Assembly: GCA_963700265.1 (NCBI GenBank)
Contig: CAVOWX010000002.1
Location: 343,648 to 407,647 of the forward strand
Reading direction: 5' to 3'
From: an uncultured Acidimicrobiaceae bacterium
Lineage (GTDB): Bacteria; Actinomycetota; Acidimicrobiia; Acidimicrobiales; Ilumatobacteraceae
Length of the DNA stretch: 64,000 nucleotides
The position numbers and the translations under genes are program-made. The notes beneath the pieces are model-generated. The model worked only from the letters and a program-made list of their open reading frames with translations. It searched no databases and was not told the origin of the DNA. This document shows, one piece after another, positions 1 through 64,000 of the stretch (its first letter is position 1; every line of letters starts with the position of its first letter).

Positions 1-35
1 GCTGAGAGCGCGGCGAGATACGGAATGGCTTCCAC
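1..35 (-). CDS. 5' start of a gene running off the left edge (MEAIPYLAALS...)
   Basis: GTG at 35-33 preceded by GGAGG on the minus strand; only 11 codons visible. Confidence 0.45.
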   Translation of the reverse strand, partial: MEAIPYLAALS

Positions 36-213
36 TGTTTGCGTGCCTCCTGGGGCGTCCGTGCAGAGTCGTCCAATGATGGTCGGTCAGACCCCCTGAC
101 TCCAACCCGGAGCGTAGCTCTCGTGATCGGAGTCAGCGATGGGGTCGCGTTGGATGCGATAGCCCCATGCCCGATTTCTGGCCCGAGCCGTGGCGCCGAG
201 TAGCTTCGTGCAC

Positions 214-1028
214 ATGGCACAGACCATCTCCAACGAGCGGGGACGCGGCCCCGTTTCGGGCACAGCGGTCGGCAAGCGCGGCAAGCGCAAGCCGTTCTTG
301 CTCGACTTCTATTCCACCGCGGTCGGCAAGAAGTACGTGATGGCGATCACGGGCATCATCGGTATCGGGTTCGTGATCGGGCACATGGTCGGCAACCTCA
401 AGGCCTATCTCGGTGCGATCGACCACAACGGCGCCAAGGCCTACGACATCGACATCTACGGCGAATACCTCCGCGAACTGCTCGTGCCGATCCTGCCGCA
501 CGGCTACTTCTTGTGGATCATGCGGCTCGTGTTGATCGGTGCCGTCGTGCTGCACATCCACGCCGCCTTCTCGCTGACGGTCCTCAACCGCAAGGCGCGC
601 CCGGTCAAGTACCAGTCGGCACGTGACTACCAGATCGCCAACTTTGCCAGCCGCACGATGCGATACACCGGCATCATCGTGGTGCTGTTCCTGTTCTGGC
701 ATCTGGCCGATCTCACGTGGGGCTGGTTCAACCCCGACTTCGTGCACGGCGCCGTCTACCGCAACCTCGACGCCAGTCTCAGCCGGGTGCCGGTCGCGAT
801 CTTGTATATCGTTGCCAACATCGCGCTCGGCATTCACCTGTTCCATGGCACGTGGAGCCTGTTCCAGTCGATCGGTTGGAACAACCCCAGATTCAATCAA
901 TGGCGACGCGGCCTGGCCACAGGAGTCGCAACACTGATCGTGGTCGGCAACGTGTCGTTCCCGATCATGACGCTGGCCGGTGTGATCGAGTTCGACTCGA
1001 CGGTGCCGTACGTGCAGGAGGTTTCCGA

Positions 1029-1032
<4 letters not shown>
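214..1032 (+). CDS. sdhC: Succinate dehydrogenase/fumarate reductase cytochrome b subunit (b558 family)
   Basis: Five TM segments with heme His motifs ([25 protein letters not shown]); first gene of the sdhCAB operon; ATG 214 follows a TAGCTT -10 box. Confidence 0.93.
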
Positions 1033-2947
<1,915 letters not shown>

Positions 2948-2951
<4 letters not shown>

Positions 2952-3718
2952 GCCAACTGACGAACATCACCCTCAAGATCTGGCGTCAGTCGGGTCCCAC
3001 CGACGGTGGCCGTTTCGAGGACTACGCGATCGCCGAGATCAGCGACGAGGCCTCGTTCCTCGAGTTGCTCGACATCTTGAACGAGCGTCTGATCACCGAC
3101 GGCAAGGAAGCGATCGTGTTCGATCACGACTGCCGTGAGGGCATCTGCGGTACCTGTTCGTTGATGATCGACGGCCAGGCCCATGGCCCCGAAAAGGGCA
3201 CGGCCACGTGCCAGCTGCACATGCGCAAGTTCGCGTCGGGTGACACGATCGTGGTCGAGCCGTGGCGAGCCAAGGCGTTCCCGATCATCAAAGACCTGAT
3301 GGTCGACCGCGCCCCGCTCGACCGGATCGTCGAGGCGGGTGGCTTCATCACCGCCGAAACAGGCGGCGCCCCCGACGCCAACCTGATCCCGATCCCCAAG
3401 CCCGTCGCCGACGCCTCGATGGACGCCGCCGAGTGCATCGGGTGTGGCGCCTGCGTGGCGGCCTGCCCGAACGGTGCCGCCAACCTGTTCACCGGAGCCA
3501 AGATGGCGCACCTCAACCTGCTCCCGCAGGGCCAGGCCGAGCGCTACTCACGGGCCGAGTCGATGGTGGAAACAATGGACGAGCACTTCGGTTCGTGTAC
3601 CAACCACGGCGAGTGCGAAGCGGCCTGCCCGAAGTCGATCTCGATCGACGTGATCGCCCTCATGAACGCCGACTTCCTCAAGTCGAAGTTCAAGAACCGC
3701 AAAGCCCTCAGCCGCTAA
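2948..3718 (+). CDS. sdhB: Succinate dehydrogenase/fumarate reductase iron-sulfur subunit
   Basis: [21 protein letters not shown] and [12 protein letters not shown] Fe-S motifs; GTGA overlap with sdhA. Confidence 0.96.
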
Positions 3719-3759
3719 CCCGCAGGGTGTCAGGCCATCTCCCGGCCTACGCTCGTGCG

Positions 3760-5346
3760 GTGGGTTCGATCCAGGTGTCGCAGGTCGGCTGGAAGCTGCC
3801 GAGCGGAGAAGAGCTGTTTGGCGACATCTCCTTCTCCGTCGGCAATGCCGATCGGGTTGCACTGATCGGTGCCAACGGGGTCGGCAAATCGACCTTGCTG
3901 CGGGTGCTGATCGGCGAAACCAAGGCCACCGCTGGAACGATCTCGATCGACGGGCGACTGGGCGTGATGCGCCAGCTGGTCGGGATGGGCGGCACCGGCG
4001 ACAGCGAACCCACCGATGTGCGATCGCTGCTGCTGTCGCTCGCACCCGATCGGATTCAGGACGCCGCTCGGCGGCTGGTGCTGGCGGAAGGGTCGATCCA
4101 GCAGGACGCCATGCGGTACGCCGAGGCGCTCAGTACCTGGGGTGATTCCGGCGGTTACGACATCGAGGTGGAATGGGACGAAGCGTGCGGACGGTCGCTG
4201 GGTGTCGATTTCCGTGATGTCGCTGACCGTCCGCTGCGCACGCTCAGCGGTGGCGAACAGAAGCGTCTGGCGCTCGAGTATCTCCTGCGCGGCGAGGACG
4301 ACATCCTGGTGCTGGACGAACCGGACAACTTTCTCGACGTTCCGGCCAAACGATGGCTGGAACGTGAGCTGAATACGACACGCAAGACTGTGTTGTTCGT
4401 GAGCCACGATCGCGAGTTGTTAGCGGCCAGCGCCACCAAGATCGTCACCATCGAGGCATCGGGGGCGTGGAGCCACGGTGGCGGATTCGCAACGTACGCC
4501 GATGCCAAGGCAGCTCACGCCGACAAGCGCGAACGCGACACCGCCGTCTATGACGACGAACGCAAGAAGCTCGAGGACTACGTGGTGCTGATGCGCCAGC
4601 GGGCGAGTATCAGCGAGGCGTTCGCGCCCAAGCTGAAGGCCGCCGAGTCGAAGCTGCGCCAGTTCCTCGAGAAGAACGAGCGGCCCGCCGAACTACGCGA
4701 TCAGAAGATCGATGTGCGACTGGGCGGTGCCCGAACAGGCAAGCGAGCCGTGATCGCCGAAGCGCTCGAAGTCGCCGGGCTGACCGACCCGTTCGATGCG
4801 GAGCTGTGGTACGGCGAGCGGATCGCCGTGCTGGGCGGCAACGGCGTCGGCAAGAGCCATTTCCTGCGGCTGCTGGCCGGGGACGAGACGGTGCAATACG
4901 AGGGTGCCTGGCGATTCGGCGCCAACGTCGTGCCTGGGTTGTTCCACCAGACCCACGAGCATCCGGAGTGGGTTGGGCGCACGCTGGTCGAGGTTCTGCA
5001 CGACCACGACGTCGTGCTCGCCCCGGCGATGGCGATGCTTCGTCGCTACGAGATCCACGGATGTGCTCACCAACCATTCGAGACCCTGTCGGGTGGCCAG
5101 CAGGCGCGCTTCCAGATCATCCTGCTCGAGATCTCGGGGGCGACGCTGTTGCTGCTCGACGAGCCGACGGACAACCTCGACCTGGTGTCGGCCGAAGCGC
5201 TCGAGGTCGGCCTGGCCGAGTTCGACGGCACCGTGATCGCAGTCACCCACGACCGCTGGTTCCTGCGCGGCTTCGACCGCTTCCTGGTCTTCGGTGACGA
5301 CTGCAAAGTGACCGACCACAACCAGTGCCCCAACGCCTGGAAGTGA
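3760..5346 (+). CDS. ABC-F family ATP-binding protein
   Basis: Two ABC domains (GANGVGKS/LSGGE/LDEPDN and GGNGVGKS/LSGGQ/LDEPTDN) with a helical linker and no TM segments; GTG start after TACGCT. Confidence 0.9.
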   Translation: MGSIQVSQVGWKLPSGEELFGDISFSVGNADRVALIGANGVGKSTLLRVLIGETKATAGTISIDGRLGVMRQLVGMGGTGDSEPTDVRSLLLSLAPDRIQDAARRLVLAEGSIQQDAMRYAEALSTWGDSGGYDIEVEWDEACGRSLGVDFRDVADRPLRTLSGGEQKRLALEYLLRGEDDILVLDEPDNFLDVPAKRWLERELNTTRKTVLFVSHDRELLAASATKIVTIEASGAWSHGGGFATYADAKAAHADKRERDTAVYDDERKKLEDYVVLMRQRASISEAFAPKLKAAESKLRQFLEKNERPAELRDQKIDVRLGGARTGKRAVIAEALEVAGLTDPFDAELWYGERIAVLGGNGVGKSHFLRLLAGDETVQYEGAWRFGANVVPGLFHQTHEHPEWVGRTLVEVLHDHDVVLAPAMAMLRRYEIHGCAHQPFETLSGGQQARFQIILLEISGATLLLLDEPTDNLDLVSAEALEVGLAEFDGTVIAVTHDRWFLRGFDRFLVFGDDCKVTDHNQCPNAWK

Positions 5347-5358
5347 CCCTCCGGGTGG

Positions 5359-7479
5359 TTATTGGGGAACGATCGTGACGGCGGTGGTGTAACGGTTGGT
5401 GGCGGTGATGTCGCCGGCGATCAGGGAAAGGTCGAACGTGAGCGCTCCCAACGTCTCGGGCACCTCGAGCTCGAGCGTGCCGACTCGCACGCAGCCGTCG
5501 GGCGGAACGTCGCCGCCGAACCGCCACCGTCGCTCGCCGCCCGCCCACTTGGCACGAATGTCCACCACCGCCGGATCGATCGCCTCGCGAAGGTCGCTCA
5601 CGACGTGGATGTCGAGCTCGAGCAACTGGCCAGGCGACACGATGGCGGGCGGCCGGTCCGAGACCACGATCACCGGGGCGCAGGCGTCGATCAGCGCCCT
5701 CCAACCCAACTTCGGCACCCGGTGGTGATCCAACACGCTGAACGAGACCTGCGGCGCCGGGTCGTTGAGGGCGAACATGCAGAAGCCGCCCGCCGGCCGG
5801 TACTTGAGTCGTCGCAGCAACTCGATGTGGTGGCGTAGCAGCTCGGCTTGGTACACCTGCGTGGCGGACTTCCACGCCTCGAACGTGTCGAATTCGGCGG
5901 GCGGCACCCGATCGTCGAACACCCACTTCTGCAAGCCGTGGTGGCGGGCGAGGTGATCCCAGTCGAGCTCGGGCCAGGCCGAGCTGTCGATGAACTCCGA
6001 CGAGGTCGGCACAGCCTGCGCCCCGAATTCCGACATGAACCGAACGACTCGGGAGACCCGCTTGGCGAGCCGCTCGATGTCGCGCACGTTGCCGTGGTAC
6101 CACCCGAAGTAGAAGTGGCTGTCCGTGCCGTCGAGCAACGGGAAGTGCGGCAGGACGCCCGAGTGCGGCACACACAGCCGAGTCGGGTCGGCGCGCTCGA
6201 AGGAACGCTTGACCCATCGATCGAGCACGGTCTTGTTCCACGTCGGGAGCTGGTGAGCGGCGAGGTACTGCAACCGCGCCCTGGTGGTGTCACCTTCGAG
6301 CCCGATCGCCACCGCAGCCGGGTCGTTGTGGGCGTTCCACTGCACGATCGAGGGGTGGTGGCCGAGCAGATCGACCGCGGCCTGCGCCTGCTCGACCGCC
6401 TGAGTGCGCACCGAACGGGCATAGCCCCACTGGAGCGGGAAGTCCTGCAGCAGCAGCATGCCGAGTTCGTCGGCACGGTCGTAGATCTCCGGTGCAGCGA
6501 TGTGTCCGTGGACGCGCAGGGCGTCCAAGCCCGCCTCGCTCGCCAATTCGACGTCTCGTCGCAGCTCGTCCGGGGTGACGACGCCCATTCCGGCTTTGGT
6601 CGGCAGCAGGTTGGCGCCCTTCAGGAACAGCCGTTCGCCGTTGACCGAGCACGACCAGTTGTTCCAAGCCACCGCCCGCAGCCCGGTCCGCCGTCGGCAG
6701 CGATCGCTGACCTCGCCCTCGACGACGATTTCGACCTCGACGACCGTGAGTGGTTGATCACCGAGCGCACGAGGCCACCACAGCGCCGGGTCGGCAATGT
6801 CGAGGTTCCAGCTGAAGTCGTTGAGTCCGCTCGCCACGCGACGTTCATCGTCGAACATCAGCTCGCCGTCGACGAGCGTGCGGATCGTGACGACTCGGGC
6901 GACGTCGCTGTCGAGCCGGGCCGTGAGCAGCAGGTGGGCGCGGGCCACATCGGCATCGCGGCACAACACCCGCAATCGATCGACGCGCACCGGGCCGGTA
7001 TCGGTGACTCGAACCGTTCGCCACAAACCGCCTGGATTCCAGTCGCGGTCGATGCCGTCCCAGTGTTGGAAGATGCCGGTGATGTTGCGTTTGCCGCGAT
7101 GGCTGGTTTGCGGGGCGCATGCCACCTCGACGGCCAGCACGTGCTCGGCACCGATCCGCGACAAGGCCGTGACGTCGAACGTGTGCGGCATGAAGTAGCC
7201 CTCTGGGTCGCCCAGGTAGGCGCCGTCGAGCCAGACGTCGGCTTGGTAGAACACGCCGTCGAGCGTGACCCAACGACGGCAACCGTCAGCGGGTTCGGGC
7301 ATCGAGAAGCGCCGTCGGTACAGCAGCGGCCCGTCGTGCTCGGAGAACTCGGGGTGCAGGCGCCAGTGGCCCGGCACGATGACTTGCGGCCACGCCGAGT
7401 CGTCGACGTCGAGCCCGATCGCGTTGCGCCGCAGGTCGTCGTCAGCGGGTGTTGCCCGCCACACCCCGTTGAGGTCCAC
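5359..7479 (-). CDS. Glycoside hydrolase family 2 (beta-mannosidase-like)
   Basis: LDGVFYQADVWLDG, LWWP, VNGERLFLKGAN, YDRADELGMLLLQDFP, HPSIVQWNAHND, SEFGAQA. Confidence 0.88.
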   Translation of the reverse strand: MDLNGVWRATPADDDLRRNAIGLDVDDSAWPQVIVPGHWRLHPEFSEHDGPLLYRRRFSMPEPADGCRRWVTLDGVFYQADVWLDGAYLGDPEGYFMPHTFDVTALSRIGAEHVLAVEVACAPQTSHRGKRNITGIFQHWDGIDRDWNPGGLWRTVRVTDTGPVRVDRLRVLCRDADVARAHLLLTARLDSDVARVVTIRTLVDGELMFDDERRVASGLNDFSWNLDIADPALWWPRALGDQPLTVVEVEIVVEGEVSDRCRRRTGLRAVAWNNWSCSVNGERLFLKGANLLPTKAGMGVVTPDELRRDVELASEAGLDALRVHGHIAAPEIYDRADELGMLLLQDFPLQWGYARSVRTQAVEQAQAAVDLLGHHPSIVQWNAHNDPAAVAIGLEGDTTRARLQYLAAHQLPTWNKTVLDRWVKRSFERADPTRLCVPHSGVLPHFPLLDGTDSHFYFGWYHGNVRDIERLAKRVSRVVRFMSEFGAQAVPTSSEFIDSSAWPELDWDHLARHHGLQKWVFDDRVPPAEFDTFEAWKSATQVYQAELLRHHIELLRRLKYRPAGGFCMFALNDPAPQVSFSVLDHHRVPKLGWRALIDACAPVIVVSDRPPAIVSPGQLLELDIHVVSDLREAIDPAVVDIRAKWAGGERRWRFGGDVPPDGCVRVGTLELEVPETLGALTFDLSLIAGDITATNRYTTAVTIVPQ

Positions 7480-7587
7480 GGGCGGGATCGTACTCACCGC
7501 GCCGATCGGTACCCTCCGCGGGGTGGCTTGCACCGGCTCACCCGAGCCGGCACACATCGACCGGAGCGGGTTGAGCGCCGCCGTCGA

Positions 7588-10086
7588 TCAGCACTCCAGC
7601 ACGGTCAGATCGACGACCGCGTCCGATCTGCCGCGCACCATGTCGGCGTCGACCCAAGCGGCGACGTCGGTGGATGGACGGTTGCGCCACTCGATGACCC
7701 GTACGTTGTCGATGGCGACCATCCCGCCCAACGACGGTGGTACGTCGATCAGAAGCGTCGCCGTATTGGGAATCGCTCCACCGGCATGAGGCGCGAACAG
7801 TTCGGCCGGCAGTTCGATGAACTCAGTGTGCCACTCCCCGTCGGCGTCGGATTGGAGCACGATGCTGTGATCGGCAACTCGTCGCGTATTCGGGTCGGTC
7901 GTCGGATCGGTGTCGTCGAAATCGAAGGTGGCCACGCGGAGCGCAGGTGACTCACCCCGGGTGCGTTTGACGTCCAGAACGATCTCGTACCGTGCGATTC
8001 CATCGACCGGCTCGTGCTCGACGTTGTACAGGCGTTGGGGGCGGATGTCGATGCGCGAGCGGATCTGGGTGCCGGTGCTCGAGTTGGGATCGGAGCGGAT
8101 CTCCAGGGCAGTGTCGAAGGGGTCACCGCTCGAACCAGCCACGAGCGACCAGGTTTCACGCTGCCTCGACACCCTCCAGTTGAATGGGCGCAGTCGTCGA
8201 TCGTCGGCGGTGTCGTCGTCGAAACTGCCCCAGTCCAAGAGGTCGACACCGATCTGCACGTCGTCGGCGATTCGATCGGTGCGCACCAGCGCGCAGGGCG
8301 GCAAGGTCGCTCGGCCCTGGCTGTCGAGCGGGACCGCGATCACCGTCGCTTCGCGTCCTGTGCCGACAAGGCCCGAGTTCCGTTCGAAGTGGACCCACGC
8401 GCGACCGCTCGCACCGTCGTCGCTCTCGTCGAGCACGGTGCCGACTTTCAGGCCGTCGACTCGAGCGCTGGTCGCCTGCAACGCGCTTCGAAGATCCACC
8501 GTTCGCAGCACCGTGCGGGCGGTGACGCCCACCGCGGGTACCGGGCGATATCGGTCGATGATCAGTGGCAACAGCCGCACCTCCATGACTTCCGGACCTT
8601 CGGTGATCACGCGCAGGATCATCGACGGGAACGTGCTGAGGAATTCCTGATCGAACACCAGATTGCCGAGGCTGTACGAGATCAATTTGCCGTTGTACCA
8701 CTCGAGACCCTGCAGAACGTGGGGGTGGTGAGCGACGACCATGTCGGCTCCGGCATCCACCATTCGGTGGGCGACGGTCGACATGAATCCACTCGCTACC
8801 TCGGCAAACTGGAAACCGCCGTGGACCTGGACGATCACCATGTCGGCCCCATCAGCACGGAGCCGGTTGATCTCCGCCTCGATCCGCTCGCCGTCGTACG
8901 GCGCTGCACCGCCGTGCCCGCGCCTCGCAACCCAATCTTGGAGTTCGGGGTACACCTCGGTCAGCGCGTTCCATGCCTCGCCGACCTTCTCAGGCCCGAG
9001 CGACTGCTCGGCATCCTCGAACAACGACCACACGTCGCCGATTCGACGTGACGCTTCGGGAATCGTGGTGTCGTCCTCACCGGTGTCGAATCCGAACGTG
9101 CGCTCCTCGTACTGCCAAGCGTCGCTCGGGTCGAGGTCGGCGGGTGCCGTCTCGATCCCCGGCGGGAGTTGATCGTTGACGAAACTGCCGTTGACAGTCG
9201 TCACCGACAGGGTGCCGATCGAGAGCTCGCCGATCTGATCGATTCGGCCCGCCAATGCCTCGGACGCCGAGCGACCTGCGCCGACATGGCCGATCCCAGC
9301 CTGATCGAGCGCATCCAGCGTGCTCTCGATGCCTTCTTCGCCCCAGTCGTAGGCGTGGTTGTTCCCGAGCGTCACCACGTCGACACCCATCTCGTCCAAT
9401 GCGCTCGTCACATGCGGTGTGGATTGCAGGAGGAACCGCTTGGCGTCCAACGCAGCATCGTCGTCGAAGGAACCCACGACCGTTTCGAGATTGACAACCG
9501 TCCAATCGGCGGCACGCGACACCGGGGCGAGATCGTCGACCACGGCCCGTGCAGTTGCTTCATCGACCACGGGAGTCGTCGAGCTGTCAGCAGCGAGATA
9601 TCGGCGACCGAGCATCACGTCGCCACCGAAGTGCAGCGAATGGCGTTCGATCCCGGTCGGGCCGACACGGTCCCACAAGCGAATCGACACGACGCGATCC
9701 CTCGGACTGATCGCCACCGGCTCGGGAATCGAGCCGGGCGCTGTCACGGTCGCAACCACCGGCCCGTCGATCTCGATCAACACCGTTCCGTCCTCATCGG
9801 TGACGACCGTGTCGAGTTCGCCGTCGCGGTCCAGATCGAGCGTGAGTGCGACTTCAGCCGCTGCGACCGGGTCGCCTCGTTCGTCGGCGACGAGCAATCC
9901 GACGGTCTCGTGTTCGACCCTCGCAGAATTCGAGCGCGACCGGTCATAGGCACAGGACGATGCACCCAGACAGAGCGCCAAGACGAACGCAAGTAGCGCC
10001 CGCCGGCCCGCGGCGTGATGGATCTCCTGCGCCGCGCTGGGTCGCCACTTGGTCGAGCCCGTGGCTGAAGGTGTGATCGACATCAT
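7588..10086 (-). CDS. capA: CapA/PgsA family metallophosphatase-like lipoprotein with extra N- and C-terminal domains
   Basis: GDVMLGR, VNLET, LGNNHAYDWG, VQVHGG, HHPHVLQG, YSLGNLVFDQ; hydrophobic stretch ending GASSC; exact start uncertain. Confidence 0.85.
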   Translation of the reverse strand: MMSITPSATGSTKWRPSAAQEIHHAAGRRALLAFVLALCLGASSCAYDRSRSNSARVEHETVGLLVADERGDPVAAAEVALTLDLDRDGELDTVVTDEDGTVLIEIDGPVVATVTAPGSIPEPVAISPRDRVVSIRLWDRVGPTGIERHSLHFGGDVMLGRRYLAADSSTTPVVDEATARAVVDDLAPVSRAADWTVVNLETVVGSFDDDAALDAKRFLLQSTPHVTSALDEMGVDVVTLGNNHAYDWGEEGIESTLDALDQAGIGHVGAGRSASEALAGRIDQIGELSIGTLSVTTVNGSFVNDQLPPGIETAPADLDPSDAWQYEERTFGFDTGEDDTTIPEASRRIGDVWSLFEDAEQSLGPEKVGEAWNALTEVYPELQDWVARRGHGGAAPYDGERIEAEINRLRADGADMVIVQVHGGFQFAEVASGFMSTVAHRMVDAGADMVVAHHPHVLQGLEWYNGKLISYSLGNLVFDQEFLSTFPSMILRVITEGPEVMEVRLLPLIIDRYRPVPAVGVTARTVLRTVDLRSALQATSARVDGLKVGTVLDESDDGASGRAWVHFERNSGLVGTGREATVIAVPLDSQGRATLPPCALVRTDRIADDVQIGVDLLDWGSFDDDTADDRRLRPFNWRVSRQRETWSLVAGSSGDPFDTALEIRSDPNSSTGTQIRSRIDIRPQRLYNVEHEPVDGIARYEIVLDVKRTRGESPALRVATFDFDDTDPTTDPNTRRVADHSIVLQSDADGEWHTEFIELPAELFAPHAGGAIPNTATLLIDVPPSLGGMVAIDNVRVIEWRNRPSTDVAAWVDADMVRGRSDAVVDLTVLEC

Positions 10087-11663
10087 CCGAAATCCACATA
10101 GGGTCGTGTCCCGAGCCAGACATGCTCGGAATCATCGCTTGCATCAGCGACGCGATGATGAGGAAGACCTGAGACATCCGGCGCGAGGAGTTGTGCCTCT
10201 CGGATCGGGCCGGATGTCTCAGGAGACCGCCTGGACGACTGTCCCTCGGGTTCGCCGTGGTGCGCCGTCGACCGGTTCGCATGCCAGGCACCACGCTTGC
10301 CCTCGAGCGCGGCCCGCAGCACGGAGATCGCGGTGAAGTCGAACTCTCCCGCCTGCGGCGTGGCAAGCACCGGCACCATGCCACCGGCGAACCGGCCGAC
10401 CTGAGCGTCGAGCCAGGCCTCTGCATCACGGGCGACGTTCGGATGCCGCCTCGACCAGACCTCCCACGGTGTGACCCACGAAGCGTCTTCGTGAGCGTCG
10501 GCACCTGCAAGGACGGGCTGCACCGAATACCTCGAGCGGGTGGGGAGCGCCGACCGGATGCGACCGAACAGCAAGATGCCAATCGCCCGTATCTGGGGGG
10601 CGAACAACACGACGAAGGATGCTGCTGCCAACGCTTTCCAGACCGGGTCGACGACCTTGCCGATGACGACCGACTGGGTCGACCACGTGGCAGTCAGAAC
10701 GAAACTGCCTGCCATGGTGAGCCCGAGTACCACTCGTTGCGGTGACGTGCGCTGTGAGTCGTTGGCGATCAGTCCAGGCAGGACCAGCGGAATCAGTGCC
10801 ATCGAGCCCACACCCAGATGCCCCCGCCACGCTGCATCGAGAAATTGGCCGCCGACCCAGAGGCTGCTCCAGGCGACCGCCGATGAGACCAGCAGCATCG
10901 ACGCGAACTTCCTTCGGCCGAACAGAATCATGTGATTCACCAGGAACTTGGCGACGACGAGGTAGGTGATCAACGCCACGCTCGCGGCTGCCACGAGCTG
11001 CCATGGATCAGCTACGAACATGCTCGTGAACGCGGCTCCCACGAACCCGCCGCTGCGCAGACGGTAGTTGTAGGCGACCGCCCACGACGCACCGACCGAC
11101 AGCAACACCGCGAACGGTAACCACTTGACATCGATCGCCAGCTCGCCGAAACCGGACACCGGTGCGAGGTCGTTCACGCCAGGCAAGTCCAACGCAAGTG
11201 CCAGTGCGATCGGCACGGCAACGATGCTGCCCGCCAGAAGGACCGATTTCGTCGTCTTGCCGACACCCTGGCGCGCCATGTCGTGGGCGATCAACGCCGG
11301 CACGACGTAACCGACCCCGATGAACAACGGAACGTCGGTCTCCCACAGCCACGGGCCCGACGGTGAGAGTTTCAACATGACGATCTGGATGGAAGTCGCG
11401 ATCAACGCCAGGACCGTGAACTTCGTGCGCCCGTAGAGCATGAAGTAGCGACGCAGGAAGTGGTTGACGAGCCAGTACGTCACGAACGCGTTGACGAAGG
11501 TGGCGATGATCACTGACGGATGGATGATGAATACTGCGATGTAGCCGGGCACGACGATCGAACCCGTCGTCAGATGGCGCTTTTCGTACAGCACCATCGA
11601 CACCGCCACCCCACACATGAAGGCAAATCGGATCCACTCCGAGGAGAGGAGGTAGTCATGCAT
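10083..11663 (-). CDS. capC: CapC/PgsC family membrane protein with two tandem CapC-like halves and a soluble tail
   Basis: TTGSIVVPGYIA...LYGRTKF...GYVVPALIAHDMARQG, then SGGFVGAAF...LFGRRKF...LVLPGLIANDSQR; lies between capB and capA with overlapping ends. Confidence 0.85.
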   Translation of the reverse strand: MHDYLLSSEWIRFAFMCGVAVSMVLYEKRHLTTGSIVVPGYIAVFIIHPSVIIATFVNAFVTYWLVNHFLRRYFMLYGRTKFTVLALIATSIQIVMLKLSPSGPWLWETDVPLFIGVGYVVPALIAHDMARQGVGKTTKSVLLAGSIVAVPIALALALDLPGVNDLAPVSGFGELAIDVKWLPFAVLLSVGASWAVAYNYRLRSGGFVGAAFTSMFVADPWQLVAAASVALITYLVVAKFLVNHMILFGRRKFASMLLVSSAVAWSSLWVGGQFLDAAWRGHLGVGSMALIPLVLPGLIANDSQRTSPQRVVLGLTMAGSFVLTATWSTQSVVIGKVVDPVWKALAAASFVVLFAPQIRAIGILLFGRIRSALPTRSRYSVQPVLAGADAHEDASWVTPWEVWSRRHPNVARDAEAWLDAQVGRFAGGMVPVLATPQAGEFDFTAISVLRAALEGKRGAWHANRSTAHHGEPEGQSSRRSPETSGPIREAQLLAPDVSGLPHHRVADASDDSEHVWLGTRPYVDFG

Positions 11664-12885
11664 CCGCTGGCTCCAACTCCTCCGACCACGGTTGCGCGAC
11701 ATGCTCGAAGTACTCGAGCATCTCCTCGGCCTGACGGGTGTGGATATTGACGAAACCGACCACCAGGACATGTGTCGTCGGCATCTGGACGACCATCCGG
11801 TCGATGATCTGATCCTGGGTGTACGAGTGCTCATCACCGAGGTTCAAGATGTGATCCGGGTTGTAGCCGTTCTGCTTGAGACGATCCGTGACCAGCCCTT
11901 CGTAGGCACCAAAGGTGACCAGCCGGTCGAACTGGAGGTCTCTGACGCCCACGTCTGCGAACTGGAGGGCCCGACGCTCGCGGTCCGATCGGTTGTTCAA
12001 GATCCCGACCACGGTGGTCTGGTCGGTCGTGAACGGATCGAGCTTTGTCATGGCGGCGATCATCGACTCGCGGTCGTTGACGGCGAACAGGTTGGCCCAG
12101 GTCACCTTCTTGTCGGCGATGCTGAGCTCCTTGATGCGAAGCACGCCGGGATCCGGCTCCGCCCGCACCATGCCACGGATGGCAACATCGCGTGGAATGC
12201 CGATGATGTCGGCGATCGACAACGCGATCGTCACGTTCTCCTTGAACGAGATGTAGTCGAACTGAAGGTTCTCGTCGTCGGTGACGCGATCCGGGTCTGC
12301 GACGACGAGCCGTGAGCCTTTCGACCGAGCGACCTCCTCCATGATCTCGAGGATTCCGGGATTCTGCTCCGATGTCACGAGAATCCCGTTCACCGGGCAC
12401 GTCGACAGCAGCGATCGGGCGATCTCGGGCAGCGTCTCACCCATCACGTCCTGGTGGTCTTCGCGGACGTTCGTGAGCACACCGATGTTGGAGCGCACGA
12501 TCATCCGCTCGGACACTTCTTGGTATTCGGGCTTCAAAGCCATGCATTCGATGACGAGTGCACCGACATCGGGCATGACGTATTCACGCGCCACGTCGAT
12601 CTGCTCGAGGATGGTCGCCGGCCCCCTCCGATCGATCGGCTCGTCGACGCCGTCTCGGTTGATGACCGCAGCGAAGGTTCCTGTCGATTTGGCGACGGTG
12701 ACGAGTCCGTGCTCGCGCAACATGCCCGCGATGATGCGGGTGACCGTGGACTTACCGCGGATCCCGTTGACGTGGACACGCCAAACGAGACCATCGATAC
12801 GACGACGGTGAGCGAGAAACTCGAATCTCCAGCGGAGAATCAACGTGGCGCTCACCGCTAAGCCGGCAAACACTATGAGAGGCAC
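11656..12885 (-). CDS. capB: Poly-gamma-glutamate synthase CapB/PgsB (Mur-ligase-like)
   Basis: VHVNGIRGKSTVTR, AKSTG, VIECMAL, TNVREDHQDVMG, PDPG, NLFAVND, NNRSDR; N-terminal TM anchor. Confidence 0.92.
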   Translation of the reverse strand: MPLIVFAGLAVSATLILRWRFEFLAHRRRIDGLVWRVHVNGIRGKSTVTRIIAGMLREHGLVTVAKSTGTFAAVINRDGVDEPIDRRGPATILEQIDVAREYVMPDVGALVIECMALKPEYQEVSERMIVRSNIGVLTNVREDHQDVMGETLPEIARSLLSTCPVNGILVTSEQNPGILEIMEEVARSKGSRLVVADPDRVTDDENLQFDYISFKENVTIALSIADIIGIPRDVAIRGMVRAEPDPGVLRIKELSIADKKVTWANLFAVNDRESMIAAMTKLDPFTTDQTTVVGILNNRSDRERRALQFADVGVRDLQFDRLVTFGAYEGLVTDRLKQNGYNPDHILNLGDEHSYTQDQIIDRMVVQMPTTHVLVVGFVNIHTRQAEEMLEYFEHVAQPWSEELEPADA

Positions 12886-12922
12886 AGTTCATGATCGGAA
12901 ATTGCATGCGATATCTTGAGAG

Positions 12923-12937
12923 TATCTCTATGAGATA
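12923..12937. promoter_or_regulatory. Inverted repeat TATCTC-TAT-GAGATA in the AT-rich region upstream of capB (candidate operator)
   Basis: Perfect 6-bp arms within an AT-rich patch about 40 bp upstream of the capB start. Confidence 0.35.
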
Positions 12938-13178
12938 ACAGTCGGATACTCGACGTCCGCCCGACCCCACTGGCGCGTTGGCGATCGATCTCGCTGGCTG
13001 GCCGAAGCCGCTGCATTGATAGCAGCCTGTGGGGTCCGCGGTGTGGCGGCGCAATCTGATCTGGCCATTGGCGGCCGATATGACGGCACTCCGGTTGTCG
13101 AAAGCGGTGACCTGAGGGCCGGCGAGGTGGCGCCCGGCTGACGGGACTCGCCGCCGGGCGGCAAGCTAGGTTCACCGC

Positions 13179-14588
13179 ATGTCTGATCGCGCAGCGACTT
13201 TGGGTGAGCTTCGAGGATCTGGATGGGTCTCCCGTCCGGTGAAGGAGGAGATCCGCGCCAATGCAGTCGCCAAGATCAGCGCCGGCGAGGCACTGTTCGA
13301 CGGCGTGGTCGGGTACGAGAACACGGTCATGCCGCAACTCGAGAACGCTCTGCTGGCCGGCCATGACGTGATCTTCCTGGGCGAGCGCGGCCAGGCCAAG
13401 ACGCGGATGATCCGCTCGCTCACCGGTCTGCTCGACGAGTGGATGCCGATCGTCGCCGGCAGCGAGATCAACGACGATCCGTACGCCCCGGTTTCGAGGC
13501 ACGCCCGCGACCTGGTCGACGAGATGGGCGACGACACGCCGATCAGCTGGGTCCACCGCGACTCCCGATACGGCGAGAAGCTGGCAACGCCCGACACCTC
13601 GATCTCCGACCTGATCGGCGAGGTCGACCCGATCAAGGTCGCCGAGGGTCGCTACCTGTCCGACGAGTTGACCCTCCACTACGGCCTGGTGCCGCGCACC
13701 AACCGTGGCATCTTCGCCATCAACGAACTCCCCGACCTGGCCGAGCGCATCCAGGTCGGCATGCTCAACGTGCTCGAAGAGCGAGACGTGCAGATCCGCG
13801 GCTACAAGATTCGGCTCCCGCTCGACGTCATGCTGGTCGCCTCCGCCAACCCGGAGGACTACACCAACCGCGGCCGCATCATCACCCCGCTCAAGGATCG
13901 CTTCGGTTCCCAGATCCGCACTCACTACCCACTCGACGCCGAACTCGAGTATCAGATCATGGTGCAGGAGGCTCGCCCGCTGTCGATCGGCGAATCGGTC
14001 GGCGTGACGGTGCCTGCCTACCTCGGTGAGGTCGTCGCCACGTTCAGCCAGTTGGCGAGGGCCAGCAACCACGTCAATCAGCGCAGCGGCGTCAGCGTGC
14101 GTCTGTCGGTGTCGAACTACGAGGCGCTCGCCGCAAACGCCCTGCGGCGCGGCCTGCGAGCCGGAGAACGGGTGGTCGTCGCCCGCGTCGATGATCTCGA
14201 TGCGCTGGCGGCCAGTTCGATCGGCAAGATCGAGATCGAGGCGCTCGAGGACGGCCGCGAGGGAGTCATCTTCGACAACCTCGTGCGCGGCGCTGTGCTG
14301 ACGGTGTTCAAGGATCGTGTCGACCCGTCCCACACCACCCCGATCGTCGACGCCTTCGAAGAGGGGCTGGTGGTGCACACCGGAGAGGACATGACCAGCG
14401 ACCAGTTGGCCGCCTTGGTCGAGCAGGTTCCGGCTCTGCGCCAGCCGGTCGGGGCGCTCACCGACGGCGATCCCTCGGCACCGTCACTGGCGGCGGCCGT
14501 CGAGTTCTTGCTGGAGGGCCTGCACCTCTCCAAACGCCTCAACAAAGACGATTCGGGCACCAGCGCCACCTATCGCGGCCGCCTCTGA
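13179..14588 (+). CDS. AAA+ ATPase of the magnesium chelatase/MoxR-like family (Rv0958-like)
   Basis: Walker A GERGQAKT, FAINELPDL, ASANPEDYTNRGRIITPLKDRF. Confidence 0.88.
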   Translation: MSDRAATLGELRGSGWVSRPVKEEIRANAVAKISAGEALFDGVVGYENTVMPQLENALLAGHDVIFLGERGQAKTRMIRSLTGLLDEWMPIVAGSEINDDPYAPVSRHARDLVDEMGDDTPISWVHRDSRYGEKLATPDTSISDLIGEVDPIKVAEGRYLSDELTLHYGLVPRTNRGIFAINELPDLAERIQVGMLNVLEERDVQIRGYKIRLPLDVMLVASANPEDYTNRGRIITPLKDRFGSQIRTHYPLDAELEYQIMVQEARPLSIGESVGVTVPAYLGEVVATFSQLARASNHVNQRSGVSVRLSVSNYEALAANALRRGLRAGERVVVARVDDLDALAASSIGKIEIEALEDGREGVIFDNLVRGAVLTVFKDRVDPSHTTPIVDAFEEGLVVHTGEDMTSDQLAALVEQVPALRQPVGALTDGDPSAPSLAAAVEFLLEGLHLSKRLNKDDSGTSATYRGRL

Positions 14589-14642
14589 TCCGGAAGTTGA
14601 CCCGAGCACGTTCCGCCTGAGTCGGCCCAGCTCTCGGGCAGA

Positions 14643-14671
14643 TTTCACTCAAACTGGACCTTGCGTTCACG
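14643..14671 (+). promoter_or_regulatory. Degenerate PHO-box-like 11-bp-period repeats upstream of the secreted phosphatase
   Basis: TTTCACT (14643), CTGGACC (14654) and GTTCACG (14665) at exact 11-nt spacing. Confidence 0.35.
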
Positions 14672-14745
14672 GCGACGCCGGATCCCTTCAACCGTGCTGC
14701 GCGCACAATGGGACGTTCCTTCCCGCTCTGACGCAAGGAGTACCC

Positions 14746-16035
14746 ATGCTGCGCCGCCACATCCTGCGATCCACCACGATCGTGCTCGTCCTCGTCTCGG
14801 CGGGAGCCGTCACCGGCACGGCCCGTGCTGACGACGGCCACCACGGCTCGGATGGCCATCACGGTCACGGTCACGGTCACGGTCACGGGCACCGCGATCG
14901 CGATTCGGTCCGGTTCGCGACGTTCAACGCCTCGCTCAATCGCAACAACGCGGGTGACCTTGCCGCCGAACTGGCGACGCCAGGCAGCGCGCAACCGGCC
15001 GCAGTCGCGGAGATCATCCAGAACGCCCGCCCCGAGGTCCTCCTGATCAACGAGTTCGACTACGACCCAGCGGCGCTCGAGTTGTTCCAGGCCAACTACC
15101 TGGAGGTCGGCCAGAACGGCGCCGACCCGATCCACTACGACTTCTCCTTCATCGCGCCCTCGAATACCGGCGTCTACTCGGGGTTCGACTACGACAACTC
15201 CGGCACGGCAGGCGACTTCGTGCCCAACGACTCGTATGGATTCGGCTTCTTCCCCGGCCAGTTCGGCATGGCGGTACTCTCGATGTACCCGATCGACCTC
15301 GACGACGTGCGCACGTTCCAGAACTTCGCTTGGAAGGACATGCCCGGCGCCCTGCTCCCCGACGACGTGGCCACGCCCGAACCCGGCGATTGGTACACGC
15401 CCGGCCCCGAGCTCGACTCGTTCCGGCTCTCCTCGAAGAGTCACTGGGACGTCCCGATCGAGATCGGCCGCCGCACCGTCCACTTCCTCGTCAGTCACCC
15501 GACCCCACCGGTGTTCGACGGCGCCGAGGACCGCAACGGCACACGAAACCACGACGAGATCCGCTTCTGGGCCGACTACATCGGGCCCGGCAAGAAGGCA
15601 GGCCGGTACATCTACGACGACAACGGTGTGCACGGTGGTCTGCGGCCCGGCGCCGACTTCGTGATCGCCGGTGACCTCAACTCCGACCCGCTCGACGGCG
15701 ACAGCATCCCCGGCTCGACACAGCAGCTCATCGACCACCCACTCGTCAACACCAAGGTGACGCCGTCGAGTCCTGGGGCTGTCGAGCAGGCCGCTCTCCA
15801 AGGCGGTGCCAACGAGACCCACCTGTCCGATCCTCGGTACGACACCGCCGACTTCGCCGACGGCGCCCCGGGCAACCTGCGAGCCGACTACGTCCTGCCC
15901 CGCAAGAACCTCAAGATCACGGACGCCGGTGTCTACTGGCCGCTCAGCTCCGACCCGGCCTTCGGTCCCGTCGGCACGTTCCCATTCCCGTCGAGCGACC
16001 ACCGCCTCGTGTGGATCGACATCAAGACCAAATGA
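14746..16035 (+). CDS. Secreted endonuclease/exonuclease/phosphatase family protein (phytase-associated type) with His-Gly tract
   Basis: ATFNASL, LLINEFD, SSKSHWD, HPTPPVFDG, GDLNSD, RADYVLP, SDHRLVW; signal peptide with RR. Confidence 0.85.
   Translation: MLRRHILRSTTIVLVLVSAGAVTGTARADDGHHGSDGHHGHGHGHGHGHRDRDSVRFATFNASLNRNNAGDLAAELATPGSAQPAAVAEIIQNARPEVLLINEFDYDPAALELFQANYLEVGQNGADPIHYDFSFIAPSNTGVYSGFDYDNSGTAGDFVPNDSYGFGFFPGQFGMAVLSMYPIDLDDVRTFQNFAWKDMPGALLPDDVATPEPGDWYTPGPELDSFRLSSKSHWDVPIEIGRRTVHFLVSHPTPPVFDGAEDRNGTRNHDEIRFWADYIGPGKKAGRYIYDDNGVHGGLRPGADFVIAGDLNSDPLDGDSIPGSTQQLIDHPLVNTKVTPSSPGAVEQAALQGGANETHLSDPRYDTADFADGAPGNLRADYVLPRKNLKITDAGVYWPLSSDPAFGPVGTFPFPSSDHRLVWIDIKTK
14860..14892 (+). 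repeat. (CACGGT)n hexamer tandem repeat encoding (HG)n
   Basis: cacggt x4, then cacggg and cac. Confidence 0.85.
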
Positions 16036-16111
16036 CCCGTCGCCGCACGGCGAGCAGGCGTCCGTCGTCTTCGGGTGCTGGCAGGATTCCGAGTTCGTTG
16101 GATGCCTGCGA

Positions 16112-16663
16112 TCAGATGAACGAGTTGCGAGTCCAGAGATCGCTGTCGTCGTCGTGAGGGGCCGCAGTCGGCGGAGCGCCAATCAAACAGACCACACCGA
16201 TGCGTCCCGGGAACCCGCGCAACTCGATCTCGCCGAAGTGTTCGGCGGTGACGCCCTCCGGGAGCCGTTCGAGTTGCATCGTCGGCATCATCACGGCGCC
16301 CTGTTTGGCGTTGTCGCACAGGCGTGACGCCATGTTCACGGCGGACCCGATGTAGTCGTCGCCTTCGAACAGCAAGGCGTGGCCGGAAGCCAGCCCGGCC
16401 CGCAGCGTCAGCGGAGCGCACACGTGGGCGGCTCGGTCGGCCAGATCAGTGACGAACTCGATGCCGGCCTGTTGCTCGACGGCGACCACCATGCAACCGT
16501 CGCCGAGCCACTTGGCGACTCGTACACCGCGTTCGGAGGCGACTTCGCGGACCAGGGTTCGGAACGTGCCGAGAAGACGGCCGGCGGCGTCATCGCCGAA
16601 TGCGGCGGTGTAGTTCGTGAACCCCGACAGGTCGAGGAAGATGAAGGTCCTCGGCACTCTCAC
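16112..16663 (-). CDS. Stand-alone class III adenylate/guanylate cyclase domain protein
   Basis: FLDLSGFT, KWLGDG, DYIGSAVNMASRL, ELRGF. Confidence 0.88.
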   Translation of the reverse strand: MRVPRTFIFLDLSGFTNYTAAFGDDAAGRLLGTFRTLVREVASERGVRVAKWLGDGCMVVAVEQQAGIEFVTDLADRAAHVCAPLTLRAGLASGHALLFEGDDYIGSAVNMASRLCDNAKQGAVMMPTMQLERLPEGVTAEHFGEIELRGFPGRIGVVCLIGAPPTAAPHDDDSDLWTRNSFI

Positions 16664-16725
16664 AGCCCCATCGTACGTTCGACCCTGACGACAAACCTTG
16701 GACCCTGCTGCGTTACGTTTGTCAC

Positions 16726-18732
16726 ATGGCAGCCCGCTTCACCTACTCGCGGTGGGACGGCACCCAACGCGGCTTCGATCTCGACGCCGACTTATTGTTC
16801 GACCAGCTCACCGACGAACTGCTGTATCACGGCGACGTCAACGCCGCCCTGCGGCGGATGATGCAAGACGGCATGCGAGGCCCCGACGGTGAACGCCTCG
16901 ATGGTCTGCGTGAGATGTTGGAGCGACTGCGTCAGGAGCGTGAGAAGCGGCTCGAGCAGTCGAATCTGGGCGGTGTCTACGACGAGATCTCCGACGAACT
17001 CGACGACATCATCGACGAGGAACGCCACGCCATCGAGAACGCAGTTCGAGCCGCCGAGGCGAGCGGCGACGACCGTCGCAGCGATGCCGCTCGCAGCACA
17101 GCCGCCGAACGCAACGTCCGGCTCGATCTGATGCCGAACGACTTGGCCGGCAAGGTTCGCGAACTCAGTTCGTACGATTTCGAGTCGGCCGATGCCCAGC
17201 GCCGATTCGAACAGATGATGGACAAGCTGCGCGAGCAGTTGATGCAGCAAGCGGTCGACCGGATGAGCGACGGTATGCAAGGCATGACCGCCGAAGACAT
17301 GGCTCGTATGAAAGACATGCTGGCTGCCCTCAACGAGATGCTCGAAAAGCACCAGCGTGGCGAAGACCCTGGGTTCGAGCAGTTCATGGACGAGTTCGGT
17401 GAGTTCTTCCCCGAGGACCCGCAGAGCGTCGAGGAGTTGCTCGAAGCGATGGCCAAGCGGATGGCCGCCATGCAGGCGATGCTCAATTCGATGTCACCCG
17501 AGCAGCGGGCCCAGCTGCAAGAGCTGTCCCAACAGTTGATGTCGGACATGGACCTGCAGTGGCAGATGGACCAACTCGGCTCGAACCTGCAGCAGATGTT
17601 TCCGCAGCTGAACTGGGGCCAGTCGTACGACTTCGAGGGGCAAGACCCGATGGGCATGTCTCAGGCGATGCAGGCGATGGCCGACATGGGCGATCTCGAT
17701 CAACTCGAACACCTACTCCAGAACGCAACCAATCCGGGTGCCCTCGCCGAAGCCGACATGGACCGGGTTCGTGACCTGCTCGGCGACGATGCAGCGAAAT
17801 CGCTCGAGCGTCTCAGCCAACTCACCAAGATGCTCGAGGAGGCTGGCCTGATCGAGAACAAGGAGGGCCGCCTGGAGCTGACACCGCGAGGCCTGAGGGC
17901 GATCGGTTCGAACGCCTTGCGCGACCTGTTCACCAAGCTCACCAAAGAGCACGTCGGGCAGCACCAGACCCACCAGATCGGCCAGGGCCACGAACGCACC
18001 TATCAGACCAAGCAATACGAGTTCGGTGACCCGTTCCAGCTCGATCTGCACCGCACGATCCGAAACGCGCTCGGTCGCGTCGGCCAGGGCACGCCCGTCA
18101 AACTCCAACCGGACGACTTCGAGATCGAACGCACCGAACACCTCACCAGGTCATCGACCGTGCTGATGCTGGACTTGTCGATGTCGATGCCGATGCGCGA
18201 CAACTTCCTGCCGGCCAAGAAGGTGGCGATGGCGTTGCATCATCTGATCTCGTCTCAATTCCCGCGCGACTATCTCGGCCTGGTCGGTTTCAGCGAAACG
18301 GCTCGCGTCATCACCGCCAGTCAGTTGCCAGAGGTGTCCTGGGACTTCGTGTACGGCACCAACATGCACCACGGCTTCACGCTCGCCCGCCAGTTGCTCT
18401 CGAAGCAGACGGGCACGAAGCAGATCATCATGATCACCGACGGCGAGCCGACCGCCCATATCACGCCGCAGGGCGACGTCTACTTCAATTACCCGCCGGT
18501 GCGAGAGACGATCGAGGCCACGTTGCGCGAGGTGGTGCGGTGCACGCGTGACCAGATTCGCATCAATACGTTCGTGCTCGATGCCACGACGGCGCTGACG
18601 CAGTTCATCGAGCGGTTGACCGAAATCAATGGTGGGCGGGCGTTCTACACCGACAACGAGTCGCTCGGCGACTATGTGTTGGTCGACTTCCTCGAGCATC
18701 GTCGACGCATGACCCAGCGCCGCGCCGGCTGA
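16726..18732 (+). CDS. vWA domain protein with N-terminal coiled coil (Rv0959-like), partner of the AAA+ ATPase
   Basis: YSRWDGTQ start, MIDAS motif DLSMSM, GTNMHHG, ITDGEPTAH. Confidence 0.87.
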   Translation: MAARFTYSRWDGTQRGFDLDADLLFDQLTDELLYHGDVNAALRRMMQDGMRGPDGERLDGLREMLERLRQEREKRLEQSNLGGVYDEISDELDDIIDEERHAIENAVRAAEASGDDRRSDAARSTAAERNVRLDLMPNDLAGKVRELSSYDFESADAQRRFEQMMDKLREQLMQQAVDRMSDGMQGMTAEDMARMKDMLAALNEMLEKHQRGEDPGFEQFMDEFGEFFPEDPQSVEELLEAMAKRMAAMQAMLNSMSPEQRAQLQELSQQLMSDMDLQWQMDQLGSNLQQMFPQLNWGQSYDFEGQDPMGMSQAMQAMADMGDLDQLEHLLQNATNPGALAEADMDRVRDLLGDDAAKSLERLSQLTKMLEEAGLIENKEGRLELTPRGLRAIGSNALRDLFTKLTKEHVGQHQTHQIGQGHERTYQTKQYEFGDPFQLDLHRTIRNALGRVGQGTPVKLQPDDFEIERTEHLTRSSTVLMLDLSMSMPMRDNFLPAKKVAMALHHLISSQFPRDYLGLVGFSETARVITASQLPEVSWDFVYGTNMHHGFTLARQLLSKQTGTKQIIMITDGEPTAHITPQGDVYFNYPPVRETIEATLREVVRCTRDQIRINTFVLDATTALTQFIERLTEINGGRAFYTDNESLGDYVLVDFLEHRRRMTQRRAG

Positions 18733-18999
18733 TCCGCAGCCGACGAACGGCACGCGGTGGTGTCGGCTGGTGCCCCGCCGAACGGCCCGGACCAACCGCG
18801 CGAGACCCCTGGTCAGACATTCGCGAAATGCACTCTTGCGGGAACCGGGTATGGTATGCGAGAATCACACGCATGTAATTACAACGTCGTCACATCCGTG
18901 GCGACGGATCACGAACGAGATCGGTCAACCGGCTCGCAGCGACGATGTGTCGTTCCGGGCACGAGACCACCGGGCGACCACGGCAGGGGGGCCCTCCAC

Positions 19000-19287
19000 A
19001 TGACACAGAGCTACGACGATATGTTGCAACCGGCTGAACTCGAGGAGAACTGGCAAGACGACGCCAACTGCCTCGGGGTCGACCCCGATCTGTTCTTCCC
19101 AGAACGCGGCGCTTCCACACGCGAGGCCAAAGAGGTGTGCCGCGGTTGCGTGGTTCGCGAGCAGTGCCTGGAGTTTGCTCTGCAGAACGGCGAGAAGTTC
19201 GGGATCTGGGGCGGGCTGTCCGAGCGCGAACGTCGCCGCATCCGCCGCCAACGGGCTCAGGCCGCCCGAAGCATCATCGGCGCCTAG
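19000..19287 (+). CDS. whiB: WhiB family transcriptional regulator (WhiB/WhiB2-like)
   Basis: Four Cys, DPDLFFPERGASTREAKEVC, GIWGGLSERERR. Confidence 0.92.
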   Translation: MTQSYDDMLQPAELEENWQDDANCLGVDPDLFFPERGASTREAKEVCRGCVVREQCLEFALQNGEKFGIWGGLSERERRRIRRQRAQAARSIIGA

Positions 19288-19305
19288 GCAAGTTAGGCTG
19301 TCGTA

Positions 19306-19467
19306 ATGCCCAGTGGTTCCGAATGGATCATCGTCCTCGTCATCGTGCTGCTCGTCTTCGGTGGCTCTCAGCTCCCGAAGTTGGCCAAGAACCTTGGCAA
19401 GGCCCAGAAAGAGTTCAAGGACGGCCTCGCTGAGGGGCTCAAGGACGAAACCGACGACAAGAGCTGA
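19306..19467 (+). CDS. tatA: Twin-arginine translocase TatA/E subunit (53 aa, below the ORF-track cutoff)
   Basis: [41 protein letters not shown]: TM helix, FG hinge, amphipathic helix; TAGGCT -10 box 6 nt upstream. Confidence 0.92.
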
Positions 19468-19566
19468 ACCCGGTGGCCGAGTGCCACCAGCGTTCAGCGA
19501 GTCGTTCGGTCGGCCATCGTCGAGTGACGGCATGCCGACGCCCGGTGGGTGTTTGAATGTCGTTGG

Positions 19567-19842
19567 TCAGTTCCCGGATGCAGCTGCTTCGAGCCTGCGC
19601 CGCTTGAGAATCCGGCGCCGCTCGCGCTCACTGCATTCACCCCAGACGCCGTGCTCGATGCGGTGTTCGAGAGCGTGTTCGAGGCAGGTTTGCTTGACCG
19701 GGCAGCCAGCGCAGATCTTGCGGGCCTTGTCGACCCCGACGCCATCGCTCGGGAAGAACGTGGCGGGTGGATACATGCGGCACAGGCCGTCGGCCATCCA
19801 TGCCGTTGCAGAATCTGGGTCGGGGAGTGGGCTGTTGTTCAT
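19567..19842 (-). CDS. Second WhiB family regulator
   Basis: WMADGLC...FFPSDGVGV..A.KICAGCPVKQTC...HGVWGECSERERR; GGAGG RBS. Confidence 0.9.
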   Translation of the reverse strand: MNNSPLPDPDSATAWMADGLCRMYPPATFFPSDGVGVDKARKICAGCPVKQTCLEHALEHRIEHGVWGECSERERRRILKRRRLEAAASGN

Positions 19843-20266
19843 GGTGTCCGTGCCTCCTGGTGGTCGGGGTGGAGATGTCGAAGACACCGTCACCCGGTTT
19901 GTGCACTTCCCGAACCGTGCGGGTCGTTGAATCGTCTGTCAACTGGTTGTTCTCACTGATTGACGTTCGACGGCTCCGTTTGGTTCCCGCTAGATGGGCG
20001 AGTGTAACGAAACTGTAATGAATTGTCCACCATAGTTCGGAACGGTGGCGGGCATCGATTGGGTTCGTCACCTCTTTGTCATGTTCTTGGCGGTCGATTC
20101 GGGCGCCGGTGACCGGTCTGCTCGCCGCGCCGGGGCGTTTCCACCACAAGCAACCCAGCGGCCGAGCCCAATTCTTCCATGTGATCGGCGGCCGGGCGCA
20201 GACCTGCGTGATGACGAGGTCGTGTCGGCTGATGGGTACCGGGGGCGCGCCGGTACACTCGTCGAA

Positions 20267-20536
20267 ATGTCCGACGTCGTCGAAGAAGCAGCGCCACGAG
20301 CGCACGCCCGCATCGTGTACCTCGGCCCGGTGTCACCGCATTGGGAGATCTACGGCGATTGGGGCGAGCGTCAGACGCTCGACGAGTTCCGTGCACGGGC
20401 GCTGGCGCGACTCGTGCTGTTGCCGCGCGACGACCCCCAGTTCCGACGCAACAAAGAACGCATCAATCGAGACGCCGAGCGCGAATTGATCTCGATCGAG
20501 TGGGAACTCGGCCTGCCCGAAGCCAACCAGGGGTGA
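20267..20536 (+). CDS. Small hypothetical protein upstream of ppk1
   Basis: 89-aa ORF with typical codon usage; TACACT -10 box 7 nt before ATG. Confidence 0.7.
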   Translation: MSDVVEEAAPRAHARIVYLGPVSPHWEIYGDWGERQTLDEFRARALARLVLLPRDDPQFRRNKERINRDAERELISIEWELGLPEANQG

Positions 20537-20558
20537 CGGCGCCGGGCGGCGCACTTCG

Positions 20559-22652
20559 ATGACCGAGACCGACGCTCCGATGCCGGATCTGCCCGATCCA
20601 GGGCACCGTGTCCTCAACCGCGAGTTGAGCTGGCTCGACTTCAATGACCGTGTCCTGAGCCTCGCCTCGGAGCCAGGGATCCCGCTCCTGGAGCGCGCCA
20701 AGTTCTGTGCGATCTTCGCCACCAACCTCGACGAGTTCTTCCAGGTCCGAGTGGCGGCGCTTCGCGATCAGGTGGCGGCCGGCATCGAGGACCCGACCTG
20801 GGACGGTCGCACTCCGCTCCGTCAACTGAACGAGATCTCGACCAGGGTGCCCGAGATGATCGCCCGTCAGGAGTCGATCTTCATCGACGAGATCGCCCCG
20901 GCACTGGCCGCCGAAGGGATCGAAATCGTCGGCTGGGATCGACTCGCAGAAGACGATCGGGTGATGATGCGCGAGTACTACGCAGCCCGCATCTTCCCGG
21001 TCCTGACACCGTTGGCGGTCGACCCTGGCCACCCGTTCCCGTACATCTCCGATCTGGCTCTGAGCCTGGCCGCCCACGTCGCCGACCCGGAGACCGCCGA
21101 ACGTCGATTCGTGCGGCTCAAGGTACCGAACGTGTTTCCGAGGTTGATCCCGCTCGGCGACGGCCGCTTCGTGCCGGCTGAAGAAGTCATCGCTGCCCAC
21201 CTGCACACGCTGTTCATCGGGATGGTCGTGGAGGAATGGGCGGTGTTCCGGGTCACCCGCAACGCCGACCTGATCCTCGAGGAGGAAGGGGCCGACGACC
21301 TGCTCGAAGCAGTCGAACTCGAACTCCGTAAGCGGCGGTTCAACAAGGTGATCCGGCTCGAGGTCGCCGACAGCATCGGTGACGAACTGCTCGATCTGCT
21401 GGTCCGCGAACTCGAGCTCGACCGACGAAATGTGTCCTTGCACCGCACGCTGCTCGACCTCAGCTGTCTGTGGCATCTGCACGCGGTCGATCGACCCGAC
21501 TTGAAAGACCGTGCCTGGCCACCACTCACCGCCGGGCGGCTGTACCAGGCCGAGGAAAGCGATCGGTCGTTGTTCTCGGTCATGCGCGATCGTGCGATCC
21601 TCGTGCATCACCCGTACGAGAGCTTCGCCAGCAGCGTCGAGGTGTTTCTCGAGCAGGCGGCAACCGATTCGAGGGTGCAGTCGATCAAGATGACGCTGTA
21701 CCGGGCTGGCGGCGACAGCCCGATCATCCGCAGCTTGATCACGGCCGCCGAACGCGGCAAGCAGGTCGCCGTACTCGTCGAACTGAAGGCTCGCTTCGAC
21801 GAGGCCAACAACGTCGCCTGGGCGAGACAACTCGAACGCGCCGGCGTGCACGTCGTGTACGGCATGGTCGGGCTGAAGACCCACTCGAAGGTCGTGCTGG
21901 TGGTTCGTGACGACGGTGACCAGTTGCGTCGGTACTGCCACATCGGCACTGGCAACTACAACTCCAAGACCGCCCGTCTGTACGAGGACCTCGGTCTGTT
22001 CTCGTGCGACAACGAGATTGGCGCCGACGCAACTCAGCTGTTCAATCACCTCACCGGCTACAGCCGCAGCGTCGAGTACCAGAAGCTGCTGGTGGCCCCG
22101 CGAGACCTGAAGCGCCAACTGATCGATCTGGTCGAACACGAATCGTCATTCGGAGCCGATGGCCGAATCACGCTGAAATGCAACTCGATCGCCGACATCG
22201 ACATGGTCGAGGCGCTCTACACAGCCAGCCAGGCCGGCGTACGGATCGACTGCGTCACGCGCGGGATCTGCACGATGCGGGCCGGTGTGCCGGGGCTCTC
22301 GGACAACATCCGGGTACGCAGCATCCTCGGGCGCTACCTCGAACACAGCCGGATCTACCGGTTCGACCACGGCGATCACGACGACCGGCCGATGCACCTG
22401 ATCGGCTCGGCCGACCTGATGCCGCGCAACCTCGAGCGCCGCGTCGAGGTGTTGGTGCCGATCGAACATGCCAAGCATCGCGAATGGCTCGATCAGGTAC
22501 TCGAGTTCGACCTCGCCGACGACATCGTGCGGTGGGAGCTGCAACCAGACGACTCCTGGATGCGACTCGGCCCGCTCGACGTCTTCGAGCCCGACGCCCA
22601 GGAACGCATGTATCGCTGGACCGTCGAACGCCAGCAGCAAGTTCGCCGCTGA
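20559..22652 (+). CDS. ppk1: Polyphosphate kinase 1
   Basis: NRELSWLDFNDRVL, NLDEFFQVRVA, HHPYESF, IKMTLYR, ELKARFDE, KTHSK, GTGNYN, RYLEHSR, SADLMPRNL. Confidence 0.96.
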   Translation: MTETDAPMPDLPDPGHRVLNRELSWLDFNDRVLSLASEPGIPLLERAKFCAIFATNLDEFFQVRVAALRDQVAAGIEDPTWDGRTPLRQLNEISTRVPEMIARQESIFIDEIAPALAAEGIEIVGWDRLAEDDRVMMREYYAARIFPVLTPLAVDPGHPFPYISDLALSLAAHVADPETAERRFVRLKVPNVFPRLIPLGDGRFVPAEEVIAAHLHTLFIGMVVEEWAVFRVTRNADLILEEEGADDLLEAVELELRKRRFNKVIRLEVADSIGDELLDLLVRELELDRRNVSLHRTLLDLSCLWHLHAVDRPDLKDRAWPPLTAGRLYQAEESDRSLFSVMRDRAILVHHPYESFASSVEVFLEQAATDSRVQSIKMTLYRAGGDSPIIRSLITAAERGKQVAVLVELKARFDEANNVAWARQLERAGVHVVYGMVGLKTHSKVVLVVRDDGDQLRRYCHIGTGNYNSKTARLYEDLGLFSCDNEIGADATQLFNHLTGYSRSVEYQKLLVAPRDLKRQLIDLVEHESSFGADGRITLKCNSIADIDMVEALYTASQAGVRIDCVTRGICTMRAGVPGLSDNIRVRSILGRYLEHSRIYRFDHGDHDDRPMHLIGSADLMPRNLERRVEVLVPIEHAKHREWLDQVLEFDLADDIVRWELQPDDSWMRLGPLDVFEPDAQERMYRWTVERQQQVRR

Positions 22653-22692
22653 CTCGATTCCTGCCGCTGTCGTCGACCACTGGTCGGCCCAG

Positions 22693-22710
22693 GGTGAACG
22701 CAGGGTAAAC
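22693..22710 (-). promoter_or_regulatory. Reverse-oriented PHO-box-like pair (GTTTACC-N4-GTTCACC on the minus strand)
   Basis: Plus-strand GGTGAAC (22693) and GGTAAAC (22704), 11-nt period. Confidence 0.55.
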
Positions 22711-22756
22711 GCAACGTCTCTGAGCTGGGACGATGGGCACCGACCGGGCGGGCATT

Positions 22757-22797
22757 GTTCACCGGTCGTTCACCTCCGACGGGGGTTCGTGTTCACC
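22757..22797 (+). promoter_or_regulatory. PHO box upstream of pstS
   Basis: GTTCACC at 22757, 22768 (11-nt period) and 22791; matches the actinobacterial PhoP direct-repeat unit. Confidence 0.8.
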
Positions 22798-22871
22798 TTG
22801 GCCATTTAGCGTTCGGGTTGAATCGTGCATCGATTCGCTGACATGTCAACCCCCCGAACGGAGACGACTGC

Positions 22872-23930
22872 GTGAAGTTCACTACGAAGCGACTGGCTGC
22901 AGCCACCCTGGCGGCAGCGCTCGCACTCGCCGCATGTGGCGGCGACGACGACACCACCCCGGTGGCCGACGACGCCCCATCAGCCGACAATGACACCGAC
23001 AACGACAACGATGCCGACAGCGATGCGGCGGGCAAGGTGTTCGTGTCGGGCTCATCGACCGTCGAGCCGATCTCGGTTCGAGTCGCCGAGTTGGCCAAGG
23101 CCGACACCGGCGACGCCGTTGCGGTCACCGTCGAAGGACCCGGCACCGGCGATGGTTTCAAGAAGTTCTGTACCGGCGAGTCGGACGTGTCCGACGCATC
23201 GCGCCCGATCAAGGACAGCGAGGCGGAATTGTGTGCCGCCAACGGCATCGAGTACGTCGAGCTCGAGGTTGCGATCGACGGATTGTCGGTGCTGACCAGC
23301 CCGGCCAACACGGCCATCGAATGCCTCGACGTGCCGGCGCTGTACGCCCTGCTCGGACCGGAATCAGAAGGGTTCGCCGACTGGAGCGACGCCGACGCAC
23401 TCGCCGCCGAGGTGGCGTCGACCAAGGCTCCGTTCCCCGCTGCACCGCTCACCGTGTACGGCCCCGGCGAGGAGTCGGGTACCTACGACACGTTCGTCGA
23501 GTTCGCCATCGCCGACCTGGCGGAGGAGCGCGTCGGTGAGGGCAGCGACTTCACCAGAGCCGACTACTCGTCGTCGGGCAACGACAACTTCATCATCGAG
23601 GGCATCGAGGGATCGGACACGAGTCTCGGCTGGGTCGGGTACGCCTTCTTCAAGGCCGAGCAGGATCGCCTGAAGGCGATCGCCATCGATATCGGCGATG
23701 GATGTGTTGCACCGACCGACGCCACCATCGCCTCGGGTGAGTACGGCTTCTCCCGGTCGCTCTACATCTACGTCGACACCGGCAAGGTGGCGACCAACCC
23801 GGCCCTGAAGACATTCGTCGACCTGTACCTGTCGGACGCCGGCCTGGCGACGGTCGCCCAGGCCGGCTACGTCGACCTTCCTGCCGAGCGGATCGCGGCC
23901 ACCCGCGCAGCCTGGGAAGCGGTCGGCTGA
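22872..23930 (+). CDS. pstS: Phosphate ABC transporter substrate-binding lipoprotein
   Basis: Lipobox LAAC, SGSSTV, GTGDGFKKFC, ASRPIK, SGTYDTF, SRSLYIY. Confidence 0.93.
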   Translation: MKFTTKRLAAATLAAALALAACGGDDDTTPVADDAPSADNDTDNDNDADSDAAGKVFVSGSSTVEPISVRVAELAKADTGDAVAVTVEGPGTGDGFKKFCTGESDVSDASRPIKDSEAELCAANGIEYVELEVAIDGLSVLTSPANTAIECLDVPALYALLGPESEGFADWSDADALAAEVASTKAPFPAAPLTVYGPGEESGTYDTFVEFAIADLAEERVGEGSDFTRADYSSSGNDNFIIEGIEGSDTSLGWVGYAFFKAEQDRLKAIAIDIGDGCVAPTDATIASGEYGFSRSLYIYVDTGKVATNPALKTFVDLYLSDAGLATVAQAGYVDLPAERIAATRAAWEAVG

Positions 23931-23974
23931 TCGAGCCGCTGACCGGATCGAGGCAAAGGACACACCGGGACGCC

Positions 23975-24895
23975 ATGCTCGCCGTAGCCGACCTGCGCGG
24001 AAGCACGAAACAACGCCGAACCGAGCTGGTGATGCGGCGCCTCTTCCAGGCAGCTGCCGTGCTGTCGGTGGTGATCAGCCTGCTGATCGTTTTCGTGCTG
24101 TTTCGCGGGGCGTTCCATTTCCTGACGCTGATCGACTGGGACCCAGGTCAACTCGCCGACAACGGGTGGTTCCCGAGGCGTGAGCGCTTCGACCTGCGGA
24201 CCGTGCTGGTCGGCAGTGTCGTGATGGGGGCGATCTCGATGCTCGTCGCCGTGCCATTCGGGCTCGGTGTCGCGGTGTACCTCGCCGAGTACGCCAGTCC
24301 GCGAACCCGCAAGGTACTCAAGCCGGTGGTCGAACTGTTGGCCGGTGTGCCGAGCGTGATCGTGGGCTACTTCGTGCTGCGTTTCATCGCACCCAAGATC
24401 GTGTCGCCGCTGTTCGATCCGACGAACAACTTGAACATGCTGGCGGCCGGCCTCGGGATCGGCGTGCTCGTGATTCCGATCATGGCATCGATCAGCGAGG
24501 ACGCCCTGCGGTCGGTGCCGATGGCGCTGCGTGAAGCCAGCTACGGCGTCGGGGCCCGAAAGATCAACACGGTCGTCAAGGTCGTGATTCCTGCCGCCGT
24601 GTCCGGGCTGGTGGCGGCTTTCATCGTCGCCATCTCGCGAGCGATCGGCGAGACGATGGTTGCAACGATGGCGGGCGGTTTCGACGGGAGCGGCCTGTAC
24701 GAAGGCTGGCAGCCGACCAACCGCGGCCTCACGATGACGGCGGCGATGACGAACGCAGTCGGCGGCACCGATCAAGACATCGGCGGCGCCTCCTTCGAGG
24801 TGCTGTACTTCGTCGGCGCCTTGCTGTTCCTCATCACGCTCAGCCTGAACCTGATCGGGAATCGGATCGTGTCTCGAGTTCGGGAGCAGTACTGA
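23975..24895 (+). CDS. pstC: Phosphate ABC transporter permease
   Basis: ELLAGVPSVIVG, EAA loop LREASYGVGA, SRAIGETM. Confidence 0.93.
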   Translation: MLAVADLRGSTKQRRTELVMRRLFQAAAVLSVVISLLIVFVLFRGAFHFLTLIDWDPGQLADNGWFPRRERFDLRTVLVGSVVMGAISMLVAVPFGLGVAVYLAEYASPRTRKVLKPVVELLAGVPSVIVGYFVLRFIAPKIVSPLFDPTNNLNMLAAGLGIGVLVIPIMASISEDALRSVPMALREASYGVGARKINTVVKVVIPAAVSGLVAAFIVAISRAIGETMVATMAGGFDGSGLYEGWQPTNRGLTMTAAMTNAVGGTDQDIGGASFEVLYFVGALLFLITLSLNLIGNRIVSRVREQY

Positions 24896-24896
24896 G

Positions 24897-25850
24897 GTGG
24901 CCATGGCGACGTCGACCGGCGCCACCGAAGCCGCAGCGATCGGCAATGTGCGCGCCAACCTCACGCGCCGTGAGCGAGACGTAGCCGGAACGGCGATGCT
25001 GATCTCGTTGCTCGTGACCACGTTGTTCACGTTGTTCGTGCTGGCGGCGCTGCTCGCTCAGGTGATCACCGAAGGCTCACCACTCGTGGGTCACCGAGGC
25101 GGAGCATTCATCACCGACCCGATCGGCTCCGATCCGGACTCGATCGGGATCTGGTCCGGCCTGTACGGCTCGATCGGGATCGGTGTGCTGGTGTTGGTGC
25201 TGGCGATCCCGACCGGTGTCGCCGCCGCGATCTATCTCGAGGAGTACGCCGCCGCCACGAGCCGGCTGACGAAGTTGATCATGGTCAGCATCCGCAATCT
25301 GGCCGGCGTTCCGGCCGTGATCTACGGCGTGCTCGGTTTCATCATCTTCGTCAACTGGCTCAAGCCCGTGACCGCCGGTGGAACGGTGATCGCTGCCGGT
25401 CTCACGATGGCGGTCTTGGTGCTGCCGATCGTCGTGATCACATCGATGGAGGCGATTCGGGCGGTCCCACTCGGGCTCCGCGATGCAGGTTTCGGAGTCG
25501 GCGCCTCGCGGTGGGAGGTCACCCGCGACCACGTCCTTCCCTACGCTGCGCCAGGCATCCTCACCGGAACCGTGCTCTCGCTCTCGCGTGCACTCGGCGA
25601 GGCGGCCCCGCTGATCATCGTCGGAGCGATCACCGGCTTCTTGCCGGCGACGTCCTTGACCGACAAGTTCACCGCCCTGCCGATCTTGATCTACAGCTGG
25701 TCCGGTCGCGCCCAACCGCCAGGATCGACCTACAGCTACACGGCCGCCGCAGCAGGGGCGGCGATCGTGCTGCTCGGATTGGTGCTGCTCTTCAACGGCT
25801 CTGCCGTGTTCCTGCGCAATCGCTTCGAGCGCCGACGGAGCGGAATATGA
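24897..25850 (+). CDS. pstA: Phosphate ABC transporter permease
   Basis: [28 protein letters not shown]. Confidence 0.93.
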
Positions 25851-26749
25851 CCACCACCAGCCATCACGAAGTGTCGGACACGACCCTCGTTCATCGAAAG
25901 GACAGGGATGACGTGCCCGAACTCGACCTTGTAGAGATGCAGCCCAGAACACCCGACGATGCGGCGGTTCCCGTGTTCGGACTCCGCGATGTGAGCGTTC
26001 GGTACGGCGAGTTCCGAGCCGTCCACGACGTCACGCTCGACATCGCCGAACACGAGATCACGGCCTTCATCGGACCCTCGGGCTGTGGCAAGACGACCGT
26101 GTTGCGATCGCTGAACCGGATGAACGACTTCATCGAAACGGCCCGAGTCGAGGGAACGATCGAATACCACGGTGTCGACCTCTACGATCCGGCGGTCAAC
26201 TCGACCGAGGTGCGGCGACGGATCGGGATGGTGTTCCAGAAGCCGAATCCGTTTCCCAAATCGATCTACGACAACGTCGCCTACGGACCCCGCCTGTCAG
26301 GGATCAAGAAGCGTGATGCACTCGATCAGATCGTCGAGCGCTCGTTGCGAGGCTCTGCCCTGTGGGATGAGGTGAAGGATCGTTTGAAGGACTCCGGCCT
26401 CAGCTTGTCGGGTGGCCAGCAGCAGCGGTTGTGTATCGCCAGAGCGATCGCCGTGGAACCCGACGTGATCCTGATGGACGAGCCGTGCTCGGCCCTCGAC
26501 CCGATCGCCACGGCGCGGATCGAGGACCTGATGCAGGAGATCAAGAGCGACTACACGATCGTGATCGTGACCCACAACATGCAGCAGGCGGCTCGGGTCA
26601 GCGATCGCACGGCGTTCTTCACCGCCGAGGTGAACCAGGACAGCGACCGCCGCACCGGCGTGTTGGTCGAGTTCAATCCGACCGAGGTGATCTTCTCCAA
26701 CCCACAGGATCAGCGAACGGAGCACTACGTGACGGGGAGGTTCGGCTGA
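25847..26749 (+). CDS. pstB: Phosphate ABC transporter ATP-binding protein
   Basis: [44 protein letters not shown]. Confidence 0.96.
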
Positions 26750-27510
26750 TGAGTGAGCTACGACCGGAGTTTCACCACGATCTGGACGGCGTCAGGCAAG
26801 CGACGACCGAACTCGGTCTGGCGGTGGTCGATCTGATTCCGCGGGTCACCAGGATCCTGCTGAACCAGGATCTGGAGGGCGCAGAAGCGGTGCTGTTCGC
26901 CGACGACGAGATCGACGCCCGGTCGACCGATGTCGAGGACCGTGCACTCAAGTTGCTGGCGTTGCAGGCACCGGTGGCGGGCGATCTCCGCCAGTTGGCG
27001 GCCGCACTCAAGCTGGCCCCGGAAATCGAGCGCTCCGCCGACCTGTGCTGCAACATCTGCAAGGCCGCCAGGCGTATCTATCCCAGCCATCTTGACCCGA
27101 AGCTGCGGGCCACGATCCAGAAGCTCAGCGATCAGGCCGAAGTCGAGTATCGGGCGGCGATCGAGGCCTACCGAACCGTCGATGACGCCCGCGCCGCGGC
27201 GTTGCCCGACATGGACGACTACCTCGACGAGTTGCACCGCGACTTCATCCAGCAGATCTTCGAGACCCATGCCGGCGAGACGATCGAACTGCAGGTTGCC
27301 GTGCAGTTGGCGATGGTCGCCCGGTTCTACGAACGGCTCGGCGACCATGCCGTCAACATCGCTCACAAGGTCCGCTACATCGCCACCGGATGGCTGCCGG
27401 GACACGACGGCGCATCTCGCCATCGTGCACGGCAGGCCCAACCCGGCCTCGGTGGGTCCGCCGCTACTGAGGCGCTGGGAACGAACGCCGTCGAGTTCCC
27501 CGGCGACTGA
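26749..27510 (+). CDS. phoU: Phosphate transport regulator PhoU
   Basis: LQAPVAGDLR, ERSADL, ERLGDHAVNIA. Confidence 0.93.
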   Translation: MSELRPEFHHDLDGVRQATTELGLAVVDLIPRVTRILLNQDLEGAEAVLFADDEIDARSTDVEDRALKLLALQAPVAGDLRQLAAALKLAPEIERSADLCCNICKAARRIYPSHLDPKLRATIQKLSDQAEVEYRAAIEAYRTVDDARAAALPDMDDYLDELHRDFIQQIFETHAGETIELQVAVQLAMVARFYERLGDHAVNIAHKVRYIATGWLPGHDGASRHRARQAQPGLGGSAATEALGTNAVEFPGD

Positions 27511-27527
27511 CGTATCGTGGTGCACGC

Positions 27528-28685
27528 ATGTGGCTCTGGCTGACCGCCCTCGGCGTGGTCGTAGCGTTCGCCCTCGGATGGGTGATGTCGACCCGACGCG
27601 ACCACAGCACTGTGCCAGAGCCCGAGGTGGTGCGTCTCTCCGCATACTCGCCGGGCCATCCGTCCGTGAACGACGTGCTCGAAGCTCTGCACCTCGGCAT
27701 CGCCATCAGCGGACCAGACGGGGTCGGGGAGTTCCGAAACTCGGCTGCCGAGGCGATGTCCGGGACCCCGGCGGGAGCAGTGCTCGACGACGCCATCGCC
27801 CGCCACCTGGGGCGCGGGCTGGTGGGCATCCAAAGCGATGAGGTGATCGAGTCCAGCGGCCCACCGCGGGCCTCGTTCGTGGTGCGTTCCTCGCCGCTGC
27901 CGGGAGGTGGATCGGTGTCATTCGTGGAAGACACGTCGGAGCGGCGCCGAATCGACCAGGTCCGAACCGATTTCGTCGCCAACGTGAGCCACGAGCTGAA
28001 GACCCCGATCGGCGCACTGTCGGTGTTGGCCGAAACGTTGCAGGGTGAGTCCGATCCCGCCACCGTGGATCGATTGGCGGGCCGGATGCTGGCCGAGGCT
28101 GAGCGCGCCTCGAACACGATCGACGATCTGATGGAGCTGTCGCGAATCGAGCTGGGCGGCGATGCCGTGGTCGAACGTGTCCAGGTCGGCGATGTCGTGC
28201 GTGGCGCGGTCGACCGTGTGCTCGAACTGGCCGCGATGCGAGACATCTCGATCACGACCGACCACTCGGACGACGTCGCCGTAAAGCTCGCCGTCAACGG
28301 CGATCGCCGGCAGCTCGTCTCGGCGGTCGGAAACCTGGTCGAGAATGCCGTCAAGTACAGCGAGCATGGTGCGTCGGTCTGTGTGCGAACCAGGCAGGAC
28401 GCCGATGCGGTCGAGATCGAGGTCGTCGACCGAGGTGTCGGGATTCCGGCCGACGATGTCGGCAGGGTGTTCGAGCGCTTCTATCGCGTCGATCAAGCCC
28501 GCAGCCGGGCGACCGGAGGCACCGGACTGGGTTTGTCGATCGTGCGCCACATCGTCACCAATCACGGTGGCTCGGTCGGCGTCAGCTCGGTCGAAGGGGA
28601 AGGCAGCACGTTCCGTGTCCGGTTGCCGACCGTCGCCCAGCCGACAGCCGATGAGATGACTCAGGCGAGCGGGAGCGTCGCGTGA
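27528..28685 (+). CDS. senX3: Sensor histidine kinase, SenX3/PhoR-like
   Basis: DFVANVSHELKTP, NLVENAVKYS, FERFYRVD, GGTGLGLSIV; single N-terminal TM. Confidence 0.85.
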   Translation: MWLWLTALGVVVAFALGWVMSTRRDHSTVPEPEVVRLSAYSPGHPSVNDVLEALHLGIAISGPDGVGEFRNSAAEAMSGTPAGAVLDDAIARHLGRGLVGIQSDEVIESSGPPRASFVVRSSPLPGGGSVSFVEDTSERRRIDQVRTDFVANVSHELKTPIGALSVLAETLQGESDPATVDRLAGRMLAEAERASNTIDDLMELSRIELGGDAVVERVQVGDVVRGAVDRVLELAAMRDISITTDHSDDVAVKLAVNGDRRQLVSAVGNLVENAVKYSEHGASVCVRTRQDADAVEIEVVDRGVGIPADDVGRVFERFYRVDQARSRATGGTGLGLSIVRHIVTNHGGSVGVSSVEGEGSTFRVRLPTVAQPTADEMTQASGSVA

Positions 28686-29396
28686 CGCAGCCCAAGATCT
28701 TGATCGTCGAGGACGAACCGAGCTACGTCGATGCGCTTCAGGTCGGGCTCGGCAGGGAGGGCTTCGATGTTCACGTGGCGCTCGACGGGGCACAGGCGTT
28801 GGAGCGCTTCGCGATCGTGCAGCCCGACCTCGTGCTGCTCGACCTGATGCTGCCGAAGGTGCCGGGTCTCGACGTGTGCCGTGAGATCCGCCGGATTTCC
28901 ACCGTGCCGATCATCATGGTGACGGCGAAGTCGAGCGAGGTCGACACGGTCGTCGGCCTGGAGGTCGGCGCCGATGACTACGTCACGAAGCCGTACCGGG
29001 TGCACGAGCTGGTCGCCCGGATCCGGGCTCAGTTGCGGCGGGTCTCGATGGATAGCCCGGTGGCCTCGGGCGAGAGCTCGGCGATCCGTGTCGGAGAGGT
29101 GTCACTGGACCCCGATGAGCATCGTGTCACCGTGTCCGGCGAGCTCGTGTCACTCCCGCTCAGGGAGTTCGAGGTGCTGCACCTCTTGATGGCCAACGCC
29201 GGCCGTGTGCTGACCAGGGAGACGCTGATCGACCGGGTGTGGGGCGACGACTATGTCGGCGACACCAAGACACTCGACGTGCACATCAAGCGGCTGCGCT
29301 CGAAGATCGAGACAGACCCGGCGCAGACCGGAACGGATCGTGACGATCCGCGGGCTCGGCTACAAGTACGAACGCTCCACCATGTCCTCCGACTGA
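28682..29396 (+). CDS. regX3: OmpR-family response regulator, RegX3/PhoP-like; apparent +1 frameshift near 29327
   Basis: LLDLMLP, GADDYVTKP, VGDTKTLDVHIKRLRSKIE; the conserved end PERIVTIRGLGYKYE continues in another frame to TGA at 29396. Confidence 0.85.
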
Positions 29397-29453
29397 TCGA
29401 TCCGGGCGAGGGTCTCGTCGCTGCGCGATCCGCTCGCCGTAGCGTTGCTGTCC

Positions 29454-30011
29454 ATGGAACAACGCCTGTTTCCGCGCAATCATGATGAGCTCAGCGAGGG
29501 TCCCATCCAGGTTCGGGTCGCCACCGTCGATCACCTGTTCAATCGGATGGATCCGTCGCCGTTGCATGAGCGATCACTCAACGAGGAGGTCGCCGACTGG
29601 ATCGAGGAGTGGGCCGCCGACATCGAGTCGAACGACCCGATGGAGGTCGAGATCACGGTTGTCGACGGGCAACTCGACGGCCAGGAGGCGGCGATCGCGA
29701 CCGGTCTGTTGAGCCACTTCGAATACCGTGAGTGGCAGACGGGGCGGCAGCTCCGCAAGCTGCTACGGGAAGGGCGGATCAGCCTCGTCATCGGGCTGGC
29801 CGCACTGGCCGGGTTCAACGCTGTCTCGCGGTTGATCGGCAGCAGCGGAAACCCGGTCGTCCAGGTCATCCACGAAGGGCTCTCGGTGCTCGGATGGGTG
29901 TCGATGTGGAAGCCGCTCGAGATCTTGCTCTACGACTGGTGGCCGATTCGCCACGAGCGTCGTGCCTGCGCTCGCCTTGCCGACGCAACCATCACGTTCA
30001 CCGGCACCTGA
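29454..30011 (+). CDS. Hypothetical membrane protein (soluble N-terminal domain plus two TM helices)
   Basis: LFNRMDPSPLHER..., C-terminal GWVSMWKPLEILLYDWWP. Confidence 0.75.
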   Translation: MEQRLFPRNHDELSEGPIQVRVATVDHLFNRMDPSPLHERSLNEEVADWIEEWAADIESNDPMEVEITVVDGQLDGQEAAIATGLLSHFEYREWQTGRQLRKLLREGRISLVIGLAALAGFNAVSRLIGSSGNPVVQVIHEGLSVLGWVSMWKPLEILLYDWWPIRHERRACARLADATITFTGT

Positions 30012-30067
30012 CCCGGCACGTGACCCGCCACAGCGGTGTGGAGGGTCGCAGCGCGTACGATCTGCTC

Positions 30068-31261
30068 GTGATCGAGGTGCCGCATTCGAAATTCCAGCAG
30101 CTCGCCTTCACACATGCCGCGATCGTCGCCGGCGATGCGGCCATGGTCGTTGCGCTCGCCGACTCGTTCTTCTTCGATGTCGATCCGAACGGGGCACGCA
30201 CCAAGGTGCTGGGCTTCCTGTTGGTCAGCTTCGCTCCCTTCCTGCTGATCGCGCCGATGATCGGACCGGCGATCGACAAGGTTCGCGGCGGACGCCGGTT
30301 CATCGTTCAGGCGGTAGCGGCATCGCGGATCGCGATCCAGATCCTGATGATCCAGTTCGTCGACGAGATCGCCTTGTTCCCCTTGGTGTTCGTGGCACTC
30401 GTCCTCCAGAAGACGTACACGGTGTCGAAGTCGGCGTTGGTGCCGGCCGTCGTTCGTACCGAGCTGGAACTCGTCGAGGCGAACTCGAAACTGGGTCTGA
30501 TCGCCGGCCTGGCGGGAGCGGTGGCGGTGATGCCAGCAGCAGCCCTCCAGTACACGATCGGGGCACCGGCGACGCTGGCCTATGGCGGCTGCTGGTTCGG
30601 CGTGGCGCTGTTCGCCTCGTTCCGGCTGCCCCGCGAGTTGGTGGTGCGGCCGGATGTGCCGTCCGCCGCCAGCCATGATGCGGCGACCCCCAGTCTTCAG
30701 ATGGCGTGGGTGGCGATGCTGATCCTGCGAGCGTCGGCCGGCTTCATGCTCTTCCACTTGGCGTTCTTGTTCCGGGGCGAGCCCAATGAGAAGGCGCTGC
30801 TCGGGATGGCGATCGGCTTGTCGTCGCTCGGAACGATGTCCGGCAACGCGTTGGCGCCGCGATTGCGTCGCGCCCTCCACGAGGAGCGCATGATCACACT
30901 GGCACTCGGGTTGATCGCCTCGGCCGGTTTGATCTGTGGTGTGGTCGGCGGTGCGAGGGCAGGGGTCGTGGTGGCCGTCGTCGTCAACTTCTCGGCTGCC
31001 ATCGGACGACTCTCGTTCGAGAGCCTCGTTCAGCGCGATGGGCCTGAGGCGAATCGCGGCCAGGCGTTCGCTCGATTCGAAACACGCTTTCAGCTCGGCT
31101 GGGTGATCGCCGCCGTGCTGCCAGTGCTGCTGGTCGTGCCGGGCAGCATCGGGTACCTCCTGGTCGGGACGGTGGCAGCTGCAGCCGTGGTCAACTACGT
31201 CGCCGGAGTTCGTGTGATCCTGGCCGAGGGTCAACTGCATCCACACCGACTCGCCGACTGA
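30068..31261 (+). CDS. MFS transporter
   Basis: About 12 hydrophobic segments, motif A-like GPAIDKVRGGRR. Confidence 0.8.
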   Translation: MIEVPHSKFQQLAFTHAAIVAGDAAMVVALADSFFFDVDPNGARTKVLGFLLVSFAPFLLIAPMIGPAIDKVRGGRRFIVQAVAASRIAIQILMIQFVDEIALFPLVFVALVLQKTYTVSKSALVPAVVRTELELVEANSKLGLIAGLAGAVAVMPAAALQYTIGAPATLAYGGCWFGVALFASFRLPRELVVRPDVPSAASHDAATPSLQMAWVAMLILRASAGFMLFHLAFLFRGEPNEKALLGMAIGLSSLGTMSGNALAPRLRRALHEERMITLALGLIASAGLICGVVGGARAGVVVAVVVNFSAAIGRLSFESLVQRDGPEANRGQAFARFETRFQLGWVIAAVLPVLLVVPGSIGYLLVGTVAAAAVVNYVAGVRVILAEGQLHPHRLAD

Positions 31262-31284
31262 AGTTGCAACGGCCGACGGCGCGG

Positions 31285-32517
31285 CTATTCCCCGGCGACC
31301 CGTGCAATCCAGAGTCCGGGAGCGTCGACCTCGTTGGGAGTCGGCATCGAATCGGGCAACTGCAGCAGCCGAGTCAGGCCGGTTTCACCCGAGCGATCGA
31401 CGACACCCTGCACGAATGCCTTGCCGCGCCGCACCTGATCCTCGCCGACCCGGATTCCGAGCAGCCGCTCGACGAACCGGTCATCAGCGGAACCTTCGGT
31501 GCGTTGGCGCCGCACCGCCTCAGCGATCCGCAACGCCTCGCCTCCGATCACTCGCACAGCGACGGCGTCGACAACCCAGTCGGTGTACCCGACCACGGTG
31601 GCGACGGCGGCGTCGAGCCGCGGGCGCAGGGCTCGTTGAGCCGGAGACTCGATCGCTCCGAGCAGAATCTCGGGATCGGAGAACGCCTGCTGGAGGGCGG
31701 CCATCGGGTCACCTGACGAGTCGCCGCCGAGCGGATCGAACCCACCCAGCTTGTCAGCGATCGCCGCCGGATCGGGCCGGAACCCACCGACATGGGCACG
31801 CACGAGGTCGGCGAGTTCGGTCCGCAGATGCGGAATCGACAAGACCTGGAATCCGGACAGTTCGTGGGCGAGCACCCACAGCCGCATCTGGTCGAGCGGG
31901 ATCTCCCACTGGGTGGCGAAGTCATCGATCGTTCGGCCGACCAGTACGACCTCCTGTTTCTCGCGAGGGATCGGCAGATCGTGCAAGCCGAACACGTGCT
32001 GGGACAGTTGGCCGACCATCGAACCGACCGACATCCCCATCATCGCTGGTGCCATCATGCGGCTCAGCCCCGCCATCATCTGCATCATCGGGTCGCCGCC
32101 GTCGCCGGTACCGCTCGCGTCGGCTTCGGGCGCCTGCCCGAGCGACGTCGCGATATCCGTGAACAGCGGGCGATAGGCATCGAGCGTCTCGTTGGCCCAG
32201 ACACTGCGGGTCACGATCCGCGGCTCTGGGTAGGGGGTGTCGGTGCCGGTGACGTCGTTGACGTGCATGCCGGCGATCCGCGCCAGATCGGTGTACGCGA
32301 TCCGTACGGCGGGATCGACATTGGATTCGGGTTGACCGTGGGTGGCTCCGAGCATCGCGAACTGGCGGGCTGCGTCCCAGTTCAAGGGACCCTGGCCTTG
32401 CAGGGCGCGGGCGATGTCGCCGAACATCGGCATTCCGGCGAACGGGTTGAGCGGTCCGTCGGGCTGCCCATCGTCTGGCGGGTCGTCGTGATCGTCTGGA
32501 TTCGGGCCGTCGGCCAT
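31285..32517 (-). CDS. Zincin-like putative hydrolase (DUF2342-type)
   Basis: GPLNWDAARQ, LWVLAHE, GKAFVQGV, MPTPNEVDAPGLWIAR; the second His of HExxH is absent (HELSG). Confidence 0.8.
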   Translation of the reverse strand: MADGPNPDDHDDPPDDGQPDGPLNPFAGMPMFGDIARALQGQGPLNWDAARQFAMLGATHGQPESNVDPAVRIAYTDLARIAGMHVNDVTGTDTPYPEPRIVTRSVWANETLDAYRPLFTDIATSLGQAPEADASGTGDGGDPMMQMMAGLSRMMAPAMMGMSVGSMVGQLSQHVFGLHDLPIPREKQEVVLVGRTIDDFATQWEIPLDQMRLWVLAHELSGFQVLSIPHLRTELADLVRAHVGGFRPDPAAIADKLGGFDPLGGDSSGDPMAALQQAFSDPEILLGAIESPAQRALRPRLDAAVATVVGYTDWVVDAVAVRVIGGEALRIAEAVRRQRTEGSADDRFVERLLGIRVGEDQVRRGKAFVQGVVDRSGETGLTRLLQLPDSMPTPNEVDAPGLWIARVAGE

Positions 32518-32576
32518 GCATCGATGTTACGGCTCGCCAGCCGGAATCCCCGTCGCCCTGCACTAGCGTCGCTGTC

Positions 32577-33647
32577 GTGACCGCCTCGCTCACCACCGCG
32601 ATTGCCACCGGGGCCGACGTTGATGCGGCCGACGACACGGTCGAACACGGCAGGCCCCGGCGGGTCTACGTGCGCGGCGTTCGAAGCCCGCTCGGCTGGC
32701 GGGTGGCCGAGCAGTTGCGGTCGCTCACCGGGGTCGAGGTGGTGGTGGCTTCGGGCGATGCGCCGGCTGAACCGGCGTTCGGCAAGTTCGACACGATCGT
32801 CGATGTCGGCGTCGCCGACCACGACCTGCTGGGGCGTCGCGGTGCGAGTGTCACGGCCGGCGCTCACGAACTGCTCGTCGATGCCCACGCGCTGGGGGTC
32901 GACCGGTTGGTCGTGCTCTCATCGGCGATGGTGTACGGGGCGCTCGCCAACAACCCGGTTCCGATCACCGAGGATGCAGTACTGCGCCCGGACACCACCT
33001 TCGTCTACGCCCGCCAGTTGGCGGCCGCCGAGGAGGCCATCGAGGCGTGGCGGACGAGCCACCCCGATCGCTTCGTGGCGATGCTGCGCCCGGCCGTTCC
33101 GATCGCCGCCGAGGGCACGTCATCGATCGCCCGGGCGCTCACCGCCGGGTTCGGACAACGCTTCGGCGAGTCGGCGCCGGGTGCGCAGTTCGTACACCAC
33201 GATGACGTTGCCAACGCTGTCGCGGTGGCGGTCGATCGCAAACTGGATGGCGTGTACAACGTCGCTCCCGATGGCAGCATCCCTGGCGACCGCGTGCGGG
33301 CACTGTCGGGTCAGCGGTTTCGACTGCCCGCTCCCGACCGTGTTGCCGACGTGGTGGGGGCGCTGCGCTGGAGGTTCCAGAGGGGGCCGATTCCGCCCGG
33401 TTTGCGGTCGTACACCCGCGAGCCGTGGATCATCGCCAACGACAAGTTGCGCTCCGAAGGCTGGACGCCCACCGTGACCAACGAGCAGTCGTATGTCGAG
33501 GGAACCGAAGCCAAGTGGTGGACGATGGTGACACCGCAGCGACGTCAGGAAATTGCGCTCACGGCGATGGTCGGTGGCTTGTTGGCCGCCGCCGTGTTCG
33601 GAACGATCATGGGGCGCCGCTGGTGGCGCCGGCGTGCTCGGCCCTGA
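32577..33647 (+). CDS. NAD-dependent epimerase/dehydratase-like protein with C-terminal TM anchor
   Basis: VLSSAMVYGA, QFVHHDDVA, GVYNVAPDG; the GxxGxxG and YxxxK motifs are degenerate. Confidence 0.75.
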   Translation: MTASLTTAIATGADVDAADDTVEHGRPRRVYVRGVRSPLGWRVAEQLRSLTGVEVVVASGDAPAEPAFGKFDTIVDVGVADHDLLGRRGASVTAGAHELLVDAHALGVDRLVVLSSAMVYGALANNPVPITEDAVLRPDTTFVYARQLAAAEEAIEAWRTSHPDRFVAMLRPAVPIAAEGTSSIARALTAGFGQRFGESAPGAQFVHHDDVANAVAVAVDRKLDGVYNVAPDGSIPGDRVRALSGQRFRLPAPDRVADVVGALRWRFQRGPIPPGLRSYTREPWIIANDKLRSEGWTPTVTNEQSYVEGTEAKWWTMVTPQRRQEIALTAMVGGLLAAAVFGTIMGRRWWRRRARP

Positions 33648-34392
33648 TCTCGATCACGCGAACCTGACCGTCGCCATGGCGACGGGTGCACAGCCCGATC
33701 AGATCGCCGGCGCGGTCGAGCACGGCCGCACCTTCGGGGACATCGAGCGTTGCCACGTCGGCGAAAGCGATCGTGATGGGAGGCGAATCCATCACTGTGA
33801 CGACCTCGGCACCCACCGGCTGGCTCTCTGCGATGCGGTGGCCGGCCTCCGGCTGGCTCAGTTCGATCAGCCAGGTATCACCCGACCGTTCCACAATCGT
33901 GCCGGACGCCAAACGTCCCGAGGGCAATCGAACATCGATCTCTGGATCGTCGAGACTGTTGGTGCCGTGCTCTGCGAGGGCGACACCGGTGATCAACGCC
34001 AACTGGCCGTCACCGATCGGCGTGGCGAGTGCGTGCTCGGCCAGCGTGGGGGTGACAGCGAGCGGCCCGCGGGCTGCAAACGACGGGGCCAGCGCAACCG
34101 GCCGGACGGACGCGGTTGGGTCAGCGGCTGCCGAGGAGGAAGGGCCGGCGATCGCTGCGAGTGTGATCGGCGTAGTGGTGGCGCTGATCGCCAACGGTGA
34201 TTCTTGGCGGCGTGGAGTCACCGTGAAGATCAAGACGCCGACAGCGAGCAGGCCGAGTGTTCCGGTCGTCAGAGCGAACATTCGGGTCGACGGCGCAGCC
34301 GCCTCGGCGCGCAAGACCATGCGTTGTTCAGCCGCCAACTCAGACGGGTGCCGCCACGTTCGTTCGTGCGGTGGGAGAGGACTTCGCTCCAC
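33607..34392 (-). CDS. Membrane-anchored protein with a degenerate trypsin/HtrA-like domain
   Basis: PLPPHERTWRHPSE, one TM helix, C-terminal PEGAAVLDRAGDLIGL resembling GNSGGPLLDxxGxVIGI. Confidence 0.6.
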   Translation of the reverse strand: MERSPLPPHERTWRHPSELAAEQRMVLRAEAAAPSTRMFALTTGTLGLLAVGVLIFTVTPRRQESPLAISATTTPITLAAIAGPSSSAAADPTASVRPVALAPSFAARGPLAVTPTLAEHALATPIGDGQLALITGVALAEHGTNSLDDPEIDVRLPSGRLASGTIVERSGDTWLIELSQPEAGHRIAESQPVGAEVVTVMDSPPITIAFADVATLDVPEGAAVLDRAGDLIGLCTRRHGDGQVRVIEIRAEHAGATSGAP

Positions 34393-34464
34393 AGTTGCAA
34401 GATCGTAGTGAAGGCGCAACACCAGCGGACGTCGCGGGGAGGGCGCTACGGCTACGATGCGAGG

Positions 34465-34971
34465 GTGCAACCCCCTCCCGACGGTGATGACTGGCTTGGT
34501 CTGACCGAGGCCGAACTACCCATCGGGGGCCTGTACGACTGGTGTGTGCGTCCGAATTGCGGGGCAGTGGTGCTGTTCAGTGGAACCGTCCGAGACCACG
34601 CTGACGGTCGCTCCGATGTCGAGCATCTCGAGTACGAGGCATACGACGAGATGGTCGTTCCCAAGCTCGAGCAGATCGTGACCGAGGCGCGTGCCCGCTG
34701 GCCGCAGCTCGGCAGGATTGCGTTGGTGCACCGGATCGGCCGGCTCGGACTCGGGGAGAGTTCGGTCGTGGCCGCCGTATCGGCGCCGCACCGACCCGAA
34801 GCGTTCGAAGCGGCCAGGTTCGCGATCGACGCGCTCAAGGTGTCGGTGCCGGTTTGGAAGCGCGAGATCTGGGCGGGCGGTTCCGACTGGGGAACCAACG
34901 CCGCCGACCTGGTCGACGCCAACGACGTCACCAGCCCGAACTCCGCAGCCGGCGCAGCGGGGATCAACTGA
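34465..34971 (+). CDS. moaE: Molybdopterin synthase catalytic subunit
   Basis: GAVVLFSGTVRDH, LEYEAY, HRIGRL, SAPHRPEAF, VPVWKRE. Confidence 0.93.
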   Translation: MQPPPDGDDWLGLTEAELPIGGLYDWCVRPNCGAVVLFSGTVRDHADGRSDVEHLEYEAYDEMVVPKLEQIVTEARARWPQLGRIALVHRIGRLGLGESSVVAAVSAPHRPEAFEAARFAIDALKVSVPVWKREIWAGGSDWGTNAADLVDANDVTSPNSAAGAAGIN

Positions 34972-35270
34972 TGAACCCATATATCGCCATCCTGATCGCC
35001 ATCGTCATTCTCGTGGCGATCTTGTATCTCATCATGCGGTCGCGTCGAGCGAACGACGGCGTCGACTCGTTCCGACGCCAGATCGATGCCCTGTCTCCCG
35101 AGGCGCGTCGCCCGGTGATCGACCAGATGTACGGCAACACCGATCGGTCCGAACCCCACATCGAGCCGCTGATCGATCAGCGCCCGGCGAACGGTTCGCC
35201 GGATGACACCGATGGCTCGGCGGCCGAAGCCGAAGCCCAGTCAGATGAGGACGACTCCGATGGCGCGTGA
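34971..35270 (+). CDS. Small single-pass membrane protein with acidic tail
   Basis: MNPYIAILIAIVILVAILYLIM-RSRR; overlaps the moaE stop and the mreB start. Confidence 0.75.
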   Translation: MNPYIAILIAIVILVAILYLIMRSRRANDGVDSFRRQIDALSPEARRPVIDQMYGNTDRSEPHIEPLIDQRPANGSPDDTDGSAAEAEAQSDEDDSDGA

Positions 35271-36264
35271 CTTGGCGATCGACCTCGGCACGGCGAACAC
35301 GCTGGTGTACATGAAGGGCCGCGGGATCGTGCTCAACGAGCCGTCGGTGATCGCCCTCAATCGGCAGACCGGCGAGGTGTTGGCGACGGGCCGCGAAGCA
35401 TGGCAGATGATCGGCCGCACCCCTGGCTACATCGTTGCCGTGCGACCGCTTCGCGGTGGAGCGATCACCGACTTCGAGATCACCGAGCGCATGATCCGGC
35501 TGCTGTTGCAACGCGTCGGCGTCAGCCGCTTCACGCGACCCAAGGTCGTGATCTGTGTGCCGTCAGCGATCACCGAGGTCGAGCGACGGGCGGTCACCGA
35601 CGCCGCGCGGCGGGCCGGTGCCGCCGATGCCAACCTGATCGAACAGCCGATGGCTGCCGCGATCGGCGCAGATCTTCCGATCGACGAGCCGGTCGGCAAC
35701 ATGGTGATCGACATCGGTGGCGGCACCAGCGAAACAGCGGTCATCAGCCTCGGCGGGATCGTCGCACTCGAGGCCGTCCGGGTCGGCTCGTTCGACATCG
35801 ACGCCGCGATCCAGAACTACATCCGCCGCGAGCACGGCATCGCCGTCGGGGAACGCACGGCGGAAGAGATCAAGATGGCGATCGGATCCGCCCACCCGAT
35901 GCCCCAGGAATCGCAGGCAGAGGTCCGTGGCCGCGATCTGATGACCGGACTGCCGAAGACCGTCGTGCTGACACCCGAAGAGGTGCGCTACGCGATCGAC
36001 GATGTGGTGTCCTCGATCGTGTCCTCCGTGATTCGATGTCTCTCGAAGGCGCCGCCCGAACTCTCACAGGACTTCTTGGTACGCGGCATGTACCTGGTCG
36101 GCGGTGGCGGCCTACTGCGCGGCCTCGCCGAGCGGATCCAGATCGAGACCGAGGTGCCGGTGAAGATGTCGAACGTGCCGCTGGAAGCGGTGGTGTTGGG
36201 CGCCGGGCACGTGATCGAACACTACGACGCCCTCAAGGGGATGTTCATGGGAGTTCGCCGCTGA
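35260..36264 (+). CDS. mreB: Rod shape-determining protein MreB/Mbl
   Basis: IDLGTANT, RPLRGGAI, VPSAITEVERRAV, DIGGGTSE, GERTAEEIK, GGGGLL. Confidence 0.93.
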   Translation: MARDLAIDLGTANTLVYMKGRGIVLNEPSVIALNRQTGEVLATGREAWQMIGRTPGYIVAVRPLRGGAITDFEITERMIRLLLQRVGVSRFTRPKVVICVPSAITEVERRAVTDAARRAGAADANLIEQPMAAAIGADLPIDEPVGNMVIDIGGGTSETAVISLGGIVALEAVRVGSFDIDAAIQNYIRREHGIAVGERTAEEIKMAIGSAHPMPQESQAEVRGRDLMTGLPKTVVLTPEEVRYAIDDVVSSIVSSVIRCLSKAPPELSQDFLVRGMYLVGGGGLLRGLAERIQIETEVPVKMSNVPLEAVVLGAGHVIEHYDALKGMFMGVRR

Positions 36265-36266
36265 CC

Positions 36267-37655
36267 ATGCGTTTGGTTGGTTCGGCCGTCGAGTCGATGG
36301 CCGACGGCCTCGACCGAATTCGAACGGACAACGGTGTCAGGGAAGCCTTTCCCGACGTGGTGCTGGCTGCCGCCCAGGCGGCCGCTGCCAAGCCGCTCGG
36401 CTGGCAGCACGTCGATCGCACGGACCGCCGATTCGTGACGCTCGACCCCGCCTCGTCGATCGATCTCGACCAGGCGTTCGCGATCGAGTTGGCGGGCGAC
36501 GAGGTCATTCTGCACTACGCCATCGCCGATGTCGGCTGGTTCGTGCAACCCGGCGATGTGCTCGACATCGAGGCGTTCGAGCGGGTGGTCACGGTGTACC
36601 TGCCCGATCGCAGGGCCACGCTGTATCCGCCGCTGTTGTCCGAAGGTGCCGCCAGTCTGTTGCCCGACGTGGATCGGCCGGCTGTCGTGTTCACGGTGCG
36701 GGTCGCCGCCGATGGCGCCACCACGCTCGACGGTGTTGAGCGGGCGATCGTGCGCAACCGTGCCAAGTTGGCCTACGACGCCGTGTCCGCGGCTGACCTG
36801 CCAGACGGGTTTGCCGAGCTGCACCGCCGGATCCAACTCGCCGAGGATGCCCGCGGGGCGCCGCGTGTCGAGTTTCCCGAGCAAGAGATCGACCGCCTCG
36901 ACGACGGGCAGTTCGTGCTGCGGTTCCGTCCCCGGCTCGACGCCGAGGAGCAGAATGCGGCCCTGTCGTTGGCCACCAACTTGGCGGTTGCCGATGCGCT
37001 CTACGACGCAGGCACCGGCTTGTTCCGAGTGATGCCAGATGTGGCGGATCGGCGGCTGCGTGGGTTGCGTCACACCGCCAGGTTGTTCGGCTTGGAGTGG
37101 CCGAAGGACATGTCGCTGGCGGCGTTCGAGCGGGCGCTACCGCGCGCCGATCCTCGGACGTCAGCGTTCCTGATCGCGGTTCGCCGCGCTGCCGGCGGGG
37201 CGAGCTATGCGCCGTACGATCCGGACGAGCGCCCCTGGCACGCTGCGATCGCGGCCACCTACGCCCAGGCGACGGCCCCGCTGCGGCGGCTTCAGGATCG
37301 ATATGTGATCGAGGCCACGCTGGCGGTTGCCAATGGCCGGCCCGTACCCGAGCAGATCCTGGACGGTTTCGAACGACTGCCGCGTGCGATGTCCGAGGGT
37401 GATCAGCGAGCCAACCGCGTCGAGCGTCAGGCGCTCGAGTTGGCGGAGTCGGTGGTGTTGGCGGGACGCGAGGGCGAGATCTTCGATGCCGTTGTCGTCG
37501 ACGAGGGCGAGTGGGGCGTCGAGATTCAGATTGACGACCCAGCGGTGCTGGTGAGGATGAGCGCCCGCAAGGTCGACCCCGGCGACGACCTGCGGGTCCG
37601 CCTGGTCTCGGCCGACCCCGAACGTCGCCACATCGAGTTCGAACGAGTCAGCTGA
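36267..37655 (+). CDS. RNB domain ribonuclease (short RNase II/R family)
   Basis: TLDPASSIDLDQA, YAIADV, TAPLRRLQDR, C-terminal S1-like domain. Confidence 0.88.
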   Translation: MRLVGSAVESMADGLDRIRTDNGVREAFPDVVLAAAQAAAAKPLGWQHVDRTDRRFVTLDPASSIDLDQAFAIELAGDEVILHYAIADVGWFVQPGDVLDIEAFERVVTVYLPDRRATLYPPLLSEGAASLLPDVDRPAVVFTVRVAADGATTLDGVERAIVRNRAKLAYDAVSAADLPDGFAELHRRIQLAEDARGAPRVEFPEQEIDRLDDGQFVLRFRPRLDAEEQNAALSLATNLAVADALYDAGTGLFRVMPDVADRRLRGLRHTARLFGLEWPKDMSLAAFERALPRADPRTSAFLIAVRRAAGGASYAPYDPDERPWHAAIAATYAQATAPLRRLQDRYVIEATLAVANGRPVPEQILDGFERLPRAMSEGDQRANRVERQALELAESVVLAGREGEIFDAVVVDEGEWGVEIQIDDPAVLVRMSARKVDPGDDLRVRLVSADPERRHIEFERVS

Positions 37656-37657
37656 CG
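37628..37657 (+). repeat. Left copy of a 30-bp direct repeat (3' end of the RNB gene)
   Basis: CCACATCGAGTTCGAACGAGTCAGCTGACG, 29/30 identical to 41069-41098. Confidence 0.9.
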
Positions 37658-38034
37658 ACCGGAAGGAACATGTGTCTTCCGCTCCGACTACGCAGTCACC
37701 AGCGCCGCCGCATTGAAACACCATCTGAGCCCTAACGAGCTTCACTGGAGAATAGATCATGGGGCTCCAGGTGGTACCGGTCGGCGTACCGTTCACGCCA
37801 TGACTCTTGCGTTGGGTGTACCCGGTGGACTGGACAGCTCGTAATTCGAGCGGCATGTACCCATGAACATTGGACGTATCGAGCCCAGTTGGTCTTGCGT
37901 CGGCCCTTACGTGACGTCATACCATCACGGACATGACGACCCTGATGTGTGCTCGGAAATCACTTATCATCTGGCGCGTCGCAGCCACTTCGCAGGCATG
38001 ATGCGTTCGACTTGAGCTTGGTGATTCGGAGCCG

Positions 38035-38514
38035 ATGAGACATGACGTGAGTCGTCCGTTCGAGAATCTGACAGGGTCAAAGATCGGTTCTGGCCTCTTG
38101 GTGGCCGTCGGTGCGGCCGGTGGTGCCCTGATCGCCTTGACCGTGTTGTACGCGCTCGGCCGTTTCTGGATCGACCCCTGGCTTGATTCGCTGCCACAGA
38201 GCGACACCGACATGTTCGGGCCGCCCGAAGGATGGCTTGTGGTGATCGCGACGGTCGTGCTCGGCCCGCCGCTCGTTGTCATCTCCGCCTGGTTGGCGAT
38301 GAGTTCGGCGCGCGGTGCGTGGGATCTCGACGACATCCAGCCCAGCCGGCTGCGCTTCGCAGTTCTTGCCTGTGCCTTTGGTGGGGTGTCGTTGGCGGCG
38401 ATCGATGTTCTGGGCAATGCTGGCGGACTCGCAGTGGTCGGGGTGGCCGTCGGGGTGGCCGGCTTCGTGTCGAGCATGGCGAGCCCATCGCGAGCATCGA
38501 TGCACCAGCGCTGA
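38035..38514 (+). CDS. Hypothetical membrane protein (about 4 TM)
   Basis: Four hydrophobic stretches; no recognised motif. Confidence 0.55.
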   Translation: MRHDVSRPFENLTGSKIGSGLLVAVGAAGGALIALTVLYALGRFWIDPWLDSLPQSDTDMFGPPEGWLVVIATVVLGPPLVVISAWLAMSSARGAWDLDDIQPSRLRFAVLACAFGGVSLAAIDVLGNAGGLAVVGVAVGVAGFVSSMASPSRASMHQR

Positions 38515-38698
38515 GTGTTGTCGACCGGCTCCGCGTGCCTTCTCGTCGATCGCGACCGAACGGCGTGCCGTGAAGGGCCCGATATTGGCGCCCGATGATC
38601 CGGCTCGGACAACACAGCCTTCGCCGCATAGCGACCCAAGCAGCGCACTGCACTTTCCCGACCCGCCGGTGGTGCTTCGGAGCGACAATGCTCGGTCC

Positions 38699-39302
38699 AT
38701 GTCTCTCGACGAGCTCGTTGCGGCGATCTTGGCCAAGCCCGGGCCGCTGCGACTCGTTGCAGTCGACGGACCGGGCGGCGCGGGCAAGTCCACGTTCGCC
38801 CGCGAGCTGTCCGAGGGAGCCGGCGGAGCACCGGTGGTTCACACCGACGACTTCGCAGCTGCCGACAACCCGATCGACTGGTGGCCAAGGCTCCTCGAAC
38901 AAGTCATCGACCCGTTCCGCGAGGTGACGCAGCGCATTACCAGCGCTCTGACTGGCCGTCCGACACGTTGGCCGAATGGCACGCCATCGAGCCGGCACCG
39001 ATCGTCGTCATCGAGGGAGTGTCGGCAGGTCGCTCCGAGTGGGCCGCGCACCTCAGCTTTCTGGTCTGGATCGAGACCCCCACGAGGAGCGCCTCCGCCA
39101 CGCGGTCGATCGCGATGGCATCGCAGCACTGGACGACTGGGAATCGTGGATGGCCAGCGAGGACGCCCACTACAAACGTGACCCCAGTCGCGAGCGTGCC
39201 GACGTCGTTCTCGACGGCACGCACCCAGTCGAGTCGTTCCACCAGACCCTCGATGAGTTCCTGTATCGCCACGAGTGGCAGTACGAGGTGCACGTGACGT
39301 AG
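38699..39302 (+). pseudogene. Uridine kinase-like P-loop protein with two apparent frameshifts (about 38919 and 39080)
   Basis: VAVDGPGGAGKST and HTDDF in frame 1; YQRSDW...VVIEGVSAGR...WIETP in frame 2; EERL..AVDRDG...W..WM..ED.HY..D..RERAD in frame 3; may be an intact gene with sequencing indels. Confidence 0.75.
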
Positions 39303-39412
39303 GACAACCGCTGGGTGCTGCTCCGTGCCACCGATGGCCACGAGGGCCACGACCGCGAACTCCACGCACCACGATCGGGGCGCGATAGATCTCGTGTAAC
39401 GTCGCAATCGGC

Positions 39413-39441
39413 TTGACATTCGATTCGCGGGTCGCTAAGCC
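39413..39441 (+). promoter_or_regulatory. Possible sigmaA promoter (TTGACA-17-TAAGCC) overlapped by the inverted repeat TCGGCTT/AAGCCGA
   Basis: TTGACA at 39413-39418; repeat arms at 39408-39414 and 39437-39443; the -10 box lacks its final T. Confidence 0.35.
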
Positions 39442-39449
39442 GACTACCC

Positions 39450-40520
39450 ATGGCGATCACACGACGGCGCACGAGCAACAACATGACGATGACCAAGAGC
39501 CGGTGGGCGGCGATCGGAGCGGCGATCGCGGTGTCGTTCGGCGCCGGCAGCATCGGGATCGGGCAGGCCACCAGCCCGTCCGGGGCGTCGGTTTTCGTCG
39601 CCATGACCCCATGTAGGATGATGGACACCCGCCCCGATTTCCAGGTTGGCTCACGTTCTGCGCCGTTGGCGGGCAATGACACGTACACGCTGGCTGGAAC
39701 CGGCACGGTCGGGCAGTGCGTGATCCCGGGTGGTGCGACCGGACTGGTGCTGAACGTGACGGCGGTCAGGGCGAGCGCGGCGACGTTCCTGACGATCTAC
39801 CCGGCGGGGGAGACACGGCCCAACGCCAGCCACGTCAACCCGGCCCCTGGGCAGCCACCAGCACCGAACGCGGTGACCACGAACCTAGGCGTAGGCCAGC
39901 AGTTCTCGATCTTCAACAACGCCGGCACCGTGCACGTGTTCGCCGATGTCGTGGGCTACTACACCGATCACAACCACGACGATCGTTACTACACGAAGGC
40001 CGAAGCTGACACGGCGTTCTCGACGCCGCCTGTCGATCACCTCACGATCCCGATCGGCAACTTCTCACCCGCTGACTCGCGGCTGTCCGGATCCGAAGGC
40101 TGGCAGTTCCAGCAGGCCTATTGGAGGTTCAACGAGGCCGCATCACCGGAGCAGGCCTGCCTGGTCGCAGCGGTCGGCCTCCCCGAAGGCGCGCTGGTCA
40201 CGAGTATCGACGTGTCCTACGCACAACAGGACCCGCCGATCCCGTTGGTCGCGACGATCGTCAGTGTGATCGGTGCCGCCGGGACATTTGCCAACGAATT
40301 CGACGTGATCAAGTATCACTACTACTCGGACACCGACCTGCCGACGACCGCGTCGGACGGTATCGGCCGGGTCAGCCTGCCGCACGACAACTCTGTGTTG
40401 GCAGGCGTCGGGACAACCCGGTCGCCGATTCTCGACGAGTTGGCGTCGCCGGCGATTCAGTTGTGTGTCGAAAATGACGTGTCACTCGTCAACGTCCGCG
40501 TCAACTTCGACCTGCCCTGA
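39450..40520 (+). CDS. Secreted protein with an actinobacterial surface-protein beta domain
   Basis: Signal peptide SRWAAIGAAIAVSFGAG; PCRMMDTR...LVLNVTAV...FLTIYP...HVFADVVGYY; start may be a later ATG. Confidence 0.75.
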   Translation: MAITRRRTSNNMTMTKSRWAAIGAAIAVSFGAGSIGIGQATSPSGASVFVAMTPCRMMDTRPDFQVGSRSAPLAGNDTYTLAGTGTVGQCVIPGGATGLVLNVTAVRASAATFLTIYPAGETRPNASHVNPAPGQPPAPNAVTTNLGVGQQFSIFNNAGTVHVFADVVGYYTDHNHDDRYYTKAEADTAFSTPPVDHLTIPIGNFSPADSRLSGSEGWQFQQAYWRFNEAASPEQACLVAAVGLPEGALVTSIDVSYAQQDPPIPLVATIVSVIGAAGTFANEFDVIKYHYYSDTDLPTTASDGIGRVSLPHDNSVLAGVGTTRSPILDELASPAIQLCVENDVSLVNVRVNFDLP

Positions 40521-41068
40521 ACGGCCACCCCGAGCTGGGGCATCCAAATCAGCTTGGTGGGTTTTGATGATCCCGGGCGGCGATCTCGCCGAGGCGTGGC
40601 TCGTTGGAGGGCACTCGATAATTCCGATCGATAATGCGTCCCTGATGGGGCACCGATCCGCACAGCAGTCGACGCAGCGGCGGGCGATGTCGTGGTGGTC
40701 AAGCATGGCGCTGCGCTCGGTCGCAAATGCGTGCCCGGCAGCTCCCTCGGCGAGCGTCAGGTCATGCACGAGGGGCAGTCCGGCGAGTTCCTGCCCGAAC
40801 GCGTAACCCCGTCCGCTCGCCGCGGCGATCGTCCTGGCGATCTCGCGGTCCAGCCGGCCGAACCGATTGTCGCGGGCGACCCGGCCGGCCTTGGCGAACA
40901 GCCAAACGGCGCGGTCATCCAACGGGTGTCGTTCTGAACCGAGATGGCACTTCTTGTACTTCTTGCTCGACCCGCACGGACACGGATCGTTGCGCCCAGC
41001 GATGGTCGGTGGTCGATGGGTGGCAAACCCGATGACCTCGTCGATGAGGTCGTGGTCGGCGAGTTCCT
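40521..41068 (-). pseudogene. Fragment of a SEC-C motif protein
   Basis: GRNDPCPCGSSKKYKKCH; no credible start, and the reading frame begins at the right repeat copy. Confidence 0.55.
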
Positions 41069-41098
41069 CCACATCGAGTTCGAACGGGTCAGCTGACG
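41069..41098 (+). repeat. Right copy of the 30-bp direct repeat
   Basis: CCACATCGAGTTCGAACGGGTCAGCTGACG. Confidence 0.9.
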
Positions 41099-41263
41099 CT
41101 CCGTGTCCGAGGCACATCGCTGTCGATCGAGCGAGTCAGGACAGATCGATGATCGTGGCGATCCTTGGTTCGCAGATGAGTTCGATCAACGAAATCTTGC
41201 AGGAAGCACTCGAACCGGTAACCGTCGCGCCGCCGAGCGAGAACTGACGGCATGCCTGTGCGA

Positions 41264-42117
41264 CTACACGTCGAGCGAGAAGGTTACGGTGTAGTCGTTC
41301 ACGGCGGCGCCGTTTGCTTTGCGCTGAGTGAAGCGCAACGTCTTCGAAACGGACTCGAGGTCGTTGAGCGCCGACAGATCGTTTGTGGTCAGGGAGAGTT
41401 GCTGCACGCCGCCGATCAGATCATCGGCGTTCAAGTGCCCTGGGCTGAGCCCGAGCACCCGTGCCGTTTCGATCGTGCCGGTCATGTTGCTGATCATCGT
41501 GGTCACATACGACGAGTAGGGACGGTTCGTGTTCGTGACTCTGGCGGCAAGCAGTTCGGTGCGGACGACGCCTCGGATGGCATCGGGACTCGCCCCGTCG
41601 TTTTCCATCATGGCCACGAGGAAGATCACGTCCTGTGGGGCAGCGATCGGCTGCGCCAGACCATTCACGTTCCAGAAGGCAGGTCGATCCGCGCTCGGCA
41701 ACAGCGCCGCAAGATGCGTCCCTCCCGGGCCGACGCCTGACCACGGACCGACCTTCACCACGTTGATCGAGGGAAGTGCAATGCCGACGATTCCGGCATT
41801 CACGACGTTGGTCATGTCGAAGGTGGCGATGAGCAGGTATGGCTCATCGTGACCAACCTTGCGCGCTTCGCCGCGTGACAATGGATCTTGGCGACCGTCC
41901 CCAGGATGTTCTGTGGGATCGGGTTCTGGGCTTGCGCCTCCTGTGCGAGGCAGAGATCGAGGGCTCCTTCGGCGCTCTCGATGTCTGCGTCGATTCGGTC
42001 GAGTTGTGCCTGAGCCGCTTGAAGGCCGGCGCCCTGGAGGAACTGCATCACCTCGACTTGTTGGCGGCGTTGGGTGCGGAGCTGGGTCAGATCGGTTTGT
42101 AGTGCGGTGCATGACAT
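41264..42117 (-). CDS. Hypothetical protein (N-terminal coiled coil plus beta-rich DEPY domain), apparent frameshift near 41862
   Basis: MSCTALQTDLTQLR...KIHCHAAK joins KVGHDEPYLLIATFDM...YTVTFSLDV in another frame; GAGG RBS. Confidence 0.7.
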
Positions 42118-42165
42118 GGCGGAGTCCTCTGTTCGTGGCGGTGCTCGAATTGCCCCGCTCCACCC

Positions 42166-42193
42166 CAAGATCCACAGAACGAGCAACAGATAC
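42166..42193 (-). promoter_or_regulatory. Putative ECF sigma promoter P4: GTATC-N15-GGATCTTG
   Basis: Minus strand cGTATC tgttgctcgttctgt GGATCTTG, about 50 bp upstream of ATG 42117. Confidence 0.7.
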
Positions 42194-42228
42194 GTCGAGA
42201 CGACCCTTTGCTGTATGGATCTCGGGTG

Positions 42229-43878
42229 TCAGCAGACCTTGGTCACCGGGCCGGTTGCCTTCGTGTCGCTCGGCAACGTGAGGTCGACAAGTGCTACAGC
42301 CTTGCCCGGGCCGAGATCGGCACGCGTGGCCGAACCATCGCAGGGCACCTGAGGCTTGGCGCCGCTCCGCCCGAGCAGCACGCTCGCATCCCAGACCGAG
42401 ATGTGGTGTGTAGACATCAACTCTGCCAGGGATGCCGCAACGTGCGGAGTGGCGAACGACGTTCCCTGCACTTTCGCCCGGCCCTCGATCAGCACGCTCT
42501 CGACGAGCACTCCCTGCTCGTCGAACGACTCGAAGGTGATGTCGTCGGCATGCAGCGTGACGATGTCCACACCAGGTGCGTAGAAGTCGACCCACGACCC
42601 GCGAGCCGAGAATCCGGCGACGGGCCCAGTTCTGGACGTGGAGGTGATCGGACCACCATCGGCGTCGAGCGTTGCGTCGAGCGCGCCAACCGAGATGACC
42701 CCGGGAAAGCCGGCCGGGTACTCGCGGCGCTGGGTGCCATGGTTGCCCGCTGCTGCGATGATCGCCATCTCGCCGGGACGCCGGGGCGAGAGCCGCTGTA
42801 CGGCCTCGGAGGCGGCGCGAAGCGAAACCGGAACGAGTTCGTCGCCGGGCAACGCCGGATCGAGCTCGCACGCCATCGTCCCGAACGATGCGACCAGCAG
42901 GTTGGGCCAGAGGTTCGTCGCACTGCCGGAGATCGTGGTGACCATCCGCTTGGCCGACGTGAAATCAGTACTGACTCCGTCGCGTGTGATGCGGGCGTTC
43001 TCCACGATCGCGCCCGGCACGAGCGTGGCGATGTGGGCCGAGATCGCCAACCCATGGTCGACCCACAGATTGTCGGCGAGGCCCGGGACCTGACGGTCAG
43101 GAATCTCGACGTCTGCGGGGAGCACCGCGGTCACGTTGGGGATCAGTGCCGGTTCGGTGGTGGCGGCGAGGCCCGAGTCGAAGACCATGATCCGGGTACC
43201 TGCACCGAGTTCCGGTCCGCCCTTCTTGAACGGCTTGCGCGAAACGGGAAGTTCGCTCGTCGGCTGCGGGAGTCCGTCGGGCTGGAAGAAGTCGTGACCA
43301 CCTTGCAGCATGGTGACGTAGTCGGGTGCCGCTGCAACCCCGAATTCGTTGACGAGGTGGCGTGCAAGTCCGACGACGTCGTACGCGCCGCCGACGGGCA
43401 GTTCGAACGCGTAGACAGGGCGAATCGGTGGCTCGCCGTCGTCAATTGTCGGGAACACGATGGAGTCCACGGCGCGCGTCGTGGTGGGCAGCGACGAACC
43501 GATCGGAGCTCTCAGCGATCGTGTGCTCGTACGGTTCGCTCGAGCCGGGGATGACGGCGGTGACGGAGCGATCCACGCGTCGATCCATCCAGACACGGTC
43601 GCCGGCGATTGGTTGGTCTGAACGATGACCCGATTCGCGACGTATGCCACTTCGGCCAGCGGGCCGCCGCAGTTCGGTGAGTTGTCGTACTGGAGGTCGC
43701 CGAACCCTGACGGAATGGTCGGTTCGAGCACACTTGTCCGCACAACGGCCAGCGCTGCGTTTTGCGTGGGTTGCCCAGCGACCGCTGGGATGCCTGTGCC
43801 GATCGCGGCAGCCAGCGCGACGAGTCGTACGCCCCGAACGATGTGACGGTCCCGATGTGGGTGGAGTGTGTTCTTCAT
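42229..43878 (-). CDS. Subtilase (S8 family serine peptidase) with signal peptide
   Basis: Triad VFDSG, DHGLAIS, GTSFATPHVA; oxyanion AAAGNHG; YPAGFPGVISVGA. Confidence 0.88.
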   Translation of the reverse strand: MKNTLHPHRDRHIVRGVRLVALAAAIGTGIPAVAGQPTQNAALAVVRTSVLEPTIPSGFGDLQYDNSPNCGGPLAEVAYVANRVIVQTNQSPATVSGWIDAWIAPSPPSSPARANRTSTRSLRAPIGSSLPTTTRAVDSIVFPTIDDGEPPIRPVYAFELPVGGAYDVVGLARHLVNEFGVAAAPDYVTMLQGGHDFFQPDGLPQPTSELPVSRKPFKKGGPELGAGTRIMVFDSGLAATTEPALIPNVTAVLPADVEIPDRQVPGLADNLWVDHGLAISAHIATLVPGAIVENARITRDGVSTDFTSAKRMVTTISGSATNLWPNLLVASFGTMACELDPALPGDELVPVSLRAASEAVQRLSPRRPGEMAIIAAAGNHGTQRREYPAGFPGVISVGALDATLDADGGPITSTSRTGPVAGFSARGSWVDFYAPGVDIVTLHADDITFESFDEQGVLVESVLIEGRAKVQGTSFATPHVAASLAELMSTHHISVWDASVLLGRSGAKPQVPCDGSATRADLGPGKAVALVDLTLPSDTKATGPVTKVC

Positions 43879-43900
43879 GATCTGTGTCCCCTTGTGTGTG

Positions 43901-44371
43901 TCAGCTCAGCACGAACCAGTCGGTGCTGATCGTGCGGCCGGACGAATCGGTGAGCACGATCCGATGCGGACCGGTCGTGTTGGTAGTGAGGTTGAAGCTG
44001 CCCAGATCGTCGGCCTCGTCCGTTGCGACGACCTCCCCGTCGGAACCGACGAGCTGAATCGACGTGGACTCGCCGGTGATCAGTTGCCCGTTGATGTGTC
44101 CCGATTCGATGTCGACTACGAGTTCGGCTCTGCGGTCGGAGGTGGCGAACAGCAGACCCTCACCGGTGCCACCTCTCGTGCCGACCAACTCGTCGCCGGC
44201 TTCTTGGAGCAGTGCGTTGAGTTCTGCGTCGACGTCGAGCCACGTTGCCAGCTGTTCTGAGCGTTCGAGCAGACCATGTGGCAATGGGTCGGGCCCGAGC
44301 GCGGCGGCGAGTCGAGCAAGGAGTTGCTGTTCGTCAGCGGTGATGTCGTCTGGATCCGGGCGTTGGTTCAT
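43901..44371 (-). CDS. Putative anti-sigma factor (helical N-terminus, Gly-rich linker, beta-sandwich C-terminus)
   Basis: 156 aa directly after the ECF sigma gene; LLARLAAALGPDPLP...GTRGG...ADDLGSF...TDWFVL; anti-sigma role inferred from context. Confidence 0.6.
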   Translation of the reverse strand: MNQRPDPDDITADEQQLLARLAAALGPDPLPHGLLERSEQLATWLDVDAELNALLQEAGDELVGTRGGTGEGLLFATSDRRAELVVDIESGHINGQLITGESTSIQLVGSDGEVVATDEADDLGSFNLTTNTTGPHRIVLTDSSGRTISTDWFVLS

Positions 44372-44409
44372 GGGATTTCCTTGGTGTCGCGTCCGACACC
44401 GGTTGTTCG

Positions 44410-44437
44410 CAAGATCCTCGGTGATCGTGCTGGATAC
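44410..44437 (-). promoter_or_regulatory. Putative ECF sigma promoter P3: GTATC-N15-GGATCTTG
   Basis: Minus strand tGTATC cagcacgatcaccga GGATCTTG, about 40 bp upstream of ATG 44371. Confidence 0.75.
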
Positions 44438-44477
44438 AAGATTGTCGATGGGCACTGAGATCTGGTCGGCGGTGCGG

Positions 44478-45068
44478 TCATTGGTGGTTCTCCCGTGGGA
44501 GGAGCGACCGCAGTTGGTCGAGGCACCGACGCCGCGTCGGACCGAGCGAGCCACGCGGCCGACCGATCGATGCGGCAACCTCGTCGTAGCTCAGCGGCGG
44601 ATCACAGAGCATCAGCTGCAACAGTTGCCGACACTCGTCGCCGAGCAGCGCGAACGCGGTGCGTAGTGCCGTGGCGGTTTCGTCGGCAATGATGTTCGAG
44701 TCGGGTGCGGTGGGCTGCTCATCGCGTGGCTGGTCCCAAAACGCGGCCACAGGAACGGTGCGGGTGCGGGTGACCAATTTGCGAGCGTCGTTGCGCACCA
44801 CCATGCACAGCCACGGCCGCACCGAGCCCGGCGCCCGAAGTCCGTCCGCCCGTTCGATCAGTCGCAACCACGCGGTTTGGACGAGGTCGTCGCAGGTTGC
44901 AGGGTCGAGACGAAACGAACGGGCAACCGCGTACATACGAGGGCTGAGGCGACGAACGAGCACTGACCAGGCGCTCGATCGTTGCGCACCGCCACCCACG
45001 GCGAGGTGGAGCAACTCCTCGTCTGTCGCCTCGCCCAGGGCGATGTGATGGTCGCTCACTTCACTCAT
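44478..45068 (-). CDS. ECF RNA polymerase sigma factor
   Basis: Region 2 DDLVQTAWLRL...PWLCMVVRN; region 4 LSYDEVAASIGRPRGSLGPTRRRCLDQLR; ATGA overlap with the CHAT gene. Confidence 0.92.
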   Translation of the reverse strand: MSEVSDHHIALGEATDEELLHLAVGGGAQRSSAWSVLVRRLSPRMYAVARSFRLDPATCDDLVQTAWLRLIERADGLRAPGSVRPWLCMVVRNDARKLVTRTRTVPVAAFWDQPRDEQPTAPDSNIIADETATALRTAFALLGDECRQLLQLMLCDPPLSYDEVAASIGRPRGSLGPTRRRCLDQLRSLLPRENHQ

Positions 45069-47662
45069 CCTCGCCCCCACACCGTCAGCGTCTGGGCCGC
45101 AACCGTGTCGCGATGATCGGCGCGAACCTGCGCCAAGGCGGTCGCCGGGCCGACACCATCAGCCAGGTGCCGGTGCACCTCGGAGAGGACACGACACGTC
45201 ATGGCATCGTCGGGCAAGAGGGTCGCCGATGCGATGACGGACCGCGCTCCCATGTGCAACAGCGCCGACGCAAACCCAGGCAAGGCAGCACCCGAGGGGC
45301 CAGCGGACACCCCGGACTCACATGTGGACAACACCACCAGCGAGGCGACGACCCGCCGCCTCGTGAGCTCATGCAGCACCAGTGGTCCGTCGGAGAGTTC
45401 GAGTGTGGACCACATCGGATTGTCACGACGGATCCTGGTGTGTGCCGCGAGATGGACGGTGTCTGACGTTCGCATCGCTTCGATCACGGCGTTGCGATGG
45501 GCGTCGTCACCGTGGAGCTGTGTTGCGCTCGGATAGTGCCCGGCAACCAACATGGCTTCGTGTCCGGCGAACTGCAGTCGCGGACCGGCGACGGTCGTGA
45601 CGTGGTCGAGGCGTCGTGGCCGCGCTCGTGTTGTTTCGCACCACCAGCTCAGCGACGGAACCTGCGTGAACGAGCGAGACACCAGCGATCGGGTTGCCGA
45701 CCACGGAGCACGCTGAAGTTCGTCTGGCATCGCGATGATCACCGGTCCATCGGCCAACTCGAGCGGTTCGAGCACGAGTTGGTCGAGCCGATCGAGCGCG
45801 AACCGCTGGCGTCGCACTAGATCGTCCGATGGTGGTTCGGCATCACCGGCGCGGGCGCGAGCTGACAGAAGCCGGGCCGATGCTGCGCATGCCCGCAACA
45901 CATCGTCCGTTGATCCCAGATCGACGGCTCGGGCTGTTCCGCACTCGACCACGATCGCCAGGACCCGGTCGCCATGCGTGTCGATGGAAATCCCAACGTG
46001 GTCGTGCAATCGCTGCGGGTCGAAGCACAATCCGCGGTGCGTCGCCGAGGTTGTTCGCCCGCTGCTCAGCAAGTCATCTCGCAGGGCGGTTTCGAGTTCG
46101 ATTCTGCGTCGATCGAGTGCCTCGCTGTCACGGCCCGACGATGCCGGTCGTGTCTCCGACTCTCGGATCTCGGTCAGCACCGAGCGCAGCTCGGAAGTCT
46201 TGCGCACGTCGAGCACCACTGCGGCAGGCATCCAGACAGGAACAGCGAAACGGCGCTGCTCGCTCCAGGCCAGGGTTCGAACCGGTTCATCGAGGCGCAC
46301 GGCCACCTCGGATCCGAGCGCCGAGAGAGCAGATGCATGCAGTGCCGATCCGCTACGTGCATCGGCACTGCCGATCGCTCTCCGGTACTGGTCGAACTCG
46401 CTCAACGCTGCGGTGATCGTCTCGAGTGCTTCTCGGTTGTGGCCGGCGGCGGCGTCAACGGCTGCCGCCGCGTGCGCTGCGGCCAGGCGATGTTCGACGA
46501 ACGGAATCGAGGCGGCGGTACGAGCACACTCCCGCGCCGCATGCTCCGCTCGGCGGGCGTCACCGAGCGACAGGGCGATCTCGGCGACGAGTTGCCATGC
46601 CTCGACCTCGAGGCGAGCTTGCCCGGACGTGGCCAAACGAGTGGCGATCTGCTCGGCGGAATCGAGCACCGTGACATCGGACTCGCCATCGCGGGCCAAC
46701 GATCGCAGCAACTCGAGTTGGGCCTGGAAGAGATGTCCAGTTGCGCCGAGGTCCTCGAAGATGGCGGCGGCTGCCTGGGCGAGCGCTCCGCTTCCGGACT
46801 TGCCGGCGAGTCGACACGCTTCTGCCTGCAAGAGGAGCGCTTCGGCAACGCCGGCACGGTCGCGTTCCGCGGCGAGTGCTTCCACGACGCGCTGGAGACC
46901 ATCGATGGCATCGTCGAAAAGCCCAGCGGTCATCAAGGCCTCTGCTCTCGACACCGCCGCGTCCTGCAAGTGGTGGTCGTGTCCAGCGGCGGCATCGCAC
47001 GCTTCGTCGAGCAACACCAACGCCTTCGGAATGTCGCCGAGGTTCACATGCGCCCACGCCATGTTCTCGATCACGAGGATGACGGCGAAGTCCTGGCCCG
47101 CTTCGGCAAAGAGATTGCGGGCTTCTGCGAAGTCGTCGAGCGCCCGGAGTGGGTCGCCGCGCAACACATTCAGTGACCCTCGGTTCGAAATGACCCGGGC
47201 GGTGGTGACGATGTCCGCGGACAACCGCAGCGCCGGGAGCGCGTCCTCGTACAGCGCCAGTGCCTCATCGAGGCGACCTTCGCGTTTTGCCAGGACAGCG
47301 CGCTGAATGTTGACCTGGGTGCGCATCCGCGGCGATCCGTGGCGCTCGGCTTGCGCCAGGTGCACGGCAGTGAGCGTCGCTCCTCGAGCGAAGGTGGCGA
47401 CCGATGCCGCAACGAGGTGGGCATCGGCCAACACGTCGCCTCCGACACGCGCTGCGACCGAGATCGCATCGTCGATGGCGCGCTCGGCGAGATCGATCTC
47501 GCCGAGATTCCGCCGAGCCCGCGCCACCACCGTCGCGGCGACGGCCGTCGTTTCGAGGTCACCGCCGGAGCGCGCGATCTCCGCGATGTGAGCGGCGCGG
47601 GCGGCGACTTCGCGGGGGTTCTTATCGACGTTCGCGCCGAGCTCCTCCAGCTCGGTGATCAT
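45065..47662 (-). CDS. TPR-CHAT (caspase-like) protease
   Basis: N-terminal TPR-like repeats; CHAT domain with catalytic His (VHLAAH) and Cys (VVLSTCESG), GARSVIAS. Confidence 0.88.
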   Translation of the reverse strand: MITELEELGANVDKNPREVAARAAHIAEIARSGGDLETTAVAATVVARARRNLGEIDLAERAIDDAISVAARVGGDVLADAHLVAASVATFARGATLTAVHLAQAERHGSPRMRTQVNIQRAVLAKREGRLDEALALYEDALPALRLSADIVTTARVISNRGSLNVLRGDPLRALDDFAEARNLFAEAGQDFAVILVIENMAWAHVNLGDIPKALVLLDEACDAAAGHDHHLQDAAVSRAEALMTAGLFDDAIDGLQRVVEALAAERDRAGVAEALLLQAEACRLAGKSGSGALAQAAAAIFEDLGATGHLFQAQLELLRSLARDGESDVTVLDSAEQIATRLATSGQARLEVEAWQLVAEIALSLGDARRAEHAARECARTAASIPFVEHRLAAAHAAAAVDAAAGHNREALETITAALSEFDQYRRAIGSADARSGSALHASALSALGSEVAVRLDEPVRTLAWSEQRRFAVPVWMPAAVVLDVRKTSELRSVLTEIRESETRPASSGRDSEALDRRRIELETALRDDLLSSGRTTSATHRGLCFDPQRLHDHVGISIDTHGDRVLAIVVECGTARAVDLGSTDDVLRACAASARLLSARARAGDAEPPSDDLVRRQRFALDRLDQLVLEPLELADGPVIIAMPDELQRAPWSATRSLVSRSFTQVPSLSWWCETTRARPRRLDHVTTVAGPRLQFAGHEAMLVAGHYPSATQLHGDDAHRNAVIEAMRTSDTVHLAAHTRIRRDNPMWSTLELSDGPLVLHELTRRRVVASLVVLSTCESGVSAGPSGAALPGFASALLHMGARSVIASATLLPDDAMTCRVLSEVHRHLADGVGPATALAQVRADHRDTVAAQTLTVWGRG

Positions 47663-47670
47663 CGCCGCAA

Positions 47671-47676
47671 ATACTA
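47671..47676 (-). promoter_or_regulatory. Housekeeping-type -10 box (TAGTAT) for a near-leaderless CHAT-sigma transcript
   Basis: TAGTAT 8 nt upstream of ATG 47662; no RBS. Confidence 0.5.
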
Positions 47677-47763
47677 CGCTGCCCGTCAGGCACGCGAGCC
47701 GCGGGTTTCGTCGGGATGCCGACCATCGGTGCTATGCAGCCGAACCGATGGTCAGCTACCTGG

Positions 47764-50700
47764 TCACAGGAGCCAATCGGATGGAATCTCGACAGTTTCG
47801 CGATAGACCAACTCGACATCTTCGACGGCAGCGCCGGTGTCCGCATCGGTCCGCATGACCGGTTCGAGATCTTCGAGCACCAACCGGAGGTTGGTGCTCG
47901 ACGTCGGCAAGGTGATCACACCTCGATGCCGGGTCGTTCCCCGTACGACGCTCGGGGACAACGTGACGATCATTGGGTCGAGCCCGTCGAGGAGATCGGC
48001 CCAGCGTAGATCCGGATCGGTGATGCCGGTATCGGCCTGTTGGACCCGAACCTGGACGGTGTGATCGATGGGGGCATGCCACATCGAACACAGCACGTCG
48101 CCGGGCGTCGCTTGGCGCTGTGCGGCTGTCCGGCGTCGGGGGCCGAGTCGGACCGGATCGGTCCCCACCTCGTCGGACAGAGCCAGCCCGTCGAGTGCGA
48201 TCGGCTGATAGCGGGCGAGTGTGAGCTGGAGGAACGGTCGTTCGCCGATCTCGGCCTCGATCGGAACATCGGCAATCCAGACGCCTCGTTCCGCATCGAA
48301 GACGACGGCGTGCGCGGCGACATCGGCATCGCCGACGTGCGCGGTCTCGGTGGCGGCCGGAAACATGCCGACCATCGGTGCGACGATCTCAGCTCCACCG
48401 GAGACGAGTGGATCGCGTCCCCAACGGGTGCGGGTCGGAACGGTTCCAGCTGGCGGGTTGCGGTCGAGGACGACCGCAAGGCGTTCTTCTTCGCCGCTCG
48501 ACCACCACGGACGCTCGAGCATCACTCGCACGACTCGACCATCATGATCGACGATGATCCGGTCGTCGGCTTCGTCGATGGTGCGCGTGGCGGCAGGAAC
48601 CACCCCGGCGACGACGGGAGGCGTCGGGCGAATCGCGGCGGGAAACACCTGGGTCGTAGTACCTCGAGGGGCATCGATCGAAGGGCGCGAGATCGGGAGA
48701 GGGATGTATCTGACGGTGAGATCGGTGTCGAGTTCCAGCGAGCCTGTGGGAACCCGGGTGATCGTTCCCGTTGCGCGATCGACCGTGAAGTCGATGTCGC
48801 GCCGCAACGTCGCACCGTCCGCATCGACGATCTTCACCGAGCGAGGCACGACGCCTTCGGTGACCGGCAGAACGGCGAGACCCGACGCCGCCGGGATACG
48901 GAAACCATCGACCTGTTCGGTGAAGTACCTACTGAAGCGACTGAAGGCGGTCATCTGCAATGTCACCGTGTGCCGACGTGGGTCGACCAAGTCGAGCGTC
49001 GTGCCGTCGAGCAGTCCGACGTGCTCCCAGTCATCGGGGCCCAGCTCGATCGGTACCGCCGTGTCGGCTCGATAGCTGCGTTCCGATGGAGCGGTGTCGG
49101 CCAGAACGTCGACCGGATCGGTCCAGTCTCCGATCAGTACGACGCGTTCGGTCGACGGTCGGTCGATGTTGATCCCCGTCGTGATCGCACCGAATCGACT
49201 GCCTGCGTCCCGCGACAGCGCGGGCACGGCGCCGCTGAACGTGGCCGGCTCGACCGGAACTCGAACGGCATGAACGAGCGTGAGCGGCGCACGGGCGGAC
49301 ACGATGTGGTGGCGCCCGCGCTCGATCAGATCGCGTAGTTCGTGCTGGCGCGCCGGAGCCAGCATGCGATACGCATCGAAGTGCTCGACCAGATCGGTGG
49401 CCACCGTGTGCGACAGTTCGATCTCGCGGACGCGGCCGCGGGCAACCCAGAAGCGCAATGGCTCGACGGCACCTTCGGGAGGAATCTCCGTGGCGTCGTC
49501 GCCGGCGTGGAGCTCGACCTGGAGTGCCCGTTGTTCCGGCCAGCTACCGCGGTACGTCGTCGTGATCGGATCGATCTCGCCGGGTGCTCCGCCGAACGTC
49601 ACGCCGGTCGCTGCGGGATCGACGATGTAGTTCGCGAGAGGCTGATCGTCGGCAGGGACATGTTGACCGTCGGCGCCGAACGAGCCTGACACGAGATCAC
49701 CAGTCACCGGGTCCGCACCAACTTGGTCGTCCAAGCGAAGCGCGTCGCGCTCGGCCAGGAAGTCGTACGACGCCGGGTCGACCCCGCCGGCGGGGAGGCC
49801 GTGGAGTTCGAGGCGAGCTTGGGACAGCCGCGGCGGATACATGTGGCGAGTCGTGATCGCGATGTCTTGGTCCGGCTGGTCCAGCTCGCTTTTGATGACG
49901 AGCGTCGCAGCCGTATCGCCGACCCCTGGAATCGCCTTGGGAACGGTTCGGATCGGTATCGGCGCCAGCACCGGTTGGGTGCGACCGAACGTAATGGGTG
50001 GCGAAACCGCCTCGTTCGGTGCCACCTCTGCGACCGTCCTGGAGTTGCCGGCGAGATCCGTTGCGCGCGCCCGCATTTGGTAGGTGTTGCCGTAGCGGAG
50101 TCGTGGCAACGTGCCAGGCACTGGTCGATAGTCGACTTCGAGTTGGGCGGCCTGGCCGGTGACCACCTTGTTGCCGGCCGGCTCCACCGCTCGGCCGGAA
50201 CTGCTCAGTGAGCTCCCTGGGTGAGGTGTTGCCGCCGACCACCCGTTCCATCTGAAGGCCTCGATCGGAAGACGCCACGTCGTCTGATCGTTCGCCTCGT
50301 CCTTGTGGATGTCGGGCTTGCCCTCCTGGGAGTAGGTCACCCGAGTCGATCTCGGCGTGTGCAACTCGTCGCCTTCGGTCGAGACGGCAAGTGTCCACCT
50401 ACCCTCGTCGTCCGGAACCTCGATGTCGAGTGCCGGTACACGTGGAAAGGTGTACCCGGCGATCGAACGGCGCTCGAACGGCGACCGCCAGGTGGGGTCG
50501 TCGAGATCGATGAGGTCGTACCGGTAGCCGGCCGCAACGTCTTCGAGTCCGATGATCGGTGGACGGTTGATGCGATTCGTCAACCATCTGTCGATGTCGT
50601 CCTCGAGGTTTCGCTGGTGAGTCAGTCGTCGGCTCATCGAGGCTGCGAGGTCGGTGTGAACCACCGCGATGCCCGCTTCGAGCGGTGCGGGGATCGGGGC

Positions 50701-51591
50701 TGCGCCATCGCGCGCCACGACGGTCCGCTGGAAGTCGAGCAGTCGTTGCGAAGCACTCGCCAGGTCGCTGGTGGTCATCCTGTAGCGCTCACCGTTGTTC
50801 AGTTTGAGGTATTGGCCCACGTGCTCGTCGGGGAACAGCGGCAGCGGCCAGAGCTCGCCATCGAGTTGCATCACCAGCGGGCACTCATCGCGGGCACCGG
50901 CGCCTGTTGTCGCGGCCCAGTCAGTGCGCACTCTGATCATTCGAGGTGGCGGCGCCAACGGCTGGAGTTCGATGTCGAGATCAACAACCAGGCCGAGCAG
51001 CCGCAGCAGATGCGGGTGAGCCCGGAGAATGGTCAACATCTGATGGAACTCGATGCCGGGGCCATCGAGCGGTACGACTGCTGGCTCTGACGTCGGAAGG
51101 AGGTGCTTCTCGGCATCGAGCAAGGTCGAGCCCTTGAAGATCGCCGATGCGGTGAGTGCGAGCACTTCACGACTGGTCGGGGGGCTTTCAGGGAACTTGT
51201 CGGATACTTCCGCATACAGGTCGCGGAGTGCGTCAACCACCGGCACGCTCGGAAACGCGCGAAACTCGGTATGGCGGCGATCGACGAAGCTGTACTGATC
51301 GACCGGTTGTGACGATGTGGCGGCACGACCGAAGAGCGCCTCCCACACGTCCAGGCGCGGCGTCGGGCTGACGACGGTGATACGAGCCGGGTTGATCGGA
51401 GCCGGCGCCCTGTTGAACAGGACGTCGAAGGAGAGCGCGGCAGCGATCGTCGGCCAATGCGCCCAGTCGAGTGAGTAGTCGGCCAGGGTGCCCTTCTCGT
51501 GAAGGCGCGGGACGAGCGCAACCGAGACGTGCAGCGTGTCGCCGCTGGCCCCGGTTGTCATGGGGATGGTGATGAGTTGGCGGTACGGCAT
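47764..51591 (-). CDS. Large uncharacterised protein B (1275 aa, Pro- and beta-rich)
   Basis: Long ORF with GAGG RBS, 11 nt after protein A; Ig/FnIII-like segment LRYGNTYQMRARATDLAGNS; no signal peptide or TM seen. Confidence 0.85.
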   Translation of the reverse strand: MPYRQLITIPMTTGASGDTLHVSVALVPRLHEKGTLADYSLDWAHWPTIAAALSFDVLFNRAPAPINPARITVVSPTPRLDVWEALFGRAATSSQPVDQYSFVDRRHTEFRAFPSVPVVDALRDLYAEVSDKFPESPPTSREVLALTASAIFKGSTLLDAEKHLLPTSEPAVVPLDGPGIEFHQMLTILRAHPHLLRLLGLVVDLDIELQPLAPPPRMIRVRTDWAATTGAGARDECPLVMQLDGELWPLPLFPDEHVGQYLKLNNGERYRMTTSDLASASQRLLDFQRTVVARDGAAPIPAPLEAGIAVVHTDLAASMSRRLTHQRNLEDDIDRWLTNRINRPPIIGLEDVAAGYRYDLIDLDDPTWRSPFERRSIAGYTFPRVPALDIEVPDDEGRWTLAVSTEGDELHTPRSTRVTYSQEGKPDIHKDEANDQTTWRLPIEAFRWNGWSAATPHPGSSLSSSGRAVEPAGNKVVTGQAAQLEVDYRPVPGTLPRLRYGNTYQMRARATDLAGNSRTVAEVAPNEAVSPPITFGRTQPVLAPIPIRTVPKAIPGVGDTAATLVIKSELDQPDQDIAITTRHMYPPRLSQARLELHGLPAGGVDPASYDFLAERDALRLDDQVGADPVTGDLVSGSFGADGQHVPADDQPLANYIVDPAATGVTFGGAPGEIDPITTTYRGSWPEQRALQVELHAGDDATEIPPEGAVEPLRFWVARGRVREIELSHTVATDLVEHFDAYRMLAPARQHELRDLIERGRHHIVSARAPLTLVHAVRVPVEPATFSGAVPALSRDAGSRFGAITTGINIDRPSTERVVLIGDWTDPVDVLADTAPSERSYRADTAVPIELGPDDWEHVGLLDGTTLDLVDPRRHTVTLQMTAFSRFSRYFTEQVDGFRIPAASGLAVLPVTEGVVPRSVKIVDADGATLRRDIDFTVDRATGTITRVPTGSLELDTDLTVRYIPLPISRPSIDAPRGTTTQVFPAAIRPTPPVVAGVVPAATRTIDEADDRIIVDHDGRVVRVMLERPWWSSGEEERLAVVLDRNPPAGTVPTRTRWGRDPLVSGGAEIVAPMVGMFPAATETAHVGDADVAAHAVVFDAERGVWIADVPIEAEIGERPFLQLTLARYQPIALDGLALSDEVGTDPVRLGPRRRTAAQRQATPGDVLCSMWHAPIDHTVQVRVQQADTGITDPDLRWADLLDGLDPMIVTLSPSVVRGTTRHRGVITLPTSSTNLRLVLEDLEPVMRTDADTGAAVEDVELVYRETVEIPSDWLL

Positions 51592-51602
51592 GGTGTTGGT
51601 CC

Positions 51603-54464
51603 TCAGGCGAAGGCGGCGGTGTACTCGTCCGCCCATTCGGTAGTGGTGAAGCGGTCACGGAACGAAGGTGGTCCGGCCGTCGTGGTTGACGATGAGGTGA
51701 GCGCGGCGAACGCCGAACGAGACCCGTTCTCGGCGCCGCCGTCACCGGCGAGGTCGAACGTGACATCACCGATCGGGATCGACCCGCTGGCGCCACCGAG
51801 GAATGTGTCGACGGAGTAGGTGATGCGACCGGAAAGCTTGAGGTCTTCGTTGGCTGATCGGTAGCGTGCCGACGCGACGATGCCGACACTGACGTCGAGA
51901 AGACCGAGCACCGAGATGTTGCCTTCGATCCCGACCGAACCGATGAACGTGATGTCCCCGTCCCTGAGCTTGAACAGCGCCGAGATGCGCAGCGTGATGT
52001 CGGCGGACGCCACCACGATGTCGATTCCGTAGAGCATCGCTTCGAGCTCGACGCTGGCCGTGAGTCGACGTAAACCCCCGTTGCCGGGAGAGATCTCGAC
52101 TTCGATGTAGAACTCGGCGCCGTATCCCAACACGCTGATCTCGACTGGCTGGGCAGCCGAGCCGAGCCCGAGCGACACGTCGGGAACGAATCCTGCCGTG
52201 AATGGGAGGTCGATCCCGGCAAAGATCGCGGCGTTGCTGATCGACACCACACCGAGATCAATTGCGGGAAGGGGAATGTCGGTTGCGATCTCGAGGGCCA
52301 ACGGGGTGATGTTGATCAATCCGTCACCGAGCTTGTCGAGCAGGTTGGTGAGTGGCTGCAACCAGGTCAGCAGCGAACCCCATCGCCAGTCCTCCAGCCG
52401 CGGATCGACACGGAGGCCGTCGGACGTGCTCTCGATCACTTCGACACGGCTGAAGTCGAGTTCGACCATGGCGGCGAACGGAGGGATCGTCACCGTGACG
52501 TCGTCGAGCCGGATCGTGAGGGTGTTGTCGGGCTCGCCATCGATCGGGACACATGAGACGTTCTCGATGAACGCCCGCGGATCATTCCCACGCACCTCGA
52601 AGCCGAGATCGGGGAAGGATTGGATCTTCGGCGTGAATGTGAAGACGGCCTTGAACCCCGACTCGTCGAAGCTCACGTCGAGCCCGGGAACGTCGACTCC
52701 CGGGAGCGCATCGCCGAAACTGATCGGCGGCATGATCCGATCGAGTGGGATGAATCCAAGCAGGCTCGACGCGGTGCCGAGCGCATCTTCGGCCGAGAAC
52801 TCCTGCGTGATGTCGACCAGGTCGAGACCGACGCCAACGGTCTGATTGAACACCTCGGCAACCAAATCGATCGCGGCAACGGCTCGAGCCGCACCGCCCA
52901 ATGCCTTCTCGACGGCTACGTCGAGTTTGAGGAACGCTTGATCGAAGTTGGTTGCGTCGAGTCCGAACTCGATCCAACGATGGTGCAGCGTGACGAGCAG
53001 CTCAGCGAACTCGTCACCGACTGCCGCGCTGATCGCATCGTCGATGATGGTGGCCCACTCGACCTCTGGGAACAGACCGAGCCGGAAGGCGTCCTCTAGG
53101 TCGGTCGTCGAGGCGCCGTCGGCACCTGTGAAGGTCAGCTGCACCTGGTTGGTCGAGAATGTCGTCTTGCCGAGACCTACTGCTAGTTCGTCGGCGAATG
53201 CCACCGACTGACCTTTGAGATCGAACGTTCGGCGCGACTCCGAGCCCGCCGCTGACAACAGGGCCGTGACCCGTTGGAGGGTCGCGCCCGGCGCCGTGTC
53301 GAAGGCGTGCTCCTTGTCGATGATCGTTGCGCCGAGCCCGAATGAGATCTGAGATCCTCCAGCACGATCGGTGGCGTCGAAGGACACCACGAGCTGTGTG
53401 CCGTCGTCCTTGACGATGACGTCGAAGGCACCCGGAATCGGCCCGTCGTCATCGGTCACCTCGATCAGCTCGATCGGGATCCACTCAGTGGACACTGCAT
53501 CGATCGAGGCGAACGGAAAGCCTCGTCCACCATGAGGGCGATAGGCCATGCCGGGATCCACCAAGTCGGGATCGGCGCTGTCGAAGGTGACATTCGGCGC
53601 GTCGACGCAGAGAAAGAGCTCGTGCTGTAACACGGCAATCGCCTGCCCGGTCTGGTCCGGTACGAGGCGACGGCTATTGACGTCGAGGATCTTCACTTGA
53701 TGCCCGAAGGGCAAGAGGAATCCCTCCTGCACCACCTCGGCGACAATGTCGCGCCCGGCGAGAACCGTGTGGCGCCAACGCTCGGTCTGGGCGCCGGGCC
53801 AGCGCCCACTGAAACGAGCGAACGCACCCTGGCTCGACAGCTCGAGTCGTCCAGCCTGAGCAGGACCGATCGTGGTGGTGTTGGCGATGAGGTCGTCGCG
53901 GGTGTCGTGGTCGGGGACCGGATTGCTCACGCTGTCCCCGAAGCCGACGTTGTGAACGGCGATCACTTCGAGCGGCGTCGAACCGTCGGATACCAGCTGT
54001 AGCCGCCAGAGTTCGGTGACATCGCCCTCGGTTCGGGGGAACCCAGTAGTCGTCAGCCCAGTCGAACCAGCGGGTGCGACAATGAGCCCAGTCGGGATTT
54101 CCAGCGCAGTCTCGTCGTCACCCGGCTTTCCGGTGTGGGTCGGTGAGCGGAGCTCCCACGTGGCCGTGTGGAGCAGCGCCTCCACGGTGAACGGAAGCGG
54201 AGTCGGCAGTGAGGTGACCAACCGAGACATGCCGGCAGTTCGGCCGATGACCGGTTCGGTCGCGGGAGGACTGACGATCACATCAGCGAACGCGTCCTCA
54301 GCCGCGTGTTGAGCGCCGAACACGACACGCATTCGTGGGTCGCCACCAGGTACCGCATTCAGTTCGTTGGCGGACGAGTCGAGCGTGACGTCGTTGAGTT
54401 CGAGCAAGAGATCGAGTTGATCGGCGGGACGGATGACGCGAACGACAAGAGGGCTGCCACTCAT
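51603..54464 (-). CDS. Large uncharacterised protein A (about 953 aa, acidic, amphipathic beta-strand C-terminus)
   Basis: AGGAG RBS before ATG 54464 (alternative start 54470); ends FRDRFTTTEWADEYTAAFA. Confidence 0.85.
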   Translation of the reverse strand: MSGSPLVVRVIRPADQLDLLLELNDVTLDSSANELNAVPGGDPRMRVVFGAQHAAEDAFADVIVSPPATEPVIGRTAGMSRLVTSLPTPLPFTVEALLHTATWELRSPTHTGKPGDDETALEIPTGLIVAPAGSTGLTTTGFPRTEGDVTELWRLQLVSDGSTPLEVIAVHNVGFGDSVSNPVPDHDTRDDLIANTTTIGPAQAGRLELSSQGAFARFSGRWPGAQTERWRHTVLAGRDIVAEVVQEGFLLPFGHQVKILDVNSRRLVPDQTGQAIAVLQHELFLCVDAPNVTFDSADPDLVDPGMAYRPHGGRGFPFASIDAVSTEWIPIELIEVTDDDGPIPGAFDVIVKDDGTQLVVSFDATDRAGGSQISFGLGATIIDKEHAFDTAPGATLQRVTALLSAAGSESRRTFDLKGQSVAFADELAVGLGKTTFSTNQVQLTFTGADGASTTDLEDAFRLGLFPEVEWATIIDDAISAAVGDEFAELLVTLHHRWIEFGLDATNFDQAFLKLDVAVEKALGGAARAVAAIDLVAEVFNQTVGVGLDLVDITQEFSAEDALGTASSLLGFIPLDRIMPPISFGDALPGVDVPGLDVSFDESGFKAVFTFTPKIQSFPDLGFEVRGNDPRAFIENVSCVPIDGEPDNTLTIRLDDVTVTIPPFAAMVELDFSRVEVIESTSDGLRVDPRLEDWRWGSLLTWLQPLTNLLDKLGDGLINITPLALEIATDIPLPAIDLGVVSISNAAIFAGIDLPFTAGFVPDVSLGLGSAAQPVEISVLGYGAEFYIEVEISPGNGGLRRLTASVELEAMLYGIDIVVASADITLRISALFKLRDGDITFIGSVGIEGNISVLGLLDVSVGIVASARYRSANEDLKLSGRITYSVDTFLGGASGSIPIGDVTFDLAGDGGAENGSRSAFAALTSSSTTTAGPPSFRDRFTTTEWADEYTAAFA

Positions 54465-54502
54465 CACCATGGGCTCCTGAGAAGTTCCGGTTGCATGACC
54501 TG

Positions 54503-54530
54503 CACGACCCGTCACCGGTGTGCTGGATAC
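54503..54530 (-). promoter_or_regulatory. Putative ECF sigma promoter P1: GTATC-N15-GGGTCGTG
   Basis: Minus strand tGTATC cagcacaccggtgac GGGTCGTG; shares the 12-mer TGTATCCAGCAC with P3. Confidence 0.75.
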
Positions 54531-54560
54531 ACAAAACGATGAATTGCCTTCGAGAAAACC

Positions 54561-54588
54561 GTATCCAGACTGTTGGGAGGGGGTCATG
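54561..54588 (+). promoter_or_regulatory. Putative ECF sigma promoter P2 (divergent from P1): GTATC-N15-GGGTCATG
   Basis: Plus strand cGTATC cagactgttgggagg GGGTCATG. Confidence 0.7.
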
Positions 54589-54593
54589 GGTGT

Positions 54594-54719
54594 ATGCCAA
54601 GCCTCGGTCACTTCTACGCAGCCAAACTCCTGACCTCCGGTCTCGAGGCCAGTGCAAGGCGGCCCTCTCGTCGACGTCGACGAGTGTTGCGATGGCTCCG
54701 CCCACGACGTCAGTGCTGA
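54594..54719 (+). CDS. Putative leaderless 41-aa Arg-rich small protein
   Basis: [41 protein letters not shown]; ATG 5 nt after the P2 motif. Confidence 0.5.
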   Translation: MPSLGHFYAAKLLTSGLEASARRPSRRRRRVLRWLRPRRQC

Positions 54720-54859
54720 TGGCTACACGGGAATTCCGAACTCGGCGGCGTTGCCGGGTCGGTACGGCCCGGTCTCGCTGCAGCGACTCCAGCATCGGCG
54801 TGTGGTCTGTTGCGGGCGGGGCGTCGGCGTTGCTTGGCCCACATGGCGGGCAACGAGCG

Positions 54860-56188
54860 TCAGCCGGGGATCAGGCGGTGCAGGGTGCCGCCTCGTTCGA
54901 GTAGGTACAGCTCGCCGTCGGGGCCGGCGCGTATGGTCGACACACTCGAGAATCCGTCGAGCAGGGTGAGGTTGCGGCCGCCGACGAGGTCGAGCGCCCA
55001 CACGATCCCCGAGCAGTAGTCGCTGTACACGTAGGCGGGTTCCAGGTCAGGAATCGCAGCACCTCGGTAGGGCACGCCACCGGAGATCGAGCACCCGTCG
55101 TCGCCGTGGCGGTAGGTCAACACGGGCATGACGGGGTTGGTGTCGGCGACGTCGGCGTTGAATCGTTCGGTGCCCTCGAACGCGCTCCACCCGAAGTCGG
55201 CGCCGCGCCCGGCGGTCGTCCCGTCGATGGCCGTGACGTGATTGACCTCCTCGATCTCGTTCTGGCCGACATCGGCGATCCAGAGGTCTCCGTTGATCGG
55301 GTCGAAGGCGAACCTCCAGGGGTTGCGCAGCCCCCACGCCCACACCTCGGGCGCACCGGTGATGCCGTTGAACGGGCCGGAGGCGAACGGGTTGTCGGCA
55401 GGAATCGTGTACGGGTGGTCACTGGAGGGACGAGGGTCGATCCGCAACAGCGACCCCAGCAAGGTCGACGGATCGCTGGCGTATCGCTGCGGGTCGCCGC
55501 CTGATCCGCCGTCTCCGAGGGCCACGAACAGCATGCCGTCCGGCCCGATTTCCAGGTCGCCGCCGTTGTGGTTCCCGTATGGCTGCTCGACCGTCAGCAA
55601 CACCCGTTCGGCCGCCACGTCGAACTGGCCATCGGCATTCACGGGATACTCGGCGATGACGGTGTCGCCGTCGAGGTCGGTGTAGTCGACGTAGGCCAAG
55701 CTGCCGTCGCTGCTGAACGCCAATCCGAGCAACCCTTGCTCGCTGTCACTCTCGGTTCGATCGGACAGGTCGGCGACCACGCCCGCACCGTCGCTCGTGA
55801 GGCGGACTACACGGCCGCCCTGTTCGACGATGTACAGCGACGCATCGTCGGTTCGGAAAGCGAGATCGACCGGCTGCTCGAACTGGGCGACGGCGACCGA
55901 CGTGACGTTCGGGTCGCCGACCGTCGGCTCGGGCACCGGTGGTGACGAAGCCGTTGGCGGGGCCGGCGTGGGTGCCGGTTCGGGCACGGTGGCGGTCGTG
56001 CCGCCGGGGACCGGTGCTGTCTCCGTTGGGATCACGGTCGTCGCTGCGACGGTGGTCGGTGTGACGGTCGTCGCCGTGACGGTGGTCGGTGTGACGACCG
56101 CCGTGCCGCGTTCGACGGACGAGTCGTCGTCGGCGCACGCCGCCAGCAGCAACAGAGCGACGATCGGCGCCCCGATCCGGGCCATCAT
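54860..56188 (-). CDS. PQQ-dependent sugar dehydrogenase family (GSDH) lipoprotein
   Basis: Lipobox LAAC, Thr/Pro linker, EQGLLGLAF, NHNGG, GDGGSGGDP, GLRNPWRFAFD, ADVGQNEIEEVN, YSDYCSG. Confidence 0.9.
   Translation of the reverse strand: MMARIGAPIVALLLLAACADDDSSVERGTAVVTPTTVTATTVTPTTVAATTVIPTETAPVPGGTTATVPEPAPTPAPPTASSPPVPEPTVGDPNVTSVAVAQFEQPVDLAFRTDDASLYIVEQGGRVVRLTSDGAGVVADLSDRTESDSEQGLLGLAFSSDGSLAYVDYTDLDGDTVIAEYPVNADGQFDVAAERVLLTVEQPYGNHNGGDLEIGPDGMLFVALGDGGSGGDPQRYASDPSTLLGSLLRIDPRPSSDHPYTIPADNPFASGPFNGITGAPEVWAWGLRNPWRFAFDPINGDLWIADVGQNEIEEVNHVTAIDGTTAGRGADFGWSAFEGTERFNADVADTNPVMPVLTYRHGDDGCSISGGVPYRGAAIPDLEPAYVYSDYCSGIVWALDLVGGRNLTLLDGFSSVSTIRAGPDGELYLLERGGTLHRLIPG
56048..56096. repeat. 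19-bp direct repeat at 30-nt spacing encoding the VTPTTV linker
   Basis: gacggtggtcggtgtgacg at 56048 and 56078. Confidence 0.8.
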
Positions 56189-57039
56189 TCCAGCACTCGA
56201 ATCAGGCCCTCCTGCACGACGTTCACCACGAGCTGGCCGGCGGAGTTGTAGATCGACCCGCCCGACAGCCCGCGTGCCGACGAACTCGACAGCGCCCGCT
56301 GGTGGTACAGCATCCATTCGTCGGCCCGCAACGAGCGGTGGAACCACATCGCATGATCGAGGCTGGCCATCATCAAGTTGTCCTTGAACGACGACATCCC
56401 GAACGGTCGCAGCGCCGTGTCGAGCAAGGTCATGTCGCTGGCGTACGTGACGATGCAGGCGTGCAACACCGGGTCATCGGGGAGGGTGCCGTCGGCTCGC
56501 ATCCACACGACCTGCCCGTCGGTCTTGATGCCGGGTTCAGAGGCCGGGTCGGGTGGTACGTACCGGGTGTCGATCGGTCGGGGCCGGTTGTACCAGTCAC
56601 CGAGCTGATGACGGTGAGGCTCCATCCGAGTCCGGAAATCAGGCAGCGTGTCGGGCGCCGGAACACCCTCGGGCATCGGCATGTGGTAGTCGAGCCCCGG
56701 TTCGTCACTGTGGAAGCTGGCCTGGAGGTTGAAGATCGGCCTGCCGTGCTGGATCGCCACCACGCGGCGGGTGGTGAAACTGCGACCGTCGCGCAGCCGG
56801 TCGACTTCGTACAGGATCGGCACGCTCGGGTCGCCGGGACGCAGGAAGTAGGCGTGCAGCGAATGCACGTGGCGACCCGGTTCGTCGACCGTTCTCGCCG
56901 CCGCTACCAGGGCCTGTCCGGCGACCTGGCCGCCGAACACCCGCTGTCGGTCCTCGTCGGGTTGCACGCCCCTGAAGATGTTGACCTCGATCGGTTCGAG
57001 ATCGAGCAGTTCGATCAGGTCCTGGAGTGCGTCCGCCAT
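56185..57039 (-). CDS. tesB: Acyl-CoA thioesterase II
   Basis: VFGGQVAGQAL, HSLHAYFLRPG, RDGRSFTTRRV, YASDMTLL, ASLDHAMWFHR, QEGLIR. Confidence 0.95.
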   Translation of the reverse strand: MADALQDLIELLDLEPIEVNIFRGVQPDEDRQRVFGGQVAGQALVAAARTVDEPGRHVHSLHAYFLRPGDPSVPILYEVDRLRDGRSFTTRRVVAIQHGRPIFNLQASFHSDEPGLDYHMPMPEGVPAPDTLPDFRTRMEPHRHQLGDWYNRPRPIDTRYVPPDPASEPGIKTDGQVVWMRADGTLPDDPVLHACIVTYASDMTLLDTALRPFGMSSFKDNLMMASLDHAMWFHRSLRADEWMLYHQRALSSSSARGLSGGSIYNSAGQLVVNVVQEGLIRVLE

Positions 57040-57083
57040 AGGTCTCCATGCTGCCATGTTGTGCGGTCACCTACGCTGCGGAC

Positions 57084-57770
57084 ATGGGAGATGTCATCGA
57101 GCGTTCATTTGCGCTGCTCGAACCACCGATGTGCAGGGCGCTCGAACTGGCATGGGATTCGGTGCGGGCGGGCAGCCTCGGGATCGGAGCGGTCGCCGTG
57201 CGTCAGGACGGCTCGCTGGTCGCCACGGGACGCAATCGCCTGTTCGAGCATGACCCGGGCGACGACGTGCTGGCGGGGACATCGCTGGCACACGCCGAGA
57301 TGAACGTGCTCGCCAAGCTGAAGCATCGCCAGCACGAGGACGACGGGCTCGTGCTGCACACCACGTTGCAGCCGTGCGTGCAATGCCTCGGTGCGATCAG
57401 GCTCAGTTCGATTCGAGCCGTGCGAGTGCTGGCGCCCGATCCGATCATGCGCGGCGTCGAGCGAATGCGTGACATCACCGGCTTCGTTGCCAGCAACTGG
57501 CCCGTCATCGAGCAGCTCCCGATCTCCGAATGGTCGGTGCTCTCGCTGCTGTTCCCGACCCACACCGGCGTGTTCTGGTCGAGCCCACTGGACGACTGGA
57601 CGCGCCGACTGCCGGGTCTGACCCGTCTCGCCGAGCGGTTGGTCGCCTCCGGAGTGCTCGTCGAAGCAGCCGGCGACGGGGCCGACGTCGTCACCGTGGC
57701 CTCGGCAATCTGGTCCGACCTCACCGACGGCGTCGACGAAGTATTCCAGCTCTCACAAACCCACGACTGA
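57084..57770 (+). CDS. Nucleoside deaminase (cytidine/deoxycytidylate deaminase family)
   Basis: LAHAEMN and TTLQPCVQC zinc motifs. Confidence 0.85.
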   Translation: MGDVIERSFALLEPPMCRALELAWDSVRAGSLGIGAVAVRQDGSLVATGRNRLFEHDPGDDVLAGTSLAHAEMNVLAKLKHRQHEDDGLVLHTTLQPCVQCLGAIRLSSIRAVRVLAPDPIMRGVERMRDITGFVASNWPVIEQLPISEWSVLSLLFPTHTGVFWSSPLDDWTRRLPGLTRLAERLVASGVLVEAAGDGADVVTVASAIWSDLTDGVDEVFQLSQTHD

Positions 57771-57903
57771 TGACGGGATGTGCCAGGAGCGTGAGCCGAT
57801 AGGCGAACTGCGACCAATCGTGACGGGGAGATTCGAGCGGAATGAAAAGGAGCGAAGCGACCTATCCGCTGAATCTCCAGGCACATCCCGTCATCGGTGC
57901 TCA

Positions 57904-60310
57904 TCAGCGGAGGGTGAACTGGACGAGCGGGTCGAACGAATCGAGGTCGTTGGCTTGTAGCGCCGCCGGTGACATGGTCCACAGCACGCCGTTTGCCACG
58001 AGGCTGCGCTGGATCTGTTCCTGGTAGTAGCCGTCGGGGTAGCAGATCTCGAACCGGTCATCGGGGGTCGCCCCAACTGCGGCGAGCAGGTCGTCGACCG
58101 ACGACTCGTCGGCGAGCCAATACTGGATGTCGTCGCCACCGATCGTGTCGCAGAAGCGGCCCTGGTAGCCGCCCTGGTCAGCGTCGCCGCAGACCTGCAC
58201 CACGATCGAGGGTTCGGATGCCAGCCAGAACAGCTCGCTGCTGTCGGGCACGTCGGCCGGATCGATCGAGCGACAATCGCTGACCGGGCCCTGGTCCTCG
58301 GTGACGTGGCTGAACCGACCGATCTCGGTGATCGCGTCGCCGATGTCGAACACGATCACGCCGTTGAACTGGTCGTTCCAGTTCTGGACCGGCACGATCG
58401 CCGTCGATCCGAACATCTGGAACGCGTCGGTGATCCCATTCGGCGGGTGAGTTCGAGTCGGGCAGCGTCCACACCGACACCTCACGCGGGTCGCTCGGGT
58501 CGCTGACGTCGAACAGGCTCAGTTTGAGTCCGGTCTGGAAGCCCTCCTCGGTGGCGTCCTGCCCGATCCCGAGCACCATGTGGTCGCCGACCGGGTGGAG
58601 GTAAGTCGACACGCCCGGGATCTTGAGTTCGCCGGCGATCCGAGGATCGGTCGGCTCGCTGAGATCGAGCACGTAGAACGGGTCGGTCTGGCGGAACGTG
58701 ACGGCGAACCCGATGTCGTCCATCAAGCGGGCCGAGAACAGCTGCTCGCCCTTGCCGATCCCGTCCACCTCACCGACGGCGACCAGCCGATCGTCCTGCT
58801 CCTGGAGTACGACGAGTCGGGTCTCGCTCTGGTTGCGGTCATCCCACGGTGAGCCGTCGGTGCCGATCACCCGCAGGTAGCCCTGGTACTCGTCGAGCGA
58901 GAACTGATTGAGCAGGCTGCCGCGAACGGTGCCGGAGGCGACGTACTCGGTCGGTTCGCCAGGGGCGATCGCAAAGGCGTGCAGGTCGGTCTCGTAGTTC
59001 TCGGACCATGAGCGCCGGAGCGTCTCGTCGCTCGCCAGGTCGGCTCCGGCCCACTTGGTGGTGGCGACGTAGAAGCGGTCGTTCGAGGAATAGATGGTCT
59101 GCCCACCAGCCAGTACGCCGACCGGGCTATTGGGGTCGAAGCTGGTGGCGAGTCCGCTGCTCAGATCGAGGTCGAGCACGGAGATCACCTCGAAGCCGGA
59201 GAACTCGGCGGGATGCTGCATCCGCCCACAGGCGAGCAGCGGTCCGGCATCGGATACGCCATTTCCGGTCAGCTCGTACGAGGGCAGCCAGTCGTCCAAG
59301 GTCGATTCGTCGATGATCTCGCGGTTCGTGTCGGTCGCCCGTTGCTCGCCGGCCTCGCTCTGCGGGTAGACCCACGGCAGTTGGTTGGGGCCGCTCGACA
59401 CCGCCAGTCGAACCGAGTTCCCGATCGCTCGGGCGCTGAGGTACTGGCCTTCGATCCGCATCGAGCCCGAGACCGACAGGTTGTCCGGATCGGACAGGTC
59501 GATCTCGTACACCAGAGCCGCCGGCCCGTAGTACTCCGGTTCGGCGAACTCGCCGCCAGGCTCGACGGAATTCGGATCGTCGGCGAACTGCTCCTCGGCG
59601 TCGGTGTCGGTGGCGTTGTCGTCGAGCGGTTCGACGGGCATCGGGAAGCCCCAGTTGCCGCCGTTGGTGAACAGCAGGGCTCGATCGCCCATGAAGAACA
59701 ACTCGTGGCCCCAGCCTTCCCCCAGCGTGATCTGGTCGGTCAACACCGGTTCGGCGCCGGAGATGTCGACGTAGCTGAGCCGGTTCTCGCTGACCACCAG
59801 GATCCGGTCACCGTCGGTCTTGATGATGTCGGGCTCGTCGATCCCGAGCTCTTGCACGTTCGTTCCGGTGAACGATTCGTCGGAGCCGGCGGTCGAATCA
59901 TCACCAGAGGTGGCGGGAAGCGGTGCCGCACCGTCCGAGTCGCCAGATATCTGGGCGGCCGGTTCCTCGGTGGCCGCCATCTCGTCGACCATGATGTCGT
60001 CTTCGAACCAGTACACCGGGCCGCCATCGAGCCCGTAGGGTCCGACTCGCTCCCTGGCGACCGCCTTCACGTGATCGAGGAAGGCGCTGCAGTCGGCGAA
60101 CGGGGTCAGCGCCCGCACGAACTGTCCAGTGCCGGTGCCCGGGCTGGTCGTGCCAGGGGCGGCGGTTCCGGGGCTGGTCGTTCCGGGTGGGTCGGTAACG
60201 GTCGGTTGACCGTCGGGCACCGTGGTGTTCGGCGCCGAGCTGGGGGAATCATTCGAACAGGCAGCGGCGACGAGCGCCACGCTGACAAGGATCGCTGGGA
60301 GTGCACGCAT
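57904..60310 (-). CDS. Beta-propeller domain lipoprotein, apparent +1 frameshift near 58426
   Basis: Lipobox AAAC, TNVQELGIDEPDIIKTDG, LLNQFSLDEY, TFRQTDPFYVLDL, GELKIPGVSTYLHP; WDHR joins AFQMFG...IQRSLVANGVLWT in another frame. Confidence 0.85.
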
Positions 60311-60361
60311 GATGATTGGACGTTCCTTCAGACCGATCGGTTCCCGACCATCCTGACACCG

Positions 60362-60392
60362 ATGACGGAGTGTGCCAGGCACACTCCGTCAT
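60362..60392. repeat. Perfect 15-bp inverted repeat (REP-like palindrome)
   Basis: ATGACGGAGTGTGCC-A-GGCACACTCCGTCAT; a related half copy lies at 57769-57787. Confidence 0.85.
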
Positions 60393-60413
60393 TAGGCTCG
60401 TAGCCTCTCTGCC

Positions 60414-61052
60414 GTGGCGATCGATCCTGTGCTCCGTGAGCTTGCCCTTGCTACGAAGGGGTTCATGCCTGGTGATGAGGGCGATGCTCTGCACGCGGCG
60501 GCACTGGCGGCGGGGGAGGCCGTGCCGGGGGCGCCGTGGGTCGAGGTTGGCTCGTACTGTGGGCGGTCCACGATCTGGCTCGGCGATGCTGCCCGTCAGG
60601 CGGCCACCGTGGTGTTCGCCGTCGACCATCACCGCGGCTCGGAGGAGAACCAGTCCGGGTGGGAGCATCACGACACCGACGTGGTCGACCAGCGGATCGG
60701 CCGGATGGACACGCTCCCGTTCTTTCGTGCTGCCGTTCACGACGCCGGTCTCGAGGACCACGTCGTCGGGGTGGTCGGACGTTCACCGATCGTCGCCCGC
60801 CACTGGACGACCCCGCTGGCGTTCCTGTTCATCGACGGTGGACATGGTGTTGAACCAGCCCGCGACGACTACGAGGGCTGGACACCGCACGTCGCCGTCG
60901 GCGGAACGCTGGCGATCCACGACGTGTTCCCCGACCCGGCCGACGGTGGTCGCCCGCCCTACGAACAGATCTACCTTCCGGCGCTGGCGAGCGGCCGGTT
61001 CGAGCTGACGTCGGTCACCGGCTCGCTGCGAACCCTCGTCCGCGTGCGCTGA
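60414..61052 (+). CDS. Class I SAM-dependent methyltransferase (Methyltransf_24-like)
   Basis: VEVGSYCGRST, VDHHRGSEE, LFIDGGH, LAIHDVF. Confidence 0.88.
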   Translation: MAIDPVLRELALATKGFMPGDEGDALHAAALAAGEAVPGAPWVEVGSYCGRSTIWLGDAARQAATVVFAVDHHRGSEENQSGWEHHDTDVVDQRIGRMDTLPFFRAAVHDAGLEDHVVGVVGRSPIVARHWTTPLAFLFIDGGHGVEPARDDYEGWTPHVAVGGTLAIHDVFPDPADGGRPPYEQIYLPALASGRFELTSVTGSLRTLVRVR

Positions 61053-61070
61053 GCCGGTCGCTGCCGACCG

Positions 61071-62300
61071 CTACTCAGGGCGAACGGTGGCCCGCGTGGC
61101 CGGATCTCGGAACAGGACGAGGGCGATCATTTGCAGCACTGTCGCCGTGATCAACAAGGTGGCGTAGCCGTCGGTGGCGTCGATCGTGAAGCCGAGCAGG
61201 AACGGCCCGGCGGCGCTGGCGGTTCCGAGGATCACCTGTTGCATCCCCATCAGGGTGCCGATCCGGCGCTGGCCGTACAGCTCGGCCGAATAGAGGCCCT
61301 GCATGGGTGAGATCGATCCGAACGCGACGCCGGTCAGCACGACGAAGATCCAGACCCAGGCGATCGCTCCGGCGGCGACCAGGGCGAGCGTGCCGATCGC
61401 CATCGTGACGTAGGTGAGACGAAGCGCGTTGACCACCCCGATCCGAGTCGTGACCGATGCTGCAGCGGCCCGCCCGGGAAGCGACAGCAGGCCGCGGATG
61501 CCCGCCAGCGTCGAGGCCAGGCCGACCGACACTCCGGTCGCTTCGATTGCGCCGACATGGTGGACCTGTATGGCGACCAGCCCGGCCATCGCAGCCGAGC
61601 TGGCGATCAGCCAGCGCCGGACAACGGGGGAGGACAGGGCGCCGCGCACGTCGCTGAATCCGATCGAGCTTTCGTGCTCGGCGTGTTCGATCTCGGCCCG
61701 GTCGCCCCGAACGACGACCAGGGCAGGAACCGTGCAGGCCGCCATGAACCCGACCATCGCCCTGATCGCCGCACGCCATCCCCACGCCTCGACGAACGCA
61801 CCGGCGAGCGGGAACGCGATCGGTGAGGCCAGCCCGCCGATCACCGTCAACCAGGTGTAGGCCTGGGGACGGTCGAGCGCCGGCGCCACTCGGGCGGTGA
61901 CCGCCATCGTGGCGCTGTAGAACAGGCCAGCCGAGGCAATCGCTCCGCCGGCACCCCAGGCGGCGACGAACTGCCATGCCGAGTCGGCATACGAACTGAG
62001 CACCAACAGGCCCGAGCCGGCAACGAGCGTTGAGGCCATCACCGGTACGGCCCCGACGCGATCGAGGAATCGACCGCTGGCGAGTGATGCGACACCACCG
62101 ACCAGCGTGGAGATCGAGAACGCCGACGAGATCGCCGCGTTCGACCAGCCCGTGTCATCGCGGATCGGGGTCACGAAGGCCCCGAACCCGTACAGGATCA
62201 GGCCGTATGCGCCGACCGTGACGACACCGAGCAGCGACACCTGCAGCCGCCACGGGCGAGAGGCGGCGATCGGCGCCGAGTTCGTCGATCCGGTGGTCAC
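61071..62300 (-). CDS. MFS transporter
   Basis: About 12 TM segments, motif A GRFLDRVG; GTGA overlap with the upstream gene. Confidence 0.85.
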   Translation of the reverse strand: MTTGSTNSAPIAASRPWRLQVSLLGVVTVGAYGLILYGFGAFVTPIRDDTGWSNAAISSAFSISTLVGGVASLASGRFLDRVGAVPVMASTLVAGSGLLVLSSYADSAWQFVAAWGAGGAIASAGLFYSATMAVTARVAPALDRPQAYTWLTVIGGLASPIAFPLAGAFVEAWGWRAAIRAMVGFMAACTVPALVVVRGDRAEIEHAEHESSIGFSDVRGALSSPVVRRWLIASSAAMAGLVAIQVHHVGAIEATGVSVGLASTLAGIRGLLSLPGRAAAASVTTRIGVVNALRLTYVTMAIGTLALVAAGAIAWVWIFVVLTGVAFGSISPMQGLYSAELYGQRRIGTLMGMQQVILGTASAAGPFLLGFTIDATDGYATLLITATVLQMIALVLFRDPATRATVRPE

Positions 62301-63433
62301 GCTCCGACCAGATCGCCCAAGACGTTGGGTCTGATCCGCCACTCGACGTAGACCATGGCCAGGCCCGACAGTGCCATCAGACCGCCTCCGACGATGCCCA
62401 GGGCGGGAGCCGACCAGGCGTACAGTGCACCGCCCATCAGCGGGCCGACCACGCGGCCGGCCGCCATGATCGCTTGGGCGTCGCCGGCGCGTTCTTCCGG
62501 GTAGTTCGAGCGTTCGGCGAGCAGCGAGTACACGCCGGGGATGCCCATCCAGAACGCGAATCCCCAGATCGGCAGGGCCAGCCAGAACACGATCGGTTCG
62601 TGGACGGTCGCCACCAGCAGGGCGGCCACGCCGGTGAGCGCCATCCACAGCCCAGGGAGCGGGCGGCCGCCCCGGTACCGGGCAGATGGCACGCCGGCCA
62701 GCGCATTGGCGGAGAACACGAACGAGACAGCGAGGGCACTCAGCCCGATGTCGTCCTGGCCGATCACGGCGGCGAACACGAACACCGCCGAGCCGCCCAA
62801 CGTGGTCAGGCCCAGGCAGGCCAGGATCGCGGTGGCGGCGCGGGTGGGCCGGTGGCGTTCTCGATGGGTGCGGGTGGCAGCGACGAGTCGGGTTTCGCGG
62901 ATGAACGGCAACGGCAGCAGGTGTACGCCCGCCAGCACCAGGAACAACAGATCGGTTCCCGAGGCGTCGATCAACAAGGCGATCAGCGGGGCGCTGAGCG
63001 TGCCGACGATCGGGCCGATCACGGCCACGTCTCCGACCTTCTCGTCGTCGCCGAATACCTCCGACCAGGCAATCCACGAGATCAGACCGAGCGAGATACC
63101 GCTCATGAACCGGATCCCGACGAGCAGCGAGAACCAGGGCGTCAGCGCAGACGCGGCGTTGGCCAAGAGCCCGATCATCAGCGAGATCACCATCACCCGC
63201 CTGCGCGGCCGCAGGAACCGGCCGGCCCCCCACGACGTGAGCATGAAGCCGCTCAGTTGGGCAGTGGAGATGATGGCGACCGTCGACACGTCGACGTTCT
63301 GATCGACGGCGACGCCCTTGACCAGGAACGGGGTGGCGGCGAACACCACGGTGCTGACGGCGACCGCGGCCAGGACGCCTGCCGGAAGTTTCGGCTTGAG
63401 CGTGAACAGCAGCCGAACTGGTGCTTGTGACAC
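62297..63433 (-). CDS. MFS-like membrane transporter
   Basis: About 12 hydrophobic segments with a basic central loop. Confidence 0.75.
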   Translation of the reverse strand: MSQAPVRLLFTLKPKLPAGVLAAVAVSTVVFAATPFLVKGVAVDQNVDVSTVAIISTAQLSGFMLTSWGAGRFLRPRRRVMVISLMIGLLANAASALTPWFSLLVGIRFMSGISLGLISWIAWSEVFGDDEKVGDVAVIGPIVGTLSAPLIALLIDASGTDLLFLVLAGVHLLPLPFIRETRLVAATRTHRERHRPTRAATAILACLGLTTLGGSAVFVFAAVIGQDDIGLSALAVSFVFSANALAGVPSARYRGGRPLPGLWMALTGVAALLVATVHEPIVFWLALPIWGFAFWMGIPGVYSLLAERSNYPEERAGDAQAIMAAGRVVGPLMGGALYAWSAPALGIVGGGLMALSGLAMVYVEWRIRPNVLGDLVGA

Positions 63434-63436
63434 GGG

Positions 63437-64000
63437 TTACCTCGCGGCGGTTCGTTCAGCCCGCATCGAGTCGAGCGCAGCGGCGATCACCACGCGAGTG
63501 CGGTCGCGCAGGTCGGCCACGTCGTCCTTGGTGAGCCCGTCGGTCGGGATCGGGTCGAGCACGCGCACTTCGGCGTGGCTGTACCCGAACCGCCAGTCGT
63601 TGGTGACCAGCGCCGTGCGGGCGCCGTGCACAGCGAGCGGAAGGATCGGTGCGCCGGCCTGGATGGCGATCCGGAAGGCGCCGTCCTTGAATTCCTGCAA
63701 CTCGCCGTCGCGCGTCCGCGTGCCCTCGGGGAAGATCATCACCGACACCTTCTTCTCGAGCCGATCGCGGCACTCGACCAACGCCCGAGCCCCCGACTTC
63801 TTGTCGCCACGTTCGAGTCGGATGTCGTTCACGAGCCACATCGCCCACCCGACGAACGGGATCTTGAAGAACTCGCTCTTCGACATCCACTTCATCTCGA
63901 ACGGTAGGTGTGAGATCAGCAGGATGTCGGCGAAGCTCTCATGGTTGGCGACGGCGACGTAGGGCAGACGGCCATCGGTCGGTACCTCGCCGGTCACGCT
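63437..64000 (-). CDS. plsC: 1-acyl-sn-glycerol-3-phosphate acyltransferase, 5' end outside the window
   Basis: NHESFAD (HX4D), FPEGTR, FKDGAF, PILPLAV. Confidence 0.88.
   Translation of the reverse strand, partial: SVTGEVPTDGRLPYVAVANHESFADILLISHLPFEMKWMSKSEFFKIPFVGWAMWLVNDIRLERGDKKSGARALVECRDRLEKKVSVMIFPEGTRTRDGELQEFKDGAFRIAIQAGAPILPLAVHGARTALVTNDWRFGYSHAEVRVLDPIPTDGLTKDDVADLRDRTRVVIAAALDSMRAERTAAR

What the first reader, a model, noticed from the sequence alone, without database searches (positions are those of the whole stretch)
42166..54588. Four copies of the promoter-like motif GTATC-N15-GGrTCnTG define a local regulon
Seen: P4 42166-42193 (-) GTATC..GGATCTTG; P3 44410-44437 (-) GTATC..GGATCTTG; P1 54503-54530 (-) GTATC..GGGTCGTG; P2 54561-54588 (+) GTATC..GGGTCATG. 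All four are intergenic, have an exact 15-nt spacer, and point at a start codon 5-50 nt downstream. P1 and P3 share TGTATCCAGCAC. Known: ECF sigmas read short -35/-10 pairs at strict spacing and often target their own locus. Inference: this is the recognition sequence of the encoded sigma.
Basis: partly seen in the sequence, partly recalled or inferred. Interest (0 to 1): 0.85.

Follow-up and report, generated by a model that had tools for sequence, protein, structure and literature searches.

The report
Variant ECF54 sigma promoters, four copies
The four repeated motifs are real and are likely the promoters read by the neighbouring sigma factor, a branch of a catalogued but untested family with its own promoter variant, predicted to switch on its own inhibitor, an exported protease, two large unknown proteins and a tiny peptide.

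Summary
Observation confirmed: 4 exact copies in the window (0.01 expected), 5 in the 5.1-Mb genome. The adjacent sigma fits group ECF54 (TPR-CHAT protease, subtilase, carboxypeptidase-regulatory-like +1 gene), whose published -35 is GTATCAG, so half the motif is known. The -10 GG(A/G)TCnTG replaces the family's nnCTC(T/C) and tracks one sigma clade: 33 hits in 19 of 21 newly fetched clade loci, 0 in 61 other ECF54 loci, 0 in 18 unrelated-ECF loci. Start codons cluster 33-35 nt after GTATC, which places the likely transcription start and shows P2 pointing at a leaderless 41-residue peptide with look-alikes in relatives. The +1 protein is predicted to bind the sigma (0.77, best control 0.00; mark reached by 116 of 157 solved, 2 of 215 mismatched pairs), so P3 likely drives an anti-sigma. 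The sigma gene itself is likely not autoregulated, and relatives also carry distant sites. Release by CHAT cleavage at a conserved arginine is inference only. This scan noted ECF54 cassettes and the anti-sigma idea before on four other genomes. No transcript data. Verdict: new variant of a known kind.

The parts
41264..42117 (-). P4 target: about 283-aa hypothetical protein, broken by one frameshift near 41863 (real or assembly error)
   Evidence: 100 homologues, mostly 283-285 aa; P0122 matches residues 1-85 and 85-283 in two frames at 89% and 86%; no Pfam or PADLOC family
42166..42193 (-). P4, predicted promoter just after the subtilase gene
   Evidence: top-ranked site genome-wide with a matrix trained on other genomes; a site at this position in 12 of 21 clade loci
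42229..43878 (-). S8 subtilase, N-terminal hydrophobic stretch, D/H/S motifs present; downstream of P3
   Evidence: Pfam PF00082 E 2e-17; motifs located; hydropathy
43901..44371 (-). 156-aa soluble protein, predicted anti-sigma: N-terminal helices, linker with conserved Arg66, C-terminal carboxypeptidase-regulatory-like domain
   Evidence: homologue after the sigma in 60 of 66 loci; PF13620 in 26 of 61 family members, not in this one; Arg66 in 59 of 61; complex prediction
44410..44437 (-). P3, predicted promoter between sigma and anti-sigma
   Evidence: same position in 5 of 5 and 19 of 21 clade loci
44478..45068 (-). ECF sigma factor, 196 aa, ECF54-type, divergent region 2.4
   Evidence: Pfam Sigma70_r2, TIGR02937 above cut-off, alignment and tree
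45065..47662 (-). TPR-CHAT caspase-like protease, His741/Cys781 present; stop overlaps the sigma start
   Evidence: Pfam CHAT E 1e-21 and TPR_12; dyad in 23 of 23 clade loci aligned
47671..47676 (-). TAGTAT, likely housekeeping -10 of a leaderless CHAT-sigma transcript
   Evidence: TANNNT 5-9 nt before a CHAT start in 13 of 14 loci where the start was located, of 24 examined
47718..47756 (-). Strong hairpin after the 1275-aa gene; possible end of the P1 transcript
   Evidence: no shuffle control, no U-tract; not listed as terminator
47764..51591 (-). 1275-aa unknown protein; predicted FN3/Ig-like domains in residues 541-1153 of the folded part; second gene under P1
   Evidence: 107 other homologues; model pLDDT 92; best Z 8.4, rmsd 7.0, 288 aligned
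51603..54470 (-). 955-aa unknown beta-rich protein; predicted long C-terminal beta-sheet; first gene under P1
   Evidence: model pLDDT 78; residues 715-917 match parts of outer-membrane barrels, best Z 12.3, rmsd 3.6, 181 aligned; closest orthologue L145 has the same promoter type
54503..54530 (-). P1, predicted promoter of the 955/1275-aa pair
   Evidence: variant site before the orthologue in G1210
54561..54588 (+). P2, predicted promoter back-to-back with P1
   Evidence: back-to-back pairs in L170, L171, L173, L182
54594..54719 (+). Predicted leaderless 41-aa peptide, hydrophobic start and Arg-rich tail
   Evidence: ATG 33 nt after GTATC as in 12 of 58 clade sites at 33-35; ranks 1 of 70,879 ATG-ORFs in a post-hoc anchored comparison; missed by an unanchored HMM

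Best explanation
The four motifs are likely the -35 (GTATC) and -10 (GG[A/G]TCnTG) elements read by the ECF54-type sigma at 44478-45068, which is predicted to be held inactive by the soluble protein encoded right behind it and would be freed when the neighbouring TPR-CHAT protease cuts that protein. Shown: the motif, its spacing, its positions, its co-occurrence with this sigma clade, the conserved gene set. Inferred, with my odds: the sites are this sigma's promoters (0.9); transcription starts 33-34 nt after GTATC (0.8); the +1 protein is an anti-sigma (0.75); CHAT and sigma are made from a separate housekeeping-type leaderless promoter, so the circuit is pre-loaded and not autoregulated (0.7); CHAT cuts the anti-sigma at the linker Arg66 after an unknown signal reaches its TPR repeats (0.45). 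Once free, the sigma would turn on P3 (anti-sigma, giving negative feedback, plus the exported subtilase), P4 (283-aa gene), P1 (the 955/1275-aa pair, interchangeable cargo) and P2 (leaderless peptide). The changed -10 would keep this switch apart from the genome's second ECF54 copy on contig C23.
For: Published ECF54 context and -35 GTATCAG. Family register GTATC-N18-TC: 202 of 869 GTATC, against 42-104 at offsets 7-37 otherwise. Matrix from 8 non-self clade sites ranks the window sites 1, 2, 3 and 7 in the genome. Strict pattern: 33 hits in 19 of 21 new clade loci, 0 in 61 other-ECF54 loci (1.1 Mb), 0 in 18 unrelated-ECF loci. G1210 has a clade sigma and 5 exact sites; 4 genomes searched beside it have 0. 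Paralogue sites score -6.4 to 4.5 on the clade matrix and 11.6 to 18.2 on the family matrix. ATG peak at 33-35. Sigma plus +1 protein: score 0.77, best of 3 controls 0.00, mark reached by 116 of 157 solved and 2 of 215 mismatched pairs, runs share at least 92% of contacts, partner pLDDT at least 76; partner residues 7-45 touch both sigma domains and Arg66 is not among the listed contacts. CHAT dyad and Arg66 kept in 23 of 23 clade loci aligned. Precedent for CHAT cutting an anti-sigma: Csx29/Csx30/CASP-sigma (PMC10028731, passages).
Against: No transcript, TSS or binding data. The published ECF54 -10 is CTCC, not this one. The clade is one origin (SH-aLRT 93, quick tree) and its loci are kin, so the counts overstate independence and no residue can be singled out; 5 family loci with ordinary region 2.4 also show a purine site. 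Background is not zero: 11 of 35 same-genus genomes without the clade sigma hold one match each, and P4 also scores 17.6 on the family matrix. The complex score may reflect likeness to solved sigma/anti-sigma pairs and was run with my own alignments. Nothing here tests cleavage; Arg specificity of this CHAT is assumed from relatives recalled from memory, and Csx30 is cut elsewhere. The hairpin has no U-tract, so P1 read-through into CHAT-sigma is not excluded.
Confidence: 0.7

Rival explanations
1. The sites are this sigma's promoters and the +1 protein is its anti-sigma, but release is by another route (ligand binding to the beta-sandwich, a general protease, or CHAT acting as scaffold or on another substrate such as the sigma or the peptide).
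For: Co-occurrence of CHAT does not name its substrate; in the Haliangium system SAVED-CHAT cuts neither the sigma nor the inhibitor (10.1101/2023.06.23.546230, passages). Some family loci showed no CHAT hit in the fetched stretch. Arg66 could be structural.
Against: Dyad and linker Arg are both kept in 23 of 23 clade loci; Arg66 in 59 of 61 in a weakly conserved linker outside the predicted interface; CHAT and sigma overlap at stop/start.
Confidence: 0.3
2. The motif is read by the genome's other ECF54 sigma (contig C23) or by both, i.e. the -10 difference is drift without insulation.
For: Both share GTATC and the T-C core; 5 family loci have purine sites; P4 scores well on both matrices.
Against: 0 strict hits in 61 other-ECF54 loci against 33 in 21 clade loci; the C23 and G1210 paralogues keep C-type sites beside them.
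Confidence: 0.08
3. The motif is an operator for some other regulator, or a chance or duplicated sequence.
For: P1 and P3 share 12 nt; single chance matches occur in about a third of genomes.
Against: Spacers are otherwise unrelated, the motif is asymmetric and oriented, sits at fixed distance from leaderless starts and matches a published ECF -35.
Confidence: 0.03

Closest known systems
ECF group ECF54 (Huang et al. 2015, not held and not read, seen only as cited; Casas-Pastor et al. 2021, PMC7826278: main-text passages and the ECF54 section of the supplement read; PMC8999054: passages)
   Same: Actinobacterial ECF with carboxypeptidase-regulatory-like gene at +1, subtilase at +2, TPR-CHAT nearby; -35 begins GTATC.
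   Different: -10 is GG[A/G]TCnTG rather than CTCC and the sixth -35 base is mostly C/T rather than A; CHAT at -1; those papers state no anti-sigma, whereas the +1 protein is predicted here to be one; leaderless peptide targets and the housekeeping promoter of CHAT-sigma are not mentioned in the text I saw.
Type III-E CRISPR Csx29 (TPR-CHAT) / Csx30 / CASP-sigma (PMC10028731, passages)
   Same: TPR-CHAT protease, soluble anti-sigma and ECF sigma with motifs in its own locus.
   Different: No Cas genes seen among the ORFs scanned; anti-sigma is 156 aa with a different domain; no PDB sequence match for this CHAT at E 0.001; signal unknown; outputs are mostly exported proteins.
Class I anti-sigma/ECF pairs such as RseA/RpoE (recalled; PMC7406223 seen as a search listing only)
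   Same: N-terminal helices predicted to bind both sigma domains; anti-sigma transcribed by its own sigma.
   Different: Soluble, no membrane helix; no sequence match to solved anti-sigmas.
SAVED-CHAT/PCaspase/PCc-sigma (10.1101/2023.06.23.546230, passages); DdvA/DdvS (PMC11506125, listing and abstract start only)
   Same: CHAT domain coupled to a sigma factor.
   Different: No SAVED, second caspase or kinase here; CHAT is a separate cytoplasmic protein, not part of a membrane anti-sigma.

Membership tests
ECF54 | ECF sigma in Actinobacteria | tested here: met
   TIGR02937 73.7 bits over cut-off 42.9; close relatives lie in records titled Ilumatobacteraceae, Acidimicrobiaceae and Micromonosporaceae-type genera
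ECF54 | Carboxypeptidase-regulatory-like protein at +1 | tested here: met
   PF13620 in 26 of 61 aligned members; the window's own copy has no hit at E 0.01 and belongs by homology
ECF54 | Subtilase at +2 or -1 | tested here: met
   PF00082 at +2
ECF54 | CHAT/TPR protein nearby (usually +3 or -2) | tested here: met
   PF12770 and TPR_12 at -1, not the usual position
ECF54 | -35 GTATCAG | tested here: inconclusive
   GTATC met; window sites read GTATCCA x3 and GTATCTG
ECF54 subgroups s1-s3 | -10 CTCC | tested here: not met
   GG[A/G]TCnTG in all four sites and across the clade; so not filed under s1-s3, for which alone the motif was reported
ECF54 | Scores to the ECF54 group HMM / clade in the published tree | not testable with these tools
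   No ECF Hub models held; my tree nests the clade among CHAT-linked sigmas with CTC promoters but is a quick, midpoint-rooted tree
Anti-sigma factor | Binds and inhibits the sigma | tested here: inconclusive
   Predicted binding 0.77 vs best control 0.00 (116 of 157 solved, 2 of 215 mismatched reach the mark); inhibition untested
CASP / Craspase (type III-E) | Cas7-11 and Csx30/Csx31 in the locus | tested here: not met
   No such Pfam or PADLOC hits among the 18 and 7 proteins scanned
Active CHAT protease | His/Cys dyad | tested here: met
   His741 and Cys781 in 23 of 23 (the script's Cys counter pointed at 782 and reads 0, the printed strings show the Cys); activity and specificity untested

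The most novel reading that the evidence does not exclude
ECF54 cassettes are Cas-free caspase-gated sigma switches, and in this clade the switch makes its own signal: the conserved leaderless peptide transcribed from P2-type promoters is the ligand or substrate that feeds back on the TPR-CHAT sensor (possibly after trimming by the co-induced subtilase), giving a self-contained peptide-protease loop that controls swappable exported cargo, with paralogues insulated by a one-base -10 change.
Probability: 0.1. Interest if true: 0.75.

Novelty: new variant of a known kind. Interest (0 to 1): 0.42.

Why it matters
ECF54 has no experimentally studied member in the text I saw and is listed as lacking an anti-sigma. 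This locus supplies what a test needs: four promoters with a predicted start position, a natural pair of promoter classes in one genome, a candidate soluble anti-sigma with a candidate cut site, and a read-out for asking what activates a stand-alone bacterial TPR-CHAT protease. The clade could also give an orthogonal ECF/promoter pair. It does not reveal a new kind of system, and the activating signal stays unknown.

Tried and rejected
No RNA run was listed for 45000-54900; no evidence either way. Sigma-70 consensus scan: 1 site, 1.1 expected; terminators 4, 6.9 expected. Structured RNA after P2: z -0.38, rejected. A decayed or frameshifted longer gene after P2: codon scores ambiguous and no homologue among loci held; less likely than the peptide, not excluded. 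Unanchored HMM of 10 leaderless peptides did not report the P2 peptide among 2,188 scored of 70,879; pairwise shuffles reached the observed score in 4, 1, 78, 0 and 185 of 300. In 110 C-type family sites there is no clear ATG peak at 33-35. A single specificity residue: mutual-information scan dominated by clade-wide differences. Function of the two large proteins: no Pfam, PADLOC or PDB sequence match, only weak NCBIfam hits below cut-off; Foldseek TM-scores 0.13 or less; Atlas gave hypothetical clusters for homologue P0028 and nothing for the 955-aa protein; domains were not folded singly, so 'no known fold' is not claimed. Direct genome scan with the 1290-aa ORF found no relative. The pair as a core cassette part: rejected, no sigma/CHAT/S8/anti-sigma hit in 14 plus 16 fetched loci, several truncated. 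Anti-sigma vs sigma profile comparison: nothing. Literature searches for the variant, a tested ECF54 or the peptides returned only the classification and review papers; GTATC and ECF54 had 0 hits in 8 Todor 2020 supplements. Huang 2015, the cut part of the Casas-Pastor supplement and ECF Hub logos were not seen and could hold this variant.

Full report
Observation. The pattern occurs four times in the window at the stated places, against 0.01 expected, and five times in the 5.1-Mb genome, the fifth inside a coding frame. Only the 15-nt spacer is enriched. Distances to start codons and the shared P1/P3 12-mer are as described.

Locus. On the minus strand: a 955-aa and a 1275-aa unknown protein, a TPR-CHAT protease whose stop overlaps the start of an ECF sigma, a 156-aa protein, an S8 subtilase and a frameshifted 283-aa gene. 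P1 precedes the 955-aa gene, P3 lies between sigma and the 156-aa gene, P4 follows the subtilase, and P2 faces away, back-to-back with P1. This gene set is the published context of ECF54, with predicted -35 GTATCAG and -10 CTCC for its three largest subgroups and no anti-sigma named (PMC7826278 supplement section; main-text passages; PMC8999054 passages).

The family promoter. I fetched DNA around 66 other homologous sigmas; three matches on very short contigs were not extended. Of 869 GTATC words, 202 have TC at offset 23, against 42-104 at other offsets from 7 to 37. At 54 sites just before or after the sigma (pre-filtered for GTATC and that TC), 49 have C before the TC. So the window motif is in the family register but has a purine there, preceded by GG and followed by nTG.

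The variant follows one sigma clade. The five closest sigmas from metagenomes (53-68%) all carry the variant. A matrix from their 8 sites ranks the window's sites 1, 2, 3 and 7 in the whole genome. A site lies between sigma and the +1 gene in 19 of 21 and just after the subtilase in 12 of 21. These loci are kin and some are near copies, so the counts overstate independence. Genome-wide, ten clade genomes hold 1-7 sites each (31 in all, reversed control 0), some on other contigs. Among 40 same-genus genomes the five with the clade sigma hold 4, 3, 3, 1 and 1; of the other 35, 11 hold one each and none more. The second ECF54 cassette of this genome and that of G1210 keep C-type sites. The clade differs in sigma region 2.4; by my recalled RpoE numbering this is the helix of Asn80/Asn84, which Todor et al. 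tie to -11 and -12/-13 (PMC7776599 passages). All 11 purine sites near a sigma have Asn at the Asn80-equivalent and Arg/His there goes with C in 31 of 31, but Asn also goes with C 18 times and five non-clade loci have purine sites. One origin cannot name a residue.

Start site and P2. In 12 of 58 clade sites an ATG lies 33-35 nt after GTATC, with at most 3 at any other offset; I read these as leaderless genes marking the transcription start, which puts GTATC near -34 and the T-C near -11/-10. Ten of them are 55-73-aa peptides or frameshift-extended forms with a hydrophobic start and basic tail. P2's ATG is at 33 and gives 41 residues of the same build. It ranks 1 of 70,879 ATG-ORFs in a start-anchored comparison designed after I saw the likeness; an unanchored HMM missed it and pairwise shuffles were mixed. 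A further same-genus example appeared afterwards (L206). In L170, L171 and L173 the peptide promoter is, as here, one of a back-to-back pair. The window peptide lacks the conserved C-terminal end of the 55-aa subgroup.

Not autoregulated. A TANNNT hexamer lies 5-9 nt before a CHAT start in 13 of 14 loci where the start was located, of 24 examined, and a strong hairpin follows the 1275-aa gene; no clade locus showed a same-strand variant site directly before CHAT. CHAT and sigma are therefore likely made constitutively; read-through from P1 is not excluded.

Anti-sigma and release. The +1 gene is found after the sigma in 60 of 66 loci. The predicted complex scores 0.77 against 0.00 for the best control; the mark was reached by 116 of 157 solved and 2 of 215 mismatched pairs, runs share at least 92% of contacts, partner pLDDT is at least 76, and the partner's N-terminal helices touch both sigma domains. 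This supports, and does not show, binding, and may reflect likeness to solved pairs. A linker Arg is kept in 59 of 61 homologues, and Arg and CHAT dyad in 23 of 23 clade loci. Cleavage there is an inference by analogy with Csx29/Csx30/CASP-sigma; the SAVED-CHAT case shows a CHAT need not cut the sigma's partner.

Cargo. The 955/1275 pair occurs in 14 of 400 other genomes of the order and 19 of 300 of the family, without the cassette in the 30 loci fetched. A twin-arginine-like signal matched in 12 of 28 homologous loci, 10 convincing by eye, but not in the window copy. Its closest orthologue (64%) has a variant site upstream and a clade sigma in the same genome, so the link to this sigma predates this genome. 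Models suggest a long beta-sheet and FN3-like domains; function is open, most likely a surface or exported assembly. Other clade loci put RCC1-repeat proteins, RTX-repeat proteins or an amino-acid permease behind the same promoters.

Prior notice. Four earlier notes of this scan describe ECF54 cassettes on other genomes with the anti-sigma and arginine idea; I had stated that reading before seeing them, and they are not independent support. Eight paper searches found no tested ECF54 and no such variant; Huang 2015 and part of the 2021 supplement were not available and may bear on novelty.

Verdict. Real feature; first reading supported and refined; new variant of a known, untested kind; interest 0.42.

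Noticed in passing
L069 (G000:C23:1-20000): Second ECF54 cassette in this genome (sigma 36% identical, anti-sigma-type gene, subtilase, CHAT) with C-type promoter sites, one driving a 797-aa gene.
   Followed up: partly
L171:12673-12837, L173:13756-13920, L181:14171-14338, L182:15603-15767, L183:14477-14641, L206: Family of leaderless 55-59-aa peptides with a conserved C-terminal end finishing in His-Pro-Glu-x-Trp; no Pfam hit for the one scanned.
   Followed up: partly
L072, L075, L079, L080, L081, L083, L084, L088, L125 and others: C-type ECF54 promoters drive two further conserved families of 60-70-aa basic small proteins with ribosome-binding sites.
   Followed up: no
L178, L179, L180, L181, L182, L183, L185: Large exported RCC1-repeat proteins sit behind the clade promoter after the subtilase.
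   Followed up: partly
window 41264-42117 (-): Well conserved 283-aa protein family with named members in Archangium, Methylococcales and a cyanobacterium, no Pfam or PADLOC family; window copy frameshifted.
   Followed up: partly
window 47764-54470 (-): The two large genes form a widespread unannotated pair, often with a twin-arginine-like signal on the first; some 1275-aa homologues add FN3 or peptidoglycan-binding domains.
   Followed up: partly
window 58178-60382 (-): Beta-propeller-domain gene (PF09826) whose C-terminal end reads as if out of frame; with the break at 41863 this hints at assembly indels.
   Followed up: no
window 40482-41117 (-): Short SEC-C-motif ORF that looks like a fragment, at the downstream edge of the cassette.
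   Followed up: no
L086 (G292:C21): Sister lineage sigma with its own region 2.4 and two GTATCT-N14-GGATGG sites, possibly a third promoter class.
   Followed up: no
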